In this document: piece by piece, positions 1-22,204 of the stretch
Numbering within the stretch: the first letter of the stretch is position 1
Layout: every line of letters begins with the position of its first letter
DNA from: a virus
Taxonomy: Duplodnaviria; Heunggongvirae; Uroviricota; Caudoviricetes
Reading direction: 5' to 3' (one strand)
IMG/VR virus record: IMGVR_UViG_2703718843_000003
Span: 1 to 22,204 of that record
Length of the DNA stretch: 22,204 nt
Program-made: the position numbers and the translations under genes
Notes under the pieces: model-generated
The model's input: the letters and a program-made list of their open reading frames with translations, nothing else
What the model was told of the DNA's origin: nothing
Databases searched by the model: none

Positions 1-6
1 AGCCGC

Positions 7-32
7 TTCTTTCAAACCAACATTTAGTAAAA
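7..32. other. Putative serine-invertase crossover site (hix/gix-like)
   Basis: TTCTTTCAAACCAACATTTAGTAAAA lies about 55 bp upstream of the invertase start. Left half (TTCTTTCAAACC) resembles the remembered hix/gix half-site TTCTTGAAAACC / TTATCCAAAACC; right half is degenerate. Position directly 5' of the invertase gene is the canonical place for the proximal crossover site. Confidence 0.35.
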
Positions 33-86
33 TGCAGTTTTCCCGTCTGGCTGGCATTATTCGGACTTTTGCATAAGGGAAAGCAG

Positions 87-668
87 ATGCACATTGGCTA
101 TGTGCGCGTATCAACAAATGACCAGAACACGGCATTGCAACGTAACGCGCTTGAAAGTGCAGAATGTGAACTGATATTTGAAGATAAGATCAGCGGTAAG
201 ACATCAGACAGACCTGGGCTTAAAAAGGTGCTCAGGACGCTATCGGAAGGCGATACGTTGGTTGTCTGGAAACTGGATCGACTAGGACGTAGTATGCGCC
301 ACCTTGTTGCGTTGGTGGAAGAACTGCGGGAACGTGGTATTAATTTTCGCAGCCTGACAGACAGCATCGACACTTCTACACCGATGGGGCGCTTCTTCTT
401 TCATGTCATGGGTGCGCTGGCAGAAATGGAAAGAGAATTGATCATTGAGCGTACGCGTGCAGGATTAGCCGCTGCACGCGCGCAAGGAAGGATCGGAGGC
501 AGGAGACCAAAACTAACACCAGAACAATGGGCGCAGGCTGGGAGGCTAATAGCGGCAGGTGAAACACGGCAGAGGGTTGCCATAATTTACGATGTTGGAA
601 TATCAACGCTTTATAAAAAATTTCCGGCAACCAAAAGTAAGGACTCCGGCATGCACCGCCAGCTTTAA
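87..668 (+). CDS. Serine DNA invertase (Gin/Hin/Pin/Cin family resolvase-invertase)
   Basis: N-terminus MHIGYVRVSTNDQN with catalytic Ser context, VVWKLDRLGRS motif, C-terminal HTH (GRIGGRRPKLT...STLYKK); near-collinear with remembered Gin/Hin sequences. ATG at 87 preceded by AAGGGAAA; the track start at 69 is a TTG extension. Confidence 0.92.
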   Translation: MHIGYVRVSTNDQNTALQRNALESAECELIFEDKISGKTSDRPGLKKVLRTLSEGDTLVVWKLDRLGRSMRHLVALVEELRERGINFRSLTDSIDTSTPMGRFFFHVMGALAEMERELIIERTRAGLAAARAQGRIGGRRPKLTPEQWAQAGRLIAAGETRQRVAIIYDVGISTLYKKFPATKSKDSGMHRQL

Positions 669-752
669 CCATGCTGACCATGCGTATCGAGTACAGCCAT
701 TTTTAACGGTGCTGTAGCACTGTCAGTTATGGTAGTGTGTGCCGGAAGATGA

Positions 753-779
753 AGCGGGCAAATGCCCGCTTTAGTTTTA
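753..779. terminator. GC hairpin (GCGGGC-AAAT-GCCCGC) followed by TTTAGTTTT; possible bidirectional terminator between invertase and gene U
   Basis: Perfect 6-bp GC stem with 4-nt loop and T-rich tail on + strand; sits between convergent genes. Confidence 0.45.
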
Positions 780-790
780 TGTGGATGTTG

Positions 791-1279
791 TCAGAACAGG
801 CCCGACAGCTTACTACTGGCAGAGTTGTAGGCGGACGTGGCTTTATCCTTCAAGCCAGAAAGTAAATCGCCAACAGACGACGCTTGCAGACGCTCGCGTA
901 AATCTTCATCACAGCGCTGAAAGCTGATCGAAAACTCAATTTTTTTTGCCTTTCCGTAGCGGTCAAATTCCGTATGCGTGGCCTGTAGCCCAGTCAGCAC
1001 ATACATCCCGTAAATCTGCCCTGCACCGCTGATTAAAGGCCACGGACGCCCGGTGTATGCCTGCGTTGCCAGAACGGTAAGAGACACGTCGCCGCCCGTA
1101 ATCTCAGGGTAAAGCACCCCGTCAAGGTTGATCTGCGTTTCACCAGCGCCGATGTACTGCCATTTTGCCGATCGGTTGATGCGATCATTCTTCACATGAC
1201 GCCAGTTCAGCGAGTGGCGTAACTGCTGGTAAGGCAGTGTCTTCAGTTCAAAAACGAACATCCCGTATATCATCATCAT
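791..1279 (-). CDS. U: Phage tail protein gpU (P2 U homolog)
   Basis: 162-aa ORF directly downstream of the tape measure gene on the same strand; SD AGGGGAGG 7 nt upstream of ATG at 1279; sequence (WRHVKNDRINRS..WQYIGAGETQINLDGVLYPEITGG) matches my recollection of P2 gpU. Confidence 0.85.
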   Translation of the reverse strand: MMMIYGMFVFELKTLPYQQLRHSLNWRHVKNDRINRSAKWQYIGAGETQINLDGVLYPEITGGDVSLTVLATQAYTGRPWPLISGAGQIYGMYVLTGLQATHTEFDRYGKAKKIEFSISFQRCDEDLRERLQASSVGDLLSGLKDKATSAYNSASSKLSGLF

Positions 1280-1293
1280 AATGTTGCCTCCCC

Positions 1294-4200
1294 TTAATCT
1301 CTGTCTTTGAAGCTGCCGCGATTGAGTCGCGCAAGGCGGGCCATTTCGGCATTCACTGCGTCGGCGGCAATCCGGCCAATTTCGCGAGCGTCCTGCCGGT
1401 CAACGCCGTGGAGGTGTACGTGGATTTCCCCCGTAAAGCCGCCAGCGGCAACCGATGTATTGCTGGCGCTGCGACTGACTGGTAAAAGTTCAGCCTGTTT
1501 AACGGGAAGCGATGCCGCCACCACTGCGGGGCGTGCGCTTAACCCGTTGTTCCTGACCGTGCTGGCCAGTTGCGATTCCTTCCATTCCCCACGAACGGCC
1601 AGCGCACGCGGCAGGTTTTTAAACACGATATCGCCGGGGCCGATCTTCTTCGTGTTATCGGCTGTCGCTTTAGTGTTGCTGTCGATGCTTTGCAACCTGC
1701 GCATAGTGCCGTTATCGCCGGTCAGCGGTGATGTGGGTTGCGGTGCGCCAGGCGGAACGTTATTCACCTCAACTTTTTTCGGCGTAACCTTCGCGATATC
1801 TCCCTGAAGAAGGGCGACTTTGTCCTGAAGAACAGCCATGCGCTGTGCGTCTTCGATCTTCTTTCTGGCTTTTTCGGCCTCATCTGGCAGAACGCCGAGC
1901 TTTTCAAGGATCCAGGCTAATGTATCCAGCAGCATTTTTGCAGGCGTCAGAACAAGCTGGAGCGCACCACCAAGAACGTTACCGAATACCTCACCGGCGC
2001 TGGCGCACTTATCCAGTGTTTCCTTGCAGGACTCCATCGGGGAAAGCAGAGATTTGAACCAGTTAAAGGCCTGGCTGACAGCGCTGCCTATCGCGTCAAA
2101 GATGGGTCTGAACTGCGAGAAGGTGTCACGTAACGGGGCCAGTCTTTCCATGATGCCGGTGAATACGCCAGCAAAAAATGCTTTAAGAGGCTCCCAGTAA
2201 CGCCAGATAAGCACCCCGGCAGCAATAAACGCCGCCACTATCAGGCCAATCGGACTCAACAGCAGCGACAGCGCTGTACCCAGCATAGACACCGCCGCAG
2301 TGATCATGCTCCATATGGCCGGTAAACCTGTCAGGCGAAGGGCGAGCATACCGAGGTTTTTTGTCAGTGCTCCCAGCGCGGCACCAGGTGTAAGAAATAC
2401 CCCCATGAGTGCGCCGCGCATAGCGGGGATGATGGTTGAAATTCCGCGCATTTTTCCTGCTAACGAGCCGAGAACTGGCCCCCATCCGCGCACGCTTGCC
2501 ATTGCCGGGCCGGAAGCTGTGCCGAGTGTTCGCAGAGCGGCAATCGTTCCGGTTATGCCTCTGCCCCCTGTCAGCAGGGTAAAACTTAACTGAAGTTTAG
2601 CCAGTGGACCCATCAGCAGACCGATCGCCAGCGATGTGCCGCCAATGGCGGCGGTCAGTGCCAGAACGCTACCACCGACAACCAGCAGGGATTGTGCGAG
2701 CTTCGGATTCTCCTTAGCCCACTGCGTCATATTCCCCACAACGTCACTCAGTCCCTGAGTCAGGCCACGAAGCTGATTGTTGACGAGATCGTTAATCTGG
2801 ATGCGGAAGCCTTCCCAGGCGCTGTCCAGATTTTTGAGATCGCCATCAAGGTTATCCGCCATTATTTTGGCGGCTTTCTGCGCCTCACCTTTGGCGTTTT
2901 TCAGTTCACCCAGCAGCTTCTGAAGTTCACCGCTACCGGCTGACATAACCAGAGCCTGGAATGACTTTGACGCCTCTTCACCGGCAATATCTTTGAAGAA
3001 TGAGAGCTTATCGGTATCCCCGTACTTGCTGATCTTTTTATAGAGATCGGTTAGAACCACTTCAGCAGGGCGCATTTTCCCCGTTGCGTCAGCGACTTCT
3101 ACGCCCAATTCTTTAAGCGCGGTTTTTGCCCTGCCGGTTGGTGCGGCAAGGCGTGAAAATGTGGCCTGCAAACCCGTACCGGCGATACTCCCGCGCAGGC
3201 CTACGTTCGCCATCACGCCGATCATGGCCGTGGTCTGTTCGACGCTGACTCCAAGGTTGGAAAGACCTGTCCCGGCGTACTTCATCGCTTCACCGATATT
3301 TTGCAGATCGGTGTTGGTTCTGGTGAACGCGCCAGTTAATACGTCGCTGACGCGATCCATTTCTTTGGGGTCGAGACGGAACTGAGACAGGATGTTTGAG
3401 CTGATATCAGCGCTTTCACCTAAATCCATACCACCGGCCAGCGCCATATTGAGCACACCAGGCAGTGCGGCCTGAATGGCCTGCGGAGTGAAACCGGCCA
3501 TAGCGAGAAATGCCTGCCCACTGGCGGCGTCGGTCGTGGTGAACTGTGTTTCAGCACCCAGCTTTTTGGCCTGGTCACGAAGTGCTGAAAAGTCAACGGA
3601 GCTTTTATCTATGCGGGTCAGCGCCTGCACGCGGGACATTTCCCGATCAAACCCAACGGCGGGGGATAAGAACCGCCCCGCTACGTAACCGGCAGCAGTG
3701 GCCCCGGCAACGGCCATCGTGCCACCGCCGCGAAGTTTACCCGCTGTTTGCTGCATCTGGTCGTAGCGTGCGCGTGCCTGCGTGACAGCGGCAAGCTGTC
3801 GCCGTTCCCGCTCAAGCGTCTGGTTGTACTGTTCGGTTCGACGTATGGCACTCTGAATGGTGCGATCGCTTCCGACAAGTGAAACGCCGTGACTGCGCAG
3901 CGCCTGTGAGGCGGCGCGCAGCTTAACCATTTCCTGTGTGCGTGCAGAGTTAAGGCGCTCCAGCTTTGCGGCCAGCGCTGCCATATGTGCTTTTTGCTTG
4001 TCTGTAAGCTGTGTACCTTCCCGCTGCGCCTGATTCAGCCCTTCAAGCGTCCGGCTGGCGTCGTCAATTTTGCGGGAGGTCTTTTGCACGCTGTCGCGCA
4101 GACGGTTGAATGTGCGGGACTGACTGTCCAGATCTTTAATGCTGGACTGCGTTTTTTTGAGGGATTCAGACAAACCGCCCGCACTCTGGCGGGCGGCATT

Positions 4201-4296
4201 GACCGGGCGGGTAAGTTTATCGATCGCGCTGAACGCGACGCGGATATTAAGGCTTTTCACTGTCACTGGCTCCACTTCGGACAGCCGCCCGCTCAC
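1294..4296 (-). CDS. T: Tail tape measure protein gpT
   Basis: 1000-codon ORF; coiled-coil N-terminal third, Gly/Ala-rich hydrophobic central region, position between E/E' and U. The codon at 4296 is GTG, not ATG; alternative GTG starts at 4266 and 4260 (GGAG 9 nt upstream of the latter), so the 5' end is uncertain. Confidence 0.85.
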   Translation of the reverse strand: MSGRLSEVEPVTVKSLNIRVAFSAIDKLTRPVNAARQSAGGLSESLKKTQSSIKDLDSQSRTFNRLRDSVQKTSRKIDDASRTLEGLNQAQREGTQLTDKQKAHMAALAAKLERLNSARTQEMVKLRAASQALRSHGVSLVGSDRTIQSAIRRTEQYNQTLERERRQLAAVTQARARYDQMQQTAGKLRGGGTMAVAGATAAGYVAGRFLSPAVGFDREMSRVQALTRIDKSSVDFSALRDQAKKLGAETQFTTTDAASGQAFLAMAGFTPQAIQAALPGVLNMALAGGMDLGESADISSNILSQFRLDPKEMDRVSDVLTGAFTRTNTDLQNIGEAMKYAGTGLSNLGVSVEQTTAMIGVMANVGLRGSIAGTGLQATFSRLAAPTGRAKTALKELGVEVADATGKMRPAEVVLTDLYKKISKYGDTDKLSFFKDIAGEEASKSFQALVMSAGSGELQKLLGELKNAKGEAQKAAKIMADNLDGDLKNLDSAWEGFRIQINDLVNNQLRGLTQGLSDVVGNMTQWAKENPKLAQSLLVVGGSVLALTAAIGGTSLAIGLLMGPLAKLQLSFTLLTGGRGITGTIAALRTLGTASGPAMASVRGWGPVLGSLAGKMRGISTIIPAMRGALMGVFLTPGAALGALTKNLGMLALRLTGLPAIWSMITAAVSMLGTALSLLLSPIGLIVAAFIAAGVLIWRYWEPLKAFFAGVFTGIMERLAPLRDTFSQFRPIFDAIGSAVSQAFNWFKSLLSPMESCKETLDKCASAGEVFGNVLGGALQLVLTPAKMLLDTLAWILEKLGVLPDEAEKARKKIEDAQRMAVLQDKVALLQGDIAKVTPKKVEVNNVPPGAPQPTSPLTGDNGTMRRLQSIDSNTKATADNTKKIGPGDIVFKNLPRALAVRGEWKESQLASTVRNNGLSARPAVVAASLPVKQAELLPVSRSASNTSVAAGGFTGEIHVHLHGVDRQDAREIGRIAADAVNAEMARLARLNRGSFKDRD

Positions 4297-4725
4297 GCCA
4301 GGCTATGACTTCGCCCAGTTCCATCGTGAAGACTTCAGAGGGCGGCCAGTTGAAAACAACCGCGATATCAGCGACCAGATCGTCGATCAGGTCGAACCGC
4401 AGGAGTGTTACTGATTCTCCGTCTCCGCCTCGCTCGACGCTCCAGACCCCGCAGGTGTCAAAAAAGGGACGAGCGCTTCAGACAGGCTGACAAAATCGCG
4501 CGTATCCATTTCGTTGATTTCGGTCTGTTTGAGGCGTGGTGACGTGACACGGGTCAGCAGTACCGCCACCGAATCCACATCCATATTCATCACGTTGACC
4601 AGCTTCAGACCGCGCAGGGAGCCAGCCTGTTTGATCTCATCCGTGATCGTTACCTGAGTAATTTTCTCATCGCCGCGAACAACGGGTTTTGCCAGAGTAA
4701 TGGCGTTATCGTTTTTTTTGCTCAT
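4247..4725 (-). CDS. E': gpE+E' fusion made by programmed -1 ribosomal frameshift
   Basis: After a -1 slip at T TTT TTG (+ strand 4459-4465) the reading frame stays open for about 70 codons (DTCGVWSVERGG...WPPSEVFTMELGEVIAWRERAAVRSGASDSEKP) and ends at TAA 4247-4249, overlapping the start of T. Hand-translated from the sequence. Confidence 0.6.
4408..4725 (-). CDS. E: Tail assembly chaperone gpE (zero-frame product)
   Basis: Starts MSKKNDNAITLAKPVV with GGAG 11 nt upstream of ATG at 4725; upstream of T on the same strand as in P2; contains the slippery site near its 3' end. Confidence 0.8.
   Translation of the reverse strand: MSKKNDNAITLAKPVVRGDEKITQVTITDEIKQAGSLRGLKLVNVMNMDVDSVAVLLTRVTSPRLKQTEINEMDTRDFVSLSEALVPFLTPAGSGASSEAETENQ
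4459..4465 (-). other. Slippery heptamer T-TTT-TTG for the E to E' -1 frameshift
   Basis: Minus-strand CCC TTT TTT GAC in the gpE frame; the canonical X XXY YYZ heptamer used by P2-like and lambda-like tail chaperone pairs. Confidence 0.6.
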
Positions 4726-4773
4726 TGTTGAATGCTCCGGGCGGCAAGGCTGTGCCGCCACTTATCAGGTTAA

Positions 4774-5289
4774 TCAGTTACCCATTCCCAGCGCAGACGT
4801 GATGCGGTCAGGGTAGATATTTTTGCCGTCTTTCTTGTAGATGAAGTTCAGAAGATCAAACTCAAACAGCGGCTTATCGTCGATGGTGAGTTTGTAATAA
4901 GTGTTCTTCATCGTGTAGCTGACGGAGGTGTCTTCTCCCTGCTTGCTTTCGCCGCCGTCCATTTCGGTGATGCGGCCGCGCAGTTCGACCTCAACCAGCA
5001 GGCTTTCACCATCGGTGTAATACTCCCCGGCGAAGCGGAAACGGGTTTCGTCGATATCGCCGCAGTAGTTCAGCAGTAACGACTGAACCAGACCGCCAAC
5101 CACCATCGTGGTATCCAGCGCGCCACTGTCCAGACCGAGATCCACCGCAGCGGAGCCAATCATCCCGCCCCCCTGAAAATCTTCAGTTTTACGGGTCAGT
5201 TTTGGCAGCGTCACGGAAGAGACTTTGCCGATGCAGTTGCTGCCGTTCACAAAGCAGGTGAACAGGCGTAGTTTGTGAGGAACCGCCAT
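4774..5289 (-). CDS. FII: Tail tube protein gpFII
   Basis: 171-aa ORF immediately downstream of the sheath gene (FI stop and FII ATG adjacent at 5290/5289); size and position match P2 FII. Confidence 0.9.
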   Translation of the reverse strand: MAVPHKLRLFTCFVNGSNCIGKVSSVTLPKLTRKTEDFQGGGMIGSAAVDLGLDSGALDTTMVVGGLVQSLLLNYCGDIDETRFRFAGEYYTDGESLLVEVELRGRITEMDGGESKQGEDTSVSYTMKNTYYKLTIDDKPLFEFDLLNFIYKKDGKNIYPDRITSALGMGN

Positions 5290-6471
5290 TTATGCACCTC
5301 CCAGGGAAGAAAACGCCGATTCGAAATACTCGTCCGTGAAGGTCTGGTAGAGCGTAAGATCTTCCATTGGCGGAACCGGTGTATATTTATAGCGAATGCG
5401 CACCTGACCCTGACGGAGACCGGTTGTCGGGTTATCCAGGATATCAAACCAGCATTCAGCACCAATCAGCCGCCCCTGCGTCACCAGCGAATTGAGTTTG
5501 CCGCTGATGCCGCTGACCACGTCCTTGACGTTGGCCGGGGTTAGCGGTTCGTCCACTGATTCAAATTGCGCCTCAGCGATACTGTCAGCCAGAATCTGTG
5601 CCGTACGGGTGTAAACCTCAAAAATATAATCTTTGGTGTCCGTAACGCGGTTGCCCCAGAACCGGAAACCATTACGCTTGATGAGCGTCGTGATCTCCTT
5701 GTTGTTGAGTTCGTTCGCGTCGCTGTCTTCGGCCTGAAGCGACCAGAAAACATCCTGCGAAATACCCAGCACGTTGCTTACCGACACATTGGAAAGCGAT
5801 TTGTGCCAGCCCTGATTGTTGTCAATCAGCGCGCGAAGGCCGCAGGCATAGGCCGGGGCCGGGAAGGTTTCGTTCTCTCCGGTCAGCGGGTTGTAGGCGA
5901 TGAAATCAGGCCAGATAAGCATTAGCTCGCGATAGGCGAAGGTCGCACGATATGCGGTAGCTTCAGCCATCGTTTTGCAGCCGTAGCAACTGGCGTAAAC
6001 AAACGCGCGCAAATTCTGAGCAATCACACACAACGCAGAAGTGACTTCTTCCGTGTCGTAGCCCGGCACGGCCAGAATGCGTGGACGATAACCAACCTTC
6101 TGCTCGGCAGTCAGAAACGCGTACATGCCGGTATAGCTGCCGTCTTCTGCCGTGCCACCCATGATGAGCTGCGACTGCGTTTTACCGCCTTCCTCTTCCG
6201 TGGCTGCTGCCACGCGCACAACGATAACCTTCGGACTGGTCTGGTCAGCGATGGCTTTAAGCGTTTTGTACAGGGAGCCGGTTTTACCCGCCTTATCCAG
6301 CACGTTGTTAACCCGCGTCAGCAACACGGGGGTATTCAGGGGAAAGGTTTCCGCATCGGCATCATCCGCCACGGCAACGACCCCAATGACACTTGATTCA
6401 ATGTCATTGATGGCCGTCACCAGGTCGGTATTCTCCCGGACGCGTACACCGTGGAAACGTGTCTCTGACAT
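5290..6471 (-). CDS. FI: Contractile tail sheath protein gpFI
   Basis: Start chosen at ATG 6471 (MSETRFHGVRV...), preceded by GGTGG, matching the remembered P2 FI N-terminus MSDYHHGVQV; conserved C-terminal region (GFRFWGNR...YKYTPVPPMEDLT). The track ORF start at 6516 is an upstream extension. Confidence 0.9.
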   Translation of the reverse strand: MSETRFHGVRVRENTDLVTAINDIESSVIGVVAVADDADAETFPLNTPVLLTRVNNVLDKAGKTGSLYKTLKAIADQTSPKVIVVRVAAATEEEGGKTQSQLIMGGTAEDGSYTGMYAFLTAEQKVGYRPRILAVPGYDTEEVTSALCVIAQNLRAFVYASCYGCKTMAEATAYRATFAYRELMLIWPDFIAYNPLTGENETFPAPAYACGLRALIDNNQGWHKSLSNVSVSNVLGISQDVFWSLQAEDSDANELNNKEITTLIKRNGFRFWGNRVTDTKDYIFEVYTRTAQILADSIAEAQFESVDEPLTPANVKDVVSGISGKLNSLVTQGRLIGAECWFDILDNPTTGLRQGQVRIRYKYTPVPPMEDLTLYQTFTDEYFESAFSSLGGA

Positions 6472-6624
6472 GTTAGCCACCATTACGTTATTGAGTTCGC
6501 AGTGATAATCCCTCATGTTGGAATGTCACTCACGCTATTGCGGGTCTGGCCGGACGGCGACAACAAAAACCGATTTGGTGTCTCCCGCGCGCGTGGGATC
6601 CTTCGCCGGAAGAAGGGGGAAAGC

Positions 6625-7761
6625 ATGGCACTTACAGACCTGACAAAATCACTTAACGACGCCATCAGCACTTATAACGATTCACTGACCGAGGCGGTAA
6701 AAAGTCCGGGATTCAGCATAACGATGGGCGGTAAGGTACGGACGCAGCTTGACGAGCGGATCATGTCGTTGTCACTGACGGACAACCGGGGTTTTGATGC
6801 CGATCAGCTTTCCATTTCTATTGATGACAGTGACGGTATGGTTGCTCTGCCTCCGCGTGGCGCTGAGCTTGCGGTATCAATTGGCTGGCTGGGTGAGCCG
6901 CTGATTTACAAGGGACTGTACACGGTTGATGAGGTATCCCATGAAGGGCCGGGTGATATCATTGGTATTACTGCCCGCAGCGCTGATTTTCGTGAAGAGT
7001 TCAACGTAAAGCGCGAAGTCTCATGGCATGACGTGACCGTTGAGCGCGTTGTGTCGGCCATAGCGCACCGCTACGGTCTGAAAGCGCAGATCAGTGAAAT
7101 GCTCATGGATATTGAGATTGATCACGCTGACCAGACGCAGGAAAGCGATATGTCATTCCTTACCCGCATGGCGGAAATGCTGGGCGCAATTGCCACCGTA
7201 AAGAACGGCAGTCTGCTGTTTATCCTGCCGGGCGGAGGTGTTACCGCTGACGGGAAGGCGCTCCCCTCTGCCAGTATTAACCGGACGAGCGGCGATCGGC
7301 ACCGCTTTCGTATTGCCGATCGGGATGCGTATACCGGCGTCAGGGCTTACTGGCTGGATCTCAATTTTGGCAAAAAGAAAAAGGTCAGTGTTAAGCGCCG
7401 TAAGCCAGCAAAGCCCAAAAAAGAGAAGAGCAGCAGCCGTGAGGGCGATTACATGGAGGGCGCTGACGGTAACGTCTATGTGCTGCGCAAAACCTACCAG
7501 AATGAAGAGGCGGCGAAACGTGCTGCGGCGGCAAAATGGCAACAGCTTCAGCGTGGTGCGGCAGAGTTTTCGATCACCCTGGCGCGTGGCCGCGCTGAGC
7601 TTTACCCCGAAATGCATGTCACGGTTAGCGGTTTTAAGGATGAAATAGACAATCAGGACTGGATTATTGCGCGTGCTGAGCACGTCATAGACGACAGCGG
7701 TTTTACCACCCGGCTGGAGCTGGAAGCAAAAATACCTGACTGGATAGCGGAAACTGAATAA
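6625..7761 (+). CDS. D: Tail protein gpD (late control gene D family)
   Basis: ATG at 6625 with AAGGGGGA SD; sequence (SLTDNRGFDADQL..SWHDVTV..DRHRFRIADRDAYTGV..KWQQLQRGAAEFSI) matches my recollection of P2 gpD including the basic lysine-rich linker. Confidence 0.9.
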   Translation: MALTDLTKSLNDAISTYNDSLTEAVKSPGFSITMGGKVRTQLDERIMSLSLTDNRGFDADQLSISIDDSDGMVALPPRGAELAVSIGWLGEPLIYKGLYTVDEVSHEGPGDIIGITARSADFREEFNVKREVSWHDVTVERVVSAIAHRYGLKAQISEMLMDIEIDHADQTQESDMSFLTRMAEMLGAIATVKNGSLLFILPGGGVTADGKALPSASINRTSGDRHRFRIADRDAYTGVRAYWLDLNFGKKKKVSVKRRKPAKPKKEKSSSREGDYMEGADGNVYVLRKTYQNEEAAKRAAAAKWQQLQRGAAEFSITLARGRAELYPEMHVTVSGFKDEIDNQDWIIARAEHVIDDSGFTTRLELEAKIPDWIAETE

Positions 7762-7800
7762 AATGAAATGGAGTTCAACTCCCACAGGGGAGCCATCATT

Positions 7801-8049
7801 ATGTTCAGATGTCCATTTTGCGGCGCTATGGCCCGCACCCGTACCAGCCGTAAAATAACCGATATGACTATCCGGCAATATCACCAGTGTCAGAATCTGG
7901 AATGTAGCCGGTCATTCACCACGCTAAACAGCGTGGAAAGGGAAGTAACAAAGCGTGCAGGCACTGCACCGTTACCGCCTGACTTTATCCCCCGCGATGC
8001 TTTCCCGGCATCACATTACGGCAGAGACCAGCTTAATCTGGCTCTCTGA
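7801..8049 (+). CDS. ogr: Ogr/Delta-family zinc-finger late transcription activator
   Basis: MFRCPFCGAMARTRTSRKITDMTIRQYHQCQNLECSRSF carries the C-x2-C...C-x4-C finger and closely resembles remembered P2 Ogr; GGGGAG SD 8 nt upstream of ATG 7801; directly follows D as in P2. Confidence 0.85.
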   Translation: MFRCPFCGAMARTRTSRKITDMTIRQYHQCQNLECSRSFTTLNSVEREVTKRAGTAPLPPDFIPRDAFPASHYGRDQLNLAL

Positions 8050-8174
8050 CCACTGTCAAAGTGCCCCCGTAAATCCATTCAGTGCGGGGGCAACTTCAAG
8101 CAAAACGCTTTTTCCAGAGAAAATATCTTTGATAACATCGGTCAGCATATTAATAGCGATGATGGGATAGGGAT

Positions 8175-8558
8175 ATGAAAAAGGTGTTGTTAATACTGGC
8201 TTTGGTTTCTCTTGTTGGATGCAAGCCCAGCGCTGAAAAAGCTGTTGAACTAGGTAAGTCAGAAGTTGCAGCAGATGTTAGGGATCCAGATAGCGTAAAA
8301 TTTAGATATCTTCGATTTGTTCAGGGTGAGGATTCACCTGATGGTGCGGTCACTGGCTATGTTTGCGGTCAGATCAATGCGAAAAATGGCTTTGGGGCTT
8401 ACGAAGGATTCTCTCCATTCCTTATGAAAATAAGCATGAAATCAAAGGGTACATTTTCCAAGGGGGTCACCTACTCTGTAACGGAGAAGAAAATCTACAC
8501 CCGGTTTAGTGACCCAGTACCAGCGTCATACAAAGACAAGTGCGGCCCTGATGAGTGA
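8175..8558 (+). CDS. Secreted lipoprotein (cargo/moron gene), function unknown
   Basis: N-terminal signal peptide MKKVLLILALVSLVG followed by lipobox Cys (LVGC, Cys16) and K at +2; lower GC than flanking core genes; followed by a strong intrinsic terminator. Sits between ogr and the att region, where P2 itself has no gene as far as I recall. Confidence 0.75.
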   Translation: MKKVLLILALVSLVGCKPSAEKAVELGKSEVAADVRDPDSVKFRYLRFVQGEDSPDGAVTGYVCGQINAKNGFGAYEGFSPFLMKISMKSKGTFSKGVTYSVTEKKIYTRFSDPVPASYKDKCGPDE

Positions 8559-8576
8559 GGGATGTTTCAGTAAGAT

Positions 8577-8600
8577 GCCGGGCAGAAGCCCGGCTTTTTT
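8577..8600 (+). terminator. Rho-independent terminator after the lipoprotein gene
   Basis: GCCGGGC-AGAA-GCCCGGC perfect 7-bp stem followed by TTTTTT. Confidence 0.7.
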
Positions 8601-8693
8601 ATGTCGAAGTGTAGTCAAAATGTAGACGAAGTTTAGAATAAATCCTTTTATTCCAGTTTGTTACATGCGGAATATCTTCACCATCCCTGTCTT

Positions 8694-8720
8694 CCCCCAC
8701 ATGATGTGGGGGTTTTTTTT
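8694..8720 (+). terminator. Second hairpin plus T8 tract inside the att region
   Basis: CCCCCAC-ATGAT-GTGGGGG followed by TTTTTTTT; may be the reconstituted terminator of the host gene the phage integrates next to, or part of the attP core. Confidence 0.55.
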
Positions 8721-8732
8721 ATCAATCACTTA
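8720..8732. promoter_or_regulatory. IHF-consensus site (WATCAANNNNTTR) in the att region
   Basis: TATCAATCACTTA matches the IHF consensus exactly; located between the hairpin and the Int arm-type repeats. Confidence 0.35.
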
Positions 8733-8805
8733 CATCGGTTTCCGTAAGAAAACAGTAACTTAAGAAAACCTATAAGGGACTGGAAGGGCTACAAAGTTCT
8801 GAGAG

Positions 8806-8826
8806 TGTGGACACTATGTGGACACT
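8806..8826. repeat. Tandem direct repeat TGTGGACACT x2 (putative Int arm-type P' sites)
   Basis: Perfect 10-bp tandem copies separated by 1 bp, 12 bp from the int stop codon; matches the P2 Int arm-site consensus TGTGGACA as I remember it. Degenerate copies (GTGTAGTC, TGTAGACG) occur at 8609-8628 on the other side. Confidence 0.5.
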
Positions 8827-8838
8827 CAGAAGGGAAAT

Positions 8839-9819
8839 TTATAACGTCACTCCGCCTTTTAGAGGATTCAGCGCGACGGCATTTTGCAGGTAGTCAGGCG
8901 CAAGGTGCGCATAGGCCATCGTCTGCTGAATGCTCGCATGTCCCAGAATCTGTTGCAGTGCGATTATATTGCCCCCATTCATCATGAAATGGCTTGCGAA
9001 TGTATGCCGCAGGATGTGGGTTGCCTGATTGGGTGGTATATCTGGCTTCACTCTGCGTAAAATCCCGCAAAACTTCTCATAATCAACTTTGAATAATTTA
9101 GCGCTGGCCTCCTCTTTAACTTTTTTCTCCAGTTCCTCAGAAATCGGCACGGTTCGCTTTTTACCGTTTTTGGTTTTCAGGAAGGTAACCCTGCAATTTG
9201 TAATCTGTGCTGGTTTTAGCGTGGCAACTTCCGTCCATCTTCCTCCAGTGCTCAGACATAAAAGTGCGACAAGTAAGTCATCACCATCCAAAACATTTAA
9301 CAGTTTTTCGATTTCTGCCTTTTCCAGGAACGTCATTTCAGGGTTGGCCTCCGCCAGTGGCGGCAGTCCGTGAATTGGGTGTTGCCCGGAAAATTCATCC
9401 AATTGAATTAATTTTGTGAACATGCCGGATAATCGGTACATGTCACGGTTTATCGTTGCGGCACTGATACCATTTCGTAGTCGCATGGAACGATAATCCA
9501 TCAAAGCTCTTTTGCTCATCCGGCTCACTGGTATATCACCTATGCCGCTGATGGTTTTGAGCAGATGATTAAACTCTTTTGTTCCATGCTCGTGGTTTTG
9601 CCCGTGATATTTCCACCAGATGTCCAGCAACTCACTCAAAGTTCTGCGATCTGCTCGCTGACCTGCCCATTCTTTCTGGCTGGCGTAGGCGATTGTGTAT
9701 CGCTCAAATGCTACAGCCTCAGCTTTTCTTTCAAATTTCCTGCGGATGCGTTTTCCGTCGCGACCGCGAGGTCTAATGTCCACTTCATAGCGTCCATCAT
9801 CGAGCTTCTTAATTGACAT
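8839..9819 (-). CDS. int: Tyrosine integrase (P2 Int family)
   Basis: Start MSIKKLDDGRYEVDIRPRGRDG matches the remembered P2 Int N-terminus; C-terminal catalytic region with HxLRHT (ATHILRHTFASH) and the conserved Tyr context (MAYAHLAP). Confidence 0.9.
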   Translation of the reverse strand: MSIKKLDDGRYEVDIRPRGRDGKRIRRKFERKAEAVAFERYTIAYASQKEWAGQRADRRTLSELLDIWWKYHGQNHEHGTKEFNHLLKTISGIGDIPVSRMSKRALMDYRSMRLRNGISAATINRDMYRLSGMFTKLIQLDEFSGQHPIHGLPPLAEANPEMTFLEKAEIEKLLNVLDGDDLLVALLCLSTGGRWTEVATLKPAQITNCRVTFLKTKNGKKRTVPISEELEKKVKEEASAKLFKVDYEKFCGILRRVKPDIPPNQATHILRHTFASHFMMNGGNIIALQQILGHASIQQTMAYAHLAPDYLQNAVALNPLKGGVTL

Positions 9820-9888
9820 AAGAAAGCCCTCTGACGCTGTATTCACCATCTTGGTAACAAATGGTGAAAATGTAATGTTTATAGAGTG

Positions 9889-10182
9889 TTAACCAGTCTG
9901 TTTTTCGGAGTGGTCTGATTCTGTTGGTTTTTGCCCAATGTGTGCGAGAGCCGGCGCGATCTGACCAGCTTGTGGTGACGTATCACCAGTCATTAACCAG
10001 AGCGTATATTTTTTAAATAAAGGCGTATTTGTGACTCGCATAACGATGCTGAGACCAGGGTCTTTATGCCCACTTTCGTAATTTTTGACTGTTCCTAGAG
10101 CTATCCCGCTAATTTCGCTGAATTTCGCCTGTGTTAAGCCTTCTGCTTTCCTAATCGCTTTCAGTTTTTCGAATGTCTGCAT
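9889..10182 (-). CDS. C: Immunity repressor C (P2 C family, HTH)
   Basis: 97 aa; N-terminal HTH and C-terminal TKYTLWLMTGD...QAGQIAPALAHIGQ match the remembered P2 C repressor; divergent from cox with face-to-face promoters. Confidence 0.85.
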   Translation of the reverse strand: MQTFEKLKAIRKAEGLTQAKFSEISGIALGTVKNYESGHKDPGLSIVMRVTNTPLFKKYTLWLMTGDTSPQAGQIAPALAHIGQKPTESDHSEKQTG

Positions 10183-10238
10183 TTGACAGTAACCTATTGG
10201 TGACTTATATTCCCGTCAAAAGGTTGTGTATTGGTGAC
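10183..10238 (+). promoter_or_regulatory. Early promoter Pe (TTGACA-N17-TATATT) with two direct operator repeats TATTGGTGAC
   Basis: -35 TTGACA at 10183-10188, -10 TATATT at 10206-10211, 17-bp spacer; 10-bp direct repeats at 10195-10204 and 10229-10238 flank the -10, the arrangement described for P2 C operators O1/O2. Confidence 0.5.
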
Positions 10239-10254
10239 CTTTTGAGTGTGTTAG

Positions 10255-10295
10255 CCAGTCCCTAGAAAGGACAGGGGCGACCTAGAAGGGACTGG
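10255..10295. repeat. Imperfect palindrome CCAGTCCC...GGGACTGG enclosing two CCTAGAA(A/G)GG repeats
   Basis: Perfect 8-bp inverted repeat arms 10255-10262 and 10288-10295 with internal direct repeats, upstream of cox; candidate Cox/Pc regulatory element. Confidence 0.3.
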
Positions 10296-10334
10296 ATCTA
10301 ATAAGGGTAACACGAAAGCAAAAAGGGCTAATCA

Positions 10335-10607
10335 ATGGAAGTCAATGACTATGTGATTCAGTACCCGATTGATGCGGTACATACGGTTAAGTTTGCAGAG
10401 TTACTTGGTAAGCCAGAAACGGCTGTAGTCAAGATGGTAAAAGAGAATAAATTGCCAGTTATTGAGCTTCGTGATCCAAGTAAGCCGAACGCTCGTGTCG
10501 GTGAGAAGTGGGTTTTCATTCCAGAGTTTAATCGCGCTGTACGAGAGGCGTTTTATAACCGACCAGTTGAACAGCGTGATGCATGGCTTTTGTGGATGGG
10601 GTTGTGA
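10335..10607 (+). CDS. cox: Cox (excisionase / lytic-switch repressor of Pc)
   Basis: 90 aa at the P2 cox position; KLPVIEL...GEKWVFIPEFN...RDAWLLWMGL resembles remembered P2 Cox. Confidence 0.8.
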   Translation: MEVNDYVIQYPIDAVHTVKFAELLGKPETAVVKMVKENKLPVIELRDPSKPNARVGEKWVFIPEFNRAVREAFYNRPVEQRDAWLLWMGL

Positions 10608-10609
10608 TT

Positions 10610-10780
10610 ATGAGTGAACCGCGTTGTATTGCTCAGTTACTGCGTAACGAAAGCCCCAGGGCGATTGACTTCACCATCACCCACGGTAAGGGGCGTAAGG
10701 GAATCATTATCCGCACCAAAAAACAGAGTCCGTTAAAAAAGGCTCTGACCTTTCTGAAAAGCTGGAGGGTCTGGAAATGA
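10610..10780 (+). CDS. Small hypothetical protein (P2 orf78 position)
   Basis: ATG 10610 three nt after cox stop; stop overlaps gene B start (ATGA); basic 56-aa product. Confidence 0.45.
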   Translation: MSEPRCIAQLLRNESPRAIDFTITHGKGRKGIIIRTKKQSPLKKALTFLKSWRVWK

Positions 10781-11277
10781 CAGTGATGACGCTCAATCTC
10801 GTTGAAAAACAGCCAGCAGCTATGCGCCGGATAATTGGCAAGCATCTTGCCGTCCCTCGCTGGCAGGATACATGTGATTATTATAATCAGATGATGGAAC
10901 GCGAACGGCTAACGGTTTGCTTCCATGCGCAGTTAAAACAACGTCACGCAACGATGCGTTTTGAAGAAATGAACGACGTCGAACGTGAACGGCTGGTTTG
11001 TGCAATTGATGAATTGCGTGGGGCATTCTCAAAACGCCGTCAGGTCGGTGCAAGTGAGTATGCATATATTAGCTTTTTAACTGTCAGTCAGCGCCGTACT
11101 TTATTTATGCATGCCAGATTGACTGAAAAAGAATTCAACCAGCCATACTGGCGAATTAATGAAGAGTCATGTTACTGGCGTGATGCTTTATTCCGTGCAT
11201 TACGTGAATTATTCAGCCTGTTTGAGTATGCACCGACAATTCTGACGTCGGTAAAACCAGAGCAATATCTGCATTAA
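10777..11277 (+). CDS. B: Replication protein gpB (helicase-loader-like)
   Basis: 166 aa; sequence essentially collinear with my recollection of P2 gpB (MTVMTLNLVEKQPAAMRRIIGKHLAVPRWQDTCDYYNQMMERERL...). Confidence 0.85.
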   Translation: MTVMTLNLVEKQPAAMRRIIGKHLAVPRWQDTCDYYNQMMERERLTVCFHAQLKQRHATMRFEEMNDVERERLVCAIDELRGAFSKRRQVGASEYAYISFLTVSQRRTLFMHARLTEKEFNQPYWRINEESCYWRDALFRALRELFSLFEYAPTILTSVKPEQYLH

Positions 11278-11340
11278 GTAATTAACCAGAGTTTTTAACG
11301 CACTTAATTGTGCGGGGCTTCTTTTTGCCTGGAGAAAGTC

Positions 11341-11565
11341 ATGCATACAGTTTCTGAAAATCAGTGCGGTAAATACGTATTACTGCTGCAACAGGCCAGA
11401 ACCGAAGCACAGGCCGACGCGGCGACGCGCTTTTCTTCTCATCTTGACGCCATGATTCGCCACATCACAAAGGCGGAGTTATCCCGCGTGGAGATAGTCG
11501 AGCTGCTCAGTCAGGAGTCGGAAAAATTTCACAATATCGGATTGTCTCGCGGGGAGGTGCTTTGA
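11341..11565 (+). CDS. Hypothetical protein (P2 orf80 position)
   Basis: ATG 11341 with GGAGAAAG SD; stop overlaps next start (TGATG). Confidence 0.45.
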
Positions 11566-11867
11566 TGTCCTGTTCTCATTCAGTTGTATTACTGAATAAC
11601 GCCTTAAAAATCGCCGTTATGGGAAATGGTGATTTGTCTCTTATTCAACTTTGTCTTGATAAAGAAAAACGCGACATAACTGAATCTGTTATCGCGATTT
11701 ATCAGAATGAATTAAACCTTCTGTCTGATGTGGTCAATTTACTTGTTAAACGCGCTGTATTCCACAAGCAAATTTCCTCCGTGGATGAACTGACAAAATT
11801 AACGACAGAAATCGTCAGCTATTGCGCTGATGAATTTAAGAAACTGAACGACAAAAGGAACTGGTAA
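11565..11867 (+). CDS. Hypothetical protein (P2 orf81 position)
   Basis: ATG 11565 with GGGGAGG SD; translationally coupled to neighbours. Confidence 0.5.
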   Translation: MSCSHSVVLLNNALKIAVMGNGDLSLIQLCLDKEKRDITESVIAIYQNELNLLSDVVNLLVKRAVFHKQISSVDELTKLTTEIVSYCADEFKKLNDKRNW

Positions 11868-12091
11868 TGCCGGACAACGTAGATTTCATTCAGGAACAAC
11901 AGGCTGAATTACTGGAGCGCCAGATTAACGCGGCAAGGGTAAAACATTGCGGTGTTTCTGCGCTGGTTTGCGAAGAGTGTGACGTGCCAATACCTGCTGC
12001 CCGTCGTGCGGCTTATCCGTCAGCCACGCGTTGTGTTTCCTGTCAGTCAGTCTTTGAAGCAAAAAACAAACATTACCGGAGAATGGCATGA
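11867..12091 (+). CDS. TraR/DksA-family C4 zinc-finger protein (P2 orf82 position)
   Basis: C-x2-C ... C-x2-C motif (VCEECDVPIP...RCVSCQ) typical of the phage TraR/DksA family; start overlaps previous stop (TAATG). Confidence 0.7.
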   Translation: MPDNVDFIQEQQAELLERQINAARVKHCGVSALVCEECDVPIPAARRAAYPSATRCVSCQSVFEAKNKHYRRMA

Positions 12092-12363
12092 GTATTCGTA
12101 TCGAAATTGGCGAACGTTATGTCGTTACCAGTGACAGCTTTCAGTTTATTCTCCACGAGAAAAAGAGAGCGGAAAGCGGTAAAAACGCCGGTCAGGAGTG
12201 GCTGGCGGTGGTTGGTTATTACCCGAAATTAAGCCAGCTCGTTTCCGGCCTGATGCATCACGATATTCTGACCGGAAGCGCAAAGTCTTTTGCTGATTTA
12301 AACGCGCAGGTTGAGCAACTCAGCAAGCGTTGTTCAGAGGCTTTTGGCTCATATGACCGTTAA
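12088..12363 (+). CDS. Hypothetical protein (P2 orf83 position)
   Basis: 91-aa ORF overlapping the start of gene A. Confidence 0.5.
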   Translation: MSIRIEIGERYVVTSDSFQFILHEKKRAESGKNAGQEWLAVVGYYPKLSQLVSGLMHHDILTGSAKSFADLNAQVEQLSKRCSEAFGSYDR

Positions 12364-14629
12364 AGCCTCCGGGCATTTTGTCCCTCCGTCAGCATTTGCC
12401 GCAGGCACCGGTGAGACGTTTACCGGTGCTTATGCATGGAACGCGCCACGCGAGGCCGTCGGGCGCGAAAGACCCCTTACACGTGACGAGATGCGTCAGG
12501 TGCAAGGTGTTTTATCCACGATTAACCGCCTGCCTTACTTTTTGCGCTCGCTGTTTACTTCACGCTATGACTACATCCGGCGCAATAAAAGCCCGGTACA
12601 CGGGTTTTATTTCCTCACATCCACTTTTCAGCGTCGTTTATGGCCGCGCATTGAGCGCGTGAATCAGCGCCATGAAATGAACACCGACGCGTCGTTGCTG
12701 TTTCTGGCAGAGCGTGACCACTATGCGCGTCTGCCGGGGATGAATGACAAGGAGCTGAAAAAGTTTGCCGCCCGTATTTCATCGCAGCTTTTCATGATGT
12801 ATGAGGAACTCTGCGATGCCTGGGTGGATGCGCATGGCGAAAAAGAATCACTGTTTACGGATGAGGCGCAGGATCATCTGTATGGTCATGTTGCTGGCGC
12901 TGCACGTGCTTTCAATATTTCCCCGCTCTACTGGAAAAAATACCGTAAAGGACAGATAACCACGAGGCAGGCATATTCTGCCATTGCCCGCCTGTTTAAC
13001 GATGAGTGGTGGACTCATCAGCTTAAAGGCCAGCGTATGCGCTGGCATGAAGCGTTACTGATAGCTGTCGGGGAGGTCAATAAAGACCGTTCTCCTTATG
13101 CCAGTAAACATGCCATTCGTGATGTGCGTGCGCGCCGCCAGGCAAATCTGGAATTTCTTAAATCGTGTGACCTTGAAAACAGGGAAACCGGCGAGCGCAT
13201 CGACCTTATCAGTAAGGTGATGAGCAGTATTTCTAATCCTGAAATTCGCCGGATGGAGCTGATGAACACCATTGCCGGTATTGAGCGTTACGCCGCTGCA
13301 GAGGGTGATGTGGGGATGTTTATCACGCTGACCGCGCCGTCAAAGTATCACCCGACACGTCAGGTCGGAAAAGGCGAAAGTAAAACCGTCCAGCTTAATC
13401 ACGGCTGGAATGATGAGGCATTTAATCCAAAGGATGCGCAGCGATATCTCTGCCATATCTGGAGCCTGATGCGCACGGCATTCAAGGATAATGATTTACA
13501 GGTCTACGGTTTGCGAGTCGTCGAGCCACACCACGACGGAACGCCGCACTGGCATATGATGCTTTTTTGTAATCCACGCCAGCGTAACCAGATTATCGAA
13601 ATCATGCGTCGCTATGCGCTCAAAGAGGATGGCGACGAAAGAGGAGCCGCGCGAAACCGTTTTCAGGCAAAACACCTTAACCGGGGCGGTGCTGCGGGGT
13701 ATATCGCGAAATACATCTCAAAAAATATCGACGGCTATGCACTGGATGGTCAGCTCGATAACGATACCGGCAGACCGCTGAAAGACACTGCCGCGGCTGT
13801 TACCGCATGGGCGTCAACGTGGCGCATTCCGCAATTTAAAACGGTTGGCCTGCCGACAATGGGGGCTTACCGTGAACTACGCAAATTGCCTCGCGGCGTC
13901 AGCATTGCTGATGAGTTTGACGAACGCGTCGAGGCTGCACGCGCTGCCGCAGACAGTGGCGATTTTGCGCTGTATATCAGCGCGCAAGGTGGGGCAAATG
14001 TCCCGCGCGATTGTCAGACTGTCAGGGTTGCCCGTAGCCCGTCGGATGACGTTAACGAGTATGAGGAAGAAGTCGAGAGAGTGGTCGGCATTTACGCGCC
14101 TCATCTCGGCGCGCGTCATATTCATATCACCAGAACGACGGACTGGCGCATTGTGCCGAAAGTGCCAGTCGTTGAGCCTTTGACTTTAAAAAGCGGCATC
14201 GCCGCGCCTCGGAGTCCTGTCAATAACTGTGGAAAGCTCACCGGTGGTGATACTTCGTTACCGGCTCCCACACCTTCTGAACACGCCGCAGCAGTGCTTA
14301 ATCTGGTTGATGACGGTGTTATCGAATGGAATGACCCGGAGGTCGTGAGGGCGCTCAGGGGCGCATTAAAATACGGGCTGAGAACACCAAATCGTCAGCA
14401 GAGAAACGGAAGCCCGTTAAAACCACATGAAATTGCACCATCGGCCAGACTGACCCGGTCGGAAAGAATGCAAATTACCCGTATCCGCGTTGACCTTGCT
14501 CAGAACGGTATCAGGCCGCAGCGATGGGAGCTTGAGGCGCTGGCGCGTGGCGCGACCGTAAATTATGACGGGAAACCTTTCACTTATCAGGTCGCTGATG
14601 ATTGGCCGGGATTTTTGTTACCCATTTGA
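12353..14629 (+). CDS. A: Replication initiation endonuclease gpA (rolling-circle nickase)
   Basis: Start MTVKASGHFVPPSAFAAGTGETFTGAYAWNAPREAVGRERPLTRDEMRQ is near-identical to the remembered P2 gpA; contains the HUH-like GTPHWHMMLF region and the active-site Tyr region AGYIAKYISKNIDGYAL. Confidence 0.9.
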   Translation: MTVKASGHFVPPSAFAAGTGETFTGAYAWNAPREAVGRERPLTRDEMRQVQGVLSTINRLPYFLRSLFTSRYDYIRRNKSPVHGFYFLTSTFQRRLWPRIERVNQRHEMNTDASLLFLAERDHYARLPGMNDKELKKFAARISSQLFMMYEELCDAWVDAHGEKESLFTDEAQDHLYGHVAGAARAFNISPLYWKKYRKGQITTRQAYSAIARLFNDEWWTHQLKGQRMRWHEALLIAVGEVNKDRSPYASKHAIRDVRARRQANLEFLKSCDLENRETGERIDLISKVMSSISNPEIRRMELMNTIAGIERYAAAEGDVGMFITLTAPSKYHPTRQVGKGESKTVQLNHGWNDEAFNPKDAQRYLCHIWSLMRTAFKDNDLQVYGLRVVEPHHDGTPHWHMMLFCNPRQRNQIIEIMRRYALKEDGDERGAARNRFQAKHLNRGGAAGYIAKYISKNIDGYALDGQLDNDTGRPLKDTAAAVTAWASTWRIPQFKTVGLPTMGAYRELRKLPRGVSIADEFDERVEAARAAADSGDFALYISAQGGANVPRDCQTVRVARSPSDDVNEYEEEVERVVGIYAPHLGARHIHITRTTDWRIVPKVPVVEPLTLKSGIAAPRSPVNNCGKLTGGDTSLPAPTPSEHAAAVLNLVDDGVIEWNDPEVVRALRGALKYGLRTPNRQQRNGSPLKPHEIAPSARLTRSERMQITRIRVDLAQNGIRPQRWELEALARGATVNYDGKPFTYQVADDWPGFLLPI

Positions 14630-14814
14630 GTAAAAATACAGCGTGATTTTATATGTCTTTGAATGGATTATGCGAAGCACCTCTAAGGTAGATGAGGAGC
14701 AATAGTGTGTTGAATCAGAAGGCTAAATTGTATTGAATCGTTAGCATGTAATTGAAGGCAGCTATTTGATTCGAGTCATAAAAGAGCATCTATTTCGGTT
14801 AATAAAACCATTGC

Positions 14815-14860
14815 GAGTGACTTTATGTCGAAGCATAATTCATCTCGAGCGAAGTCTTGC
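14815..14860. repeat. Direct repeat copy 1 (GAGTGACT ... GAGCGAAGTCTTGC)
   Basis: Shares an 8-mer and a perfect 14-mer with copy 2 at 15100-15124; copy 1 has a 24-bp internal expansion. Confidence 0.45.
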
Positions 14861-14889
14861 TAGTCTTTCATCGGATTGATGACGGGCGC

Positions 14890-14919
14890 AAAAAAACCAC
14901 CCTGGCAGGTGGTTTTTTT
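14890..14919. terminator. Bidirectional rho-independent terminator (A7-CCACC..GGTGG-T7)
   Basis: Symmetric hairpin flanked by an A run and a T run; closes the replication operon on + and the small minus-strand ORF on -. Confidence 0.65.
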
Positions 14920-14931
14920 GTTTGAAGCATA

Positions 14932-15045
14932 CTAAAGAAAAATACTTACATGGATATTACTGACGTTTACTGACAAACCACTCGGACTACCATATGGATA
15001 GCCAAAGAGGGCCAGAACGAGAATGCAGTAATAGCACTTCTTCAT
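14932..15045 (-). CDS. Candidate 37-codon mini-gene encoding a small hydrophobic Cys-containing peptide
   Basis: Minus-strand AGGAGG SD 4 nt before ATG (15045); peptide MKKCYYCILVLALFGYPYGSPSGLSVNVSNIHVSIFL; stop TAG at 14932-14934 followed 13 nt later by the bidirectional terminator. Not in the ORF track (below its length cutoff). Coding status unproven. Confidence 0.3.
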   Translation of the reverse strand: MKKCYYCILVLALFGYPYGSPSGLSVNVSNIHVSIFL

Positions 15046-15099
15046 ATCGCCTCCTGTAAGCAGAGGGCAATTTCCGCCGATATATGCGCTTCTAAGGCG

Positions 15100-15124
15100 G
15101 AGTGACTATTGAGCGAAGTCTTGC
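15100..15124. repeat. Direct repeat copy 2 (GAGTGACTATTGAGCGAAGTCTTGC)
   Basis: See copy 1; the two copies bracket the terminator and the mini-ORF. Confidence 0.45.
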
Positions 15125-15701
15125 CCTGAAATAATGCTCTGTTTAAACGCAAAGTGATCTGGCATATCACTGAACAGAGAACCTGAACAACACAACATAT
15201 AGTATGTCGTTGTTTCTGGTTGCATTTTATGTTGTGTAATACTGGTTTTGCATCAAGGATGTTTGAGCTTTTTTTGATATAGCTCAAAGTAAAAAGCAGA
15301 GACTACGGATGATAAGGTCTTGAAAGCAATGTAAATTTTTTAAAGTTGTGAGTGGCTAGAAATGCACAGTTTCAATATGGCGGATTTAAACAAGTAATTA
15401 AAAATAGCGCCATAAATTCCAATAAAATCATTATGTTGCGTTTTCTGTGGAAACTGCGGTGACTCTGAAATTTTCTTTTAGTGTCGCTGAGGTTTAACAA
15501 CTCGCTGCGCAAGTAGTTAGTGTTTTTTTAACTCAATATCCTGATTTATAAGGTTTTTTATAAATCGTTGGCTGATTGCGCGTATTCATCTCGTGTTATC
15601 AGCAAAGATAAGCGCTATATGCAAAACTGAATGCATATATGATGTCGAAAATGTTATGGGAAAACGTGGATTAGTGTTATAGTAATGGCTGAAAAACAGC
15701 A

Positions 15702-15740
15702 TTGACATAAAATAACAACTGTGATATGGCTGTGCATACT
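15702..15740 (+). promoter_or_regulatory. Putative sigma70 promoter for the peptidase/membrane-protein pair
   Basis: TTGACA at 15702-15707; weak -10 candidates TATGGC (17-bp spacer, TG at -15/-14) or CATACT; about 30-60 bp upstream of a strong AGGAGG SD. Confidence 0.35.
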
Positions 15741-15766
15741 TAACTTTTTTAACGTAGGAGGCAACC

Positions 15767-16252
15767 ATGAGCTATGCAGCTAAAAAACTGCTTGACCGCT
15801 ATTGGGATCGCCGACTACCTGTCGATCCGTTTAAGCTTGCTAAAGCGTGGGGTGCTCGTGTTGAAGCACTTGAGGAATCGGCTTATAACAACGATGGGTT
15901 AAGCGGTCTGGCTGTCATCAAAAAGGGTGTCCATAGGATTTATTTTGATTCTAGTGAACATTCTAATCGTCAACGTTTTACTGTTGCACACGAGTTAGGT
16001 CATCATGTGCTGGGGCATACCCAGGACGGAGAGTACCATCGGGATAATGTCGGGAATTATTCAACAGGTGCTCGTGATTACCGTGAGGTTGAAGCAAACA
16101 AGTTTGCTGCTGAGTTGTTAATGCCTGAGTCTGCTATACGTCAATTGGTATCCAGAGAAGGTATTGATAGCACTTTGAGATTAGCAAGCATCTTTAATGT
16201 ATCAGAAGCCGCTATGCATTGGCGCTTAAAGAGCTTAGGAATGGCTTATTAA
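15767..16252 (+). CDS. ImmA/IrrE-family (M78-like) zinc metallopeptidase, orphan (no adjacent HTH partner)
   Basis: HEXXH motif H75-E-L-G-H79 followed by the family signature E107-V-E-A-N-K-F-A-A-E-L-L-M-P; ideal SD AGGAGG 5 nt upstream of ATG; AT-rich codon usage. Confidence 0.8.
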   Translation: MSYAAKKLLDRYWDRRLPVDPFKLAKAWGARVEALEESAYNNDGLSGLAVIKKGVHRIYFDSSEHSNRQRFTVAHELGHHVLGHTQDGEYHRDNVGNYSTGARDYREVEANKFAAELLMPESAIRQLVSREGIDSTLRLASIFNVSEAAMHWRLKSLGMAY

Positions 16253-16278
16253 TTAGCCTTTAACTTTTAACCTGTTTA

Positions 16279-16318
16279 AAATCACCTTTACGTTTGTACA
16301 TGTAAGGGTGATTTTTTT
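16279..16318 (+). terminator. Intergenic hairpin plus T7 tract (terminator/attenuator) that also contains the only SD-like sequence for the downstream gene
   Basis: AAATCACC (16279-16286) pairs with GGTGATTT (16307-16314), 20-nt loop, T run 16312-16318 ending at the ATG of the membrane-protein ORF; AAGGGTG in the 3' arm lies 8 nt before that ATG. Confidence 0.45.
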
Positions 16319-16918
16319 ATGGCTGATATTGATTTATCTGGACAGTCCCCAGAGCAAGGAACCACTCCTAAGGGCGATTTAGATCCTGATATCCTTATAA
16401 GGCGAGATCGACGCGATGGTATAGAGCGTAGAAGTATGCGATTAGTGCTCTCTGCCGTTGTGCTTTGTTTTGCTTGTACATTTCTATGGCAGGGGCTTAA
16501 CTTTGCTTTGGCTGTTGGAAATGGCTTGCTGGAAGCGAAAAGCAGTATTGCCACAGCGATAACACAAAAAGTAGATGCACAAACTTGTGTTTCAGCAGAA
16601 AAATGTTCTGCTTTATCTGCGGATCCGAAGATGGCTGATGAGAGGATAACACCATCTTCAGACACTAATAAAGTTAGAAAATCTATTTCTGGTTTATCCA
16701 CCGATTGGTTATCGGCCAGTTCTCTAATAGCTATTGTTGCATTCATCCTTGGTGTGGGTTTAACTTTGCTTTTGACTCTTCTTAAATCAGCATTTCAACA
16801 CCCGACAGATAAAGACTTTAGAACAAAGTCGACATCTAATACTATTGAGTTGGCCACGCCAATCAGTGAATTAATAATTGGTGTTCTGAATATAATTAAA
16901 GACAAACTATCTAAGTAA
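16319..16918 (+). CDS. Membrane protein with two predicted TM helices and a soluble N-terminal Arg/Asp-rich region
   Basis: Hydrophobic stretches RLVLSAVVLCFACTFLWQGLNFALAVG and LIAIVAFILGVGLTLLLTLL; no recognisable catalytic motif; 5' end uncertain (alternative Met at 16436). Confidence 0.65.
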   Translation: MADIDLSGQSPEQGTTPKGDLDPDILIRRDRRDGIERRSMRLVLSAVVLCFACTFLWQGLNFALAVGNGLLEAKSSIATAITQKVDAQTCVSAEKCSALSADPKMADERITPSSDTNKVRKSISGLSTDWLSASSLIAIVAFILGVGLTLLLTLLKSAFQHPTDKDFRTKSTSNTIELATPISELIIGVLNIIKDKLSK

Positions 16919-16959
16919 AGCATTAGTTGTGATTTTTTATTGGTTTTAGTGATAATACA

Positions 16960-16994
16960 TCTCCAGTACTTATTGCTACTGGAGAGTATTTTTA
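16960..16994. terminator. Bidirectional terminator between convergent cargo genes
   Basis: TCTCCAGTA-(8 nt loop)-TACTGGAGA perfect 9-bp stem followed by T-rich tract on +; 16 nt from the stop of the minus-strand 313-aa gene. Confidence 0.6.
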
Positions 16995-17000
16995 GTCGTT

Positions 17001-17942
17001 TTATATTTTTAATGTTAGTGAATGATATTCACGAGAGTTCACGTTCGATGTGATGTAATCGGGGGCGTTAACACCAAGAATCGCAACGAGCAATCGGCAA
17101 ATTAAAGCCTGCATTTGTTGTAATATGTCATCTCCATATTGATAATTGTTAATAGTGGTAAAGCCAAGTGGTTGACCATGAAACATAGCTTCATGAAAGT
17201 TTTCATTGCGGATGTTTGTAATGTTTTTTTTGCCTGTAACCCATGATGGTCGTGGTATGCCATAAGTTTTGCAGATCCACTTCAAGCGCCTGGAGTGATT
17301 TAGAGTCTTTTCTGTACACTTGTTCTTTTCTGCCCATGTTAAAGCAAAGCAACTATCCAGTGCCATATAAAGATACTGGAATTTTTCGAAGCTAAGGTAT
17401 TGTGGGTTTTGGGATAAAAATAGTGCATGCACTATTGCTGCTATATTTATTGGTGCGTGTTTGGTTTTTTTCTCGCTAGACATGTATTTGAGTGCTAATT
17501 CTATAACCTCTTTTTCAGAGCACTTGACCAGAATAAAGTCAGTTAATTTGCTGGGTTTTATTGGGGTTGCGTCTAAAAAACCGGCATCAGTAGTTGTTAA
17601 TCTTATCCCTTTGAAAAAAGACAGACACCACACAGCAAAATTGAGAGTTTCTAGTGAAGATGTATTTTTTAATTTTAGTGAGTGTGTTTTGGGTAAGCCA
17701 AATACTCGTTGGCTAAAAGGCATTGTGGATATGCCTCCATTGAGGTTATATACTTCTTGGTTTCCTGGGTATATCCAACCGTTAATAACATTTCTGTGAT
17801 TGTTTATAAGATTTGTTTTTTCCGCTAGACCGGGTAAAGTAAGTAAAGAAAAATCATCAGTTTCAACGTTAACCTCTACTGGATAGTATCCAAACTCAGC
17901 TTCAATATCATTGGATTGCTGTTCGTCAACTTTACCTTGCAT
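17001..17942 (-). CDS. Hypothetical 313-aa cargo protein, unknown family; possible HEPN-like R-x4-H motif
   Basis: Own SD (GGAG 6 nt before ATG 17942), AT-rich promoter-like sequences upstream, own terminator; R245-N-E-N-F-H250 (nt 17193-17210) fits the R-x4-6-H pattern of HEPN RNases, but no other HEPN evidence from inspection. Confidence 0.7.
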   Translation of the reverse strand: MQGKVDEQQSNDIEAEFGYYPVEVNVETDDFSLLTLPGLAEKTNLINNHRNVINGWIYPGNQEVYNLNGGISTMPFSQRVFGLPKTHSLKLKNTSSLETLNFAVWCLSFFKGIRLTTTDAGFLDATPIKPSKLTDFILVKCSEKEVIELALKYMSSEKKTKHAPINIAAIVHALFLSQNPQYLSFEKFQYLYMALDSCFALTWAEKNKCTEKTLNHSRRLKWICKTYGIPRPSWVTGKKNITNIRNENFHEAMFHGQPLGFTTINNYQYGDDILQQMQALICRLLVAILGVNAPDYITSNVNSREYHSLTLKI

Positions 17943-18179
17943 ACATTGCTCCGGTCAAAAATAGGCTCGATAATTCTCGTAAGCCTATCATGTTCGCAAA
18001 GTATCCATACCTGTGGATTTTGTAAATTTAAGTTGATTTGTCATTAAATAAGCCGTGCATGCAACAAGTGAATGTTTTTGCATGCGTCGGGGATGCCCGT
18101 TCCGGCTGCTTGCGGTCAGAGCTGGTGCGGATCCATAGTATCTAAGCAACTGCATTAAAACCGCCCTATGAAGCGGGCG

Positions 18180-18198
18180 GGCGAGGCGGGGAAAGCAC
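18180..18198. other. cos cohesive-end sequence GGCGAGGCGGGGAAAGCAC
   Basis: Exact match to the 19-nt cohesive end of P2/186/P4 as I remember it, located between the cargo island and gene Q, where cos lies in the circular P2 map. Confidence 0.7.
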
Positions 18199-18340
18199 TG
18201 CGCGCTGGCGGTGGTGCTGATTTTATTTTTTCAGCGTCTGAGCGCGTCGTGAAGGCGCTTAGTCTGCCCGTTGAGGCGTTGGTGTGTCTGCGGGGTGTTT
18301 TGTGCGGTGGTGAGCGTGTGAGGGCGTGATGACGGGGTGT

Positions 18341-18362
18341 AAAAAAGCCGCCCGCAGGCGGC
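18341..18362 (-). terminator. Terminator of the Q-P late transcript
   Basis: GCCGCC-CGCA-GGCGGC hairpin preceded on + by A6 (a U tract after the hairpin on the minus-strand transcript), 5 nt past the Q stop. Confidence 0.5.
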
Positions 18363-18367
18363 GATGT

Positions 18368-19402
18368 TCAGCCGTTGTCAGTGTCCAGTGAGTAGTTTTT
18401 AAAGCGGATGACCTCCTGACCGAGCCAGCCGTTTATCTCGCGGATCCTGTCCTGTAGCGGGATAAGCTCATTGCGGACAAAGACCTTTGCCACTTTCTCA
18501 ATATCACCCAGCGACCCGACGTTCTCCGGCTTGCCGCCCATCAACTGAAAGGGGATGCGGTGCGCGTCCAGCAGGTCAGCGGCGCTGGCTTTTTTGATAT
18601 TAAAAAAATCGTCCTTCGTCGCCACTTCACTGAGCGGGATAATTTTAATGCCGTCGGCTTTCCCCTGCGGGGCATAGAGAAACAGGTTTTTAAAGTTGTT
18701 GCGGCCTTTCGACTTCACCATGTTTTCGCGGAGCACTTCGATATCGTTGCGATCCTGCACGGCATCGGTGACGTACATGATGTATCCGGCATGTGCGCCG
18801 TTTTCGTAATACTTGCGGCGGAACAGCGTGGCCGACTCATTCAGCCAGGCAGAGTTAAGGGCGCTGAGATATTCCGGCAGGCCGTACAGCTCCTGATTAA
18901 TATCCGGCTCCAGCAGGTGAAACACGGAGCCGGGCGTGAAGGCTGTCGGCTCGTTGAAGGACGGCACCCACCAGTAAACATCCTCCTCCACGCCACGACG
19001 GGTATATTTGGCCGGTGAGGTTTCCAGTCTGATGACCTTACCGGTGGTGCTGTAACGCTTTTCCAGAAACGCATTACCGAACACCAGAAAATCCAGCACA
19101 AAGCGGCTGAAATCCTGCTGGGAAAGCCACGGATGCGGGATAAATGTCGAGGCCAGAATATTACGTTTGACGTAAATCGGGGAGCTGTGATGCACGGCAG
19201 CACGCAGGCTTTTTGCCAGACCGGTAAAGCTGATTGGTGGCTCATACCATCTGCCGTTACTGATGCACTCGACGTAATCCAGAATGTCACGGCGGTCGAG
19301 TACCGGCACCGGCTCACCAAAGGTGAATGCCTCCATTTTCGGGGCGCTGGCGGTCATTTTTTTTGCCGCAGGTTGCGGTGTTTTCCCTTTTTTCTTGCTC
19401 AT
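18368..19402 (-). CDS. Q: Portal protein gpQ
   Basis: 344 aa; position next to cos and downstream of P with TGATG stop/start overlap; sequence resembles remembered P2 Q. Confidence 0.9.
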   Translation of the reverse strand: MSKKKGKTPQPAAKKMTASAPKMEAFTFGEPVPVLDRRDILDYVECISNGRWYEPPISFTGLAKSLRAAVHHSSPIYVKRNILASTFIPHPWLSQQDFSRFVLDFLVFGNAFLEKRYSTTGKVIRLETSPAKYTRRGVEEDVYWWVPSFNEPTAFTPGSVFHLLEPDINQELYGLPEYLSALNSAWLNESATLFRRKYYENGAHAGYIMYVTDAVQDRNDIEVLRENMVKSKGRNNFKNLFLYAPQGKADGIKIIPLSEVATKDDFFNIKKASAADLLDAHRIPFQLMGGKPENVGSLGDIEKVAKVFVRNELIPLQDRIREINGWLGQEVIRFKNYSLDTDNG

Positions 19403-21174
19403 CAGTAAAACTCCAGAATGGTGGATGTCAGCGGGGTGCTGATACCGGCGGTGAGTGGCTCATTTAACAGGGCGTGCATGGTCGCCCAGGCGAGGTCGGC
19501 GTGGCTGGCTTCCTCGCTGCGGCTGGCCTCATAGGTGGCGCTGCGTCCGCTGCTGGTCATGGTCTTGCGGATAGCCATAAACGAGCTGGTGATGTCGGTG
19601 GCGCTGACGTCATATTCCAGACAGCCACGACGGATAACGTCTTTTGCCTTGAGCACCATTGCGGTTTTCATTTCCGGTGTGTAGCGGATATCGCGCGCGG
19701 CGGGATAGAACGAGCGCACGAGCTGGAACACGCCGACACCGAGGCCGGTGGCATCAATACCGATGTATTCGACGTTATATTTTTCGGTGAGTTTGCGGAT
19801 GGATTCAGCCTGGGTGGCAAAGTCCATGCCTTTCCACTGGTGACTCTCAAGTATTCTGAATTTGCCTCCGGCCACTACCGGCGGTGCCAGTACCACGCAT
19901 CCGGCGCTGTCGCCACGGTGTGACGGGTCGTAACCAATCCAGACCGGGCGGGAGCCGAACGGATTCGCGGCAAACGGCGCATAGTCTTCCCATTCTTCCA
20001 GCGTGTCGACCATGCAGCGTTGCAGCTCCTCGAACGGGAACACCGACGCCTTGTCGTCAACAAATTCACACATGAACAGGTTTTTAAAATCGTCGGCGCT
20101 GTTTTCGCGTTTAAGCTGCTCAATGTCGAACAGCGTGCAGCCACCTTTCAGGGCGTCCTCAATGGTGACAATCTGCCGCCACTGGCCGTCCGCACAGAGA
20201 AGCCCACCGGCAAGGGCGTTATGACTGACGTCGATTTCCACACGTTCGGCGGCGCTGGCGCGTCCCCGGTTGAACAGTTCACCCGACCAGAACGGGTAGG
20301 CGTCGTGCGCCAGCGTGGACGGGGTGGAGAAATAGGTCGAGCGCAGGTGACTCTGTGAGGCCATACCTGATGCCACCTTACGCAGTACCTGAAAATTCGG
20401 GATCCAGAAAATCTCGTCGACGTACAGGTCACCGTTATGGCTCTGTGCGGTGTTGGAGTTGGTGCCGAGAAAAATCAGTTTTGCGCCGTTATTGCCCAGG
20501 ACAATCGGGTCACCGGTCAGGTCAACGTCAACCAGCCGGGCAAAGGCGATGATGTATTCGCGGAACACATACGCCTGCGTTTTACTGGCCGACAGAAAAA
20601 TCTGGTTATGACCGGTTTTCAGGGCGCGCAGCAGCGCCTCGCGGGAAAAATAAAACGTTGCGCCAATCTGGCGGGATTTCAGGATATCGCGGATGCGGTG
20701 CTCAAGCCCGGCGCGATACCAGTGCAACTGATATTCGAAAGACTGCTCAAAGAAAATCTGCTCCAGCTTTTCGATGGCCTCGTCACTGAAAAAATTCTTT
20801 TTCGGTTTGCGACGCCCGCCTTTGTTGCGGTTAGCGACGTTCGGATTAAGGTCTGCCTCGTTGCCGGTCTGGCTGTAGCGGTTTACCCGTGCCAGTCGTT
20901 CAATCTGGCGTCCGAGCAGGTCAATTTCCTTGAAGTCACCGCCGGTTTTCTGCGGTTTGATGATGAGCTGGGTCAGCCGCGCTTCCAGGCTCATTTCGAC
21001 ACGGCTGATGGGGGCAACACTGTCCCAGCCGTCGCGCTGTTTCCAGCTCTGCACCGTCGGGCGTTTCATCTGCAACATGGCGGCAATCTGCGGCACGGAA
21101 AAACCCTGCCAGTACAGCAGCGCCGCCTGACGACGCGGGTCGTGTAAAAGAGTGGTGTCTGTGGTGATGGTCAT
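19402..21174 (-). CDS. P: Terminase ATPase (large) subunit gpP
   Basis: Start MTITTDTTLLHDPRRQAALLYWQG with GAGG SD 5 nt upstream; ATPase and nuclease-type regions; divergent from O as in P2. Track start 21204 is an upstream extension. Confidence 0.9.
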   Translation of the reverse strand: MTITTDTTLLHDPRRQAALLYWQGFSVPQIAAMLQMKRPTVQSWKQRDGWDSVAPISRVEMSLEARLTQLIIKPQKTGGDFKEIDLLGRQIERLARVNRYSQTGNEADLNPNVANRNKGGRRKPKKNFFSDEAIEKLEQIFFEQSFEYQLHWYRAGLEHRIRDILKSRQIGATFYFSREALLRALKTGHNQIFLSASKTQAYVFREYIIAFARLVDVDLTGDPIVLGNNGAKLIFLGTNSNTAQSHNGDLYVDEIFWIPNFQVLRKVASGMASQSHLRSTYFSTPSTLAHDAYPFWSGELFNRGRASAAERVEIDVSHNALAGGLLCADGQWRQIVTIEDALKGGCTLFDIEQLKRENSADDFKNLFMCEFVDDKASVFPFEELQRCMVDTLEEWEDYAPFAANPFGSRPVWIGYDPSHRGDSAGCVVLAPPVVAGGKFRILESHQWKGMDFATQAESIRKLTEKYNVEYIGIDATGLGVGVFQLVRSFYPAARDIRYTPEMKTAMVLKAKDVIRRGCLEYDVSATDITSSFMAIRKTMTSSGRSATYEASRSEEASHADLAWATMHALLNEPLTAGISTPLTSTILEFY

Positions 21175-21347
21175 GAATACCTCGCCGTGATGAATACACG
21201 GCAAGGCTACTGAGTCGCGACCTGCGATTCGCTAAGGTGCTGTTGTGTCAGTGATAAGCCATCCGGGACTGATGGCGGAGGATGCGCATCGTCGGGAAAC
21301 TGATGCCGACATGTGACTCCTCTAATCACTATTCAGGACTCCTGACA
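21175..21347. promoter_or_regulatory. Divergent late-promoter region between P and O (expected Ogr-dependent promoters)
   Basis: Position corresponds to the divergent late promoters of P2 (established map); contains inverted repeat GCCGTG-N7-CACGGC at 21184-21202. No exact TGT-N12-ACA element found by eye. Confidence 0.35.
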
Positions 21348-22202
21348 ATGGCAAAAAAAGTCTCAAAATTCTTTCGTATCGGCGTTGAGGGTGACACCTG
21401 TGACGGGCGTGTCATCAGTGCGCAGGATATTCAGGAAATGGCCGAAACCTTTGACCCGCGTGTCTATGGTTGCCGCATTAACCTGGAACATCTGCGTGGC
21501 ATCCTGCCTGACGGTATTTTTAAGCGTTATGGCGATGTGGTCGAACTGAAGGCCGAAAAGATTGACGACGATTCGGCGCTGAAAGGCAAATGGGCGCTGT
21601 TTGCGAAAATCACCCCGACCGATGACCTTATCGCGATGAACAAGGCCGCGCAGAAGGTCTACACCTCAATGGAAATTCAGCCGAACTTTGCCAATACCGG
21701 CAAATGTTATCTGGTGGGTCTGGCCGTCACCGATGACCCGGCAAGCCTCGGCACGGAATACCTGGAATTCTGCCGCACGGCAAAACACAACCCTCTGAAC
21801 CGCTTCAAATTAAGCCCTGAAAACCTGATTTCAGTGGCAACGCCCGTTGAGCTGGAATTTGAAGACCTGCCTGAAACCGTGTTCACCGCCCTGACCGAAA
21901 AGGTGAAATCCATTTTTGGCCGCAAACAGGCCAGCGATGACGCCCGTCTGAATGACGTGCATGAAGCGGTGACCGCTGTTGCTGAACATGTGCAGGAAAA
22001 ACTGAGCACCACTGAGCAGCGCCTCGCTGAGATGGAAAACGCCTTTTCCGCACTTAAGCAGGATGTGACTGACAGGGCGGATGAAACCAGCCAGGCATTC
22101 ACCCGCCTGAAAAACAGTCTCGACCACACCGAAAGTCTGACCCAGCAGCGCCGCAGTAAAGCCACCGGCGGTGGCGGTGACGCCCTGATGACGAACTGCT
22201 GA
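21348..22202 (+). CDS. O: Capsid scaffolding protein gpO
   Basis: MAKKVSKFFRIGVEGDTCDGRVISAQDIQEMAETFDPRVYGCRINLEHLRG is near-identical to remembered P2 gpO; complete gene ending at 22202. Track start 21282 is an upstream extension. Confidence 0.9.
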   Translation: MAKKVSKFFRIGVEGDTCDGRVISAQDIQEMAETFDPRVYGCRINLEHLRGILPDGIFKRYGDVVELKAEKIDDDSALKGKWALFAKITPTDDLIAMNKAAQKVYTSMEIQPNFANTGKCYLVGLAVTDDPASLGTEYLEFCRTAKHNPLNRFKLSPENLISVATPVELEFEDLPETVFTALTEKVKSIFGRKQASDDARLNDVHEAVTAVAEHVQEKLSTTEQRLAEMENAFSALKQDVTDRADETSQAFTRLKNSLDHTESLTQQRRSKATGGGGDALMTNC

Positions 22203-22204
22203 CC

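Follow-up and report, generated by a model that had tools for sequence, protein, structure and literature searches.

A Gin-type DNA invertase gene and its crossover site very probably mark the right boundary of a tail-fibre inversion switch in a P2-family Escherichia coli prophage

A recombinase gene stands at the left end of contig LOOK01000041.1 (GCA_001575435.1), separated from the contig end by a gix-like half-palindrome, and the locus raises the question of whether these two elements are the visible edge of an invertible tail-fibre segment. The window analysed here is that entire contig (22,204 nt), with window position 1 at record position 1; it stops 6 nt past the crossover site, and the partner site and cassettes would lie beyond the record. 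Judged from sequence comparison, positions 1..668 very probably hold the right boundary of a tail-fibre inversion switch of the Gin type, together with its recombinase gene, in a P2-family (Novemvirus-like) E. coli prophage. The features discussed are collected in Table 1.

Table 1. Features at the left end of the window, with the presumed or likely function given where a feature is predicted.
Feature	Position	Strand	Remarks
Inner end of putative invertible segment, six cassette codons (G L K E A A)	1..18	-	reads leftward off the contig
26-bp gix/cix/hix-type crossover site	7..32		TTCTTTCAAACC AA CATTTAGTAAAA
Site, inner half	7-18		
Site, central AA	19-20		strand exchange presumed here
Site, outer half	21-32		
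Spacer and 5′ leader of invertase gene	33..86	+	the same in each of the 11 loci that share the invertase
Ribosome-binding site AAGGGA	75-80	+	in invertase leader
DNA invertase gene	87..668	+	ATG start, 193 aa; small serine recombinase of the Gin/Cin/Pin/Hin/Fin family
Presumed recombinational (Fis-binding) enhancer	105..176		ungapped alignment to the P1-annotated enhancer, cin nt 19-90
Two conserved G-N13-C 15-mers in presumed enhancer	108-122 and 157-171		49 bp apart, centre to centre
GC-rich hairpin followed by T run	750..773	+	10-pair stem, 6 GC pairs, T-rich tail; likely terminator
gpU	791..1279	-	convergent with invertase gene

We examined the recombinase gene for its family and for its state. 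The reading frame (193 codons, opening with MHIGYVRVSTNDQ) scores for Pfam Resolvase (PF00239) on residues 3-135 (E=2.7e-51) and, C-terminally, for HTH_7 (PF02796) on residues 138-181 (E=4.2e-13). Its best matches among solved structures are the DNA-invertase chains 3uj3 and 4m6f, which have the Gin sequence (E about 1e-89) and to which residues 1-184 align collinearly and without gaps, whereas the gamma-delta and Tn3 resolvases match at E = 4e-30 or weaker. Identity over residues 1-180 rises from 78% with Mu Gin through 83% with P1 Cin to 87% with Fels-2 Fin, the closest of the four reference invertases compared. The nearest proteins in phage records are annotated as DNA invertases (from Citrobacter phage Chris1 and Yersinia phage YP3, both 93% identical), and many further phage records, known P2-family phages such as Fels-2 included, show 82-85% identity. 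The first-pass annotation had called the protein a Gin/Hin-type invertase, near-collinear with its namesakes; domains, structure matches and identities all bear this out. RefSeq labels the identical protein only as "recombinase family protein", and our analysis supports renaming it as a tail-fibre DNA invertase.

Catalytic Ser9, whose replacement had been raised as a sign of an inactivated enzyme, is intact within GYVRVSTNDQ. The alignment to chain 3uj3 shows no change at Arg42, which corresponds to Hin Arg43, or in the D64-R65-x-x-R68 motif. In Hin, residues K47, K/R48 and K/R51 of helix B are conserved only in Fis/enhancer-dependent invertases, and Q151, R154 and L155, in helix 1 of the DNA-binding domain, are likewise limited to that group (PMC3798978). 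All six of these Fis/enhancer-contact residues are matched in the window protein, as K46, K47, R50, Q150, R153 and L154, window numbering being that of Hin minus 1 (an offset verified on the 1hcr match). H106 and M114 are the same as in wild-type Mu gin, which suggests a regulated rather than a deregulated enzyme; position 114 of chain 3uj3 is V, which we take to be a hyperactive, Fis-independent mutant state.

The half-palindrome had been placed about 55 bp upstream of the invertase start, accurately, as its right end lies 54 nt before the ATG. Its reading as the invertase-proximal crossover site also holds. Window positions 1-290 align without any gap to Mu gixR and the 5′ part of gin, with the G-segment boundary and the gin start taken from the annotations of the Mu record, so that site, central dinucleotide and start codon all fall in the Mu register; Mu Gin also has 193 aa, and the crossover-to-start-codon distance is the same. 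We scored the window with a matrix built solely from Mu gix and P1 cix half-sites, which ranks 7..32 first of 22,179 positions at 14.3 bits. Some position reaches 14.3 bits in eight of 100 shuffled windows, which makes the site sequence by itself only moderately significant. Scanned with a simple consensus, the whole window yields one site; the inner half-site TTCTTTCAAACC matches 9/10 consensus positions, while the outer half-site CATTTAGTAAAA is a poor match (6/10), which we count against the switch reading.

The eight shuffled windows with an equally high 26-mer are what can be said for a chance half-palindrome standing beside a transposon or plasmid resolvase, with no invertase involved. 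This alternative is effectively refuted: the register is that of Mu gixR, similarity across 11 related loci breaks at the central dinucleotide and partner sites are present in relatives (see below), the Gin-sequence chains match at E=1e-89 against 4e-30 for resolvases, and the invertase-specific residues are in place. No res-type accessory sites or transposon genes were seen, and the neighbours are phage tail genes. Resolvase identity was accordingly rejected on scores, residues and genomic context, and the exact register, taken with the comparison with relatives, makes a chance origin of the site untenable.

The surroundings of the gene were searched for expression and regulatory signals. A pattern scan of positions 1..86 detected no consensus sigma-70 promoter for the invertase gene; at the other end, the hairpin is likely to be a terminator between the convergent invertase gene and gpU. 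Codon usage within the region that aligns to the P1 enhancer was compared in six pairs among the window gene, gin, cin and fin. The same codon is used at 0.55-0.68 of identical residues inside 105-176 and at 0.30-0.37 in the remaining gene, a pattern found in all six pairs (Fisher p for the three window pairs: 0.006, 0.07 and 0.07). This raised synonymous-site conservation fits a presumed constraint at the DNA level, the enhancer itself being putative. Fis sites are spaced 48 bp apart, which may be set beside the spacing of the two conserved 15-mers (Table 1).

What would lie beyond the left edge can be read in relatives. The identical invertase protein occurs in 283 blocks of a protein index, and ten loci were retrieved together with 10 kb of flank to either side; the 11 loci with identical invertase correspond to ten assemblies, one genome having been fetched twice. 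In one of them (L003) the flanking fieF-pfkA DNA is 100% identical to E. coli, and one relative is the complete E. coli genome XYEH3783. Leftward from the invertase, the 11 loci agree letter for letter as far as the central AA, past which their DNA is unrelated. In nine of the ten assemblies a second, inverted site is found 1.8-1.9 kb upstream, inside the tail-fibre gene H (for example TTCTCGAAAACC TT GGTTTGGGAGAA, in which the core TT is complementary to AA). Site-sized matches number 21 over the 262 kb of the 11 loci, every one of them at either expected position; the low-scoring right site of one relative falls under the scan cut-off. A consensus scan of the fibre-to-invertase region of the relatives found no further sites, with a maximum of two in each. 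Shufflons use a tyrosine recombinase, and Min-type systems have more than two crossover sites, as against exactly two in the window's relatives; a multi-site system (Min of p15B or the Rci shufflon) was rejected on the two sites per relative and the serine recombinase.

Between the two sites in the relatives, a fibre C-terminus and a tail-fibre assembly gene are encoded on the plus strand; opposed to them, on the minus strand, lies another such pair. By domain, the H genes (Phage_tail_fib) have Gp53-like_C or Collar ends, and Caudo_TAP chaperones are found on both strands. When the segment is inverted in silico between the core dinucleotides, an in-frame, full-length alternative fibre of 313-450 aa results in 9/9 cases, with the fusion junction ...NL/GLGE... 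(the slash marks the junction). Both orientations occur among the relatives: L008 carries the same cassette pair as L012 and L011 (85-90% identity) with the block inverted and the flanks collinear, and of two relatives that are both about 99% identical, L005 has the AAKRN-type cassette in the expressed position and L024 has it in the silent one. The inverted site, the lack of which upstream had been named as a ground for doubt, is thus present in relatives, and the first-pass expectation of an invertible tail-fibre segment just upstream agrees with nine of the ten assemblies as well as with the cassette start at window positions 1..18.

The relatives also include exceptions. L004, whose invertase is identical, has a single fibre and chaperone cassette, lacks consensus inner half-sites and has a degenerate left site, from which we conclude that locked versions exist; the silent-side inner half-site of L003 is weak, and L014 has a relic left site without any partner. 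The window could in principle come from such an orphan: with the partner site or one of the cassettes gone, the phage would be left with a fixed fibre and with an invertase that has no role or works only in trans on segments of other prophages, as Fin does on the Salmonella H segment. We regard this as improbable, given that 9/10 relatives are intact, that the window's inner half TTCTTTCAAACC is good (9/10) in contrast to that of L004, and that the contig breaks within the site, as a branch point would. Because a fixed version does exist, an intact switch in the window's own genome is likely rather than proven.

Six codons of a cassette are retained at the window's edge. The reverse complement of 1..18 reads GGT TTG AAA GAA GCG GCT (GLKEAA), and the 20-mer AGCCGCTTCTTTCAAACCAA is present in four IMG/VR phage contigs, each time at a gix-like site. 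In three of the four the cassette goes on as AAAAGGGATGTTGGGACTGG (translated ...KRDVGTG), and the fourth stops there. In L017, the GLKEAA cassette is joined in frame to the constant part of H. Positions 1..18 being the start of that cassette, the GLKEAA... cassette is the silent one, beside the invertase, in the captured orientation. Among genome contigs the 20-mer was found only in two unrelated metagenome-assembled genomes, which we take as chance, and no exact match to the window junction was found in three public collections (genome, viral and metagenome contigs). Prediction of host range for this prophage needs both cassettes, and both are off this contig.

The architecture is that of the Mu G, P1 C and e14 P segments. 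Fels-2 is closest: it has a gix-like site, TTCGCCTAAACCGAGGTTTATGAAAA, upstream of its invertase as in the window, and it shares with the window's relatives the order H, G, inverted G′, inverted H′, invertase. The invertible fragment of Fels-2 is 2.7 kb, and Fin also flips the Salmonella H segment (PMC3535392). The segment of the window's relatives is shorter (1.8-1.9 kb, against 2.7 kb in Fels-2), and the central dinucleotide is AA in the window and GA in Fels-2 and Mu. Mu follows the same logic, in that a constant S or H part is completed by either of two variable parts that come with separate chaperones (U/U′), yet it is a transposable, Mu-type phage with different cassettes and a G segment of about 3 kb. 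P1 differs in having its nearest cix where cin ends, on the 3′ side, and in the size of its segment (4.2 kb).

Gene order separates the window lineage from Fels-2 in one further respect. In P2, fun(Z) lies between G and FI, and the Fels-2 switch occupies that slot, its invertase being followed by FI-FII-E-T-U-D in the P2 orientation. In the window lineage FI-FII-E-T-U is turned round and the invertase gene converges on gpU; Enterobacter phage phiT5282H has the same arrangement. The earlier suggestion that the invertase takes the slot used by Z/fun in P2 therefore fits Fels-2 and the P2 position of fun(Z) and is only loosely right here, since with FI-FII-E-T-U inverted the invertase adjoins gpU and not FI.

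The gene and its site are real, but the switch to which they very probably belong is ordinary and not a new kind of system. Fibre switches of the Gin/Cin/Pin/Fin type have been textbook material since the 1980s. It has little consequence for basic biology, such switches being documented in P2-family prophages (Fels-2, EPEC). For the P2-like prophages of E. coli E2348/69, coexisting orientations were detected in clonal cultures by sequencing and PCR, and one EPEC locus has three inverted repeats and four variants (PMC4272514). The E2348/69 loci share host species, phage family and function with the window, and are likened to it here by description.

The ends of contigs were compared across assemblies. 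The exact gpU allele of the window is found in four contigs only, all from short reads and all ending at the site. Counted from the central dinucleotide, the window contig ends at -18 nt, an ENA metagenome scaffold at -13 nt, ABZDMX010000036.1 (GCA_050616915.1) at +2 nt and a Logan assembly contig of SRR33750034 at -28 nt; in the IMG/VR contig L017 the break falls 18 nt into a left site. Megabase-scale contigs of the relatives pass through the site unbroken. This pile-up of ends marks a branch in the assembly graph, due to mixed orientation, to cassette copies in other prophages, or to both. The end of the ENA contig coincides with the first difference between L012-type cassettes (GGTTTGGGAGAAG followed by C or G), as expected from mixed orientation.

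It is quite possible, if not the explanation we would favour, that the contig ends because a further prophage in the genome has copies of the cassettes and not because both orientations were present. L031, a P2-type prophage to which the contig's right half is 100% identical, possesses a gix-like site in H as well as an inverted tfa, and its tfa regions are 86-92% identical to those of Novemvirus-like relatives. The overhang of the Logan contig (28+2 = 30 nt) equals k-1 if k, as we presume for that assembly, is 31, which fits a merge into sequence with two contexts. The start of the expressed cassette of L031, GGTTTGGGAGAAGCGGCT, however, differs from the window 18-mer at two positions, and the ENA contig ends where mixed orientation would have it end. 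The two causes are not exclusive. The pile-up is supportive of the switch reading, not proof of it; a switch accounts for draft assemblies of the prophage breaking at exactly this spot, and contig ends may thus serve as a cheap flag for invertible segments.

The mechanism that we propose is modelled on the Gin/Hin/Cin paradigm. Invertase dimers would bind the 26-bp site and a second, inverted copy, which by the relatives should lie in the tail-fibre gene H at the distance given above. Host Fis would bind the putative enhancer within the 5′ part of the gene and bring both sites together in an invertasome, in which Ser9 is predicted to cleave the central 2 bp (AA/TT) and subunit rotation to invert the segment. 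The segment would consist of two opposed cassettes, each with a fibre C-terminal, receptor-binding part and an assembly chaperone, and inversion would fuse either of them, with the reading frame kept, to the constant N-terminal portion of H at ...NL/GL.... The alternative fusions may give two host ranges within the phage population. By analogy with these systems, a partner site in the window's genome, dependence on Fis, actual flipping and a change of host range are all expected.

At least five cassette types adjoin the same outer half-site among near-identical prophages (99% identical flanks). A speculative extension, which we consider unlikely, is that the site serves as a seam at which co-resident P2-family prophages trade fibre tips, and that the pile-up of ends reflects active flipping in cultures and in a gut metagenome. 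The apparent tandem of two such prophages in this contig, with a gix-like site also in the fibre gene of L031, would fit that idea; invertases working from one element on the other could then swap cassettes between them, or cause inversions and deletions of tens of kilobases.

The window as a whole appears to be composite. Positions 13..8723 are 99.3% identical to the right end of Novemvirus-like prophages running from ogr into fieF, and positions 11348..22204 are 100.000% identical to the left half of the P2-type prophage L031, whose type of structural genes is only about 68% identical to the Novemvirus-like ones. The integrase of the right part is the one found next to cpxP, the 41-nt att core at 8679..8719 is the cpxP terminator, and in the other contigs that share this gpU, ogr leads on into fieF. 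Most likely two distinct P2-family prophages stand in tandem at the cpxP/fieF attachment site and the contig spans their junction; alternatively, it derives from a mosaic phage in its circular form. An interpretation of the ogr-att-int continuity as a circular, excised phage was dropped given the identity to L031, the cpxP-side integrase and the ogr-to-fieF contigs. A cause for the right contig end in similarity between prophage types at the O-N junction was rejected, there being no such similarity; that end falls 2 nt after the gpO stop codon.

Contig LOOK01000041.1 is composite. Positions 1..8723 come from the right-hand end of a Novemvirus-like prophage, with 99.3% identity to the close relatives L003, L005, L007 and L010; at 8724..22204 there follows the left part of a P2-type (Peduovirus) prophage, of which another example, L031, is 100% identical to the window across 11348..22204. 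The att core shared at the junction is the terminator hairpin of cpxP, and the integrase in the right part is identical to that of prophages adjoining cpxP. Most likely the contig spans a tandem pair of distinct P2-family prophages at the cpxP/fieF attB; the other reading is a single mosaic phage captured as a circle. On its right, the contig stops (22200..22204) 2 nt past the stop codon of gpO. We compared the O-N junction of the two prophage types and found no high-identity sequence in common; our guess is that a third P2-type prophage in the source genome caused the break.

Features of the window.
Feature	Coordinates	Strand	Remarks
Tail genes U, T, E, FII, FI	791..6516	minus	
D and ogr	6625..8049	plus	
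127-aa ORF	8175..8558		between ogr and att site
att core	8679..8719		41 nt, shared; inside region 8560..8840
Replication gene A	12311..14629		
Cargo island	14629..18368		between replication gene A and portal gene
M78/ImmA-IrrE peptidase ORF	15767..16252		matches PADLOC capP, E=1e-30
199-aa ORF	16319..16918	plus	cargo island, neighbor of peptidase ORF
313-aa ORF	17001..17942	minus	cargo island, neighbor of peptidase ORF
Portal gene	18368..19402	minus	
Scaffold gene gpO	21348..22202		

Probably the source genome has a second fiber switch as well, one built from related cassettes (GLGEAAKRN or GLGEGSALP), because P2-type prophages that match the right half of the window through their left halves, L031 identically, carry a gix-like crossover site within their own tail-fiber gene H. 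In L031 this site lies at positions 19575..19600 of that locus, and the H genes of L027, L029, L032, L033 and L035 likewise contain one; at least L027, L031 and L035 have an inverted chaperone gene downstream as well. A further relative, L004, has an invertase identical to that of the window, and at 8803..9946 it carries a single fiber and chaperone cassette. Its outer half-sites are retained, but its inner halves bear no relation to the consensus. L004 appears to be a locked form derived from the fiber switch.

The U-T-E-FII-FI block is inverted as a unit relative to the gene order of P2 and Fels-2, and a divergent intergenic region separates it from plus-strand D and ogr. No gix-like sites border the block. 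Enterobacter phage phiT5282H has the same tail-gene arrangement as the window. The 127-aa ORF gave no match in Pfam or PADLOC; it is found in the 99% relatives L003, L005, L007 and L010, and is missing from prophages of the type in XYEH3783, a complete E. coli genome with the identical invertase.

The cargo island occupies the P2 old/tin-type hotspot. Neither of the ORFs neighboring its peptidase ORF matched anything in Pfam or PADLOC. In other prophages that share these flanks, the slot is taken by genes of known or candidate defense type, among them a SIR2-domain gene adjoining a DUF87 ATPase gene, GmrSD with HEPN, kinases, and restriction-modification genes. The island of the window could be uncharacterized defense cargo under CapP-like control.

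Follow-up and report, generated by a model that had tools for sequence, protein, structure and literature searches.

Among the closest known counterparts of the locus studied here is the F operon of phage P2. There, all seven genes (FI, FII, E, E′, T, U and D) lie on one strand and are carried on one transcript from the promoter pF, with U and D directly abutting; ogr comes next on this strand. The P2 record (NC_001895) also annotates the E/E′ frameshift, and it has been described that the four late promoters of P2 require Ogr and have the consensus TGT-N12-ACA (PMC3931495). Elsewhere in the same record, between the terminase and scaffold genes, a single activator site (3057-3087) is given for two promoters, pP (start at 3016) and pO (start at 3127); a shared box has been reported for pP′/pO′ of phage Smp131 as well (PMC3931495). 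The window, by which we mean the whole stretch of 22,204 nucleotides analyzed, has the same genes as the P2 F operon together with ogr, and likewise the E/E′ frameshift signal, an Ogr activator and a pF homologous to that of P2. It differs from P2 in that the block FI to U is inverted, so that D stands apart and has a ribosome-binding site and start region to itself; the D proteins of the two are 49% identical.

Much closer to the window are phage phiT5282H (Peduoviridae, Novemvirus; NC_049429) and E. coli prophages inserted at cpxP-fieF (such as CFSAN051542 and XYEH3783), with 94-95% nucleotide identity across 645-8047/8599 and, for phiT5282H, a D that is 96.8% identical. These share with the window the gene order, the FI-D spacer and the hairpin that follows U. 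Two differences set phiT5282H apart: it has a tail-fiber assembly gene at the place of the window's invertase, and the prophage of the window has a second one directly after it. Phages SEN4 and SEN5 (Senquatrovirus) are more remote, with a D only 63% identical, but they have the same inverted order and spacer architecture, a perfect TGT-N12-ACA, and the post-U hairpin.

Gene order of the tail module in the window and its relatives

A full P2-family (Peduoviridae) contractile-tail module could be assigned from Pfam matches and the slippery site. On the minus strand are the tail sheath gene FI (5290-6471; Phage_sheath_1, Phage_sheath_1C and Gp18_domIII_N), the tail tube gene FII (4774-5289; Phage_tube, 2e-45), the tail chaperone gene E (4408-4725; Phage_TAC_7), the tape measure gene T (1294-4296; PhageMin_Tail, 1.7e-52) and the tail gene U (791-1279; Phage_P2_GpU, 3.7e-39). 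Within E, the slippery site T TTT TTG occupies 4465-4459, and reading in the -1 frame gives the E′ extension to 4247, for an E+E′ product encoded at 4247-4725 (minus strand). The start of T is uncertain (about 4260-4296) and, by comparison with the CFSAN051542 annotation, T overlaps the end of E′. On the plus strand are a serine DNA invertase gene of the Hin/Gin/Cin/Pin type (87-668; Resolvase, 3e-51, and HTH_7), the baseplate hub and late control gene D (6625-7761; Phage_GPD) and ogr, which encodes the Ogr/Delta zinc-finger late activator (7801-8049; Ogr_Delta, 6.3e-17). The start codons of FI and D face each other across 153 bp (6472-6624), and 122 bp (669-790) separate the stop codons of the invertase and U. 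Open reading frames and Pfam matches thus bear out the strands and spacer lengths of the original prediction, and comparison with NC_001895 agrees with its reading of an en bloc inversion of FI-U relative to P2, with breakpoints in the two short spacers.

We then compared this order with that of related loci. Of the other loci with a D identity to the window of 58.5% or more, 142 of 142 show U- T- E- FII- FI- D+ ogr+, including Enterobacter phage phiT5282H, Salmonella phage SEN5 and prophages of ∼30 Enterobacterales genera; the collinear orientation was found at none of them. By local tblastn, the inverted order holds for 82 of 82 loci with D 77-99% identical (L001-L082, made up of 80 IMG/VR contigs, phiT5282H and one E. 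coli prophage) and for 60 of 60 species-level genomes with D identities of 58.5-98%. All 22 loci with D at most 55% identical, a small comparison set that includes P2 and KP12, are collinear: in every one, D is immediately preceded by T and U on its own strand, and FI was also found in 19.

Three explanations had been offered for the unusual order: a real lineage rearrangement, an inversion polymorphism, or an assembly artefact. The first is the right one, as the order is shared by 142/142 close relatives, and a polymorphism is contradicted by the same set, in which no locus has the other orientation. Because close relatives share the orientation stably (the outcome of alignment to P2-like genomes that had been named beforehand as refuting a special rearrangement in this DNA), the first prophage of the window is a typical representative of the inverted branch, and no special event took place here. 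It is highly probable that FI-U was inverted long ago and that the inversion has since been fixed across a large part of Peduoviridae, a branch comprising Novemvirus, SEN4/SEN5 of Senquatrovirus and many Enterobacterales prophages, for which we infer a two-way Ogr-box late promoter. Since the inverted order is normal in widespread P2-family prophages of Enterobacterales, neither annotation nor quality-control pipelines should treat it as a sign of misassembly or of a new rearrangement. A description of the FI-U inversion is absent from the SEN4/SEN5 paper, where it goes unmentioned (PMC5261728), and from the papers citing phiT5282H; those on Burkholderia P2-like phages and Xenorhabdus tailocins describe only other inversions (at insertion-sequence ends and in tail-fiber segments).

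The spacer between FI and D

The layout confirms that the inversion cuts D off from the FI promoter, so that D requires a transcription start of its own. Within the spacer, a box of the form TCT-N12-ACA at 6545-6562 (center 6553.5) is the predicted site of the late activator Ogr, chosen on the basis of the perfect dyad in relatives and of P2 geometry. To its left, the hexamer GATTAT (6505-6510, minus strand) is the predicted -10 element of the leftward late promoter, which aligns with P2 pF and is conserved; to its right, GATCCT (6597-6602, plus strand) mirrors the leftward hexamer and is the predicted -10 element of a late promoter reading rightward into D (and ogr). Read in the direction of transcription, both hexamers (6510-6505 and 6597-6602) start exactly 43.5 nt from the dyad center. 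The same geometry is found at P2 pP/pO, where, as read from the P2 sequence, the distance from the dyad center (3071.5) to the start of either -10 hexamer, TAGCCT or GAAACT, is likewise 43.5 nt. In both cases a single dyad box lies between two -10 elements, with 111 bp between the transcription starts, which are mapped in P2 and predicted in the window. The two differ in location, the window's predicted pair lying between sheath and D. By this analogy, we infer that the promoter logic of the spacer matches that of the divergent pP/pO pair.

How well is this arrangement conserved? Promoters of this P2 type carry a TGT-N12-ACA dyad centered about 55 nt upstream of the transcription start. The window's own dyad is imperfect, with TCT for TGT (five of six core bases), and is weak by itself, as 77 of 2000 spacer shuffles score equally high; the exact motif TGT-N12-ACA has just two matches in the window, both intragenic, and the candidate at 6545-6562 is one base off. 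Relatives carry a perfect TGT-N12-ACA, or GTTGT-N12-ACAAC, at the same spacer position. Among 37 divergent relatives (<80% identical to one another in the FI-D spacer), positions 2, 5 and 6 of the leftward hexamer are 97% conserved at a fixed offset from the dyad, and in the rightward hexamer A2, A5 and T6 are conserved in 86%, 65% and 84%, respectively. The dyad and the A2, A5 and T6 of both hexamers are therefore conserved at mirror-image offsets, in an alignment anchored on the best dyad, which inflates the conservation of the dyad columns and leaves the -10 columns unaffected. Both predicted promoters have the features of P2 late promoters, namely a weak -10, no good -35 and the P2 distance to the dyad.

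These observations argue, with a fair margin of doubt, that the FI-D spacer is probably a second two-way late promoter with a single Ogr box, which would have arisen when the inversion set D beside the pF dyad. The Ogr box of pF, the sheath promoter, has dyad symmetry and would now act in both directions: RNA polymerase starting at about 6498 would proceed leftward through FI-FII-E/E′-T-U, and RNA polymerase starting at about 6609 would proceed rightward through D and possibly ogr. The inversion would have brought D next to the pF activator site, and a mirror-image -10 element would then have evolved or been captured.

The main alternative, which we consider unlikely, is that the inversion is fixed but D has an independent promoter, constitutive or otherwise activated, or is transcribed together with ogr from a different signal, the mirror symmetry being a coincidence. 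It draws on the weakness of the rightward -10 (GATCCT is a poor match), on the degenerate half-site of the window's dyad, on the fact that ogr has its own promoter in P2, and on two conserved features, found on the D side only, that the shared-box reading leaves unexplained: a CG-rich run, CGCGCGCG, at about +27 to +37 from the dyad center, and a TT at +20.5/+21.5. However, a scan of the spacer found no sigma-70 consensus promoter (the count for the window is no higher than chance), the 62 bp between the dyad and the D start codon leave no space for a second activator site, and A2 and T6 fall at exact mirror offsets, at the same 43.5 nt as in the mapped pP/pO pair.

If the shared-box reading is correct, the locus would show clearly how an operon can withstand inversion when its activator site is palindromic, and the hub protein D could be expressed apart from sheath and tube across the whole inverted branch. 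The evolution of promoters could then be followed in this branch as in a natural experiment, a single palindromic Ogr box having apparently come to serve two divergent late transcripts at a new locus. In the literature searched, we found no description of a two-way Ogr-box promoter between FI and D.

Origin of the inverted order

Neighbor-joining trees of D, which lies outside the inverted block, and of FI, which lies inside it, each split cleanly into 59 inverted and 18 collinear loci, with both proteins of the window on the inverted side. The inverted branch is most simply accounted for by a single inversion event. What is generally known of more distant P2-like phages, rather than the trees, which are unrooted, suggests that the collinear order is ancestral and the FI-U order derived. 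It is quite improbable that the inverted order arose several times independently or spread by exchange of modules. P2-like phages are mosaic, their tail modules can be exchanged, and beyond U lies a hot spot of variation, all of which would favor such a history; against it, D and FI give the same clean split, D identities leave a gap between 58.5% (inverted) and 55% (collinear), and the spacer architecture is common to the whole inverted group. The orientation of FI-U relative to D is a simple marker that divides two deep lineages of Peduoviridae.

The invertase, the junction beyond U and the second prophage

The presence of an invertase gene beside the block raises the question of whether the block is a switch. 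Such a reversible segment, flipped by the serine invertase or another recombinase and caught by the window in one of its two states, has next to no probability. In its favor, the invertase gene stands 122 bp from the block end, and enzymes of this type invert kilobase-sized segments. Segments of the Hin/Gin/Cin/Pin kind are flanked by inverted crossover sites; the FI-U block has none and has never been seen flipped (0/142 relatives). A search of 1-8700 for inverted and direct repeats found only chance-level pairs and no inverted repeats linking 669-790 with 6472-6624, in keeping with the earlier statement that the junctions hold no clear inverted repeats. We also scanned for 26-bp Hin/Gin/Cin/Pin crossover sites, using a half-site consensus of the AAACC type: no site was found at the junctions, where the best score was 9/18. 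A reversible FI-U segment is thus already contradicted by the relatives and the junction scans.

In the whole window, a single Pin/Cin-type site, TTCTTTCAAACCAACATTTAGTAAAA, at 7-32, gives a good half-site match, and this match is also the best one. Its score was matched by 11 of 100 shuffles, and we take it as real because of its position and its inverted-repeat partner in a relative (L002), where the homologous site at 9001-9042 and one in the tail-fiber gene (7129-7170) are inverted repeats of each other. Judged by sequence, the site at 7-32 is the right boundary of a tail-fiber invertible segment that lies off the window's left end, outside the FI-U inversion, and the invertase is best described as an accessory gene of this tail-fiber switch, where it would flip the segment to the left of the window and nothing else. 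The invertase adjoins U in only 12 of 142 inverted-order relatives, ∼90% of them having no invertase gene next to U, and it occurs in collinear relatives too. The FI-U inversion is unconnected with the neighboring invertase: the junctions are without crossover sites, and most relatives are without the gene.

An assembly artefact, in the form of a misjoined or flipped contig segment, has nothing but the unfamiliar order to recommend it and is of negligible probability: it is already contradicted by finished chromosomes, the genome of an isolated phage and dozens of assemblies made independently, which have the same order and junction sequences, by single collinear megablast pieces that cover both junctions in phiT5282H (94% identity) as well as in 7 finished E. 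coli genomes, by the annotations of these genomes, which give the window's order, and by the conserved, functional-looking signals in the junction spacers.

At the convergent junction between the tail-fiber/invertase genes (plus strand) and U (minus strand), a terminator scan located a GC-rich hairpin at 750-773. Folding yields -19.7 kcal/mol for the plus strand and -14.9 kcal/mol for the minus strand (z = -2.7 and -4.0, respectively, relative to shuffles, none of which equalled them), the plus strand has the better T-run, and the same hairpin is found 3′ of U in close relatives and in phage SEN5. The hairpin that the original prediction had placed after U is thus real, with its stem at 750-773, and scan, shuffles and conservation all fit a terminator at a convergent junction. 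It is likely a two-way terminator, at which the leftward operon would end head-on to the tail-fiber/invertase genes.

The window also proved to contain two prophages in tandem, the second of them canonical and P2-type, from about 8679 on. This second prophage, which had gone unmentioned in the original prediction, leaves the FI-U inversion unaffected; given its presence, the window is not one phage genome in circularly permuted form. A search of the whole window against Rfam at the gathering threshold gave no hits. The boundary between the prophages is a 45-bp att core at 8679-8723, a cpxP terminator sequence common to attL of E. coli AH21 and attR of E. coli CFSAN051542; by this match, the core closes the first prophage (the one with the inverted block) on its right and opens the second on its left. 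The same tandem layout is present in E. coli 1332KP.

Orientation of the tail block

To assign the genes of the tail region we combined an ORF map with Pfam searches, which bore out every gene name in the original prediction as well as the strands: U (791-1279), the tape measure gene T (1294-4296), the chaperone gene E (4408-4725), the tube gene FII (4774-5289) and the sheath gene FI (5290-6471) lie on the minus strand, whereas a serine invertase gene (87-668), D (6625-7761) and ogr (7801-8049) lie on the plus strand. Within E, a P2-type slippery site (T TTT TTG, 4465-4459) is followed by a -1 frame, E', that reaches 4247 and yields E+E'. The start codons of FI and D point toward each other and are separated by 153 bp (6472-6624), while 122 bp lie between the stop codons of U and the invertase.

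A single collinear megablast piece crosses both junctions in Enterobacter phage phiT5282H (Novemvirus; 94% identity) and in seven finished E. coli chromosomes, and the annotations of phiT5282H and the matching chromosomes give the gene order of the window. Genes were placed by local tblastn in 80 viral contigs with close D homologues, in one E. coli prophage and in phiT5282H, and 82 of 82 loci read U- T- E- FII- FI- D+ ogr+. A wider survey, in which one genome per bacterial species was scanned with a D-protein alignment, separated the two orders by identity to the window's D: the inverted block was present in 60 of 60 loci at 58.5-98%, and the P2-like collinear order in 20 of 20 at 50-55%. Hosts of the inverted block include Enterobacter, Pantoea, Kosakonia, Erwinia, Serratia, Symbiopectobacterium, Edwardsiella, Pectobacterium, Brenneria, Citrobacter, Klebsiella, Salmonella, Photorhabdus, Xenorhabdus, Providencia, Morganella, Hafnia and Yersinia, among others. 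The window's inverted order recurs in Salmonella phage SEN5 (Senquatrovirus), with D at 63% identity; P2 and the Klebsiella phage KP12 have the collinear one. Neighbour-joining trees of D (outside the block) and FI (inside it) each show one clean split between 59 inverted and 18 collinear loci.

The inverted orientation is thus not unusual within this lineage, and the window carries an ordinary representative of a known P2-family phage group. A special event in the window is not what we found: relatives share the orientation, the outcome named beforehand as speaking against it. Of the three explanations then offered, lineage rearrangement stands, and its simplest reading, from sequence comparison, is a single old inversion fixed in a deep P2-family branch. 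An inversion polymorphism is set aside because relatives with D at least 58.5% identical are all inverted, and an assembly artefact because the order recurs in phiT5282H, in finished E. coli chromosomes and in all surveyed close relatives. The gene order is already on record in annotated public genomes; our literature search found no paper remarking on the FI-U inversion.

Two assemblies of the survey deserve note. An enterobacterial-type P2-family prophage with inverted order (D 78% identical) lies on a contig labelled as the Gram-positive Vagococcus sp. WN89Y (L109, NZ_JBQPOM010000071.1), probably through contamination or a mislabelled assembly. The chromosome of Symbiopectobacterium purcellii MEX carries three separate inverted-type P2-family tail regions (L098, L099, L100), each with D ~82% identical to that of the window.

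The invertase and the region beyond U

The invertase plays no part in the FI-U inversion. A repeat search found no inverted repeats linking the two junctions (669-790 and 6472-6624), in keeping with the earlier reading, and a scan for Hin/Gin/Cin/Pin-type crossover sites scored at best 9/18 at either junction. The sole candidate in the window, a Pin/Cin-like site, occupies 7-32 and shortly precedes the invertase gene. In the relative L002, its homologue (9001-9042) and a site in the tail-fibre gene (7129-7170) are inverted repeats of each other, 1.8 kb apart, and the pair bounds a 1.8-kb invertible tail-fibre segment. The invertase accordingly serves the usual tail-fibre switch, whose partner site lies beyond the window's left edge. 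The invertase gene adjoins U in only 12 of the 142 relatives with the inverted block and can also occur in collinear relatives, where it lies beside FI.

The hairpin predicted behind U (at 753-779) is present as a GC-rich hairpin at 750-773, and the same one occurs in close relatives and SEN5. A leftward operon would terminate here. Because its T-run is better on the plus strand, the hairpin probably stops the tail-fibre/invertase transcript as well. The first 100 nt past the U stop codon (equivalent to 690-790) comprise 116 distinct sequences among relatives, including 82 representatives less than 75% alike, and most relatives retain some strong hairpin despite this variability. This stretch, lying between U and the tail-fibre genes, has the look of a hot spot for insertions.

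A predicted two-way promoter between FI and D

The four P2 late promoters share a TGT-N12-ACA element and dependence on Ogr, the late activator (PMC3931495). In the P2 GenBank record the divergent promoters pP and pO, which start at 3016 and 3127, share one annotated activator site (3057-3087); read from the P2 sequence, the dyad centre is 3071.5, and the -10 hexamers TAGCCT and GAAACT each start 43.5 nt from it. The FI-D spacer holds a candidate Ogr dyad, TCT-N12-ACA (6545-6562, centre 6553.5), and predicted -10 hexamers GATTAT (6510-6505, minus strand) and GATCCT (6597-6602, plus strand), both starting exactly 43.5 nt from the dyad centre. Leftward transcription is predicted to start at ~6498 and rightward transcription at ~6609; the 111 bp between these starts equal the spacing of pP/pO. 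The P2 sheath-operon promoter, pF, aligns base by base with the predicted leftward promoter.

Because 77 of 2000 spacer shuffles match its score, the window dyad says little when taken by itself, and it is comparison that carries the argument. Relatives often have a perfect dyad (TGT-N12-ACA, even GTTGT-N12-ACAAC). Across 37 FI-D spacers with mutual identity below 80%, aligned with no role for the -10 columns in the anchoring, the -10 positions are kept at mirror-image offsets: conservation on the FI side is 97% for each of A2, A5 and T6, against 86%, 65% and 84%, respectively, on the D side. From the conserved dyad and the mirrored -10 positions we propose that the inversion placed D next to the palindromic pF activator box, which would then drive transcription in both directions. 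This design is already mapped at pP/pO, of which a shared FI/D box would be a second instance; the idea is only modestly new here.

Other elements conserved across divergent relatives are CACG on the FI side (6530-6534, offsets -22.5 to -19.5 from the dyad centre) and, on the D side, TT (6574-6575, offsets +20.5/+21.5) and a CGCGCGCG run (~6581-6591, offsets +27 to +37). They are not mirror-symmetric, and the promoter model leaves them unexplained.

Two tandem prophages

By its sequence matches the window is not one phage but two tandem prophages at the cpxP-fieF attachment site of E. coli. Positions 8679-22204 match, at 100% identity, a canonical P2-type prophage in E. coli AH21, which adjoins cpxP and has its invertase and sheath genes on one strand; the prophages that match the left part border fieF at their right end. 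A 45-bp att core (8679-8723), common to the att sites of the AH21 and fieF-abutting prophages, divides a Novemvirus-like prophage on the left from the P2-type prophage on the right. Therefore the inverted block, D and ogr are parts of the first prophage, and int, C, cox, A, Q, P and O are genes of the second. The exact prophage junction was found in no complete E. coli genome of the searched collection; the finished chromosome of E. coli 1332KP has the same tandem layout, with a P2-type prophage directly behind one of the inverted type.

Between ogr and the att core, the first prophage carries a 127-aa ORF (8175-8558, plus strand) with a strong terminator behind it (8577-8594). It had no match in Pfam or PADLOC and is probably a conserved moron, because ORFs of equal length (384 nt) occupy the matching position in E. 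coli CFSAN051542, E. coli 1332KP and SEN5.

In the second prophage, low-GC cargo (0.37-0.41) at 14630-18360, flanked by the replication gene A and the portal gene Q, occupies the spot held in P2 by tin and old. One ORF (15767-16252) encodes an ImmA/IrrE-type peptidase (Pfam Peptidase_M78; best PADLOC match capP, 1e-30); those at 16319-16918 (plus strand) and 17001-17942 (minus strand) had no Pfam or PADLOC match. The cargo may be a defence cassette. Between P and O, the intergenic sequence of this prophage (21172-21300) agrees with its P2 counterpart at nearly every base, and the agreement takes in the annotated shared activator site.

What the first reader, a model, noticed from the sequence alone, without database searches (positions are those of the whole stretch)
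8175..8558. Lipoprotein cargo gene inserted between ogr and the att site
A 127-aa protein with a textbook lipoprotein signal peptide and lipobox (LVGC), lower GC than the surrounding late genes, and its own terminator occupies a slot that I recall as gene-free in P2. Small phage-encoded lipoproteins in temperate phages often act as superinfection-exclusion factors that block outer-membrane receptors (as T5 Llp and phi80 Cor do for FhuA), so this is a candidate lysogenic-conversion gene.
Basis: partly seen in the sequence, partly recalled or inferred. Interest (0 to 1): 0.6.

Follow-up and report, generated by a model that had tools for sequence, protein, structure and literature searches.

The report
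Uncharacterised lipoprotein cargo gene beside attP
A P2-like temperate phage carries, between its last late gene and its integration site, a self-contained add-on gene for a small outer-membrane lipoprotein of an unstudied family that in other phages sits among the tail genes, where known genes that block infection by rival phages lie; its function is untested.

Summary
Window 8175-8558(+) is a real 127-aa gene under purifying selection (dN/dS 0.07-0.17). It has a canonical lipobox (LVGC, Cys16), lower GC than the late genes (44% vs 54%) and its own intrinsic terminator. It lies in a 541-bp cassette (8051-8591) between ogr and attP. That slot is gene-free in P2 and Wphi. In close relatives it is empty or holds other cargo.

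The protein is not a homologue of Cor, Llp, HK97 gp15 or any defence family. It has no Pfam, NCBIfam or PADLOC hit and belongs to PHROG 2320 (function unknown). The AlphaFold model is a generic cystatin/NTF2-like alpha+beta roll with no specific structural relative.

New here: of the 80 closest viral-contig homologues, 16 sit in this ogr-att slot. Another 58 sit directly upstream of the tape-measure gene of siphoviruses, the slot of the HK97 gp15 exclusion moron. These copies are also low in GC, and the two checked end in a terminator.

Best reading: a prophage-expressed outer-membrane lipoprotein acting at the envelope, most likely in superinfection exclusion (about 45%). It is a new member of a known kind, of moderate interest.

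The parts
6625..7761 (+). gpD (phage late control D / tail protein), the backbone gene upstream of the cassette
   Evidence: ORF. Homologous loci carry a 378-aa protein with PF05954 Phage_GPD in the same place.
7801..8049 (+). ogr (82-aa Ogr/Delta zinc-finger late activator); its stop codon is the left edge of the variable slot
   Evidence: ORF, with the start at the internal Met matching the 249-nt ogr CDS of L003. PF04606 Ogr_Delta is called in homologous loci. Similarity to phiT5282H ends at 8050.
8051..8591 (.). Variable cargo cassette (541 bp) between ogr and the attP arm
   Evidence: blastn breakpoints against phiT5282H (metallophosphoesterase cargo) and E. coli XYEH3783 (empty slot) fall at 8030/8050 and 8592.
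8059..8096 (+). GC-rich hairpin just after ogr with no U-tract: a weak or leaky terminator at best
   Evidence: RNA fold; the sequence is. It was not reported as a terminator. In Klebsiella and Yokenella relatives a true ogr terminator occupies this place.
8164..8174 (+). Purine-rich Shine-Dalgarno-like stretch (GGGATAGGGAT), conserved in form among P2-type homologues
   Evidence: Sequence; upstream alignment.
8175..8558 (+). 127-aa lipoprotein gene (PHROG 2320). Signal peptide at 8175-8219, lipobox Cys16 codon at 8220-8222, mature domain residues 17-127 with conserved Cys64 and Cys123
8577..8600 (+). Intrinsic terminator of the lipoprotein gene (GCCGGGC-AGAA-GCCCGGC plus T6)
8592..8662 (+). 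attP P-arm region (Int arm and IHF-site equivalent), the right backbone flank of the cassette
   Evidence: 76% identity to the P2 segment that carries the annotated Int P-arm and IHF sites. Conserved in the empty-slot and other-cargo relatives.
8679..8723 (+). attP core region, including the hairpin CCCCCACATGATGTGGGGG plus T8 (8694-8712). Prophage copies end at about 8723, next to fieF
   Evidence: This is the overlap between the prophage-end match (to 8723) and the Wphi int-side match (from 8679).
8839..9819 (-). Integrase, Wphi type (3' end 100% identical to Wphi int)

Best explanation
The gene is a moron: an autonomous cargo cassette in the ogr-attP slot of a P2-like temperate phage.

Inferred biogenesis: its product is exported by Sec, lipidated at Cys16 and cleaved by signal peptidase II. 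Because residue +2 is Lys rather than Asp, it is sorted by Lol to the inner leaflet of the outer membrane. Only about 3-4 tether residues precede the first helix of a compact cystatin/NTF2-like domain, which is probably disulfide-locked (Cys64-Cys123). The domain should therefore sit against the periplasmic face of the outer membrane.

Inferred function: from that position it most likely protects the lysogen, and late-infected cells, against superinfecting phages. It could lock or mask an outer-membrane component from the periplasmic side, as Llp and Cor do. Or it could obstruct the incoming tail tip or tape-measure protein as it crosses the envelope, in the logic of HK97 gp15 and Ltp.

What is shown: the gene is real and under selection, it has moron anatomy, it is variably present, and its family recurs in tail-module moron slots.

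What is inferred: lipidation, outer-membrane sorting, expression from the prophage, and the exclusion function.
For: - Real gene: dN/dS 0.07-0.17.
- Lipoprotein features are conserved: G15, C16, K17 and P18 invariant.
- Model: mean pLDDT 83, helix 20-32 followed by a 4-strand sheet.
- Moron anatomy: lower GC and its own terminator. The Klebsiella and Yokenella copies have an ogr terminator followed by a 10/12 sigma-70 promoter-like site, TTGAGA-N16/17-GATAAT.
- All 79 evaluable viral homologue loci have the gene at lower GC than their flanks, mean -8.3 points.
- Variable slot content on the same backbone: lipoprotein, metallophosphoesterase, a 230-aa membrane protein, or empty.
- Position: 58 of the 80 closest viral homologues lie directly upstream of the tape-measure gene, in most of them just after the chaperone gene. 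Both loci scanned (L060, L045) have a terminator after the gene. This is the slot of HK97 gp15, a proven prophage-expressed exclusion protein (PMC3594210). Others lie in the K-I moron slot.
- Precedents: phage lipoproteins encoded inside structural clusters exclude phages when expressed (PMC11893012). T5 Llp acts on FhuA from the periplasmic side (PMC9586334).
- In a P2-like Salmonella prophage, ogr is transcribed in all conditions tested (PMC7067206). Here no U-tract terminator separates ogr from the gene.
Against: - No homology to any characterised exclusion or defence protein: PADLOC none, Cor aligns over the signal peptide only, gp15 does not align.
- No sigma-70 promoter-like site lies upstream of the gene in this window.
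- The domain belongs to a superfamily of more than 6,000 50%-identity clusters. Many of the more distant genome loci show no nearby tail or tape-measure gene, by a crude test, and some superfamily members are fused to SPOR or SH3 cell-wall-binding domains. Its near-invariant motif (DPxS...CGxxNxKNxxGxYxG) suggests a conserved host ligand rather than an arms-race interface.
- Selection is purifying, not diversifying.
- P2-type phages use LPS rather than a protein receptor (my own knowledge).
Confidence: 0.45

Rival explanations
1. Host-fitness or virulence conversion factor. The outer-membrane lipoprotein changes envelope properties for the benefit of the lysogen (serum or complement resistance as with lambda Bor, stress tolerance, adhesion or biofilm) without affecting phages.
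For: It has the same moron anatomy and att-proximal position as classical conversion genes. The exact protein, and 90%-identity cluster members, are recorded in E. coli, Enterobacter, Citrobacter, Kosakonia and Salmonella houtenae. Related domains are common in chromosomal envelope proteins. The conserved motif suggests a host ligand.
Against: No similarity to Bor/Iss, TraT, Lom or any virulence family. The strong association of the closest relatives with tail and tape-measure slots in unrelated phages is not expected for a pure host-fitness gene.
Confidence: 0.2
2. Periplasmic inhibitor or immunity protein. The cystatin-like domain binds and neutralises a periplasm-acting enzyme. Candidates are a tail-associated or tape-measure-borne peptidoglycan hydrolase (logic of T4 Spackle), or a toxin delivered by competitors (type VI amidase, colicin, tailocin).
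For: The fold class is that of cystatin, latexin and PepSY-type inhibitors. Superfamily members are fused to SPOR or SH3 peptidoglycan-binding domains. Homologues sit next to tape-measure genes or the NlpC/P60-type tail protein K. Other cargo found just after ogr in relatives includes a WapI-like immunity protein and a VasI-like type VI protein, although the att site was not located in those loci.
Against: Fold matches are weak (Z no higher than 7.6) and equally include NTF2 and VirB8 proteins that are not inhibitors. No partner is identified. The very short tether places the domain at the outer membrane, away from the peptidoglycan layer (inference).
Confidence: 0.15
3. Lytic-cycle helper of the phage itself. 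It is expressed late by read-through from D-ogr and serves lysis timing, envelope remodelling or virion release, not the lysogen.
For: It is co-directional with D-ogr, with no U-tract terminator between them in this window. In siphoviruses it is embedded in the late tail operon.
Against: It is dispensable: the slot is empty or holds other cargo in close relatives. It has its own promoter-like site in other lineages and its own terminator. It is unlike spanins in size and sequence (Rz-like PHROG E = 0.18, N-terminus only).
Confidence: 0.08

Closest known systems
HK97 gp15 moron (superinfection exclusion; YebO-related inner-membrane protein)
   Same: Both are self-contained, low-GC cassettes with their own terminator. 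[quoted passage not shown] Both are envelope-located products.
   Different: There is no sequence relationship. gp15 is a 62-aa inner-membrane protein without a lipobox. The window protein is a 127-aa predicted outer-membrane lipoprotein with a folded domain.
Cor (phi80/N15/HK022) and Llp (T5) outer-membrane lipoproteins that inactivate FhuA
   Same: All are small phage-encoded lipoproteins encoded beside tail genes or near att. HK022 cor lies between J and int. All are predicted to act from the periplasmic face of the outer membrane.
   Different: Only the signal peptide aligns with Cor. No Llp-like sequence or fold match was found. The mature domain is larger, about 110 aa, against roughly 60 aa for Cor and Llp (my own knowledge). 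No receptor is known.
Ltp of Streptococcus thermophilus phage TP-J34 (lipoprotein that blocks DNA injection via the tape-measure protein)
   Same: It is a prophage-expressed surface lipoprotein acting after adsorption. The link to the tape-measure protein (PMC3952083) parallels the tape-measure adjacency of this family.
   Different: Ltp is from a Gram-positive host, has a different fold (helix-turn-helix-like repeats, my own knowledge) and is encoded in the lysogeny module. No homology was detected.
mEpimmI phage Lpp exclusion lipoproteins (mEp021 gp81, mEp010 gp116)
   Same: They are lipobox proteins encoded within the structural gene cluster of temperate coliphages, shown by expression to exclude phages that use the same receptor (PMC11893012).
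   Different: Not detectably homologous: a tblastn of the window protein against 50,697 phage records found only 9 records, none of them mEp phages.
PHROG 2320 and its superfamily (PHROGs 36625, 20234, 35207, 16400); the DPxS...CGxxNxKNxxGxYxG module
   Same: This is the family the protein actually belongs to (E = 1.4e-31). It shares the helix plus beta-sheet module with more than 6,000 protein clusters.
   Different: No member of the family has a known function, and no Pfam model covers it.

Membership tests
Bacterial lipoprotein (Lgt/LspA substrate) | N-terminal signal peptide ending in a lipobox [LVI][ASTVI][GAS]C, with basic n-region and uncharged h-region | tested here: met
   MKKVLLILALVSLVG|C. 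G15 and C16 are invariant in 26 homologues. A lipobox is present in 108 of 149 distant relatives.
Bacterial lipoprotein (Lgt/LspA substrate) | Actual lipidation and signal peptidase II cleavage; outer-membrane sorting (no Asp at +2) | not testable with these tools
   Residue +2 is Lys, invariant in the family. Sorting is inferred from the +2 rule (my own knowledge). It needs globomycin or palmitate labelling and fractionation.
Moron (as defined by Juhala et al. 2000; quoted in PMC3594210) | An extra gene, absent from related genomes, between conserved genes | tested here: met
   P2 and Wphi have no gene here. The slot is empty in E. coli XYEH3783 and holds other cargo in phiT5282H, L188 and L199.
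Moron (as defined by Juhala et al. 2000; quoted in PMC3594210) | GC content different from the surrounding genes | tested here: met
   0.443 against 0.52-0.54 for ogr, gpD and sheath. The same holds in 79 of 79 homologous viral loci. The int/C side is equally low.
Moron (as defined by Juhala et al. 2000; quoted in PMC3594210) | Own terminator | tested here: met
   8577-8594 plus T6. A terminator also follows the siphovirus copies.
Moron (as defined by Juhala et al. 2000; quoted in PMC3594210) | Own promoter and expression from the repressed prophage | tested here: inconclusive
   No promoter-like site lies upstream in the window. A 10/12 site is conserved in the Klebsiella and Yokenella copies. 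Read-through from ogr is possible (PMC7067206). No transcript data are available.
Cor superinfection exclusion protein (PHROG 1119) | Sequence homology of the mature protein to Cor | tested here: not met
   PHROG 1119 scores E = 0.061 over residues 1-21 only. hhalign against HK022 Cor aligns 22 columns, all signal peptide.
T5 Llp | Sequence or fold similarity to Llp; binding to the periplasmic face of FhuA | tested here: not met
HK97 gp15 / YebO family | Sequence homology; single-pass inner-membrane protein | tested here: not met
   hhalign probability 0.2%. Only the genomic slot is shared, and only by the siphovirus homologues.
Known anti-phage defence systems (PADLOC-DB 2.0) | Match to any defence protein model | tested here: not met
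   0 families at E up to 1.
PHROG 2320 (phage protein family of unknown function) | Profile match over most of the protein | tested here: met
   E = 1.4e-31, residues 1-113 against profile positions 20-138 of 171.
Cystatin / NTF2-like alpha+beta roll fold | An N-terminal helix packed on a curved 4-stranded antiparallel sheet | tested here: met

The most novel reading that the evidence does not exclude
PHROG 2320 and its close relatives could be a new, widespread class of superinfection-exclusion lipoproteins of enterobacterial temperate phages. They travel with tail modules: the chaperone-to-tape-measure slot in siphoviruses, the K-I slot in lambdoids, and the gpD/ogr-att slot in P2-like myoviruses. 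They would act from the inner face of the outer membrane through a conserved binding module (DPxS...CGxxNxKNxxGxYxG). That module is shared by more than 6,000 clusters of proteobacterial envelope proteins and has no Pfam model. On this reading they target a conserved host envelope component that many tailed phages need for genome delivery.
Probability: 0.25. Interest if true: 0.6.

Novelty: new member of a known kind. Interest (0 to 1): 0.38.

Why it matters
If the exclusion role is confirmed, it would give a function to a large phage and bacterial envelope-protein family that currently has none. It would add the ogr-attP junction to the P2 cargo hotspots; the 2026 survey that was read lists GpA-GpQ, int-att, int-primase and tail-internal hotspots, and no passage naming this junction was seen in the parts read. 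The unusually conserved motif could also point to a host envelope factor that diverse phages need for DNA entry. Practically, such a gene could limit the host range of therapeutic phages in E. coli, Enterobacter, Klebsiella and Salmonella lysogens. If the gene has no phage phenotype, it is one more hypothetical prophage lipoprotein.

Tried and rejected
- Pfam, NCBIfam and PADLOC scans of the protein gave nothing.
- A profile search of all PDB sequences returned only signal-peptide or noise matches.
- A Pfam scan of 143 superfamily members found no model covering the conserved module, only C-terminal SPOR or SH3 add-ons in a few.
- The 230-aa protein that replaces the lipoprotein in some relatives has a DPSS...GANSYGA stretch, so I suspected it shares the domain. 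hhalign does not support this (12 columns, probability 8%), and the idea was dropped.
- The promoter scan of the window found no site upstream of the gene. Manual inspection found a TTGATA -35-like hexamer, shared by five of the eleven aligned upstream regions, but no convincing -10.
- Rfam scan of 7900-8900 gave only sub-threshold terminator-like hits, and no tRNA is present.
- Literature searches found no study of this family.
- Technical caveat: the Ogr reference used was cut one base out of frame (ogr is 7801-8049). The 'noOgrHit' labels there are therefore meaningless. The context classification rests on gpD matches and on the Pfam Ogr_Delta calls.
- A spanin (Rz1-like) reading was rejected on size, fold and location.
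- A chance ORF was rejected on dN/dS and conservation.

Full report
**1. What is in the sequence**

Window 8175-8558 (+) is an ATG-to-TGA ORF of 127 codons with no alternative upstream start. Upstream lie gpD (6625-7761) and ogr (7801-8049). Downstream lie an intrinsic terminator (stem 8577-8594, seven G-C pairs, then T6) and the attP region. Then come a Wphi-type integrase (8839-9819, minus strand), the C repressor and cox. This is the ogr-attP-int junction of a P2-like phage in its unintegrated configuration.

The N-terminus MKKVLLILALVSLVG|C is a canonical lipoprotein signal peptide. G15, C16, K17 and P18 are invariant in 26 homologues.

GC is 0.443 (GC3 0.406), against 0.52-0.54 (GC3 0.52-0.64) for ogr, gpD and the sheath gene. 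The int/C/cox side is equally low.

dN/dS against homologues at 81-98% protein identity is 0.07-0.17. This is a functional gene, not a chance ORF.

**2. The slot**

In P2 the ogr terminator is followed within 5 bp by the annotated Int P-arm, IHF site and attP core. Wphi also has no gene there.

blastn breakpoints define a 541-bp cassette, 8051-8591. It contains a GC-rich hairpin without a U-tract (8059-8096), an intergenic stretch, the gene and its terminator. The breakpoints come from three comparisons:
- Enterobacter phage phiT5282H, which carries a metallophosphoesterase on the opposite strand.
- An E. coli prophage with an empty slot.
- Prophages with the lipoprotein.

Prophage copies end at about 8723 and abut fieF.

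The gene is variably present:
- Only 2 of 5,426 complete E. coli genomes carry it here. Others with the same D-ogr backbone have the phosphoesterase or nothing.
- Among 41 IMG/VR phages with gpD at least 87% identical, 9 have the lipoprotein and 1 has the phosphoesterase. Three have a 230-aa zinc-ribbon membrane protein; in L188 this lies before the same P-arm and att core, and in L199 before the same P-arm. Several have other cargo, and at least 12 end just after ogr.

The same gene family occupies the same slot in P2-like prophages that use other att sites. Examples are Klebsiella next to yccJ/wrbA, and Enterobacter hormaechei. It is also present in Salmonella phages SEN4 and SEN5.

**3. What the protein is**

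There is no Pfam, NCBIfam or PADLOC hit. It belongs to PHROG 2320, function unknown (E = 1.4e-31). The Cor and Rz-like PHROGs match only the signal peptide at non-significant E-values.

The exact sequence is already in public databases from E. coli, and members of its 90%-identity cluster come from Enterobacter and Citrobacter. Close relatives occur in Kosakonia and Salmonella houtenae. All are named 'hypothetical protein' or 'Lipoprotein'.

An AlphaFold2 model built on 26 sequences has mean pLDDT 83. After the lipobox Cys, a tether of about 3-4 residues is followed by:
- helix 20-32;
- four antiparallel strands;
- a short C-terminal helix.

Conserved Cys64 and Cys123 probably form a disulfide, which fits a periplasmic protein.

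A full HMMER profile search of 1.8 billion representatives found 6,424 clusters at E up to 1e-3, but only 5 at E up to 1e-30. The protein is therefore a phage-borne branch of a very large superfamily. The listed members are mostly about 100-150 aa, and most carry a lipobox or a membrane anchor. They share residues 20-90 (DPxS.kF ... vCGxvNaKNsfGaYxGf). A few add C-terminal SPOR or SH3 cell-wall-binding domains. No Pfam model covers the shared module.

**4. Context elsewhere: the most informative result**

The 80 best homologues in IMG/VR (45-96% identity) fall as follows:

| Position | Number of loci |
|---|---|
| Slot after gpD/ogr in P2-like phages | 16 |
| Directly upstream of a long tape-measure ORF in siphoviruses | 58 |
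| Between the lambda K and I homologues | 1 |
| Truncated or unclear | 5 |

In many of the siphovirus loci the gene starts about 100 nt after the tail assembly chaperone gene.

More distant relatives also sit in the K-I slot: coliphage Fraca, Pseudomonas phage AUS531phi (a SPOR fusion), and Kluyvera and Enterobacter prophages.

The chaperone-to-tape-measure slot is where HK97 carries gp15. That was the first described moron, and it is a prophage-expressed superinfection-exclusion protein (PMC3594210). The K-I slot is an annotated moron slot in HK022.

The two siphovirus copies that were scanned are each followed by their own terminator in the short gap before the tape-measure gene. In all 79 evaluable loci the gene has lower GC than its 2-kb flanks, by a mean of 8.3 points.

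In the Klebsiella and Yokenella P2-type copies, a true ogr terminator is followed by a conserved 10/12 sigma-70 promoter-like site, TTGAGA-N16/17-GATAAT, about 35 nt before the start codon. In the window's own lineage no such site is found and the post-ogr hairpin lacks a U-tract. Expression may therefore depend on read-through from ogr. In a P2-like Salmonella prophage, ogr was reported transcribed under all conditions tested (PMC7067206). Expression of this gene itself has not been shown.

**5. Most likely mechanism**

Shown:
- It is a selected, mobile, self-contained cargo gene.
- It encodes a protein with a conserved lipobox.
- Its family recurs in tail-module moron slots of unrelated temperate phages.

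Inferred:
- Lipidation and Lol-dependent sorting to the outer membrane (Lys at +2).
- A folded domain held against the periplasmic face of the outer membrane by a very short tether.
- A role in blocking superinfecting phages.

Two routes for blocking remain open. One is locking an outer-membrane component from inside, as Llp does with FhuA (PMC9586334). The other is obstructing the tail tip or tape-measure protein during envelope crossing, in the logic of gp15 and Ltp (PMC3594210, PMC3952083). A precedent is the mEpimmI coliphages, where lipoproteins encoded inside structural clusters exclude phages when expressed (PMC11893012).

I put superinfection exclusion at about 0.45.

Against it:
- There is no homology to any known exclusion or defence protein.
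- Selection is purifying rather than diversifying.
- The near-invariant motif is shared with thousands of bacterial proteins, many with no detectable phage tail genes nearby. That suggests a conserved host ligand.
- P2-type phages adsorb to LPS, not a protein receptor (my own knowledge).

Rivals:
- A host-fitness or virulence factor, Bor-like (0.2).
- A periplasmic inhibitor or immunity protein, suggested by the cystatin-like fold, the SPOR/SH3 fusions, and the immunity-like alternative cargo in the slot (0.15).
- A lytic-cycle helper (0.08).

**6. Comparison with the known, and verdict**

The protein may work like Cor, Llp, gp15 or Ltp, but it is a member of none of them; each membership test failed. 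It meets most criteria of a moron, with the promoter criterion inconclusive, and it is a member of the uncharacterised PHROG 2320.

A 2026 survey of P2 defence hotspots names the GpA-GpQ, int-att, int-primase and tail-internal sites. No passage naming the ogr-att junction was seen in the parts read (PMC13586616).

This is a new member of a known kind, a phage moron lipoprotein. The added value is a clear, testable positional pattern across phage types. It is of moderate interest; the function remains to be shown experimentally.

Noticed in passing
window 14630-18368 (between gpA 12311-14629 and the portal-side genes from 18368): This is the classical P2 GpA-GpQ cargo hotspot. It holds a 161-aa Peptidase_M78/ImmA-IrrE protein (15767-16252, PADLOC capP E = 1.1e-30) and a divergent 60-aa ORF (15586-15768). 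Two further ORFs have no Pfam or PADLOC hit: 16288-16746 (minus strand, 152 aa) and 17001-17942 (minus strand, 313 aa). This may be an uncharacterised defence cargo under CapP-like control.
   Followed up: partly
window 8679-8723; L003 and L004: The attP core contains a perfect terminator hairpin (CCCCCACATGATGTGGGGG plus T8). Prophages of this att type sit immediately upstream of fieF. In E. coli K-12 the gene upstream of fieF is cpxP (my own knowledge). The phage therefore probably integrates into, and regenerates, the cpxP / CpxQ-sRNA terminator. Rfam gave only sub-threshold hits.
   Followed up: partly
L186, L188, L199 (about 4957-5649, minus strand); L002 2963-3760; L181 5033-6260; L220 5006-5425: Other cargo sits just after ogr in close relatives. 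These are a 230-aa zinc-ribbon plus transmembrane protein and a 265-aa calcineurin-like phosphoesterase. There is also a 112-aa zinc-ribbon membrane protein paired with a 294-aa VasI-like secreted protein, and a WapI-like immunity protein. Several of these are envelope or immunity-type proteins. For the L181 and L220 groups the att site was not located, so they could lie outside the phage.
   Followed up: partly
window 791-6516 (minus strand) versus 6625-8049 (plus strand): The tail genes (sheath, tube, tape measure and neighbouring ORFs) lie on the opposite strand, divergent from D-ogr. In P2, U and D run in the same direction and, from my own knowledge, F1 through D form one co-directional block. 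The arrangement matches phiT5282H (Novemvirus), SEN4/5 (Senquatrovirus) and the Klebsiella and Enterobacter prophages.
   Followed up: no
superfamily of the protein (P0026-P0174; loci L105-L180): A module of about 70 residues (helix, DPxS.kF, vCGxvNaKNsfGaYxGf) defines more than 6,000 clusters at 50% identity. The listed members come from Proteobacteria, mostly as lipoproteins or membrane-anchored proteins, and some are fused to SPOR or SH3. No Pfam model covers it.
   Followed up: partly
L005-L008 6001-6450 (P0011) and P0010, P0016, P0018: Gene calls for several homologues are 141-158 aa because the start was placed upstream. In L005 the called start (6001) lies before the predicted promoter (6005-6032). 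The conserved MK(K/R) start gives 127 aa, so these are probably mis-annotated starts.
   Followed up: no
This is probably an annotation error.
   Followed up: no

Follow-up and report, generated by a model that had tools for sequence, protein, structure and literature searches.

The 280-bp region at positions 8559–8838 of the window, as the whole analyzed stretch of 22,204 bp is called here, is most probably the internal seam of a tandem heterologous double lysogen, in which a phage A prophage and then a phage B prophage occupy the cpxP/fieF locus of an E. coli chromosome. Judging from its sequence, the junction is a hybrid of the form P(A)-core-P'(B), i.e., an attR(A)/attL(B) site, with a Novemvirus-like phage on the left and a Wphi-type Peduovirus on the right. 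The layout of the tandem is proposed by analogy, because the window, which is the entire draft contig LOOK01000041.1 of the bacterial assembly GCA_001575435.1 and contains no host DNA, reaches neither the outer attL nor the outer attR. It was assigned to this contig of 22,204 bp through its tape measure protein, which occurs in no other record. The preliminary description considered the ogr–int join incompatible with a simple single prophage, and this reasoning is upheld. Among the alternatives that it left, the tandem arrangement is retained, as a seam between two different phages, and the circular or virion-derived genome is not. Its view of the site as an intact attP has to be replaced, as the flanks are not opposite ends of a single element but come from two phages.

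The gene order D, ogr, lipoprotein gene, 280 bp, int is seen in the window, so that the ogr/lipoprotein side does directly abut the int side. No open reading frame is located in the 280 bp between the stop of the lipoprotein gene (8558) and the stop codon of int (8839, minus strand). The hairpins mentioned in the preliminary description are present: a terminator-like one found by a hairpin scan 3' of the lipoprotein gene (8577–8594, plus strand) and the core hairpin followed by T8 (8694–8712), likewise terminator-like. At least two arm-type direct repeats are found on each side of the core. In the left, P arm they are TGTAGTCA at 8610 and TGTAGACG at 8621 (8610–8628, plus strand, 11-bp spacing), a phage A-type pair that was overlooked earlier and is unlike the right pair in sequence type. 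The P' arm on the right carries two copies of TGTGGACACT (8806–8815 and 8817–8826, plus strand, 11-bp spacing), with TGTGGACA at 8806 and 8817. These are the tandem repeats reported before; they are of the phage B (Wphi/P2) type and conform to the P2-type arm-site consensus tgTGGaCa (PMC3448106). An AT-rich block, AATAAATCCTTTTATT (8638–8653, plus strand), made up of columns that are invariant in the alignment of the P arms of both lineages, is a candidate site for an accessory protein (IHF). The IHF-consensus site reported earlier is confirmed as an exact match, TATCAATCACTTA (consensus WATCAANNNNTTR), at the core/P' boundary (8720–8732, plus strand). Matches with at most one mismatch are not enriched in the window (19 found vs. 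20.9 expected from shuffles), and this one is weak evidence alone because such matches are no commoner than in shuffles. Two direct repeats of TAAGAAAAC in the P' arm (8745–8769, plus strand), 16 bp apart, are putative Cox (excisionase) boxes.

The left part of the window (1–8723) belongs to lineage A and comprises an invertase gene, an inverted U-T-E-FII-FI block, D, ogr, the lipoprotein gene, and the P arm. The serine invertase (87–668, plus strand; Resolvase + HTH_7, Pfam PF00239/PF02796) is identical to a protein of A-type prophages. The tail block (791–6471) was assigned with PHROGs, Pfam, and the genes annotated on the source contig; its orientation is opposite to that of D/ogr, and it encodes, all on the minus strand, gpU (791–1279), the tape measure protein T (1294–4260), E/E' (4247–4725), the tube protein FII (4774–5289), and the sheath protein FI (5290–6471). 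It is followed on the plus strand by the genes for gpD (6625–7761), the Ogr/Delta zinc-finger late activator (7801–8049), and a cargo lipoprotein of 127 aa with the lipobox LVGC in its translation (8175–8558). The block is inverted also with respect to the canonical P2 order, and the invertase gene borders it; the same inverted block is found in phiT5282H, in E. coli CFSAN051542, and in E. coli 1332KP, with an annotated invertase at its border only in 1332KP.

Among 50,697 phage records the sole match to positions 645–8732 is Enterobacter phage phiT5282H (Novemvirus), at 94%. Positions 13–8723 are 99.3% identical to the right ends of E. coli prophages situated directly beside fieF (loci L006–L014), a comparison set composed of the fieF-side prophage ends of contigs that encode the identical lipoprotein. 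In phage A single lysogens the lipoprotein gene is the last one before fieF, and of the 24 long contigs read, about 22 have the gene for this exact lipoprotein adjoining fieF (9/10 among the matches listed). The identical invertase has A-type late genes upstream, including those for a 349-aa capsid protein and a 212-aa gpS, in 10/10 places listed (seven similar places collapsed); the nucleotide identity of A-type and B-type late genes is below 70%. A complete A-type prophage with its own int lies between cpxP and fieF in E. coli CFSAN051542, in the order int, dam, A, Q, P, O, N, inverted U-T-E-FII-FI, D, ogr, lipoprotein.

The right part of the window (8679–22204) belongs to lineage B, with the P' arm, int, C, cox, B, A, cargo genes, cos, Q, P, and O. 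The tyrosine-type integrase of 326 aa (8839–9819, minus strand) is 99% identical to Wphi Int and 65–67% identical to the A-type Ints. The early region (9889–14629) contains the genes for the repressor C (9889–10182, minus strand), Cox (10335–10607), B (10777–11277), and, after small orfs, the replication protein A (12353–14629). The late genes present are those for the portal protein Q (18368–19402, minus strand), terminase P (19402–21174, minus strand), and scaffold O (21348–22202, plus strand). The cos site of phage B, an exact copy of the P2 19-nt cohesive-end sequence GGCGAGGCGGGGAAAGCAC (18180–18198, plus strand), lies between the cargo genes and Q, and the A-to-Q stretch is continuous through it, as described before; such continuity, offered earlier as support, is normal in any prophage and uninformative alone.

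Searched against the same 50,697 phage records, the right part matches Wphi/P2-type Peduovirus genomes at 97.8–99.7%. Its identity to prophages reaches 100.000%, the value for the prophage left end of locus L021, located directly beside cpxP, in a comparison set of contigs that encode the identical cargo protein. The exact Int of the window adjoins cpxP in 29/29 long contigs read. A B-type prophage is present in full in E. coli MS20653. Its identity to the right half of the window is 98.75%, its genes keep the canonical order FI-FII-E-T-U-D-ogr, and its right end, of the Wphi type, lies beside fieF. Differences between the window Int and the A-type Ints include many N-terminal substitutions, and the C-terminal catalytic region is nearly invariant. 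The N-terminal part of Int is the arm-binding domain (PMC3448106).

The chimeric nature of the site is apparent when its two arms are compared separately with those of related phages. The P arm (8596–8678) is identical (100%) to that of the junction in the draft contig L011, 89% identical to that of the 1332KP junction, 86% to that of phiT5282H attP, and only 51% to that of Wphi attP. For the P' arm (8726–8838) the values are 100% with Wphi attP and 49% with phiT5282H attP. The repeat types agree with this division. The TGTAGTCA/TGTAGACG repeats are common to phiT5282H attP, the attR of CFSAN051542, and the 1332KP junction, the own P arm of Wphi contains TGTGGACG/TGTGGACA, and the own P' arm of phiT5282H contains two copies of TGTAGACA. 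The P and P' arms of the window are thus not a cognate pair from the phage that supplied the adjacent int, since arm identities and repeat types differ. Nor are the ogr-side and int-side genes the two ends of one phage genome, the left ones being Novemvirus-like and the right ones those of a Peduovirus. Both the alignments and the per-segment identities give the form P(first phage)-core-P'(second phage). No single record among the 50,697 phage records spans both sides of the junction. The hybrid-junction pattern had no matches in IMG/VR, GTDB representative genomes, or JGI metagenomes, and a looser version had none in IMG/VR; as a control, the pattern matched the window itself, and a cognate A-type attP was recovered once from IMG/VR.

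The two homologies, A-type and B-type, overlap only in the 45-bp common core CACCATCCCTGTCTTCCCCCACATGATGTGGGGGTTTTTTTTATC (8679–8723, plus strand), which was defined by aligning the window, the K-12 attB, the attL and attR of lysogens, and the attP sites of Wphi and phiT5282H, with the K-12 annotation and sequence as reference. It is present in a single copy in the window. The comparison of the core with attB bears out the earlier expectation of a host site with a terminator hairpin: the core is the K-12 cpxP–fieF intergenic sequence except for one loop base, and it is identical across the attL and attR of the aligned lysogens, apart from a stem variant in the attL of 1332KP. As far as these alignments go, two phage lineages are shown to have different arms and integrases on the same 45-bp core. 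Both occupy this attB singly as well, A-type ends being found by fieF and B-type ends by cpxP, and Wphi1 is located at cpxP–fieF in E. coli W (PMC3032704). The hairpin-loop polymorphism (window 8704; L004 1372) consists of a C in the K-12 attB and an A in the phage and lysogen sites, and the stem variant of 1332KP, CCCCCTCATGATG-AGGGG, is found in attL alone (L039, about 5440). The core polymorphism suggests that strand exchange may take place 3' of the core hairpin.

The core covers nucleotides 17–58 of the sRNA CpxQ (42 of its 58 nt), encoded in the cpxP 3' UTR, including the terminator hairpin, plus 3 nt (L004 1331–1391). At the Rfam gathering level no match to the core was obtained, and the weak sub-threshold matches are the same ones as at the K-12 CpxQ locus; hence the K-12 annotation is the basis for the overlap with CpxQ, because no Rfam model detects the core. 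Full CpxQ is regenerated by attL, and orphan copies of the CpxQ 3' part are found in the internal junction and attR. The core is present in 5,425 of 5,426 complete E. coli genomes, at 6,265 places. From the approximately 840 extra copies it follows that the site is occupied in roughly 15% of the genomes. At least one complete genome has four copies, which could represent a larger array.

A complete array of the kind proposed for the window is found in E. coli 1332KP, on a closed chromosome (NZ_CM173849.1, ~241.4–303.3 kb), where the order is cpxP-A-junction-B-fieF. Its left boundary reads cpxP-core-P'(two TGTAGACA)-intA, followed by a full A-like prophage up to ogr and a 384-nt gene. The internal junction is P(TGTAGTCA/TGTAGACG)-core-P'(two TGTGGACACT)-intB, and the second prophage is a full B-like Peduovirus ending with ogrK, after which come P(TGTGGACG/TGTGGACA)-core-fieF. 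The cognate arms are thus present at the outer attL and attR. Among 5,426 complete E. coli genomes, 1332KP is the only one in which at least 80% of the junction is covered, with 84% identity; no other close match to the junction was found in this set, and an intact Wphi attP occurs in 0 of the 5,426. In L011, a 106.5-kb draft contig that extends ~85 kb past the locus on the A side, the identical P arm runs into a P' arm and int that are B-like but differ from those of the window, and L011 therefore represents an independent event. The A-then-B order is seen in 3/3 arrays (the window, L011, and 1332KP), a number too small to be significant, and might reflect a directional preference in secondary integration. 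Yet another contig, L013 (GCA_002516775.1, NOFT01000029.1), has at positions 1–1900 an inverted B-type segment with core/P arm, ogr, and truncated D, which is 96.9% identical to positions 33780–32276 of the MS20653 prophage and abuts an A-type invertible tail-fibre segment with its invertase. The arrangement resembles an A+B array that has been rearranged, perhaps by the invertases.

The layout proposed for the strain of the window would be cpxP-core-P'(A)-intA ... ogrA-lipo-P(A)-core-P'(B)-intB ... ogrB-P(B)-core-fieF. A tandem of this type could arise by Int-mediated recombination of an incoming attP with the core kept at one boundary, attR or attL, of a prophage already integrated at that attB, either by entry of B into the attR of A or by entry of A into the attL of B, and each prophage would keep its own cognate arm pair. 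Excision of A with the junction as its attR would leave cpxP-core-P'(B), and excision of B with the junction as its attL would leave P(A)-core-fieF. The predicted excision scars are the common junctions observed in single lysogens.

The alternatives differ in what they make of the join at the core. One of them, an unlikely one, takes the junction for the genuine attP of a single natural hybrid with an A-type tail end and B-type early and head genes, which would exist either as a circle, free or replicating, or as a polylysogen of tandem copies of itself. The window by itself is compatible with this reading: its 22.2 kb together with ~11–12 kb of missing N-to-H genes would make a genome of normal P2 size, P2-like phages are mosaic, and both Ints use the same core, with related arm repeats one base apart. 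Against it, the invertase and tail module is joined to A-type late genes in all ten places listed (seven collapsed), and in the B-type prophages with 98–100% identity to the right half the tail is of the canonical P2 kind and the P arm of the Wphi type, each relative of either half being paired with the other half of its own lineage; on these same grounds A and B were dropped as two ends of one phage. The junction is, moreover, absent from the phage records and IMG/VR contigs. A circle or polylysogen beside an integrated copy would be expected to branch the assembly graph at the core, where the contig is unbroken, and P2-type phages are, as is generally known, poorly inducible, which also speaks against a free form. 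A mis-join by the assembler across the 45-bp core, a repeat of three copies, with both phages present in another arrangement, is very unlikely. The core is indeed an exact repeat in attL, attR, and any internal junction, and the assembly is a short-read-style draft whose contigs break at other repeats, but reads of at least 100 bp would span 45 bp, assemblers would mostly break at repeats that they do not resolve, and two independent assemblies, L011 and the closed 1332KP chromosome, show the A-then-B junction.

It is extremely unlikely that the site is the intact attP of a single P2-type phage with a circular, circularly permuted, or virion-derived genome. Contiguity of the ogr-side and int-side genes and the intact cos would fit such a phage, but the arms and the flanking genes come from two lineages, and the 5,426 complete E. 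coli genomes include neither an intact Wphi-type attP nor a close match to the junction. The source itself gives no support for a circular or virion-derived genome, because the window is a whole draft contig of 22.2 kb which lacks terminal overlap and the genes N through H. Neither an overlap nor common 14-mers were found at the two ends of its 22,204 bp, so that the idea of a circular contig put forward in the preliminary description fails, and N, M, L, the lysis, baseplate, and tail-fibre genes (the N-to-H interval) are absent from the window.

The attP of Wphi (AY135739, Peduovirus; integrated at cpxP–fieF in E. coli W) resembles the junction in its core, its P' arm with two TGTGGACACT, and its int, which are 99.6–100% alike; it differs in the P arm (51%), with TGTGGACG/TGTGGACA instead of the TGTAGTCA/TGTAGACG of the window, and the window's genes upstream of the junction are from another genus and not the D–ogr of Wphi. 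The attP of phiT5282H (MG589387, Novemvirus) has the same core, a P arm with 86% identity, and the same TGTAGTCA/TGTAGACG repeats, and this phage shares with related E. coli prophages, e.g., that of CFSAN051542, the inverted U-T-E-FII-FI block followed by D and ogr. It differs in its P' arm with two TGTAGACA, in its A-type int (65–67% to the window Int), and in cpdA, which sits where the window has the lipoprotein gene. The 1332KP tandem agrees with the window in locus, order, and a hybrid junction after a gene of the size of that for the lipoprotein (384 nt). It differs in being part of a closed chromosome, the window being an isolated contig, and its identity across the junction is 84–87%; because it is only 84–87%, the 1332KP array is considered to consist of different phage variants and to result from an independent event.

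Tandem dilysogens are classical in lambda, and as an array the window is a further instance of a described phenomenon, tandem prophages with a common att. In STEC and EPEC, tandem prophages with one att sequence and prophages integrated into prophages have been reported (Nakamura et al. 2021, PMC8112680). These clusters are similar to the window array in that the second phage uses the att core left at the boundary of the resident one, which gives a one-locus cluster. The cases described there are lambdoid, some of them using attB copies inside prophage genomes (PMC8112680); the window differs from them in combining two P2-family genera at one chromosomal core, with a simple attR(A)/attL(B) hybrid.

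Stacking at cpxP/fieF is occasional: it was found in one of 5,426 complete E. coli genomes, the window contig, and one other draft. The case calls for caution, since an assembled contig that combines an attP-like junction with an intact cos is not proof of a circular or episomal phage; arm-versus-arm comparison, complemented by that with related phages, exposes a hetero-tandem array. Two P2-family genera with integrases only 65–67% identical use exactly the same 45-bp core, which overlaps CpxQ. In a tandem A–B array one genome length separates cos(A) from cos(B), and this segment carries the A late genes, the hybrid att, and the int, immunity, and replication genes of B. Cos-to-cos packaging or Int exchange at the core would then swap whole early and late modules between Novemvirus-like phages and Peduovirus, and it is plausible that tandem arrays are sites of module exchange between phages. 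There is a slim chance that hybrid phages between the two genera do arise from such arrays, with the junction serving, now or later, as their functional attP.

The ends of the contig are located at other features. The left end falls at one boundary of the invertible tail-fibre segment, immediately before the invertase gene. Alignments with relatives start at window positions 2–14, varying with the orientation of the segment, and such a boundary is a typical site for an assembly break. The right end is 2 nt past the gpO stop codon. Similarity between A and B was ruled out as the cause of this end, their late genes having less than 70% nucleotide identity. The break there may be due to another Peduovirus prophage in the same genome, which is a further assumption; an assembly problem of this kind has been described for E. 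coli W (PMC3032704).

It is also worth mentioning that the phage B part contains a low-GC cargo island (14630–17942; GC 0.33–0.47, flanks ~0.55) between A and cos, at the position of the P2 old/tin hotspot. Its first 1.1 kb (14630–15766) is almost free of open reading frames. Further on, the island encodes a CapP-like ImmA/IrrE M78 peptidase (15767–16252; PADLOC capP 1e-30, Pfam PF06114) and two proteins without a family match (16319–16918, plus strand, and 17001–17942, minus strand), and it may be a defence or regulatory module.

Follow-up and report, generated by a model that had tools for sequence, protein, structure and literature searches.

The interval between gene A and portal gene Q

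The DNA analyzed here, i.e., the window, is a single stretch of 22,204 nucleotides from a P2-like prophage. Its positions 14630–18179 are an AT-rich cargo with P2 gene A on one side and portal gene Q on the other, the gpA–gpQ (tin/old) hotspot. The GC content is 0.34–0.45 over positions 14600–18000 versus 0.51–0.58 in gene A and 0.53–0.58 from position 18000 onward. Gene A matches PF05840 (E 1.6e-123), is annotated as ‘replication endonuclease’ in a 100%-identical genome, and has a RefSeq start at ~12353; the other flank consists of the portal (gene Q) and terminase genes. A sequence-only reading of the window had placed an AT-rich island between A and cos, at the P2 tin/old position and with P2-like core genes on both sides, and all of this is confirmed. 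Its three genes also lie where it had put them, namely a 161-aa Peptidase_M78, a 199-aa protein with two transmembrane helices (2-TM), and a convergent 313-aa ORF (ORF313). Its 850-bp leader holds in part: a stretch of ~850 bp at the beginning is indeed a unit of its own, but the gene A stop and the peptidase start are 1137 bp apart. The landmarks that frame and divide the cargo are as follows:

12311–14629, plus strand: P2 gene A, encoding the replication endonuclease; conserved flank on the left
16960–16985, both strands: bidirectional terminator-like hairpin between the convergent 2-TM gene and ORF313 (terminator scan)
18050–18367, no strand assigned: conserved cos-proximal P2 DNA, the right cargo boundary, with GC rising to 0.54–0.58

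Among 5426 complete E. coli genomes, the conserved flanks are found in 2160, the entire island in only 46, ORF313 in 99, and the ~850-bp mini-gene/sRNA cassette (described below) in 150. Thus, the cargo varies and the flanks are conserved, as had been supposed. Less well borne out is the idea that the peptidase, the 2-TM protein, ORF313, and the leader belong to a single new system of several genes for anti-phage defence or exclusion. The three genes are adjacent and AT-rich, lie within a known defence hotspot, and recur in exactly this arrangement in the 46 genomes just mentioned as well as in Salmonella phage MET_P1_103_31. However, in many genomes and non-P2 contexts, the mini-gene unit, the peptidase and 2-TM pair, and ORF313 each turn up independently of the others, and ORF313 is convergent and set off from the peptidase operon by the bidirectional terminator. 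Along the same lines, Rousset et al. (2022) curated ORF313 and Peptidase_M78 + 2TM separately, as P2 hotspot systems #11 (the abundance rank of ORF313) and #21 (Table S5B; 218 and 148 occurrences, respectively). A single system is very improbable, its distribution across genomes having already largely refuted it. We lean instead, with somewhat better than even confidence, toward a composite hotspot cargo, a mosaic of three autonomous cassettes that would each recombine independently and have the roles proposed below.

Nor is the cargo undescribed, contrary to what the sequence-only reading had suggested. The entries in Table S5B carry ORF313 and peptidase sequences identical to those in the window, and Table S5A gives exactly the window's three-protein arrangement; in that study, ORF313 has no domain call, and the mini-gene/sRNA unit is not remarked upon. 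The P2 hotspot also holds non-defence cargo, e.g., cytolethal distending toxin and plasmid-stability genes (Rousset et al. 2022). On another point the sequence-only reading was right, in that none of the proteins corresponds to a named defence system. PADLOC returned no match for either the 199-aa or the 313-aa protein, and the similarity of the peptidase was of a generic M78 kind only (capP and RmrA; capP E 1e-30, profile positions 8–153 of 242).

The mini-gene and its candidate small RNA

The repeats and the possible mini-gene noted earlier in the leader proved real: an exact 14-nt direct repeat and a minus-strand mini-gene belong to a compact unit with the following parts:

14630–~15480, no strand assigned: mini-gene/sRNA cassette, a discrete ~850-bp unit (alignment A7)
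14811–14839, plus strand: sigma-70-like promoter of the candidate sRNA, TTGCGA, 17-nt spacer, CATAAT (promoter scan)
14846–14925, plus strand: candidate antitoxin-like sRNA, ~76–80 nt, 5' end GAGCGAAGUCUUGC (predicted fold)
14847–14860, plus strand: repeat copy 1, putative sRNA seed (exact 14-mer, occurring twice)
14889–14920, both strands: bidirectional intrinsic terminator, common to the sRNA and the mini-gene mRNA (inverted repeat I10)
14932–15045, minus strand: mini-gene, 37 codons, MKKCYYCILVLALFGYPYGSPSGLSVNVSNIHVSIFL (ORF list)
15111–15124, minus strand: repeat copy 2, predicted sRNA target in the mini-gene 5' UTR, 66–79 nt upstream of the ATG
15137–15179, minus strand: 5'-UTR hairpin, CTCTGTTT...GTGATCTGGCA.ATCAC...AACAGAG, nearly invariant in five homologues
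15216–15330, minus strand: copy of the E. coli nrdDG promoter (match to the nrdD–treC intergenic region)

In alignment A7, homology to E. coli W and Ecol_542 stops at ~15395–15480, and cos-proximal P2 DNA comes straight after the cassette in both genomes. The cassette is the sole A-to-Q cargo of Ecol_542, and E. coli W has an AAA_15/21 ATPase pair after it. A ~74%-identical copy is present in ~396 Klebsiella plasmids.

The mini-gene product is a hydrophobic 37-aa peptide, with an SD (AGGAGG, 15055–15050) 4 nt ahead of the ATG. Five diverged homologues keep the ORF, the SD, and the length (37–38 codons), with substitutions falling mostly on the third codon position (e.g., 7/6/17 and 8/7/21). 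At ~75% overall identity, they likewise keep both repeats, the sRNA promoter with invariant −35 and −10 boxes, the UTR hairpin, the mini-gene −10 box (as TAnAAT), and the shared terminator, a 13-bp perfect stem (100% complementary) flanked by an A-run and a T-run and invariant in all homologues. The candidate sRNA, kept in Klebsiella plasmids and Kluyvera, is predicted to form three hairpins, of which the terminator is the third (−31.9 kcal/mol, z −4.2), and the 5'-UTR hairpin belongs to the predicted fold of the mini-gene mRNA (z −4.1). Shuffled sequences would be expected to give 0.01 matches to the 14-mer repeat, and none of 100 shuffles contained two. Copy 2 of this repeat is kept in homologues, where one G-to-A change is still compatible with a G-U pair, and the predicted sRNA–leader duplex is anchored there in every case.

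The promoter copy matches the core nrdD–treC intergenic region found in all 5426 genomes. It includes FNR site-2-like (15274–15287) and site-1-like (15243–15256) sequences that are 54/55 identical to nrdDG, a −10 box TAAAAT at 15229–15224, and a predicted start at ~15216. The centers of the FNR-like sites are 31 nt apart, the same as in nrdDG, where they lie at −33.5/−64.5 (PMC10425943).

From this layout, we infer a type I toxin–antitoxin-like unit. The captured nrdDG-type promoter, probably activated by FNR, would drive expression, on the minus strand, of a ~170-nt structured leader and the 37-aa peptide. An sRNA of ~80 nt, convergent and with its own sigma-70 promoter, would pair through its 5' 14–17 nt with a leader segment ~70 nt ahead of the start codon, and both transcripts would end at the one bidirectional terminator. 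The sRNA may in this way lower the translation or stability of a membrane-active peptide. In ZorO–OrzO, TisB–IstR1, ShoB–OhsC, and DinQ–AgrB, a hydrophobic peptide of <40 aa similarly follows a long structured 5' UTR, and a 14–18 nt seed pairs far upstream of the SD with no full antisense overlap. The likeness is one of layout, with no sequence or Rfam similarity. Moreover, the sRNA gene here is convergent, downstream, and shares a bidirectional terminator, whereas in trans-sRNA type I loci it is divergent and upstream, and the nrdDG-type FNR promoter stands where those loci have an SOS promoter.

Many small proteins under sRNA control are non-toxic, and the unit may instead encode an anaerobically induced, sRNA-regulated small membrane protein, or be a captured chromosomal remnant from near nrdD. 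The promoter copies a housekeeping anaerobic promoter, the peptide resembles no known type I toxin and has no match in Pfam or NCBIfam, and no Rfam family matches the cassette. On the other hand, the unit resides on phages and ~396 large Klebsiella plasmids, not core chromosomes, its architecture fits the ZorO–OrzO/TisB–IstR1 type, and purifying selection on all its parts argues against a remnant. Such a non-toxin reading is a possibility we hold to be the weaker one.

The peptidase and membrane protein pair

Downstream of the mini-gene unit lies a second cassette, read on the plus strand:

15702–15730, plus strand: candidate peptidase-operon promoter, TTGACA, 17-nt spacer, TATGGC (weak −10; read from the sequence)
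15767–16252, plus strand: minimal ImmA/IrrE-type M78 zinc peptidase, 161 aa (Peptidase_M78 PF06114, E 3.8e-21)
16278–16315, plus strand: terminator-like hairpin and U-run between the peptidase and 2-TM genes (inverted repeat I11)
16319–16918, plus strand: 2-TM membrane protein, 199 aa (alignment A5; phrog_8096, unknown function)

The TTGAC of the candidate promoter is kept in the P2DC1/L006 variant. The peptidase has an intact H75-E76-x-x-H79 and a downstream ExxANxFA motif, matches phrog_87, and has CapP (7t5t) and IrrE (3dte) as its closest PDB structures. ImmA (ICEBs1), IrrE (Deinococcus), and CapP (a CBASS regulator) have the same M78 fold and HExxH...ExxANxFA active site; ImmA is of comparably small size, whereas IrrE and CapP have additional C-terminal sensor domains that the 161-aa protein lacks. 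All three cleave an adjacent HTH repressor (ImmR, DdrO, and CapH, respectively), whereas the window's peptidase has neither an HTH domain nor an HTH neighbor and is partnered by the 2-TM protein. The latter consists of a Pro-rich variable N-tail, ERRxMR, TM1, a loop with two conserved Cys, a near-invariant TM2 (AFxLGVGLTLxLT), and a C-terminal helix; its AF2 model is of low confidence (pLDDT 64). Its 51 homologues come from Enterobacterales, with weak Vibrio matches, and in the four contexts analyzed, its gene always follows a 161-aa M78 gene. The hairpin between the genes encloses the GGTGA ribosome-binding site of the 2-TM gene and is kept in four cassettes with compensatory stem changes, i.e., covariation (dG −18 to −24 kcal/mol). 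Other P2-like prophages, phage NC_070905, a Serratia chromosome, and an Enterobacter plasmid carry the pair unaccompanied by ORF313.

Positions 15700–16985 can be rationalized as a two-gene operon in which the hairpin would throttle expression of the 2-TM gene; the 2-TM protein may be a harmful effector or a sensor, controlled by the peptidase through cleavage of its cytoplasmic tail. Any defence role for the pair is hypothetical, the one published test having reported none. In that test, pFR104 (‘Peptidase + TM’) carried a homologous cassette, the TA280 allele, with the whole leader and mini-gene under native promoters; it appears only among the ‘additional tested systems’, is absent from the validated ones, and gave no reported defence against λ, T4, P1, 186, CLB_P2, LF82_P8, AL505_P2, and T7 (Rousset et al. 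2022). Its TM protein is another allele, like the 207-aa allele P0135, which is 55% identical to the window's. Likewise, protection was reported for the AC1 lysogen alone and not for the phage labelled P2DC1, which carries the peptidase and 2-TM cassette.

The pair may instead be unrelated to defence, as a regulatory or conflict module of the prophage or the host, which the pFR104 result would fit. The peptidase may then be an anti-repressor protease of the ImmA kind whose target repressor is encoded elsewhere, and the membrane protein an anchor or signal sensor, or the two may form a toxin–antitoxin-like addiction pair. The cleavage of HTH repressors by the characterized family members, which include the closest PDB matches, is in keeping with the first option; tight throttling of the 2-TM gene is compatible with a toxic partner, and the pair is also found on the plasmid, beside a zeta-toxin gene, and in the Serratia chromosome. 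However, no HTH gene lies inside the island, the peptidase has no invariant partner other than the 2-TM protein, and the pFR104 panel comprised just eight phages in one host. We give this non-defence alternative roughly one chance in three at best.

ORF313, a putative HEPN ribonuclease

The third cassette, 17001–~18050, contains a single gene:

17001–17942, minus strand: ORF313, 313 aa, convergent with the 2-TM gene

The sequence-only reading treated this protein as an orphan. It is not featureless, as it has a conserved, strand-containing N-terminal domain of unknown fold (~1–140) and a C-terminal domain with a HEPN fold in the structure model and the motif R245-N246-x3-H250-E251 (RNxxxH; Rx4-6H type). 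R245 and H250 are invariant across the 657 clusters of the family as sampled down to 25% identity; its members are uniformly ~300 aa and single-gene. One homologue is labelled ‘Apea-like HEPN’ in UniRef. At this motif, the pLDDT of the structure model is low. In addition, the 33 family members compared with Pfam and PADLOC (both sets should include ApeA models) gave no match, even at a threshold of E <= 10, and the HEPN assignment is therefore soft.

Because the motif with its invariant Arg and His coincides with the predicted fold, ORF313 is the best anti-phage candidate of the island, and an RNase-like one. It may be a standalone HEPN-type ribonuclease whose novel N-domain senses infection, after which a HEPN dimer would cleave RNA (tRNA, mRNA, or phage RNA) and confer abortive-infection-type protection on the lysogen, as ApeA, DARNA, PrrC, and AbiV do. 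ORF313 was not among the clones of Rousset et al. (2022), and no test of it was found elsewhere in the literature searched.

It is unlikely, in our estimate, that ORF313 is HEPN-like and unrelated to defence, as the toxin of an unrecognized TA pair, an anti-defence factor, or a nucleotide-binding protein. Some HEPN domains are binders with no catalysis, and the soft assignment and the lack of a known phenotype leave room for such roles; however, the invariant catalytic-type residues and the absence of a conserved neighbor suited as an antitoxin speak against them, as does its distribution. ORF313 is single-gene cargo of a defence hotspot, with alleles among unrelated neighbors in P2-EC67, Yersinia phages, and vB_EcoM-720R8; chromosomes of Aeromonas carry it on its own, as does an island of P. 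aeruginosa, where it lies beside Gabija-type genes.

Among known systems, the standalone HEPN abortive-infection RNases (DARNA, PrrC, RloC, AbiV, AbiD/F, and the AbiA C-terminal domain) have no sequence similarity to ORF313, and in DARNA the domain order is the opposite, with the HEPN domain at the N-terminus and a helical C-domain of 300 aa that senses ssDNA. ApeA (Gao et al. 2020; structures in bioRxiv 10.64898/2026.01.26.701840) is likewise a single gene with a C-terminal diverged HEPN domain bearing Rx4-6H as its effector, a function predicted in ORF313. ApeA is larger, ~580 aa, and assembles decamers or dodecamers from N-terminal, Mid, and split-HEPN domains, whereas ORF313 has 313 aa and an unrelated N-domain. 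Like ORF313, ApeA is hotspot cargo, listed as ‘HEPN_Apea’ for both P2 and P4 (Rousset et al. 2022, Tables S1 and S5).

The A-to-Q interval and its mosaic cargo

The sequence-only reading described an AT-rich interval between gene A and cos/Q, at the P2 tin/old position, holding three genes and proposed as a single candidate undescribed anti-phage or exclusion module. The analysis confirms the observation and supports the interpretation in part. GC content is 0.34–0.45 across 14600–18000, compared with 0.51–0.58 in gene A, and returns to 0.54–0.58 beyond the island. To the left lies P2 gpA, to the right Q (portal) and P (terminase), and the island sits where P2 has tin and old. The three genes (161, 199, and, convergently, 313 aa) lie where they had been placed.

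Features of the island and its left flank (window positions)
12311–14629, + strand: P2 gpA (PF05840, E 1.6e-123), left flank
14889–14920, both strands: perfect 13-bp bidirectional terminator, 3' of the mini-gene (inverted repeat)
15045..14932, − strand: mini-gene of 37 codons, MKKCYYCILVLALFGYPYGSPSGLSVNVSNIHVSIFL, AGGAGG 4 nt before the ATG
15767–16252, + strand: Peptidase_M78 protein, 161 aa (ORF)
16319–16918, + strand: protein with two transmembrane segments (2-TM protein), 199 aa (ORF)
16960–16985, both strands: bidirectional terminator-like hairpin (terminator scan)
17001–17942, − strand: ORF313, 313 aa, convergent (ORF)

For gene A, the mechanical ORF begins at TTG 12311 (772 aa), whereas the RefSeq product of 758 aa starts ~42 nt later. 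An Rfam search of 14300–18500 at E<=1 returned only sub-threshold chance matches (RNAI, Phe leader, P9), which fall on the terminator hairpin.

Of the complete E. coli genomes (5426), 2160 match the flanks and only 46 the full island; the island also occurs in Salmonella phage MET_P1_103_31, at 99% identity. Since the flanks are common and the full island is rare, the island is variable cargo between conserved flanks. Its position between A and Q, its variable content, and its conserved flanks are those of the P2 gpA–gpQ hotspot.

The protein-coding cargo has a published record. Among the P2 hotspot systems of Rousset et al. (2022), #21 (148 occurrences) is the peptidase and 2-TM pair and #11 (218 occurrences) is ORF313; the exact three-protein arrangement of the island is listed as well. 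Their plasmid pFR104 carries the TA280 allele of the peptidase and 2-TM pair with the complete leader, i.e., the DNA from the gene A stop to the peptidase start; the sole entry for it is in Table S2B (‘additional tested systems’), and the validated systems do not include it. ORF313 is not included in their cloned constructs, and AC1 alone was reported protective among lysogens of four P2-like isolates. Thus, the protein cassettes are not undescribed, although no named defense system matches the island proteins. The sequence-only reading was right about the site and about the interval being cargo. The homologous pair with its leader in pFR104 was not validated in what was a limited published test.

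The idea of one module does not hold, as each of three cassettes is found without the others: a mini-gene cassette, the peptidase and 2-TM operon, and ORF313. The leader and the peptidase and 2-TM pair occur without ORF313 in many E. coli prophages and in phage NC_070905 (locus tags P2DC1); an Enterobacter plasmid and a Serratia chromosome also carry the pair. In P2-EC67, vB_EcoM-720R8, and two Yersinia phages, ORF313 is all that is shared with the island, and it lies next to unrelated neighbors (DUF2158 with ORF226, or DUF3850/ASCH with a small ORF). Homologues of ORF313 stand on their own in Aeromonas chromosomes; in P. aeruginosa, they lie in an ICE-like island, beside the Gabija gene pair of OLD-like ATPase and UvrD helicase. 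The leader's first ~850 bp form a separate unit, followed in E. coli W by an AAA_15/AAA_21 ATPase pair; in Ecol_542, this mini-cassette is the sole A-to-Q content, and cos-proximal DNA corresponding to window ~18050 onward comes directly after it. Counts in the 5426 E. coli genomes differ accordingly: 46 for the island, 99 for ORF313 (47 with the allele of the window), and 150 for the mini-cassette. The island is a mosaic of three cassettes rather than a single system, a caution against taking neighboring hotspot genes for one system.

Two of these loci deserve description. In P. aeruginosa (9984–12960 in L018–L022, the retrieved loci), the ICE-like island includes ParB_N and DUF932 genes, and ~3 kb separate the ORF313 homologue from the OLD-like TOPRIM ATPase/UvrD pair, a defense-island context. 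In the E. coli W prophage (L028, 4996–6994), the mini-cassette precedes the AAA_15/AAA_21 ATPase and a 190-aa protein with no Pfam match, a typical ATPase-plus-partner defense-like pair that adds to the cargo known at this junction.

The mini-gene cassette and its promoter

Both the repeats and the mini-gene that had been noted in the leader are present and conserved in homologues. Two exact copies of the 14-mer GAGCGAAGTCTTGC lie at 14847 and 15111, with 0.01 matches expected by chance. Copy 1 lies 7 nt downstream of a promoter-like element (TTGCGA, 17-nt spacer, CATAAT), so a candidate + strand RNA of ~80 nt would start with the 14-mer and stop at the terminator; its predicted fold has a z of −4.2. 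Copy 2 lies within the mini-gene leader, 66–79 nt upstream of the ATG, which would make the sRNA 5' end complementary to that leader, and predicted sRNA–leader duplexes are anchored at copy 2 in all six sequences examined. The mini-gene itself encodes a small (<60 aa) hydrophobic protein and has its own SD, as is usual in type I toxin–antitoxin loci.

Homologues with ~74% identity occur on ~396 Klebsiella plasmids and in Kluyvera, where a strict pattern scan of genome contigs found its single extra locus. In them, the ORF (37–38 codons) and its SD, the sRNA promoter, the two copies of the repeat, the terminator, and a hairpin in the leader (15137–15179) are all retained. The 14–17-nt seed of the predicted sRNA is conserved together with its promoter and terminator, and the one repeat change among homologues still permits G–U pairing. 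Substitutions in the mini-gene fall mostly at the third codon position (e.g., 8/7/21). The cassette matched no family in Rfam, Pfam, or NCBIfam, and literature searches for the 37-aa peptide and the 14-mer found nothing relevant.

The segment at 15247–15340 matches the nrdD–treC intergenic region in 5426/5426 complete E. coli genomes and is oriented for transcription towards the mini-gene. Identity between the window copy and the host nrdDG promoter over the FNR boxes is 54/55. The boxes, at 15274–15287 and 15243–15256, are 31 nt apart from center to center, the same spacing as the nrdDG FNR sites at −64.5/−33.5 (PMC10425943); the −10 box TAAAAT is at the expected position and reads TAnAAT in homologues. 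Judged by this match, the promoter of the mini-gene copies that of host nrdDG, and so near-exact a copy (window 15243–15340) inside phage cargo suggests that a host anaerobic promoter was captured by a mobile cassette. An oxygen-responsive promoter of this origin would tie mobile-element maintenance or defense to anaerobiosis.

We infer that the cassette may produce an FNR-activated, sRNA-repressed small hydrophobic protein, predicted to be type I toxin–antitoxin-like. The leader, commonly taken to be non-coding and included in published constructs without being noticed, appears to be an autonomous small-protein/sRNA cassette common to P2-like prophages and hundreds of Klebsiella plasmids. Its recognition as an autonomous type I toxin–antitoxin-like cassette with a captured nrdDG promoter is new to the present analysis.

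Several minor features were seen. The + strand reads CTGGCA both in the terminator loop (14902–14907) and in the leader hairpin loop (15160–15165), so that an sRNA loop CUGGCA would be complementary to an mRNA loop UGCCAG, which might allow a kissing contact; neither loop varies among homologues. The Klebsiella plasmids carrying the cassette are typed mostly conjugative. The plasmid copies (e.g., L016, 2501–2946; L017, 2501–2961) are unannotated and have no M78 gene nearby; in L017, the cassette lies between a RES-domain/DNA-binding gene pair and a Mla-like transporter. The Kluyvera copy is at ~1009–1211 of L027. Between the mini-cassette and peptidase promoters, ~360 bp (15340–15700) diverge strongly from the P2DC1 allele, with ~60% identity in places, and a hairpin with a T-run at ~15495–15530 could terminate another + strand transcript.

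ORF313, a HEPN-type protein

The 313-aa protein, first described as an orphan, is not featureless. Alignment of 33 of 603 homologues revealed an invariant R245-N246-x3-H250-E251, which includes the HEPN Rx4-6H motif as R245-N-E-N-F-H250. R245 and H250 are invariant in this alignment and in a second one of 29 sequences reaching down to 25% identity, where H87, E186, and R283 are likewise invariant. The predicted fold includes the four-helix up-down bundle of HEPN domains, and the N-terminal domain contains the invariant H87 and a nearly invariant region with FGYYP and GFLDAT motifs. By these sequence features, ORF313 is a HEPN-type protein with a predicted RNase function, an identity that had not been recognized before this analysis.

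An exhaustive profile search placed the family at 657 clusters (50% identity), spread across Gammaproteobacteria, uniformly about 290–325 aa long, and lacking annotation or a Pfam model. Two known HEPN proteins were considered. ApeA has ~580 aa, with N-terminal, Mid, and split-HEPN domains, and DARNA has 456 aa with an N-terminal HEPN domain; both identities are ruled out by architecture (313 vs ~580 aa for ApeA) and model scores. No Pfam or PADLOC model, among which HEPN_Apea and ApeA should be counted, matched any of the 33 members at E<=10, and none of the best 150 family representatives has the length of ApeA, the longest being 401 aa. With ORF313, searches of PADLOC, Pfam, NCBIfam, and PHROGs gave no family of known function, the sole matches being to uncharacterized PHROGs; a PDB sequence search gave no match, and Foldseek against PDB and BFVD nothing significant. 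Profile matches to ribonucleotide reductase R2 (41 residues, E ~0.01) were judged spurious. Literature searches with three WP accessions and with ‘P2-EC67’/‘ORF313’ found nothing relevant and no defense test of ORF313.

By analogy with ApeA, DARNA, and PrrC, the most likely mechanism is that of a sensor-gated HEPN RNase: the N-terminal sensor would release the HEPN dimer, which would cut RNA during infection. HEPN recognition makes ORF313, which ranks 11th in abundance among the cargo of the P2 defense hotspot, a directly testable single-gene defense candidate with a putative new sensor domain. A broader reading, which we regard as tentative and somewhat less than an even bet, is that ORF313 founds a new and widespread single-protein anti-phage family, in which a previously unrecognized conserved N-terminal domain would gate the HEPN RNase, and that the leader also represents a new type I toxin–antitoxin family armed by anaerobiosis, its toxin being driven by the captured FNR/nrdDG promoter. 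If true, prophages and plasmids would carry a killer or persistence module that becomes armed specifically when oxygen is absent, as in the gut.

The peptidase and membrane-protein operon

In translation, the peptidase active site is intact (H75-E76-L-G-H79 and E107/E109-x-x-A-N-x-F-A), and PF06114 is matched at 75.6 bits (cut-off 22). The protein resembles ImmA, IrrE, and CapP in sequence. Unlike ImmA/IrrE, it has no adjacent cognate Xre-type HTH repressor: no ORF of at least 20 aa with HTH character was found in 14600–15800 or the rest of the island, and the conserved partner is the 2-TM protein. It also differs from CapP, as only positions 8–153 of the 242 in the capP profile are matched and the protein stops at residue 161, lacking the C-terminal sensor domain; no CapH or CBASS genes were seen within the window. 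As far as its domain content tells, it is a peptidase-only M78 protein.

The 2-TM protein is the invariant partner of the M78 peptidase and belongs to a small family (51 proteins) found in Enterobacterales, with Vibrio giving weak matches. Reading from the N-terminus, these proteins have a Pro-rich tail that varies, ERRxMR, TM1, a loop with two Cys, TM2 (AFxLGVGLTLxLT, nearly invariant), and a helix at the C-terminus. PADLOC, Pfam, NCBIfam, and PHROGs assigned the 199-aa protein to no functional family, only to PHROGs of unknown function, and its AF2 model (pLDDT 64) is too poor for fold inference. Public annotations start the gene at either 16319 (199 aa) or 16436 (160 aa); the longer form is probably correct because the ERRxMR segment upstream of the later start is kept in homologues, which span 100% of the 199-aa form.

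An intergenic hairpin with a U-run encloses the GGTGA ribosome-binding site; four cassettes keep it, with stem changes that compensate one another. Such a conserved RBS-covering hairpin implies that expression of the membrane protein is strongly curbed, in line with a harmful effector, and we infer that the 2-TM protein may act as one within the pair. This putative regulatory hairpin is a further addition of the present work.

Rst_3HP, a system of three hypothetical proteins active against P1, was also considered. This identity is unsupported, as neither ORF313 nor the 2-TM protein had a PADLOC match and the peptidase has a clear domain.

In Serratia (L010, 7463–9246), a second pair lies ~1.8 kb downstream of the peptidase and 2-TM genes: a 223-aa protein of unknown function and a 371-aa HTH–M78 fusion whose architecture recalls RmrA. 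This second pair adjoins nrdG and nrdD, the chromosomal neighborhood whose promoter recurs in the P2 cassette.

Follow-up and report, generated by a model that had tools for sequence, protein, structure and literature searches.

Within a P2-like prophage (the window, 22,204 nucleotides of an IMG/VR virus record), a short minus-strand open reading frame (ORF) occupies the stretch that separates replication gene A from the variable cargo, raising the question of what such a mini-gene, accompanied by repeats and a terminator, does there. The first-pass annotation had offered three ideas: that the gene encodes a small membrane peptide or is type I toxin-like, that it specifies a regulatory leader peptide, or that the region is a repeated operator element. 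Our best reading, to which we assign a probability of about 0.7, is a new type I toxin–antitoxin family with a layout like par/Fst of pAD1 and a peptide and upstream targeting like TimP/TimR; at that same level of confidence, the locus would be a self-contained, type I toxin–antitoxin-like module of approximately 14810-15265 that comprises a peptide mRNA and a convergent antisense small RNA (sRNA).

The coding unit that had been described was located, with both its 37 codons and its canonical Shine–Dalgarno (SD) sequence in place:

14932-15045 (stop included), minus strand: putative toxin ORF of 37 codons, with its ATG at 15045 and translation MKKCYYCILVLALFGYPYGSPSGLSVNVSNIHVSIFL; supported by conserved length and dN/dS
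15050-15055, minus strand: SD sequence AGGAGG, 4 nt before the ATG, read from the sequence

A lack of conservation in relatives had been named beforehand as a possible refutation of the ORF. Its reading frame, length and amino-acid pattern instead persist down to 66-74% DNA identity, among divergent relatives carried by P2-like prophages, by an N15-like linear plasmid-prophage and by conjugative plasmids of the IncF type. Conservation is directly observed at several levels: the peptide measures 37-39 aa in all 13 divergent groups, with the residue pattern likewise maintained; dN/dS between divergent relatives is 0.08-0.38, with third-position changes in excess; and GGAGG, GGTGG or GGAGA occupies the SD position in all groups. 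On this comparative evidence, the peptide sequence is under purifying selection. Its build (an N-terminus that is short and basic, then a hydrophobic segment that includes Cys, and a C-terminal half that alternates between polar and hydrophobic residues) agrees with the generic description of a type I toxin gene as encoding a hydrophobic peptide of <60 aa (here 37 aa, with a basic N-terminus and a conserved hydrophobic core), and the adjacent antisense RNA gene complementary to the toxin mRNA that also belongs to that description is found here in silico only. The suggestion of a small membrane peptide or type I toxin-like gene fits the comparative evidence; counting against a toxin, a hydrophobic segment of only ~12-16 residues is on the short side for a transmembrane toxin of the classical kind.

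Existing annotation of the peptide is limited to 'hypothetical protein'. Pfam and NCBIfam scans with five family peptides returned no match, and no profile or family database recognises the peptide as a toxin; PADLOC, applied to the cargo proteins, did not reveal the module either. A phmmer search of 1.84 billion proteins gave 8 matches, of which the five short ones retrieved are members of the same peptide family (37-38 aa among relatives). Across the groups, neither an upstream nor an overlapping ORF keeps its frame or length, and a mok-like or longer reading frame was rejected, database entries of 88-97 aa being lineage-specific read-through of the frame. Text searches of the literature, using the seed, target and peptide as strings or looking for P2-like prophages that carry a type I toxin–antitoxin system, did not find the module.

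The module is present in 152 of 5426 E. coli genomes (about 3% of complete genomes), on P2-like prophages, and on >400 plasmids, mostly conjugative IncF plasmids of Klebsiella (Klebsiella pneumoniae). Carriers include E. coli W, AH21 and the ETEC strain E24377A, as well as K. pneumoniae with a pKP007-type plasmid. One copy is situated between RepA and the protelomerase of the linear plasmid-prophage, whereas others adjoin a TraI relaxase, or resolvase and Abi genes; plasmid copies occur without gene A, and no regulator gene is common to the neighbourhoods of the module on unrelated elements. Such a distribution across prophages and plasmids is typical of addiction modules. In P2-like prophages, the module sits between gene A and the variable cargo and is retained even where that region has no annotated cargo gene. 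A tblastn search against phages recovered three near-identical copies only, and a UTR-pattern scan of genome contigs matched one contig, labelled as a Pirellulaceae MAG. Among five extra viral-contig matches to the promoter-plus-seed pattern, three (L042, L043 and L046) were discarded as chance matches inside coding regions; another locus (L038), which has the hairpin in common, is a ColE1-type origin.

These data bear on whether the ORF could be a regulatory leader peptide, or a chance ORF in the noncoding 3′ region of the gene A operon with the hairpin acting as the operon terminator only. That it is short and intergenic, stops just ahead of a terminator and was left uncalled by NCBI's pipeline in RefSeq genomes would suit either idea. 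However, the ORF is on the strand opposite to gene A, with nothing downstream to regulate; its frame, length and residue pattern endure where DNA identity is down to 66-74%, dN/dS being well below 1; and the module occurs on plasmids that have no gene A. A leader peptide, as the first-pass annotation had entertained, is further contradicted by purifying selection on the peptide and by the fact that the module, on mobile elements unrelated to one another, has promoters and a terminator of its own, and we find this explanation scarcely credible.

Less survives of the 25-bp direct repeat that had been reported to bracket the gene. No repeat of that length exists; instead, a 14-mer, GAGCGAAGTCTTGC, occurs exactly twice (14847-14860 and 15111-15124), against an expected count of 0.01 per window and with two matches in 0 of 100 shuffles. 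The remainder, an 8-mer, GAGTGACT (14815-14822 and 15100-15107), is near chance (expected count 0.43; at least two matches in 3 of 100 shuffles), and the gap between the two blocks is unequal, at 24 nt in one copy versus 3 nt in the other. Absence of the repeat from related elements had likewise been named beforehand as a refutation: relatives retain a repeat core of 12-17 nt in both copies, whereas the 8-mer is not conserved and diverges independently between copies (for example, GGGTAACC versus GAATGACT). Nor do the copies appear to flank a unit. The left copy is instead the 5′ end of a predicted convergent sRNA, and the right copy, described as upstream and overlapping the promoter, instead lies inside the mRNA 5′ untranslated region (UTR), ~93-107 nt past the probable start. 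The elements of this arrangement are as follows:

14811-14839, plus strand: putative antitoxin sRNA promoter (-35 TTGCGA, 14811-14816; 17-nt spacer; -10 CATAAT, 14834-14839)
14846-14920, plus strand: putative antisense sRNA of ~75 nt, its boundaries placed from the promoter and terminator
14847-14861, plus strand: sRNA seed (left repeat copy, GAGCGAAGTCTTGC plus T; exact 14-mer), predicted to form a duplex with the mRNA 5′ UTR
14863-14887, plus strand: sRNA middle hairpin (consensus fold with 7 covarying pairs)
14889-14920, both strands: shared bidirectional intrinsic terminator, a perfect 13-bp hairpin (CAAAAAAACCACC/GGTGGTTTTTTTG) with loop CTGGCA
15111-15125, minus strand: sRNA target in the mRNA 5′ UTR (right repeat copy), ~52 nt upstream of the SD

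Looking for an antisense RNA, as had been advised, therefore yielded a predicted plus-strand sRNA gene with promoter, seed, covarying hairpin and terminator. The predicted promoter, which stands directly ahead of the left repeat copy, is the sole plus-strand sigma-70-like match within 14400-16000. Its motifs, TTG(C/T)(G/C/T) and GCATAAT, recur at 17-18-nt spacing in 13 of 13 divergent groups while the spacer sequence is free to vary, and the seed starts 7-8 nt past the -10 in every group. The sRNA has a predicted minimum free energy (MFE) of -29.5 kcal/mol (z = -3.6) and a consensus fold in three parts: an unpaired 17-nt 5′ end, the covarying middle hairpin and the terminator. The 5′ seed is predicted to be mostly single-stranded, although for the window's sequence the prediction includes a weak hairpin of 5 bp.

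The terminator hairpin is flanked by an A-run and, on its opposite side, by a T-run, and is therefore bidirectional, as had been noted, although its base is 11 nt past the stop codon rather than 13. It would end the sRNA and the peptide mRNA, which overlap by 30 nt at this common element, and probably also the gene A operon. The CTGGCA loop was found in 28 of 28 homologous metagenome loci but in none (0 of 57) of the unrelated loci that share the stem, using a search pattern that left the loop free and fixed the stem; conservation of the stem is partly an ascertainment effect, because most of the distant homologues were found by a pattern that fixed it. Plasmid copies found by BLAST carry an identical hairpin. 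An Rfam search of the locus, at the gathering threshold and at E<=10, gave sub-threshold, terminator-driven matches only (for example, RNAI at 27.8 bits, with a gathering threshold of 47).

If the two repeat copies act as RNA, their changes among relatives should preserve pairing, and they do. In 12 of the 12 groups modelled, the sRNA is predicted to form a contiguous 15-18-bp duplex with the 5′ UTR. Across 10 distinct seed/target sequence pairs, four intermolecular base pairs have changed on both sides, a covariation that, as a limit on this evidence, comes from about 5-7 lineages; examples are GAGCAAAGCCTTACC in both copies of a distant group and CTTGTCA in both copies of L104. For the same 10 pairs, 94.7% of alignment cells are paired, a figure that drops to 24-44% once the partner is shifted by 1-3 columns, and the covariation score was reached in 0 of 500 shuffles. 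Transitions between copies within the 16-bp core always place an sRNA U opposite an mRNA G, never C·A, and unpaired cells sit at helix ends only, except for one G-to-T change in L005. The repeat would be direct in the DNA because the two RNAs read its copies in opposite directions.

The 14-mers are very improbably DNA sites, whether operators or recombination or insertion scars flanking a 264-bp unit, with a functional sRNA absent. The repeats are direct and stand on either side of the ORF and terminator, the left copy occupies a possible operator position just past a promoter-like site, and gene conversion could in principle have produced concerted change by homogenising the two repeats. A repeat of 14-17 bp, however, lacks the length that efficient homologous gene conversion needs; insertion scars would be completely different from one insertion to the next rather than at 3-4 matched positions; and G·U compatibility of all core transitions between copies is unpredicted by DNA-site models. 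The carrier elements are moreover unrelated and have no common adjoining regulator gene, and the left copy is enclosed by a conserved promoter, covarying middle hairpin and terminator that together form a complete small-RNA gene. A repeated operator element, the last of the roles initially suggested, does not suit copies that change in a manner preserving RNA pairing.

On the other side of the proposed toxin–antitoxin pair, the peptide mRNA contains its own set of predicted structures:

15224-15229, minus strand: probable mRNA -10, TAAAAT (TARAAT in 13 of 13 groups)
15137-15179, minus strand: 5′ UTR hairpin SL-A (CUCUGUU..GUGAU..AUCAC..AACAGAG), RNAalifold consensus
15073-15101, minus strand: 5′ UTR hairpin SL-B (UCCGCC ... 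GGCGGA), RNAalifold helix with compensatory changes
15121-15127, minus strand: 5′ strand of a long-range stem, AGGGCAA, overlapping the 5′ part of the sRNA target
15064-15070, minus strand: 3′ strand of the long-range stem, UUGCCCU, pairing with 15121-15127 in the full-length MFE structure

From the -10, we infer an mRNA start near 15217, with a predicted length of ~328 nt and a 5′ UTR of ~170 nt. The promoter was placed near 15224-15229 because covarying minus-strand helices lie upstream of the right repeat copy; a first candidate, TAGTCA-N17-TATATC, which overlaps that copy, was dropped given the covarying helices upstream of it. Upstream of the -10, the block CAAACATCYTTGATGCAAA (15247-15265) is conserved, and a stretch rich in A is also present; counting against the module reading, there is no good -35 (TGCAAA at 17 nt). 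The full-length mRNA has a predicted MFE of -97.5 kcal/mol (z = -3.8). Covariation is directly visible in its helices: 8 of 13 SL-A pairs show compensatory changes (counted from the pair table), and SL-A contains G·U pairs (for example, in 8 of 10 sequences at one position) compatible only with minus-strand RNA, whereas SL-B becomes CCUUCAG/CUGAAGG in L037. The long-range stem appears in 8 of 12 homologue MFE structures, with compensatory changes, read by eye from the alignment, among AGGGCAA/UUGCCCU, GGUGGCA/UGCCACC and GGUGACA/UGUCACC. Its UUGCCCU strand has complementarity to the SD too, which makes that strand a candidate anti-SD.

These structures suggest how the sRNA might act. Its first ~15 nt would pair with the mRNA 5′ UTR at 15111-15125, and the two terminator hairpins would be fully complementary, such that their invariant 6-nt loops could make an initial kissing contact. 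As the pairing is ~52 nt upstream of the SD, repression would probably be indirect. The target overlaps one strand of the long-range stem, the opposite strand of which should be able to pair with the SD; sRNA binding would then release this anti-SD strand, leaving the SD sequestered. Partition-function modelling predicts that the SD is mostly base-paired in the free mRNA (P(unpaired) 0.0-0.4) and mostly paired whether or not the target is blocked; blocking the target clearly raised anti-SD:SD pairing in only 5 of 12 groups, with no consistent change in SD pairing. RNase III cleavage of the duplexes could be an alternative or additional route. Should the element be lost or its transcription stop, the sRNA, being short-lived in this model, would disappear, and synthesis of the peptide would follow, with damage to the membrane; the prophage or plasmid might thereby be stabilised or a phage infection aborted. 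Whereas the sequence features, their conservation and their covariation were observed directly, the RNA ends, translation and toxicity of the peptide, the relative half-lives of the two RNAs and the biological role of the module are what we infer.

The layout most resembles par of pAD1 (Enterococcus faecalis), which has convergent promoters, a shared bidirectional intrinsic terminator and a direct-repeat arrangement, and in which the toxin mRNA and antitoxin sRNA end at one terminator, so that their terminator stem-loops are complementary (PMC7472228). Convergent promoters (here placed from conserved motifs) and a shared bidirectional terminator are found in both, as are an SD sequestered by intramolecular structure (predicted in our case), loci on plasmids and phages, and a small peptide (33 aa in Fst, 37 aa here). 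Differences are also clear: the host is Gram-negative Enterobacteriaceae, whereas par-like loci are those of Firmicutes; one conserved repeat replaces the two of par (DRa and DRb); and that repeat is ~52 nt upstream of the SD rather than covering the SD or start codon. The peptide has no PXXXG(C) motif, an uncharged C-terminus and no Pfam match, and the toxin-strand loop, UGCCAG, has no YUNR, although the sRNA-strand loop, CUGGCA, holds CUGG; a YUNR-type motif is absent from some par homologues too (PMC7472228). No sequence homology to par/Fst was detectable.

The peptide's closest known resemblance is instead to TimP, the 38-aa signal-sequence-like toxin of timPR (the RyfA locus of Salmonella and E. 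coli), in which the sRNA binds far upstream of a sequestered SD (PMC7667032, PMC11228461, PMC13000454). Sizes are similar (38-41 aa), a basic N-terminus precedes a Cys-containing hydrophobic stretch (MKIRCFCIVLIV versus MKKCYYCILVLA and MNRLCLCILVLT), and N and S are abundant in a polar second half. The mRNAs share a length of about 300 nt and a long structured 5′ UTR with a sequestered SD, and the sRNAs pair far upstream of the ribosome-binding site (RBS), both predicted in our locus, with the complementarity visible in the DNA as a direct repeat. However, timR and timP are divergent neighbours with separate terminators, whereas the genes here are convergent on one terminator, with the sRNA gene downstream of the ORF; and timPR is chromosomal and core, whereas this module is on mobile elements. 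Homology to TimP could not be established: NCBIfam toxic_TimP (NF040796) gave no match to family peptides at E<=10 (E. coli TimP scores 86.8 bits), Rfam RyfA (RF00126) gave none to the locus even at E<=10, hhalign profile–profile comparison aligned 11 N-terminal columns only at 12% probability, and TimP was not among the 8 phmmer matches listed.

Short complementarity in the toxin 5′ UTR upstream of the RBS is also described for the E. coli type I loci tisB/IstR-1, zorO/OrzO, dinQ/AgrB and shoB/OhsC (PMC11228461). Those pairs differ in being divergent without a common terminator, and the toxins TisB, ZorO, DinQ and ShoB are transmembrane peptides of a single helix that do not resemble ours in sequence. 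The complementarity in these systems is about 15-20 nt, a long, structured toxin mRNA has its SD blocked, and several of the four systems need 5′ processing; short complementarity well upstream of the RBS and a structured mRNA with a blocked SD are predicted likenesses of the present locus. In hok/sok (plasmid R1 parB and others), a plasmid or prophage addiction module combines a small membrane peptide with an antisense RNA, a combination that is mirrored here by a mobile-element module, a small membrane-type peptide and a predicted antisense RNA. Sok overlaps the hok/mok 5′ region in cis, whereas the present module has no conserved overlapping frame, a shorter peptide and no Pfam match, Hok/Gef included.

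TimP also informs an unlikely but more serious alternative, in which peptide and antisense sRNA are real and the peptide is not a toxin but a small membrane or exported protein that aids the element, perhaps through a positive role such as excluding superinfection or modulating a membrane protein, with the sRNA tuning its level. Upon timR deletion, this nearest analogue allows growth at endogenous levels, and the study describing it considers that TimP may have a role unrelated to toxicity (PMC7667032). A short hydrophobic stretch with a conserved polar C-terminal half suggests a specific interaction rather than generic pore formation, and all of the comparative evidence (selection, pairing and helices) agrees equally well with such a protein. 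Against this, a heavily structured 5′ UTR with a sequestered SD, a dedicated cis-encoded sRNA and occurrence on plasmids, linear plasmid-prophages and prophages together form the signature usually seen in tightly silenced toxins and addiction modules.

A broader proposal, which we offer tentatively and think somewhat doubtful as a whole, is that this previously unrecognised type I toxin–antitoxin family of Enterobacteriaceae independently reached the par/Fst design, with a TimP-like, Sec-signal-like peptide and a remote structural switch, and serves both as an addiction system of clinically important Klebsiella IncF plasmids and as a P2 abortive-infection/anchor element. The design elements of that proposal are genes in convergent orientation, a kissing contact between complementary terminator loops and a seed formed by a direct repeat, and its P2 site is the edge of the cargo region between gene A and the portal gene. 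In the literature examined, the par/Fst regulatory design is otherwise described only for Firmicutes. If confirmed, the toxin–antitoxin reading would add a new type I family in the best-studied bacteria, where it is unannotated as a module; its mechanism, if true, joins a par-type shared terminator and direct repeat with timPR-type remote control of a sequestered RBS, and a plasmid-addiction function, if true, would bear on the persistence of resistance plasmids. The natural seed variants GAGCGAAGUCUUGC and GAGCAAAGCCUUACC provide ready specificity controls.

The 37-codon minus-strand ORF and a facing, putative antisense sRNA gene form a module (approximately 14810–15265) in a P2-like (Peduovirus) prophage, where the positions of gene A, the portal and terminase genes and cos place it at the left edge of the variable cargo that separates gene A from the portal gene.

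Features of the prophage window
to 14629: replication gene A (end)
14811–14839, plus: putative sRNA promoter, TTGCGA-N17-CATAAT, the only promoter-like plus-strand site in the region
14932–15045, minus: ORF
15050–15055, minus: AGGAGG Shine–Dalgarno (SD) sequence
15121–15127 with 15064–15070, minus: long-range stem
15224–15229, minus: probable mRNA −10, TARAAT
15767–16252: cargo gene 1, ImmA/IrrE M78 peptidase (top PADLOC match capP, 1e-30)
16319–16918, plus: cargo gene 2, 199-aa protein
17001–17942, minus: cargo gene 3, 313-aa protein
near 18177: P2 cos sequence, GGCGAGGCGGGGAAAGCAC
18368–21204, minus: portal and terminase genes

Conservation argues that the ORF is a real peptide gene. The ORF, its ATG and the AGGAGG were all found as the first-pass annotation had described them, and the conservation check that it proposed favoured the gene: an ORF of 37–39 codons, with its end 10–20 nt from the hairpin and GGAGG, GGTGG or GGAGA before it, is kept in every one of 13 sequence groups (down to 66–74% identity, obtained by scanning viral and metagenome contigs for sequence patterns and then filtering with BLAST; for example, MNRLCLCILVLTLFGYPVGSQSGWSVNVSHINVNISL, MKRLSYCIILLTLLGYPLGSQSGWSVDISNISVSIVM and MNRRDCVCLFVLALISQLAVGQGSWMIYIHQISLSIQVH). 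Substitutions are concentrated at third codon positions, with pairwise dN/dS of 0.08–0.38 (dS being saturated in the widest comparisons). A phmmer search of 1.84 billion representative proteins yielded eight clusters only, including more members of 37–38 aa (for example, MKRLYHCILVLALIGYPVGSQSNWSVTVSQVSINVSL), and in public databases the peptide appears solely under hypothetical or uncharacterised names (ECW_m2278 of E. coli W is an example); one Salmonella phage record does annotate the 37-codon ORF, labelling it a hypothetical protein. Database entries of 88–97 aa arise because the frame upstream is by chance open in certain lineages, and this longer ORF was rejected, as no upstream ORF is conserved across groups.

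An antisense RNA facing the ORF had also been proposed as a check, and a convergent plus-strand sRNA gene is indeed predicted from a promoter, a repeat core, a covarying hairpin and a terminator. TTG(C/T)(G/C/T) and GCATAAT recur at the same spacing in 13 of 13 groups, with freely variable spacer sequence; the conserved repeat core starts 7–8 nt past the −10 in all 13, and 72–76 nt separate its start from the hairpin T-run. In the sRNA consensus fold, the first 17 nt are unpaired and are followed by a middle hairpin (seven pairs with changes on both sides, and G·U pairs consistent with the plus strand) and the terminator; the window version of the predicted sRNA has a folding z of −3.6. Further upstream, TTTGA-N6-TCATA (14765–14780) resembles a CRP half-site pair centred about 73 nt before the predicted sRNA start; it is retained in closer groups and degenerate in the distant plasmid group.

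The bidirectional terminator reported earlier corresponds to a perfect 13-bp inverted repeat (14889–14920) with an A-run on one flank and a T-run on the other; a consensus terminator scan did not detect it, probably because A·T pairs lengthen the stem into the T-run. The stem was fixed in the scan pattern, and its invariance may therefore reflect the search; the loop, which was left free, reads CTGGCA in all 28 homologous metagenome loci and in none of 57 unrelated loci sharing that stem, and two inspected plasmid copies found by BLAST (L133 and L134) have identical stem and loop. The terminator loops of the sRNA and the mRNA are perfect complements, and CUGG in the sRNA loop fits the YUNR pattern; loop–loop pairing is a candidate for the first contact between the RNAs, which would fit the description of par of pAD1 (PMC7472228). 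Almost the same hairpin, AAAAAACCACCCTGGCAGGTGGTTTTT, occurs at 5915–5950 of a contig with a ColE1-type plasmid origin (L038), and the Rfam RNAI model scores sub-threshold on the window hairpin at 14888–14998 (27.8 bits versus a gathering score of 47); we read the ColE1/RNAI resemblance as limited to the terminator.

The 25-bp direct repeat of the first-pass annotation divides into two unequal parts. The 14-mer GAGCGAAGTCTTGC is non-random, with exactly two occurrences in 22 kb (14847–14860 and 15111–15124; 0.01 expected), and GAGTGACT is near chance (two occurrences in the window, 0.43 expected), its distance to the 14-mer differing between copies. Since the plus strand would encode the sRNA and the minus strand the peptide mRNA, the direct repeat makes the RNAs complementary, and it is predicted to be an RNA–RNA pairing site. 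In 12 of 12 modelled groups, the 5′ end of the sRNA was predicted to form a contiguous duplex of 15–18 bp with the mRNA, at about 93–107 nt from the probable mRNA start. Both repeat copies read GAGCAAAGCCTTACC in the distant plasmid group (three matched changes) and CTTGTCA in another locus (L104); transition differences between copies within the core always set an sRNA U opposite an mRNA G, never C·A, and the remaining unpaired cells lie at helix ends, plus one change beside an end (locus L005). Overall, 94.7% of intermolecular cells are paired, versus 24–44% with the partner slid by 1–3 columns, and four pairs changed on both sides; 0 of 500 shuffles reached the covariation score. We consider this intermolecular covariation good, not overwhelming, evidence for pairing, because the sample comprises about 5–7 lineages.

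The upstream repeat copy had been thought to overlap the mRNA promoter; the leader structure argues otherwise. RNAalifold helices with many compensatory changes lie upstream of the target (15137–15179) and between target and SD (15073–15101), and their G·U pairs make sense on the minus strand only, which places the mRNA start to the right of 15179 and not at the repeat. The one −10-like element that is conserved in that part, TARAAT, has a 5′ hairpin after it and, before it, an A-rich stretch and a conserved block; no good −35 was found upstream of it in the 13-group alignment. The block, TTTGCATCAAGGATGTTTG...TTTTTTTGAT...CAAAGTAAAAAG (15247–15311), contains ATCAA-N17-TTGAT, is kept in 13 of 13 groups and is a candidate UP element or regulator site; on its own it also has matches, at about 81% identity, in Salmonella and phage records. 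An mRNA of about 328 nt (folding z = −3.8) is predicted. Its long-range stem, with compensatory changes between groups, encloses the target and the helix at 15073–15101, and the C-rich 3′ strand could alternatively pair with the SD, pointing to a possible three-part switch whereby the bound sRNA would free an anti-SD. In modelling, the SD was mostly paired whether the target was free or blocked, and blocking shifted pairing in the expected direction in only 5 of 12 groups. Alternatively, RNase III might cleave the seed duplex or the 30-nt terminator overlap, or the sRNA might block a ribosome standby site.

Among known systems, par of pAD1 (PMC7472228) has promoters that converge on one bidirectional terminator common to both genes; its direct repeats are transcribed in opposite directions, RNA structure sequesters the SD, and such loci travel on mobile elements. 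The layout predicted for our module matches on all five points, but its repeat leaves the start region uncovered and its peptide is not Fst-like. The peptide and its remote, structure-dependent control would be reminiscent of timP/TimR (PMC7667032, PMC11228461, PMC13000454), and the N-terminal pattern is shared with E. coli TimP (MKIRCFCIVLIVSG...); however, the module genes are convergent whereas timP/TimR are divergent, NCBIfam toxic_TimP and Rfam RyfA gave no match, and hhalign against TimP reached 12% probability over 11 columns, so that homology is not demonstrable. A Hok-like module was rejected (no Pfam match, no conserved upstream ORF). Given these differences, we file the module as a type I toxin–antitoxin-like new family, rather than a par/Fst or timPR member. 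Rfam 15, Pfam, NCBIfam 20 and a full-text literature search gave no counterpart, and a description may exist outside these sources. Every functional reading here is drawn from sequence: that the RNAs exist and where they end, that the ORF is translated and its peptide toxic, how long the RNAs last, and any addiction or anti-phage role.

The stretch 14630–15394 is common to 150–152 of 5,426 complete E. coli genomes, always directly after gene A; about 1,680 genomes have this gene A type, and the module is therefore present in roughly 1 in 11 such prophages. Cargo after it varies (ImmA/IrrE, a SIR2 protein or an IS element), and in some genomes no annotated gene follows, the stretch occupying most of a 1.08-kb gene A–portal interval. 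In E. coli MNCRE44 and EC12 (L004 and L006, 4001–5082), this interval consists of the module and the cos region, showing that the module is retained even where no annotated cargo gene is present. E. coli AH21 carries a near-identical prophage in which gene A to the ImmA/IrrE gene is devoid of NCBI pipeline annotation. The 199-aa and 313-aa cargo proteins had no match in Pfam or PADLOC; the three cargo genes (15767–17942) could be an uncharacterised defence system.

More than 400 plasmids carry the module, unannotated (BLAST against PLSDB), mostly conjugative Klebsiella IncFIB/IncFII plasmids. Further copies occupy varied mobile-element contexts: one is flanked by a Toprim replication protein and a protelomerase, indicating an N15-like linear plasmid-prophage, one adjoins a TraI relaxase, and others adjoin resolvase, HNH and Abi-like genes. 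One metagenome contig (L093) holds two diverged whole-module copies about 3 kb apart (3287–3870 and 6209–6791). On Salmonella plasmid p96A29192-65, addiction modules cluster, a distant module copy (L134, 6668–6763) lying within 4 kb of an annotated DinQ-like type I toxin (dqlB) and ccdAB.

In dozens of complete E. coli assemblies (for example, NZ_CP064847.1 and NZ_CP172212.1), the match begins at position 2278, and the records therefore begin exactly at the first base of the 2,277-nt prophage gene A; they seem to have been rotated to the P2 replication gene start instead of dnaA. A P2-like prophage with the module is not expected in K-12 derivatives. NZ_CP026085.1 and NZ_CM135829.1, labelled DH5alpha (4.83 Mb), carry the module and have identities matching E. 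coli W and LY180; their labels may be wrong.

Follow-up and report, generated by a model that had tools for sequence, protein, structure and literature searches.

A helix-turn-helix-free ImmA/IrrE-family peptidase gene strictly paired with a membrane-protein gene in a P2-like prophage cargo hotspot: a possible peptidase-controlled effector module

Introduction

In the CapH/CapP, ImmR/ImmA, and DdrO/IrrE systems, the gene of an ImmA/IrrE-family (M78) zinc peptidase adjoins the gene of the protein on which the peptidase acts. A related arrangement is found in RosmerTA, in which an M78-domain protein (RmrA) is the antitoxin of a variable toxin (RmrT); the RmrT of Gordonia phage Kita is membrane targeted and depolarizing, and it defends against only two BASEL phages. 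In the bacterial gasdermins with their adjacent proteases, and in RexA/RexB of phage lambda, the gene of a cytoplasmic sensor or enzyme lies beside the gene of a membrane effector.

A peptidase gene paired with the gene of a TM protein was catalogued by Rousset et al. (2022) under the name "Peptidase + TM." The Escherichia coli TA280 allele was cloned together with its native 1.1-kb upstream region and carried on a low-copy plasmid in MG1655 (pFR104), and it is listed among the "additional tested systems" in Table S2B of that study as inactive against eight coliphages, including the P2-like phage 186. Literature searches found no other papers on the pair, and the ClpP-dependent TA module of Rousset 2020 was set aside as a different system. 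The 2022 study gave the pair its name and a negative screen, so that the pair itself is already catalogued; what is new here is the breadth of the association, a motif at the N terminus of the membrane protein, its invariant second TM helix, and a hairpin between the two genes.

Results

The window, meaning the whole 22-kb stretch of DNA that was analyzed, is an E. coli P2-like prophage with 100% identity to strain AH21. Landmarks of such a prophage were identified as the integrase (8839-9849, minus strand), the C repressor (HTH_3, Xre-type; 9889-10182, minus strand), Cox (10335-10607, plus strand), replication gene A (12311-14629, plus strand), portal gene Q (18368-19402, minus strand), and the terminase (19402-21204, minus strand). 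The peptidase and membrane-protein genes lie in the cos-proximal gpA-gpQ "old/tin" cargo hotspot, and the G+C content between A and Q drops from approximately 55% to 37 to 41%. The cargo of this hotspot changes and includes defense systems as well as other accessory genes (Rousset et al. 2022). In the window it consists of three parts: an unannotated stretch of approximately 700 bp, the peptidase and membrane-protein pair, and a convergent gene for a HEPN-like protein of 313 aa (ORF313; 17001-17942, minus strand). The pair is closed by a bidirectional terminator-like hairpin (16960-16985, both strands), which was found in a terminator scan and separates the membrane-gene stop codon from that of ORF313. 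An Rfam search of positions 14000 to 18800 returned chance matches only, all of them below threshold. The cargo hotspot, the convergent gene at 17001-17942 (minus strand), and the hairpin between the two genes of the pair (described below) are absent from an earlier note on this DNA.

The immediate neighbors of the pair are gpA, the noncoding stretch, and the HEPN-like gene. ORF313 was considered as a third component of the system and rejected, since most loci with the pair lack it and P2-EC67 has it without the pair, among neighbors that differ from those in the window. On an Enterobacter plasmid, the 304-aa gene located 3' of the pair is unrelated to ORF313. The pair is separable from the two neighboring cargo modules, a separation that is made here for the first time. 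The catalogued "Peptidase + TM" consists of these two genes, likewise located between gpA and gpQ, and the window differs from the published allele in carrying the extra convergent HEPN-like gene. The beginning of the pFR104 insert, in the form printed in Table S2, matches phage P2DC1 from the end of gene A onward, and the exact peptidase of the window (WP_000119270) occurs at least 23 times in Table S5 of Rousset et al. 2022.

The first gene of the pair (15767-16252, plus strand) is intact and encodes a 161-aa ImmA/IrrE-family (M78) zinc metallopeptidase (RefSeq WP_000119270). The earlier note had called this open reading frame an HEXXH metallopeptidase, and the call was borne out by a match to Pfam Peptidase_M78 (PF06114) of 75.6 bits (E = 3.8e-21), for which the gathering score is 22 bits; the protein also belongs to PHROG 87, metallo-protease. 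The active-site motif HELGH (H75, E76, and H79; 15989-16003, plus strand) and E107 (16085-16087, plus strand), the probable third zinc ligand, show no variation among 67 homologues, and their H..H..E spacing is that of the CapP zinc ligands His96, His100, and Glu129. The best PADLOC match was capP (1e-30; profile positions 8 to 153 of 242), and the closest solved structures were CapP 7T5T and IrrE 3DTE, with the 7T5T alignment spanning residues 75 to 155 of a 291-aa chain. Sixteen PADLOC RmrA profiles were matched as well, only in their C-terminal peptidase part (for example, positions 146 to 267 of 363). Its peptidase fold and zinc site (HExxH...E) are those of the CapH/CapP, ImmR/ImmA, and DdrO/IrrE systems, and zinc-dependent proteolysis is predicted from the family match and the zinc-site residues. 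Whereas the 291-aa CapP is composed of a peptidase, an HTH-like linker, and GAF, the window peptidase has neither linker nor GAF, and unlike RmrA, in which an N-terminal HTH is fused to M78, it has no HTH by Pfam. As judged from these alignments, the 161-aa protein is the peptidase core alone.

Upstream of the peptidase gene, a Shine-Dalgarno (SD) sequence, AGGAGG (15756-15761, plus strand), was read from the sequence, and all six contexts that were aligned keep its GGAG unchanged. A candidate promoter with low confidence, TTGACA followed by a 17-nt spacer and TGaTATGGC (15702-15730, plus strand), has an extended -10 element with a weak hexamer and was not reported by a consensus promoter scan. 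The block is kept in the P2-type relatives (the window, P2DC1, and Klebsiella) and is not kept in the plasmid, Serratia, and Vibrio contexts.

We searched the surroundings of the peptidase gene for the HTH repressor that usually accompanies such peptidases. No HTH family was matched by nine small open reading frames between 14630 and 16746 on both strands, in agreement with the earlier note, or by any reading frame of at least 30 aa between 14630 and 17000. A hidden HTH gene or small regulator 5' of the peptidase was also rejected, since no reading frame is conserved across the upstream regions in six contexts and the small reading frames match no family. The adjacent cognate HTH repressor that marks an ImmA/ImmR pair is missing here; the neighbor of the peptidase is an integral membrane protein, which sets the pair apart from CapH/CapP, ImmR/ImmA, and DdrO/IrrE. 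Compared with CapH/CapP, the pair also lacks a divergent CapH gene and a regulated defense operon (CBASS-like).

A conventional ImmA/ImmR-type switch could still operate if its HTH substrate had been overlooked or lay elsewhere in the prophage, and the P2 C repressor (9889-10182), as an Xre-type HTH_3 protein of ImmR's class, would be the obvious choice. However, this nearest HTH gene is 5.6 kb from the pair, the small reading frames close to the pair have no HTH, the invariable neighbor of the peptidase is a membrane gene, and the pair is also found alongside regulators that are not of the P2 type, or with no visible regulator at all, on the plasmid and in chromosomal islands. We consider a switch of this type highly improbable.

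The earlier note had made its reading depend on the two genes recurring together in other genomes and on HTH genes being absent beside the pair in related loci. In all 36 peptidase-homologue loci examined, the membrane gene lies directly downstream of the peptidase gene, and in none of the 36 is there an HTH neighbor; conversely, all 27 membrane-gene loci have the peptidase gene directly upstream. The order was peptidase, then membrane gene, in every sampled context. The pair is hosted by P2-, Mu-, and lambda-like prophages, by a plasmid, and by chromosomal islands, in Gamma-, Beta-, and Deltaproteobacteria. In phage P2DC1, which has no 313-aa gene, the peptidase is 87% and the partner 55% identical to those of the window. 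Further contexts include Klebsiella 186/P2-like prophages (three loci), an Enterobacter plasmid island with neighbors of the DprA, Zeta-toxin, HNH, and YobI-ATPase families (three loci), a Vibrio harveyi element with serine recombinases on its flanks (three loci), a Serratia chromosomal island between phn and nrdDG (two loci), and 14 contigs from a viral-contig scan.

Peptidases of approximately 160 aa with 42 to 51% identity were found in seven more organisms or contigs, each with the same kind of partner. These seven are an Aeromonas Mu-like prophage (Mor/GemA), a prophage end in Klebsiella grimontii, a P2-like contig in which the pair follows ogr, a Pseudomonas aeruginosa lambdoid prophage in which it lies on the same strand as an S24-domain CI-like gene and just 3' of it, and Alcaligenes, Cupriavidus, and Maridesulfovibrio. 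The two proteins diverge together, with peptidase identities of 100, 87, 64, 46, and 42% set against partner identities of 100, 55 to 63, 45, approximately 40, and 30%. The architecture of the pair extends beyond the recognizable sequence similarity of the membrane family. A membrane-protein profile scan of species-representative genomes gave 52 pattern matches, of which tblastn confirmed none.

Among 5,426 complete E. coli genomes, 50 (about 1%) carry the pair, with both genes annotated in every one, and the allele of the window is the commoner, being present in 47 of the 50. In a single Salmonella Infantis genome, the membrane gene is intact but the peptidase gene is frameshifted. The change, of 1 bp in a G-run, may be a sequencing error; if real, it would speak against an antitoxin role in which the peptidase is indispensable. 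One metagenome contig has a truncated peptidase, which was dismissed on account of an assembly coverage of only 3x.

The two genes are separated in the window by a 66-nt gap, which contains a 16-bp hairpin (16278-16315) with an SD-like GGGUGA inside its 3' arm. Including the U-run that reaches up to the ATG of the membrane gene (16278-16318, plus strand), the structure folds with an energy of -20.9 kcal/mol (z = -4.55). Of 15 distinct intergenic sequences, 14 have a hairpin of this kind, with a U-run and a buried SD, ahead of the partner gene, and it is built from four unrelated stems (AUCACC..., GCCCUCA, GCCACCU, and GCCACC(C/U)). Fold z-scores of the intergenic sequences are mostly between approximately -3 and -7, with the two weakest at -1.1 and -2.0. 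In the enterobacterial group, compensatory double changes are seen at 2 of 13 stem pairs, and the core pairs are all intact. The minimal versions of the pair in Pseudomonas, Alcaligenes, Cupriavidus, and Maridesulfovibrio have no hairpin, and their genes abut or overlap. The structure looks like a terminator or a translational attenuator. With the SD buried and a hairpin placed before the partner gene, the membrane protein would be scarcer than the peptidase, and we infer that the hairpin dampens the amount of membrane protein, as expected for a harmful product.

The second gene of the pair (16319-16918, plus strand) encodes a 199-aa protein (WP_000763339) with two hydrophobic segments, at residues approximately 42 to 66 and 127 to 155, so that the 2-TM membrane protein described in the earlier note was recovered. 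No family in Pfam, NCBIfam, or PADLOC was assigned to it, and its sole family is PHROG 8096, of unknown function. TM1 (16442-16516, plus strand), delimited by hydropathy and charge counts, has a conserved FL..GL and is preceded on its N-terminal side by an arginine-rich juxtamembrane segment, ERRSMR. TM2 (16697-16783, plus strand), delimited by hydropathy and the alignment, contains the near-invariant AFILGVGLTLLLTLLK, with 11 invariant columns among 28 aligned sequences that include the Vibrio members. At the C terminus, the alignment and AF2 point to a conserved cytoplasmic amphipathic helix (ELATPISELI...IKDKLSK; 16862-16912, plus strand), and an equivalent of this Lys-rich helix is present in distant partners. 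AF2 places helices at residues 23 to 88, 116 to 159, and 182 to 198, with residues 1 to 22 disordered, and the topology is probably N-in, C-in. A fold search with the membrane-protein model returned nothing meaningful (best E-value, 6.9).

As far as sequence can recognize it, the family is very small, and a set of 1.84 billion representative proteins contains only 58 clusters of it (50% identity). The alignment of 28 members, together with further distant members, yielded a common plan of an N-terminal motif, a Pro/Gln-rich linker, the arginine-rich segment, TM1, a periplasmic loop, TM2, and the C-terminal helix. The N-terminal tail ranges from 25 to 149 residues and the periplasmic loop from a few residues to roughly 90 to 110. 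The loop is so variable in length that the conserved core of the protein should lie in the cytoplasm or the membrane, where a cytoplasmic peptidase could reach it, and a dispensable periplasmic part counts against a role as a periplasmic sensor or in exclusion.

This last point bears on the proposal that the pair is a nontoxic device for lysogenic conversion or superinfection exclusion, in which the membrane protein would block DNA entry or alter the envelope and the peptidase would mature it or turn it over. Exclusion genes that are expressed in lysogens, such as lambda rexAB, sit downstream of a CI-type gene, and the Pseudomonas pair directly 3' of an S24-domain CI-like gene on the same strand would suit this arrangement, as would the membrane location of the protein. 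No toxicity was reported when the pair was cloned, and yet the same study found no protection against any of the eight phages, among them the P2-like phage 186 (Rousset et al. 2022). Moreover, exposed loops of defined sequence would be expected of an exclusion protein, whereas the periplasmic loop is the least conserved part of the family and is nearly absent in some members, and strong damping of expression would be unexpected for a protective structural protein. On balance, an exclusion device appears quite improbable.

Within the otherwise variable tail of the membrane protein, alignment and enrichment analysis identified a short linear motif, I-D-L-S, at residues 4 to 7 (16328-16339, plus strand), with the consensus D-[L/Y/F]-[S/A]-x-[G/P]. 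Its D5 is invariant in the 28-sequence alignment. The D-phi-S motif occurs in 58 of 86 tail-bearing members against 19.7 expected from shuffled tails, an approximately threefold enrichment, and the hydrophobic position is occupied by L (44 members), Y (7), or F (5). The D-[L/Y/F]-S form is also present in the Pseudomonas, Aeromonas, Alcaligenes, and Cupriavidus partners. The mapped M78 site at which CapP cleaves CapH is Phe82|Arg83. The L, Y, or F of the motif is thus of the same kind as the P1 residue of that site. ImmR and DdrO are likewise cleaved after a hydrophobic residue (Phe and Leu). We propose that the motif may be a docking or cleavage site for the peptidase. A reading as an N-degron, in which the cut would expose L, Y, or F at the new N terminus, was set aside as speculation, as the CapH site has its hydrophobic residue at P1.

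The same motif could equally be an inhibitory pseudo-substrate, and it then fits the main alternative, in which the peptidase itself is the effector or an anti-repressor and has an unlinked substrate, for example, a repressor belonging to a competing phage or some protein of the host (compare the cutting of EF-Tu by Lit), while the membrane protein anchors, sequesters, or regulates it. All characterized M78 peptidases cut soluble regulators, and warfare between phages would suit a prophage location. Against an unlinked substrate, a stoichiometric inhibitor or anchor would be expected in amounts at least equal to those of the enzyme, whereas it is the membrane gene, and not the peptidase gene, that is damped by the hairpin with its buried SD, and the near-invariant TM2 suggests an independent function for the membrane protein. 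Furthermore, the regulators of the carriers (P2 C of HTH_3 type, 186 CI-family, S24 CI-like, and Mu-like Mor/GemA) are so different that a common repressor substrate is not to be expected, and the plasmid island carries the pair with no repressor in sight. We regard a peptidase with an unlinked substrate as unlikely.

Discussion

The analysis presented here places a peptidase gene and a membrane-protein gene in a co-inherited unit that has no HTH partner. The closest known kind of module, as far as domain matches indicate, is RosmerTA, minus its HTH domain. Both are two-gene modules of mobile elements, in which a protein with an M78/ImmA peptidase domain is joined to a fast-evolving partner of unknown family, and the two-gene architecture is strictly conserved in the pair, with a partner that is a putative toxin. 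The pair differs from RosmerTA in that its partner protein belongs to a single specific 2-TM family, which has an N-terminal motif, and in that the peptidase always comes first. The description of the peptidase as an "orphan" in the earlier note is accurate as regards the HTH partner, but the pair had already been catalogued and resembles modules of the RosmerTA type. The likeness to the gasdermins and to RexA/RexB is by analogy only, with no similarity of sequence or fold; in contrast to the gasdermins, the membrane protein here is a constitutive 2-TM protein and not a soluble protoxin, and the peptidase belongs to a different family.

We tentatively favor, at somewhat less than an even chance, the reading that the pair is an autonomous accessory ("moron") module of mobile elements that encodes a peptidase-controlled, dose-sensitive membrane effector. 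The N-terminal motif, the near-invariant TM2, and the hairpin before the membrane gene are what suggest an effector. The two proteins would interact physically, and the ImmA-type zinc peptidase would act directly on the cytoplasmic N-terminal tail of its partner, instead of on the usual HTH repressor. The membrane protein would be a dose-sensitive effector, presumably a toxin that permeabilizes or depolarizes the membrane, assembling through its invariant second TM helix, and its synthesis would be held below that of the peptidase by the terminator-like hairpin that buries the ribosome binding site. By docking on the D-[L/Y/F]-S motif or cutting at it, the peptidase would switch the effector, and the outcome might be abortive infection, and with it an anti-phage role, or an addiction-type conflict function.

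Other M78 peptidases are activated by signals, and for this reason we favor a direction in which clipping upon a trigger would activate the effector. Constant neutralization, with the peptidase as an antitoxin in the manner of RosmerTA, is nearly as probable, and the gene order and the dosage control would fit an antitoxin role just as well. The frameshifted Salmonella peptidase beside an intact partner, if real, would weakly favor activation upon a trigger.

The protease-gated effector that the earlier note had put forward accords with the co-inheritance of an HTH-less unit, with the hairpin, and with the motif, but not with the lack of defense against eight coliphages (Rousset et al. 2022). 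A panel of eight phages is small when set beside the narrow range of Rosmer, and it leaves room for a defense of narrow range. The ImmA/IrrE family is not known to cut anything but soluble HTH repressors. A wider generalization, namely, that a widespread branch of these M78 peptidases, in Proteobacteria and several types of phage, would cut the cytoplasmic tail of an integral membrane protein at D-[L/Y/F]-S and so gate a small pore former as a minimal "kill switch" of gasdermin-like logic, is conceivable by analogy, and we consider it doubtful.

Should the pair prove inert, it would remain a catalogued pair of hotspot genes. If the peptidase does act on its partner, the ImmA/IrrE family would have a first partner that is embedded in the membrane and is not a repressor. 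If the proposed mechanism is true, the pair, with its proteins of 161 and 199 aa, would be among the smallest two-gene modules of its type, and the mechanism would account for a gene pair that recurs, though silently, in the cargo hotspots of phages and in about 1% of complete E. coli genomes.

Genes and sequences flanking the pair in the gpA-gpQ hotspot

Convergent to the gene pair encoding the M78 (ImmA/IrrE) peptidase and the two-transmembrane (2-TM) protein lies a minus-strand gene of 313 aa (17001-17942), which corresponds to ORF313 of P2-EC67 (PHROG 5937). This gene is an independent, single-gene cargo. More than 600 homologues were found, the named ones all belonging to Gammaproteobacteria, and an R245-x4-H250 motif is invariant. 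ORF313 was recognized by neither Pfam nor PADLOC; it is probably an HEPN RNase-type candidate for defence or abortive infection.

On the other side of the pair, gene A is followed immediately by a stretch of about 700 bp free of annotated genes (14630-15350). Among 5,426 complete genomes of E. coli, 150 contain this stretch, so that approximately 100 carry it without the peptidase pair; in strain PK5074 the hotspot between genes A and Q has no other occupant free of annotated genes. The stretch contains a strong bidirectional terminator (~14882-14920), a 14-nt direct repeat (GAGCGAAGTCTTGC) and, on the minus strand, a hydrophobic open reading frame of 37 aa (15045..14932; MKKCYYCILVLALFGYPYGSPSGLSVNVSNIHVSIFL) with an AGGAGG ribosome-binding site, which is uninterrupted in four variants with nucleotide identity as low as 87%. 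No Rfam family was found for the stretch, which could be a type I toxin-antitoxin-like module composed of a small toxin and an sRNA. It is also contained in pFR104, the plasmid clone carrying the E. coli TA280 allele of the pair (Rousset et al. 2022).

Variation and gene calls within the pair

At the locus from Salmonella Infantis (CP148870), a GGGG run is one base pair short at the equivalent of window position 16012, which shifts the peptidase reading frame directly past HELGHHVLG; the membrane protein gene and ORF313 are both unbroken. This frameshift is either a sequencing error in the homopolymer or a natural knockout of the peptidase tolerated by the cell.

For the membrane protein, wrong start codons are frequent in public gene calls. 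In one type of error, an internal methionine is taken as the start and the entire N-terminal tail is lost, as in the 160-aa call in phage P2DC1 (3363-3842 of that locus); in the other, an ATG within the intercistronic hairpin is used, producing a spurious MVIFFM- extension. Both types hide the conserved N-terminal motif. Further cases are the calls at 4001 in loci L022 and L024 and proteins P0004, P0017-19 and P0021.

The pair in other genomes

In Serratia (L013/L014), the peptidase/2-TM pair has a classical Rosmer-like pair 1.8 kb downstream of it (8463-10246), in which the gene for a 223-aa protein precedes that for an HTH_3 + Peptidase_M78 protein of 371 aa; one small island, located between phn and nrdDG, therefore holds two different M78 modules. 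On the Enterobacter plasmid island (L007/L009), the pair is followed on the same strand by a 304-aa gene of no family (6631-7545), whose counterpart in L008 appears broken into 90-aa and 231-aa pieces. Kinship of this gene with ORF313 was ruled out, the two being unrelated. The island additionally carries DprA-family, Zeta-toxin-family, HNH and YobI-ATPase genes.

A minimal form of the pair (170 and 135 aa, separated by 13 nt) was found in a Pseudomonas aeruginosa prophage (L031/L032, 2507-4434), directly 3' of a CI-like, S24-domain gene on the same strand. It has no hairpin, and the periplasmic loop of its membrane protein is almost absent. The prophage appears to be common, since the index of the assembly collection lists its peptidase sequence in 129 blocks, and this pair would serve well as a minimal model system.

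Follow-up and report, generated by a model that had tools for sequence, protein, structure and literature searches.

We propose that a hairpin between two genes of a P2-like phage, one for an M78 peptidase and the next for a protein with two transmembrane (TM) segments, is a constitutive intercistronic attenuator. Judging from its sequence, the hairpin would act as part terminator and part lock on the Shine-Dalgarno sequence (SD) of the second gene, and it would hold the membrane protein at a low level compared with the peptidase. We put the probability of this reading at about 0.6. The DNA that we analyzed (the window) is a 22,204-nucleotide stretch from a virus of the Caudoviricetes (IMG/VR record IMGVR_UViG_2703718843_000003, positions 1 to 22,204). 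Alignments indicate selection on the hairpin at many homologous loci, among them those of a second clade whose hairpin is unrelated in sequence.

A sequence-only reading of this DNA had described a stem and a run of seven T's between the peptidase stop codon and the ATG of the membrane-protein gene, and all of the sequence details hold. The hairpin is a 16-bp RNA stem (16278-16293 paired with 16300-16315) with a 6-nt loop (Table 1); viewed as an inverted repeat, the arms are 16278-16291 and 16302-16315 and are 93% complementary. The stem begins 25-26 nt after the stop codon. At that distance, a ribosome that terminates at 16250-16252 should stay clear of the stem. The only SD-like sequence was said to lie in the 3' arm, and that is where we find it: AAGGGTG is at 16304-16310, 8 nt before the ATG, and there is no second purine-rich SD candidate in the stop-to-ATG interval. 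Within the stem, GGGUGAU (GGGTGAT at 16306-16312) pairs with AUCACC(U) (16281-16287), which sets the SD against an anti-SD-like stretch. The TCACC of the 5' arm is identical to the anti-SD end of the 16S rRNA, and GGUGAU is complementary to the 3' end of that rRNA. Of the seven T's, four are paired with the AAAA of the 5' arm.

Table 1. Features of the peptidase/membrane-protein module, in coordinates of the window
Feature	Position	Strand	Remark
Promoter-like element upstream of the peptidase gene	15702..15730	+	TTGACA, 17 nt ending in TGA, TATGGC; by inference
SD of the peptidase gene	15756..15761	+	AGGAGG; strong, exposed, 5 nt before the ATG
Peptidase gene	15767..16252	+	ImmA/IrrE (Peptidase_M78) metallopeptidase, 161 aa; HELGH at residues 75-79
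Stop codon of the peptidase gene	16250-16252		TAA
Spacer from stop codon to hairpin	16253..16277	+	Unpaired
Hairpin, 5' arm	16278..16293	+	AAAA, TCACC and a variable upper stem
Hairpin, loop	16294..16299	+	
Hairpin, 3' arm	16300..16315	+	Holds the SD of the membrane-protein gene, AAGGGTGAT (16304-16312)
T7 tract	16312..16318	+	Terminator-type U-run; doubles as the SD-to-AUG spacer
Start codon of the membrane-protein gene	16319-16321	+	ATG; also the RefSeq/PGAP start
Membrane-protein (2-TM) gene	16319..16918	+	199 aa; hydrophobic segments at about 41-66 and 128-156
Hairpin after the membrane-protein gene	16960..16985	.	Terminator-like on both strands, between convergent genes

The region folds with a minimum free energy of -23.6 kcal/mol, as compared to a mean of -10.5 for shuffled sequences (z = -4.76), and none of 200 shuffles was as good. 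The hairpin by itself is at -17.9 kcal/mol, or -14.1 kcal/mol without the A:U tract pairs. Across loci, hairpin energies range from -11.6 to -15.4 kcal/mol without the A:U tract and are combined with U5-U8. Such values are within the range for intrinsic terminators of E. coli. The anatomy of a terminator that the sequence-only reading had pointed to is also present: a stem-loop on the sense strand, 3' of a stop codon and between co-directional genes, with an uninterrupted U-run directly after the stem. A consensus terminator scan of the window did not list this hairpin, apparently because four of the seven T's were counted into the stem, which left too few after it. The base of the stem that adjoins the U-run is A/U-rich (U-A, C-G, A-U, C-G, C-G), and we would expect this to weaken termination. 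No Rfam family matched any part of 16253-16321 at E ≤ 1. We considered whether the lower-stem sequence is specific to this module and ruled this out: hairpins of the form AATCACC...GGTGATTTTTT are widespread in viral contigs, in other positions, and of at least 120 matching stretches only 3 are this module. Those that lack an adjoining start codon look like ordinary terminators, by anatomy alone.

We compared 16 distinct enterobacterial sequences of the module. AATCACC, GGTGATTTTTT, and the ATG are invariant in all 16 (26 of 51 columns), which includes the whole lower stem (AATCACC/GGTGAT), and every sequence has a pure run of 6-8 T's. At four-fold degenerate sites for invariant residues in the adjacent gene, the mean pairwise identity is 0.316 and 0 of 22 sites are invariant. 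Since these codon sites are near saturation, the conservation of the hairpin reflects selection. The pairs of the upper stem covary (UA/CG, AU/UG, and UA/CG/GU), with changes on both sides at pairs 21-40, 23-38, 25-36, and 26-35 of alignment A2. Across the alignment, 89.8% of cells are paired, versus 31-67% if the partner is slid, and the covariation score was matched by none of 500 shuffles. RNAalifold independently predicts the same stem (13 bp). Across homologs, about 4-10 unpaired nt separate the arms, and this loop varies in sequence. The spacer also differs in sequence between clades, while the length of the stop-to-ATG gap is kept (66-74 nt). In a Vibrio clade (L034 and L036), the hairpin has an unrelated sequence, AAGCCCTCA-loop-TGAGGGCTT-TTTA-ATG, with the same layout: the 3' arm contains an SD-like GAGGG, a T run follows (T5, then A), and the ATG comes immediately after. 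Here one change, from G-C to G-U, leaves the pair intact. In the most distant homologs (L033 and L037, at 27-28% identity), the gap is only 27-30 nt and has no comparable hairpin.

The upstream protein matches Pfam PF06114 (3.8e-21), PADLOC's capP (1.1e-30) and RmrA profiles, CapP in the PDB (7t5t, 7.6e-7), and phrog_87 (metallo-protease). It consists of the catalytic domain only (it covers positions 8-153 of the 242-position capP profile) and has neither an HTH domain nor an HTH partner. In the promoter-like element upstream of this gene, TTGACA and the spacing are kept in related P2-type loci and in L006 (alignment A3). The -10 hexamer is weak and a consensus promoter scan did not call this element. 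At the SD of the peptidase gene, GNAGGAGGCNACCATGA is invariant but for two positions in 8 of 9 aligned loci; L004 is one base short. This region is constant although the upstream regions differ among the nine loci. The membrane-protein gene, by contrast with the peptidase gene and its AGGAGG, has an SD that is buried and non-canonical. The predicted cost of opening the ribosome-binding region is 16-24 kcal/mol for the membrane-protein gene (across enterobacterial loci), versus 6-14.5 kcal/mol for the peptidase gene. We note that the latter is not small in itself, so the contrast amounts to 4 to 13 kcal/mol and is not all-or-none.

The membrane protein belongs to phrog_8096, whose function is unknown. 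It has a conserved N-terminal tail motif, two invariant cysteines between the hydrophobic segments, and a conserved C-terminal region (HPTD/ATPLSEL); to judge from these alignments, it is clearly maintained by purifying selection. It has no Pfam match above threshold and no match in PADLOC. The AlphaFold2 model has a mean pLDDT of 64.9, and Foldseek found no match for it in the PDB below E = 9.8, so the fold gives no clue to function. Searching genome contigs with the 2-TM alignment yielded no relative.

On the evidence of the N-terminal motif and the open frame, the ATG next to the hairpin (16319) is the true start of this gene. In all clades, the motif M[AS]..(V/I)D(L/F/Y)S is present at this start, and the linker that comes next varies in length without closing the frame. 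The sequence-only reading had allowed that translation might begin instead at an internal methionine (16436), which would make the hairpin irrelevant, and our results disfavor this. Met40 is found in at least 90% of homologs and is absent from L010, P0021, and the Vibrio clade. It is mostly without an SD, including in the window; AGGAGG precedes it in L002 and L027. With an SD-like context in just a few homologs and no methionine in others, an internal start at Met40 is unsupported for the window. As most homologous modules have a separate GC-rich terminator shortly after the membrane-protein gene, the transcription unit extends beyond the internal hairpin.

If the hairpin is an attenuator, then it would work as follows. 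A bicistronic transcript would start, most likely, at a candidate promoter some 60 nt ahead of the peptidase gene, and the hairpin would fold about 25 nt after the peptidase stop codon, beyond disturbance by the terminating ribosome. The hairpin and U7 would then act as a partial intrinsic terminator, and many transcripts would end just before the AUG. Transcripts that ended at U7 would hold no part of the second gene. In read-through RNA, as laid out in the sequence, the stem would pair the SD (GGGUGAU) with the upstream copy of the anti-SD (AUCACC), and initiation at the AUG at 16319 would be rare. The net effect would be a fixed and low ratio of membrane protein to peptidase, which is the logic of operons with the antitoxin first and the toxin second. 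We assume that the 2-TM protein is toxic. The earlier reading was that the membrane protein is kept off. The hairpin and the buried SD that it invoked are there, and "off" is probably too strong: because the protein is under selection and there are separate distal terminators, we expect some read-through and some translation, so "kept low, ratio-setting" probably fits the sequences better. With the SD covered by a stem of -14 to -18 kcal/mol, one would predict almost no translation, yet the protein is selected, and this speaks against our preferred reading as it stands. There may be some further route by which the SD stem is opened.

Both roles are required to account for every conserved feature of the hairpin, since an SD spacer does not need a pure run of T's and a terminator does not need an invariant lower stem that contains an SD. 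It might instead be that the hairpin only sequesters the SD and that the U-run is an A/U-rich spacer, paired in part with the A's of the 5' arm, with little or no termination. The lower stem would then be invariant as SD and anti-SD. The A/U-rich stem base, the scanner's silence, and the dedicated GC-rich terminator after the membrane-protein gene in most loci would all be accounted for as well. However, a mere spacer would accept A's or other bases, and T's are retained without exception in all 16 enterobacterial sequences despite near-saturated divergence; the Vibrio hairpin has its T5 as well. Also, the same type of hairpin without an adjoining start codon, resembling a plain terminator, is common in viral contigs. 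We consider a translational lock without termination to be unlikely. At the other extreme, the hairpin might simply be the operon-end terminator of the peptidase gene, with the membrane-protein gene expressed from an overlapping promoter or from Met40, so that occlusion of the SD is inconsequential. The A-tract does read as a -10-like TAAAAT, with TTTAAC or TTAACT located 15-16 nt upstream in several related loci; some gene callers begin homologs at Met40, which is widespread and in two loci has its AGGAGG. But in the window, TTTAAC is only 12 nt from TAAAAT, which is the wrong spacing and leaves this clade-1 candidate promoter broken, and neither the second enterobacterial clade nor the Vibrio clade has an equivalent. 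More broadly, a relaxed hexamer scan gave candidates for an internal promoter in some loci, none of which is conserved across clades, so we reject this as a general explanation. The earlier suggestion that transcripts might begin downstream of the hairpin fares no better, as we found no conserved promoter within or after it. The N-terminal motif and the open frame from the upstream ATG, the gaps in the distribution of Met40 and its usual lack of an SD, and GGTGAT, which is invariant at a fixed distance from the ATG and shows that this SD is used, all make a plain terminator improbable.

Alternatively, the hairpin might be a gate that is opened or cut on a signal (a phage protein, RNase III acting on the 16-bp stem, an sRNA, or temperature), and the membrane protein would then be made only upon infection or stress. 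We judge this to be quite unlikely. Active opening would overcome the occlusion of 16-24 kcal/mol and would explain how a selected protein gets made. The module lies in the A-Q defence hotspot of P2-like phages (PMC9519451), there is a precedent in AbiD1, where Orf1 binds the structure (PMC2661086), and the invariant lower stem could double as a recognition site. On the other hand, duplex energies within 150 nt on each side revealed no alternative partner for either arm beyond shuffled expectation. A riboswitch, or an attenuator with an alternative antiterminator, should have either a second pairing that excludes the first or an aptamer of a known class, and we found neither; there was no Rfam match, and no antisense promoter was found in the window. 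Furthermore, the hairpins of the two clades have no sequence in common, and any trans factor that reads the sequence would need to be a different one in each clade. Because we saw no sign of a switch, we read the attenuator as constitutive instead of regulated. It is quite unlikely, if more far-reaching, that the hairpin is the gate of an undescribed abortive-infection or toxin-antitoxin-like module, in which a solo M78 peptidase is paired with a 2-TM effector whose mRNA is doubly locked, by termination and by occlusion of the SD, until infection supplies the opener. The candidates for the opener would be a phage RNA-binding protein (as for AbiD1), cleavage of the 16-bp stem by RNase III or a phage nuclease, or loss of a host factor. 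If this were true, the RNA structure itself would belong to the sensing step. Finally, the palindrome might function as DNA, either as a recombination site or as an operator to which a dimeric protein binds, given that AATCACC and GGTGATT, the invariant half-sites, are perfect inverted repeats of each other. This is very improbable: the spacing of the half-sites varies (14-20 nt) and the intervening bases covary so that pairing is kept, as would be expected if a single strand folds and not if a dimer binds. Moreover, the T run is found on one side only and is polar, there is no gene for a DNA-binding protein in the module, and the palindrome of the Vibrio clade is different.

The M78 peptidase and the 2-TM protein are encoded by one conserved mobile module. 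They had been described as two cargo genes; both are present, and they are not independent. We find the pair in at least six genetic contexts, which include P2-like phages and other prophages, a P1-like element, plasmids, and islands, and the gap between the genes is 66-74 nt across contexts. The neighbors of the module differ in every context and the 2-TM protein is the constant partner; an XRE/HTH partner gene was absent in every context examined. The location of the module corresponds to the A-Q hotspot cited above, and in the P2-hotspot literature that we searched, ImmA and M78 are not mentioned and such a peptidase pair is not described. Our literature searches did not find the gene pair as a named defence system, nor did PADLOC 2.0 identify a described system with all components matched (the peptidase matches capP and RmrA and the 2-TM protein matches nothing).

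The proposed control is of an ordinary kind, found here in an unstudied gene pair. In rpsU-dnaG (T1) and rplL-rpoB, two genes that point the same way are separated by a partial terminator, and far less is needed of the second product than of the first. There the terminator and the downstream ribosome binding site are separate, whereas a single hairpin carries both here. In the type I toxin-antitoxin genes hok, tisB, and zorO, and in phage holin genes (sdi of lambda S), the SD of a gene for a small membrane protein is paired with an anti-SD stretch upstream of it, which limits translation. Unlike in those systems, we found no antisense RNA, 5'-processing signal, or dual-start motif, and as compared to the type I toxins, the protein has 199 amino acids and two TM segments instead of being a small peptide. 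The upstream gene is an M78 peptidase (HEXXH) as in CapH-CapP, ImmR-ImmA, and DdrO-IrrE, and is closest to CapP, but it lacks an XRE/HTH partner and has the 2-TM protein as its conserved partner.

Two systems from phage defence are also similar. In type III toxin-antitoxin systems and AbiF, a Rho-independent terminator between antitoxin and toxin sets their ratio, and read-through gives a long transcript (PMC12373285). As in ToxIN or AbiF-RCd22 (from C. difficile phage phi027), the candidate terminator hairpin of our module is within the transcription unit and directly before the putative effector gene, the upstream component would be in excess, and the loci are borne by phages or plasmids. 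Here, however, the upstream component is a protein, the M78 peptidase, and not a repeat RNA. There are no tandem repeats in 14600-17100, where the upstream element is a protein gene. The hairpin also differs in holding the downstream SD and adjoining the AUG. The lactococcal abortive-infection gene abiD1 is translated inefficiently from a structured initiation region and is activated by the phage protein Orf1 and by cold (PMC2661086); a short, prematurely terminated transcript has been reported upstream of it (PMC12373285). Our module resembles abiD1 in that a putative effector gene has a secondary-structure motif, here predicted from sequence, in its initiation region and would be translated inefficiently. 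The module has no known or predicted activator, its membrane-protein gene is the second cistron while abiD1 is the first, and there is no relationship at the level of sequence or protein.

If our proposal is correct, this is an unusually clean natural case of one stem with two jobs, as a candidate terminator and as a cover for the ribosome binding site of the next gene, and two unrelated sequences keep the same layout. The alignment is sufficient for designing mutations that would affect one function and spare the other. As regards annotation, the start at 16319 is correct despite the buried SD. The hairpin also shows that the peptidase and 2-TM genes belong together in one self-contained, horizontally mobile operon with a built-in asymmetry of expression. 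This asymmetry, in which the peptidase gene has its strong AGGAGG and the site of the membrane-protein gene is locked, is the signature that would be expected of a protector/effector pair, and it offers a concrete and testable way into an uncharacterised cargo module in the A-Q defence hotspot of P2.

The peptidase gene and the 2-TM gene are separated by a stem-loop whose T run ends at the start codon of the membrane protein. RNA folding predicts a 16-pair stem, including one U-G pair, with a minimum free energy of -23.6 kcal/mol in an 88-nt context, versus -10.5 ± 2.75 for dinucleotide shuffles (z = -4.76; 0 of 200 were as good). By itself, the hairpin is predicted at -17.9 kcal/mol (-14.1 if the four A:U tract pairs are left out), and a repeat finder reported 93% complementarity between 16278-16291 and 16302-16315. 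The purine-rich sequence AAGGGTGAT (16304-16312) is the only Shine-Dalgarno (SD) candidate for the 2-TM gene and lies entirely within the 3' arm. It pairs with AUCACC, which is also the sequence of the anti-SD end of 16S rRNA. The sequence-only reading had described the stem, the T7 tract, the SD in the 3' arm, and the position of the ATG, and all of these were correct when we re-read the sequence. A terminator scan of the window did not list this site; its rule asks for five T's beyond the counted stem, and four of the T's at this site are paired with upstream A's.

Features of the window around the hairpin and in the cargo region
Feature	Position	Strand	Remarks
Symmetric hairpin GCAAAAAAACCACCctggcaGGTGGTTTTTTTG	14886-14922		flanked by A7 and T7; ~260 nt past gene A
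37-aa ORF MKKCYYCILVLALFGYPYGSPSGLSVNVSNIHVSIFL	14932-15045	-	unannotated; AGGAGG SD 5 nt upstream
ImmA/IrrE M78 metallopeptidase	15767-16252	+	PF06114, 3.8e-21
Peptidase stop codon TAA	16250-16252	+
Spacer from stop to stem		+	25 nt
5' arm AAAATCACCTTTACGT	16278-16293	+
Loop	between 16293 and 16300	+	6 nt
3' arm ACATGTAAGGGTGATTTT	16300-16315	+
T run, continuing past the 3' arm	to 16318	+
2-TM start codon ATG	16319-16321	+
2-TM protein, 199 aa	16319-16918	+	phrog_8096 (unknown function); hydrophobic segments at about 41-66 and 128-156
Terminator-like hairpin after the 2-TM gene	16960-16985
Third cargo gene, 313 aa	17001-17942	-	phrog_5937 (unknown function)
Portal gene Q	18368-19402	-

The peptidase has the HELGH motif and matches capP from PADLOC (1.1e-30) and the structure of CapP (PDB 7t5t, 7.6e-7). 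The 2-TM protein has no match in PADLOC and no match in Pfam above threshold. We found 51 homologs of the 2-TM protein, and in every homolog locus whose DNA was retrieved, the 2-TM gene directly follows a same-strand gene for an M78 peptidase (161-174 aa). These loci include P2-like prophages of Salmonella and E. coli (L002-L005); contigs in which siphovirus-type head and terminase genes adjoin the module, with a protein named from Pectobacterium (L006, L007); a chromosomal island of Serratia (L008); a contig with a protein known from an Enterobacter plasmid (L009); a P1-like element of Citrobacter (L010); a locus adjoining an integrase (Arm-DNA-binding) and transposase fragments (L032); a conjugative plasmid of V. 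parahaemolyticus (L035); Vibrio-type loci (L034, L036); and two very distant AT-rich contigs (L033, L037). The flanking genes are different in each context, and 66-74 nt separate the two genes in all loci but the two distant contigs (27-30 nt). The sequence-only reading had called the two cargo genes; they recur together as one mobile module. Among the closer loci (the window versus L002, L004, and L006), the peptidases are 86-89% identical and their 2-TM partners only 54-63%. Most of the divergence of the 2-TM protein falls in its N-terminal linker and in the loop that separates the hydrophobic segments, and two invariant cysteines are retained in that loop. In the Serratia island, ~1.8 kb past the module (6463-8246), there is a 223-aa gene and then a 371-aa fusion of HTH_3 and Peptidase_M78; this RosmerTA-like arrangement suggests a defence-island setting.

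The hairpin is conserved by selection. The same hairpin lies immediately before the ATG in all 16 distinct enterobacterial intergenic sequences that we aligned, and 26 of the 51 columns are invariant (AATCACC, GGTGATTTTTT, and ATG); conservation between clades does not extend to the spacer 5' of the stem. For a neutral comparison, we took residues that do not vary in these loci and examined the third positions of their four-fold degenerate codons. Pairwise identity at these sites averaged 0.316 and none of the 22 sites were invariant, so synonymous sites are near saturation and recent common descent cannot explain the identity of the hairpin. Positions in the upper stem also covary: columns 23 and 38 are UA in ten sequences and CG in six, columns 21 and 40 are AU in 14 and UG in two, columns 25 and 36 are UA, CG, or UG, and columns 26 and 35 are UA, GU, UG, or CG. 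Across the stem, 89.8% of cells are paired, versus 31-67% if the partner is slid by 1-3 columns; the covariation score was 0.157, versus a mean of 0.078 for shuffles (0 of 500 were as high). RNAalifold independently predicted a 13-bp consensus stem, and across homologs, about 4 to 10 nt remain unpaired between the arms. The strongest single evidence for selection on the layout is from the Vibrio clade (L034, L036). There, the hairpin CCTAAGCCCTCA-AAAAA-TGAGGGCTTTTTAATG has no sequence in common with the enterobacterial one, and here too an SD-like GAGGG sits in the 3' arm and is followed by a T run and, immediately, the ATG. A C-to-T change in L036 preserves the pair as G-U. The most distant homologs (L033, 2970-3001, and L037, 673-701) show neither an SD nor a comparable hairpin ahead of the ATG; the arrangement is thus not universal in the family. 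These two are AT-rich, with 27-28% identity.

We believe that two sets of conserved features call for two explanations, a terminator and a lock on the SD. The pure run of 6-8 T's after the stem (5 in Vibrio), the A-tract before it, and a separation of 25 nt or more from the stop codon are the anatomy of an intrinsic terminator, and a run that served merely as an SD spacer would not be expected to remain pure T at saturated divergence. A terminator as such does not need an invariant lower stem. The lower stem would stay invariant if GGTGAT, whose distance from the ATG is fixed, serves as the SD and the 5' arm has to remain complementary to it. Since the two elements overlap, folding of the stem always occludes the SD. 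By calculation, opening positions -20 to +10 around the start costs 16-24 kcal/mol for the 2-TM gene in enterobacterial loci and 6-14.5 kcal/mol for the peptidase gene, which has an invariant AGGAGG 5 nt from its ATG. From these sequence features, we infer a constitutive double brake: many transcripts would halt just before the AUG of the 2-TM gene, and on transcripts that read through, the 2-TM protein would be poorly translated. The output would then be high for the peptidase and low for the membrane protein, which is presumably harmful in excess. The efficiency of termination may be modest, as the base of the stem beside the U run is A/U-rich. The sequence-only reading had proposed that the hairpin keeps the membrane protein off; the layout and the selection on it hold up, but low expression is more likely than none.

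The ATG beside the hairpin is the real start. The 2-TM proteins share a motif at the extreme N-terminus, M[AS]..(V/I)D(L/F/Y)S(G/A), which is followed by a Pro/Gln/Thr-rich linker of variable length and then by ERRxMR ahead of the first hydrophobic segment, and the frame is open from this ATG in all clades despite many indels. PGAP also chose this start. Some gene callers use Met40 (16436), which the sequence-only reading had named as a possible route around the hairpin. Met40 is found in at least 90% of homologs and is missing from L010, P0021 (another homolog), and the Vibrio clade. SD-like sequence precedes it in only a few loci: the window has a weak AGAAG, while in L002 and L027, the Arg-Arg-Gly codons before the equivalent Met49 read AGGAGGGG and contain AGGAGG, a strong SD 3-4 nt upstream. 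Some relatives might produce a short isoform without the tail, though such a product is not conserved.

We considered other roles for the hairpin. A scan of both strands near 16250-16320 found no promoter. In a relaxed scan, the A-tract could be read as a -10 element (TAAAAT), with TTTAAC or TTAACT 15-16 nt upstream in several P2-type loci, but the spacing in the window is 12 nt and there is nothing comparable in other clades. A riboswitch-like switch of pairing is unlikely, as neither arm has an alternative partner within 150 nt that beats shuffled controls and there is no match in Rfam. We found no repeats like those of type III toxin-antitoxin (TA) systems. As for a DNA operator, the half-sites vary in spacing, the paired bases covary, and the T run is polar, all of which favour a folded single strand. 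Nor does the hairpin seem to be the end of the transcription unit: most modules have a separate GC-rich terminator shortly 3' of the membrane gene (AAACCGGCA...TGCCGGTTTTTTT in L002, GGCCG...CGGCCTTTTTT in L006, and AAAACCCGC...GCGGGTTTTT in L031), and the window has one at 16960-16985, so RNA polymerase is expected to finish the second gene at least sometimes. Less probably, the hairpin may be a regulated gate instead of a constitutive double brake. The calculated occlusion of the SD is so strong that some route for opening it may exist, and we retain this as a candidate reading.

From 8679 to 22204, the window matches a P2-like prophage of E. coli AH21 at 99.985% identity, and in that strain the same phage is integrated beside cpxP. 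The left 8.7 kb has P2-type tail genes (sheath, tube, tape measure, and D) joined to the integrase end (1-8723 and about 8679-8838), so the window is a circular or phage-form (attP-joined) genome. The hairpin is in the variable cargo region between replication gene A (which ends at 14629) and portal gene Q, a known defence hotspot in P2-like phages (PMC9519451). The region is present in 50 of 5426 complete E. coli genomes and is chromosomal in every case. The 313-aa gene has no match in Pfam or PADLOC; it is transcribed convergently with the membrane gene and does not occur in the other module contexts, so it is separate cargo. Between gene A and the peptidase gene is a 1.1-kb A/T-rich stretch (14630-15766) in which neither RefSeq nor the Peduovirus record NC_070905 annotates a gene. 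Phages that share only 55% identity in their 2-TM proteins are 87% identical over this stretch, and only its last ~120 nt (putative promoter and leader) move with the module. The stretch contains a minus-strand ORF that terminates shortly before the symmetric hairpin, has no PHROG match, and could encode a small hydrophobic peptide or toxin; 36 of its 37 amino acids are identical in L004, where the DNA around it is 87% identical. The symmetric hairpin looks like a bidirectional terminator for gene A and this ORF.

This kind of control is already known. The SD is sequestered in type I toxin mRNAs and in holin genes. In type III TA and AbiF loci, a Rho-independent terminator between antitoxin and toxin sets their ratio (PMC12373285), and lactococcal abiD1 is inefficiently translated from a structured initiation region, with a phage protein or cold as activators (PMC2661086). 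Viral contigs often carry hairpins of the form AATCACC...GGTGATTTTTT (at least 120 matching stretches), and as most have no adjacent start codon, they look by their anatomy like generic terminators. In five viral contigs (L051, L077, L090, L138, and L148), an unrelated family of ~132-aa ORFs (M..SYQQYAIV.ADSAQ...) follows AATCACC...AATCGGAGGTGATTTTTT-ATG, which is another perfect SD paired with an upstream copy of the anti-SD just before a start codon. What is particular to the hairpin of the module is that a single stem right next to the AUG combines a putative terminator and SD lock, and that two unrelated sequences (enterobacterial and Vibrio) maintain this layout. Also, CapH-CapP and ImmR-ImmA are defined by an HTH partner, whereas this module of a solo M78 peptidase and a 2-TM protein lacks one. 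For an unknown cargo module in a phage defence hotspot, the hairpin defines an operon logic that is clean and testable.

What the first reader, a model, noticed from the sequence alone, without database searches (positions are those of the whole stretch)
17001..17942. Convergent 313-aa orphan with an R-x4-H motif (possible HEPN-type RNase effector)
This gene is its own unit on the opposite strand, which is typical of single-gene abortive-infection proteins in prophage hotspots. I recognise no family by eye, but residues 245-250 (RNENFH) fit the R-x4-6-H catalytic signature of HEPN nucleases and sit in the C-terminal third, as in several Abi proteins. This is a weak motif-level hint.
Basis: inference. 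Interest (0 to 1): 0.7.

Follow-up and report, generated by a model that had tools for sequence, protein, structure and literature searches.

The report
Uncharacterised HEPN-like prophage defence candidate
A 313-residue gene in the variable cargo slot of a P2-type prophage belongs to a large, unnamed protein family whose C-terminal half looks like a HEPN RNA-cutting domain with a nearly invariant R-N-x3-H-E motif. This makes it a good but untested candidate for a single-protein anti-phage suicide nuclease.

Summary
**Observation.** It is confirmed. ORF 17001..17942 (-) encodes 313 aa, and RNENFH is residues 245-250.

**The motif.** Alone it is at chance level: R-x4-6-H appears in 50% of shuffles. 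Across 47 homologs down to 26% identity, H250 is invariant, R245 is kept in 46/47, N246 in 43/47, and position 251 is always E or D.

**Structure.**

**Context.**
- The gene sits in the P2 gpA-to-portal defence hotspot, 238 bp from cos. Its GC is 37% against about 54% in the flanks.
- Rousset et al. 2022 list this exact protein as unannotated single-gene system no. 11 (218 loci). It is not in their table of evaluated systems.
- Homologs occur in other prophages, plasmids and an integrative island beside Gabija, with no conserved partner.

**Databases.** Pfam, PADLOC and NCBIfam give no hit.

The parts
17001..17942 (-). Coding sequence of the 313-aa protein. It is identical to WP_001517496, 74% identical in protein to ORF313 of P2-EC67, and matches phrog_5937.
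   Evidence: ORF list. RefSeq annotates the same CDS as hypothetical. PHROG hit at 3e-205 with unknown function. ORF313 of P2-EC67 at 74% identity. GC 36.8%.
17517..17942 (-). N-terminal alpha+beta domain, residues 1-142, of unknown fold. H87 and G112 are invariant. T86, R114, D135, W56 and F17-G18 are nearly invariant. Proposed to be the sensor or regulatory domain.
17004..17516 (-). C-terminal helical HEPN-like domain, residues 143-313. Helices are 143-155, 163-176, 184-205 (invariant E186), 216-227 (H216, R219), 241-255 (motif) and 273-288 (invariant R283).
17193..17210 (-). Codons for R245-N-E-N-F-H250, the putative HEPN catalytic motif. The family consensus is R-N-x3-H-E.
   Evidence: Searches give the position. 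Searches give the conservation.
17949..17952 (-). Shine-Dalgarno GGAG, 6 nt upstream of the ATG.
   Evidence: Sequence read. An RBS is also annotated at the equivalent place in the P2-EC67 record.
16960..16985 (.). Inverted repeat (9-bp stem, 8-nt loop) between the two convergent stop codons. Candidate bidirectional terminator.
   Evidence: scores it on both strands. Sequence read. This is a consensus-level match only.
18017..18044 (-). Weak sigma-70-like promoter candidate (ATGACA, 16 nt, CAAAAT) about 75 nt upstream of the start codon.
   Evidence: It matches 9 of 12 positions, and the number of such sites in the region equals the chance expectation, so this is a candidate only.
18180..18198 (+). 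P2/P4-type cos cohesive-end sequence GGCGAGGCGGGGAAAGCAC. It places the gene at the cos-proximal end of the hotspot.
   Evidence: Exact string found. The linear phage genome OQ383618 ends here. The same string appears in the cloned P4 sequences of Rousset Table S2. Its identity as the cohesive end rests on my knowledge of P2/P4.
18347..18362 (-). GC-rich hairpin plus T-run immediately after the portal (Q) stop codon. It would insulate the gene from late-operon read-through.

Best explanation
The gene encodes a stand-alone, prophage-carried immune effector of the 'sensor domain plus HEPN RNase' type.

**Shown here**
- It is an independently mobile single gene in the P2 gpA-Q/cos cargo hotspot.
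- It belongs to a large two-domain family.
- The C-terminal half is predicted to be a HEPN-like helical bundle carrying a nearly invariant R-N-x3-H-E motif.
- The N-terminal half is a conserved domain of unknown fold.

**Inferred by analogy with ApeA, DARNA/PD-T7-3, DS-11 and HepT**
- The protein is made in the lysogen and dimerises through the HEPN domains to build a composite active site.
- The site is kept inactive until the N-terminal domain, or a pocket between the two domains, senses an infection cue.
- It then cleaves RNA without metal. The most likely target is tRNA anticodon loops, otherwise mRNA or rRNA. Cleavage leaves 2',3'-cyclic phosphate ends.
- Translation stops and the competing phage's infection is aborted.
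For: **Motif**
- H250 is 47/47, R245 46/47, N246 43/47 and E/D251 47/47 across homologs down to 26% identity.
- The polar residue after R and an invariant acidic residue (E186) in an upstream helix fit the HEPN description.

**Fold**
- The AF2 model has pLDDT 81.7 and pTM 0.83.

**Topology**
- The motif lies in helix 241-255, followed by a loop and helix 273-288. An extra helix (216-227) sits between the putative H2 and H3.

**Context**
- The gene lies between replication endonuclease gpA and portal Q, 238 bp from cos. GC is 37% against 50-59% in the flanks. This locus is the published P2 defence hotspot.
- The exact protein is listed there as single-gene system no. 11, with 218 loci.

**Independence from neighbours**
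- Neighbours differ in P2-EC67 and in Klebsiella P2-like prophages.
- ImmA+2TM is listed as a separate system and occurs without this gene.
- No neighbour family is shared by more than 5 of 39 diverse loci.

**Other homolog contexts**
- An integrative island beside Gabija in P. aeruginosa.
- A moron in a P22-like Acinetobacter prophage.
- A small plasmid among toxin-antitoxin pairs.
- A conjugative plasmid near DUF4238, which Rousset validated as a defence.
- Neighbours in diverse genomes include MADS, type IIG restriction-modification, PDC-S49, resolvases and conjugation genes.

**Database name**
Against: **No sequence-profile link to HEPN**
- There is no Pfam, NCBIfam or PADLOC hit for the protein or for 88 homologs.
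- The only traces are two sub-threshold HEPN hits, E 0.07 and 0.15, in 2 of 47 members.
- The UniProt name could not be reproduced.
- hhalign against DS-11 and against a 3-sequence HEPN mini-profile found nothing. Those profiles were shallow.

**Weak structural support**
- Foldseek against the PDB found nothing.
- The motif helix and the loop after it are the least confident part of the model, with pLDDT 63, 52 and 48.
- The typical E-x3-[KR] second motif is absent: E186 is followed at +4 by Y190.

**Context is not proof of defence**
- 5 of the 8 additional P2 hotspot systems cloned by Rousset showed no defence.
- The Aeromonas homolog lies among housekeeping genes.

**No experiment exists.**
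Confidence: 0.6

Rival explanations
1. The molecule is the same (a HEPN-type toxin) but the biology differs. It would act as an addiction or competition module that stabilises the prophage, or excludes related P2-like phages or P4 satellites, rather than as a general anti-phage defence. A yet unseen antitoxin, protein or RNA, could hold it in check.
For: HEPN toxins are common in toxin-antitoxin pairs (HepT-MNT; one search hits 7ae2, 5yep and 8xdj). A plasmid homolog lies among BrnT/A and RelE/ParE pairs. P2 hotspot cargo is reported to act against related P2-like phages.
Against: No conserved neighbour exists in 39 loci, so there is no MNT-type partner. The flanks hold no tandem repeats or Rfam RNA, so there is no ToxI/AbiF-like RNA antitoxin. 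The conserved 140-residue N-domain fits an in-cis regulator better.
Confidence: 0.15
2. The helical domain is HEPN-like only in shape, and the protein is some other enzyme or ligand-binding protein. Its conserved polar residues (H87, R114, D135, E186, H216, R219, H250, R283) would form a non-RNase active site or a nucleotide-binding pocket.
Against: HEPN domains that have lost RNase function typically lose the R-x4-6-H motif, whereas here it is the most conserved feature. The polar N after R and the E after H are kept too.
Confidence: 0.15
3. It is cargo with a non-immune role, such as counter-defence against host systems, lysogenic conversion or virulence.
For: P2 hotspots also carry partitioning systems and cytolethal distending toxin. 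The function has not been tested.
Against: There is no signal peptide or transmembrane segment. The family is spread across plasmids, integrative elements, chromosomes and distant phyla rather than tied to phage genomes. The fold and motif point to a nuclease.
Confidence: 0.07

Closest known systems
ApeA (Gao et al. 2020; mechanism in bioRxiv 10.64898/2026.01.26.701840)
   Same: Both are single-gene systems with a C-terminal HEPN domain carrying RNxxxH and an N-terminal region of unknown homology. In ApeA, a ligand pocket between the N-terminal and HEPN domains switches on tRNA anticodon cleavage. That is the working model proposed here.
   Different: ApeA is about 580 aa, almost all alpha-helical, with three domains, and forms decamers or dodecamers. 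This protein is 313 aa with a beta-rich N-domain. There is no PADLOC hit at all, so presumably no ApeA model matched, and no Pfam HEPN_Apea hit.
DARNA / PD-T7-3 (bioRxiv 10.64898/2026.02.22.705581)
   Different: In DARNA the HEPN domain is N-terminal and the C-terminal domain is a 300-residue helical solenoid. It is 456 aa long. There is no sequence match.
DS-11 (CBS-HEPN) and other HEPN systems validated with DefensePredictor (PMC13092281)
   Same: DS-11 is one protein with an N-terminal small-ligand-type sensor and a C-terminal HEPN domain with RNDVMH. Defence is lost when the catalytic residues are mutated.
   Different: The N-domain differs (CBS there, unknown fold here). hhalign finds no relation. 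This protein's sequence strings are absent from that paper's held supplementary tables, several of which were truncated when stored.
HepT-type minimal HEPN toxins (PDB 7ae2, 5yep, 8xdj) and the Csm6 HEPN domain (8jbc)
   Different: Those proteins work with an MNT antitoxin or a CARF sensor. Here there is no partner gene, and the N-domain is unrelated to CARF.
P2 hotspot cargo such as old, tin and DUF4238 (Rousset et al. 2022, PMC9122126)
   Same: It occupies the same genomic slot between gpA and Q/cos and shows the same swap-in, swap-out behaviour. It is listed in the same catalogue as system no. 11.
   Different: Those have demonstrated anti-phage phenotypes and different biochemistry. This one is not in their table of evaluated systems.

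Membership tests
HEPN superfamily (Anantharaman et al. 2013) | [quoted passage not shown] | tested here: met
HEPN superfamily (Anantharaman et al. 2013) | Conserved R-x4-6-H motif with a polar residue (N, D or H) right after R. | tested here: met
   The family motif is R245-N246-x3-H250. H is 47/47, R 46/47 and N 43/47.
HEPN superfamily (Anantharaman et al. 2013) | The motif lies at the end of helix 3, at the start of the H3-H4 loop, and is exposed. | tested here: inconclusive
   DSSP puts 245-250 in the second half of helix 241-255, followed by loop 256-272 and helix 273-288.
HEPN superfamily (Anantharaman et al. 2013) | A second conserved acidic residue in helix 2, typically E-x3-[KR]. | tested here: inconclusive
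   E186 is invariant (47/47) at the start of helix 184-205. The residue at +4 is Y190, not K or R. Spatial proximity to the motif was not measurable.
HEPN superfamily (Anantharaman et al. 2013) | A detectable sequence-profile relationship to an established HEPN family. | tested here: not met
   No Pfam or NCBIfam hit at E of 10 or below for the protein. Among 47 homologs there was only one HEPN_RiboL-PSP hit (E 0.074) and one HEPN_Apea hit (E 0.15). hhalign against DS-11 and a small HEPN profile gave probabilities below 1%. HHpred with deep profiles was not available.
HEPN superfamily (Anantharaman et al. 2013) | Homodimer with a composite active site and metal-independent RNase activity. | not testable with these tools
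   Only monomer prediction is offered, and no biochemistry is possible.
ApeA defence system (PADLOC/DefenseFinder ApeA; Pfam PF18739) | A match to the ApeA or HEPN_Apea models. | tested here: not met
   PADLOC returned zero families for the protein and no defence family for its homologs. There was no PF18739 hit, including for the member that UniProt names Apea-like.
ApeA defence system (PADLOC/DefenseFinder ApeA; Pfam PF18739) | A protein of about 550-600 aa with helical N-terminal, Mid and split HEPN domains. | tested here: not met
   This protein is 313 aa with a beta-rich N-domain of about 140 aa.
HepT-MNT type II/VII toxin-antitoxin | An adjacent nucleotidyltransferase (MNT) antitoxin gene. 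| tested here: not met
   No conserved neighbour exists in 39 loci. The window neighbours are an ImmA peptidase, a 2-TM protein and the portal gene.
RNA-antitoxin Abi systems (ToxIN, AbiF type) | A tandem-repeat or structured antitoxin RNA next to the toxin gene. | tested here: not met
   There are no tandem repeats in 14500-18500 apart from a 19-bp GC run inside gpA. No Rfam family matched in the window.
MAE_18760/MAE_28990 HEPN-like nucleases (some have a beta-rich N-domain of about 120 aa) | A match to the NCBIfam model of that family. | tested here: not met
   The NCBIfam scan gave zero families. The architectural resemblance was noted only from Table 2 of Anantharaman 2013.
P2-like phage cos-proximal defence hotspot cargo (Rousset et al. 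2022) | Located between gpA and portal gpQ next to cos, variable between otherwise similar prophages, and of atypical composition. | tested here: met
   gpA is at 12311..14629 and portal at 18368..19402. cos is at 18180-18198. GC is 37% against 50-59%. Other P2-like phages match only the flanks. The protein is listed as system no. 11.

The most novel reading that the evidence does not exclude
Probability: 0.2. Interest if true: 0.7.

Novelty: new variant of a known kind. Interest (0 to 1): 0.5.

Why it matters
This protein is the 11th most frequent cargo system in the E. coli P2 hotspot, with 218 loci in Rousset's census. It is present in 47 of 5,426 complete E. coli genomes. Its family has more than 650 clusters at 50% identity across several phyla. 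Despite that, it has no name, no domain annotation and no test.

If it is a HEPN abortive-infection nuclease, it would fill one of the larger remaining blanks in the P2 defence catalogue. It would also add a small, single-polypeptide sensor-RNase with a new sensor fold. Such a protein is attractive for working out how HEPN effectors are switched on, and possibly as a programmable or ligand-gated RNase.

If it is not, it is still a common prophage cargo gene whose role in lysogens is unknown.

Tried and rejected
3. **RNR R2 hits** with the A1 profile (E about 0.02, a 41-residue stretch) look like local compositional similarity and were ignored.
4. **The UniProt name** 'Apea-like HEPN' for P0062 could not be reproduced with the current Pfam.
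5. **hhalign** of the family profile against DS-11 and against three 'HEPN family nuclease' sequences found nothing. Shallow profiles make this uninformative rather than negative.
6. **Foldseek against the PDB** found nothing. AFDB50 was unavailable.
7. **Domain fusions** in 10 longer homologs: none found.
8. **Conserved partner gene:** none. The only recurrent neighbours belong to one syntenic element shared by 5 genomes.
9. **RNA antitoxin or structured RNA:** none.
10. **Ogr-type late promoter** (TGT-N12-ACA) upstream of the gene: none.
11. **Prior experimental tests.**
    - The accession is not in the searchable literature.
    - The protein is not in the table of evaluated systems of Rousset 2022, the held DefensePredictor supplements or the Vassallo 2022 supplements.
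    - WP_097419291 (311 aa, listed there as the D295 system) looked like a possible match by length, but it is an unrelated protein.
    - Brenes and Laub 2025 and the supplements of the 2026 NAR P2/P4 paper were not available.

Full report
**1. Observation**

The window contains an ORF at 17001..17942 on the minus strand. It is 313 aa and starts with ATG. A GGAG lies 6 nt upstream. Residues 245-250 read RNENFH, the only R-x4-6-H in the protein.

The gene converges on a 199-aa ORF at 16319..16918 (+). The 82-bp spacer holds a 9-bp-stem inverted repeat at 16960-16985, scored as terminator-like on both strands. The description is therefore accurate.

The motif alone carries no weight. R-x4-6-H appears at least once in 50% of shuffles of this protein, and RNxxxH in 1.8%.

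**2. Where it sits**

The window is a P2-like (Peduovirus) prophage:
- RefSeq annotates replication endonuclease gpA upstream, and portal, terminase, scaffold and capsid genes downstream.
- The 19-nt string GGCGAGGCGGGGAAAGCAC, which I know as the P2/P4 cohesive end, is at 18180-18198. A linear phage genome that is 99% identical ends there.
- The gene therefore starts 238 bp from cos, at the cos-proximal end of the gpA-to-Q interval.
- A strong hairpin plus T-run follows the portal stop codon at 18347-18362.
- GC is 37% across 14.6-18.0 kb, against 50-59% in the flanking core genes.

Rousset et al. 2022 showed that this interval is a hotspot of anti-phage systems, with 1,650 gene arrangements. 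Their Table S5B lists this exact 313-aa sequence as system no. 11. It is a single gene seen 218 times, with no Pfam domain and no comment.

The neighbouring Peptidase_M78 plus 2-TM pair is listed separately as system no. 21, with 148 occurrences.

The protein's sequence strings do not occur in their table of evaluated systems. They are also absent from the held supplements of DefensePredictor and Vassallo 2022. The accession is not in the searchable literature. The homolog in P2-EC67 was deposited as 'ORF313, hypothetical'.

**3. The family**

The gene is not an orphan:
- A word-indexed search found 603 clusters.
- An exhaustive HMM search found 652 representatives at 50% identity, 193 of them below 1e-30. 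Nearly all are about 290-325 aa and match end to end.
- Genome hits span Gamma-, Beta- and Alphaproteobacteria, Planctomycetota and Acidobacteriota.
- The exact protein is on 488 contigs and in 47 of 5,426 complete E. coli genomes.

No Pfam, NCBIfam or PADLOC model matches the protein or 88 homologs. Only PHROG 5937 (unknown function) matches.

In 47 sequences at 26-48% identity to the query:
- The invariant positions are H87, G112, E186, H250, G260 and R283.
- R245 is 46/47, N246 43/47 and E/D251 47/47.
- T86, R114, D135, H216 and R219 are at least 90% conserved.

**4. Structure**

AlphaFold2 on a 41-sequence alignment gave pLDDT 81.7 and pTM 0.83:
- Residues about 10-140 form an alpha+beta domain.
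- Residues 143-297 are helical (143-155, 163-176, 184-205, 216-227, 241-255, 273-288).

*C-domain.*
- These align 100-149 residues, which is most of each minimal HEPN domain.
- The arrangement fits the published HEPN description. An invariant acidic residue sits in the putative helix 2, an insert helix follows, R-N-x3-H lies late in helix 3, and then come a loop and helix 4.

*Weak points.*
- Foldseek against the PDB found nothing.
- pLDDT over residues 241-270 is only 48-63.
- The E-x3-[KR] variant of the second motif is not present.
- No sequence-profile link to a HEPN family was obtained.

**5. A single-gene unit**

Neighbours change while the gene stays:
- ORF226 in P2-EC67.
- A 243-aa protein in Klebsiella P2-like prophages, in the same cos-proximal position.
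- An integrative island with DUF932/ParB genes and Gabija in P. aeruginosa.
- The space between the portal and capsid modules of a P22-like prophage in Acinetobacter.
- Toxin-antitoxin pairs on a 20-kb Acinetobacter plasmid.
- FRG and DUF4238 genes on a Burkholderia conjugative plasmid.

ImmA-containing P2 phages exist without this gene. In 39 diverse genomic loci no neighbour family recurs in more than 5, and those 5 share one syntenic element.

Neighbours within ±3 genes include MADS, type IIG restriction-modification, PDC-S49, a CBASS-type JAB/E1-E2 protein, resolvases, conjugation genes and phage capsids. They also include housekeeping genes.

No tandem repeat or Rfam RNA flanks the gene. 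No domain fusions occur in longer homologs.

**6. How it most likely works**

*Shown:* an independently mobile, conserved two-domain protein in a defence hotspot, with a HEPN-like C-domain and a conserved R-N-x3-H-E.

*Inferred from established HEPN biology and from ApeA, DARNA and DS-11:*
- Two HEPN domains pair to form a composite, metal-independent RNase site.
- The N-domain, or an inter-domain pocket lined by the other conserved polar residues, keeps the site closed until an infection signal is sensed.
- RNA is then cut, plausibly at tRNA anticodon loops, and the infected cell stops growing.

I put about 0.8 on 'HEPN-type domain with a functional R/H site' and about 0.6 on the full defence-RNase reading.

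**7. Rivals**

- A HEPN toxin used for prophage addiction or competition between related phages (0.15).
- A HEPN-shaped but non-RNase enzyme or binding protein (0.15).
- Non-immune cargo (0.07).

**8. Comparison and novelty**

It works like ApeA, DARNA or DS-11: a sensor plus a HEPN domain in one polypeptide. It fails membership of each family by sequence, size and N-domain. It lacks the partners that define HepT-MNT or RNA-antitoxin Abi systems.

I class it as a new variant of a known kind: a new HEPN-type family with a new N-terminal domain, catalogued but never annotated or tested.

**9. Score**

Another HEPN abortive-infection protein would not astonish a specialist. Set against that are its abundance in the P2 hotspot, its wide phyletic spread, its small size and its unknown sensor fold. 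These make it a worthwhile, directly testable candidate. Interest is 0.5.

Noticed in passing
window 15767-16918 (+): A two-gene module sits next to the target. It is a 161-aa ImmA/IrrE (Peptidase_M78) metalloprotease that matches PADLOC capP at 1e-30 and RmrA models, followed by a 199-aa protein with predicted transmembrane segments (phrog_8096). No HTH/ImmR-type partner is visible. Rousset 2022 lists it as separate P2-hotspot system no. 21 (148 loci) with unknown function.
   Followed up: partly
window 14630-15766: About 1.1 kb of AT-rich sequence (38-42% GC) between gpA and the ImmA gene has no annotated gene in RefSeq. It contains a GC hairpin flanked by A- and T-runs around 14888-14920, and a 37-codon ORF encoding a hydrophobic peptide (14932..15045, minus strand; MKKCYYCILVLALFGYP...). 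It could be a small membrane peptide, a toxin, or a remnant of swapped cargo.
   Followed up: no
window 18161-18198: The P2/P4-type cos string is at 18180-18198. A GC hairpin plus T-run at 18161-18180 (minus strand) abuts it, overlapping it by one base. The target gene's upstream control region therefore shares space with the packaging site.
   Followed up: partly
L011-L014 (Aeromonas veronii), gene at 6001-6963: The 49%-identical Aeromonas homolog lies 105 bp downstream of, and on the same strand as, a 403-aa AlkZ-like gene (PF06224, winged-helix DNA glycosylase family). Both sit in a chromosomal region of housekeeping genes. It may be a two-gene island or a coincidence.
   Followed up: no
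L028, L029, L031, L034, L039 (Xanthomonas, Achromobacter, Albidiferax, Thauera): Five distant Beta- and Gammaproteobacteria carry the homolog inside the same syntenic block. The neighbours are about 183, 85, 422 and 610 aa on the opposite strand, and 418, 115 and 174 aa upstream. This suggests one mobile element that ferries the gene between genera.
   Followed up: no
protein residues 13-70 (window about 17733-17906): The family profile shows weak similarity to bacterial RyR-repeat domains (E 0.0029 for a two-repeat chimera; the shared pattern includes W-x-Y). The fold search did not support it. A RyR-domain gene also happens to lie in the Acinetobacter prophage that carries a homolog (L010).
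   Followed up: yes
L061 (Burkholderia cenocepacia HI2424 plasmid), 2502-10090: The 40%-identical plasmid homolog is flanked by a 1,105-aa hypothetical protein, an FRG-domain protein and a DUF4238 protein. DUF4238 is the family that Rousset validated as an anti-T7 defence. The cluster looks like an unannotated defence islet.
   Followed up: no
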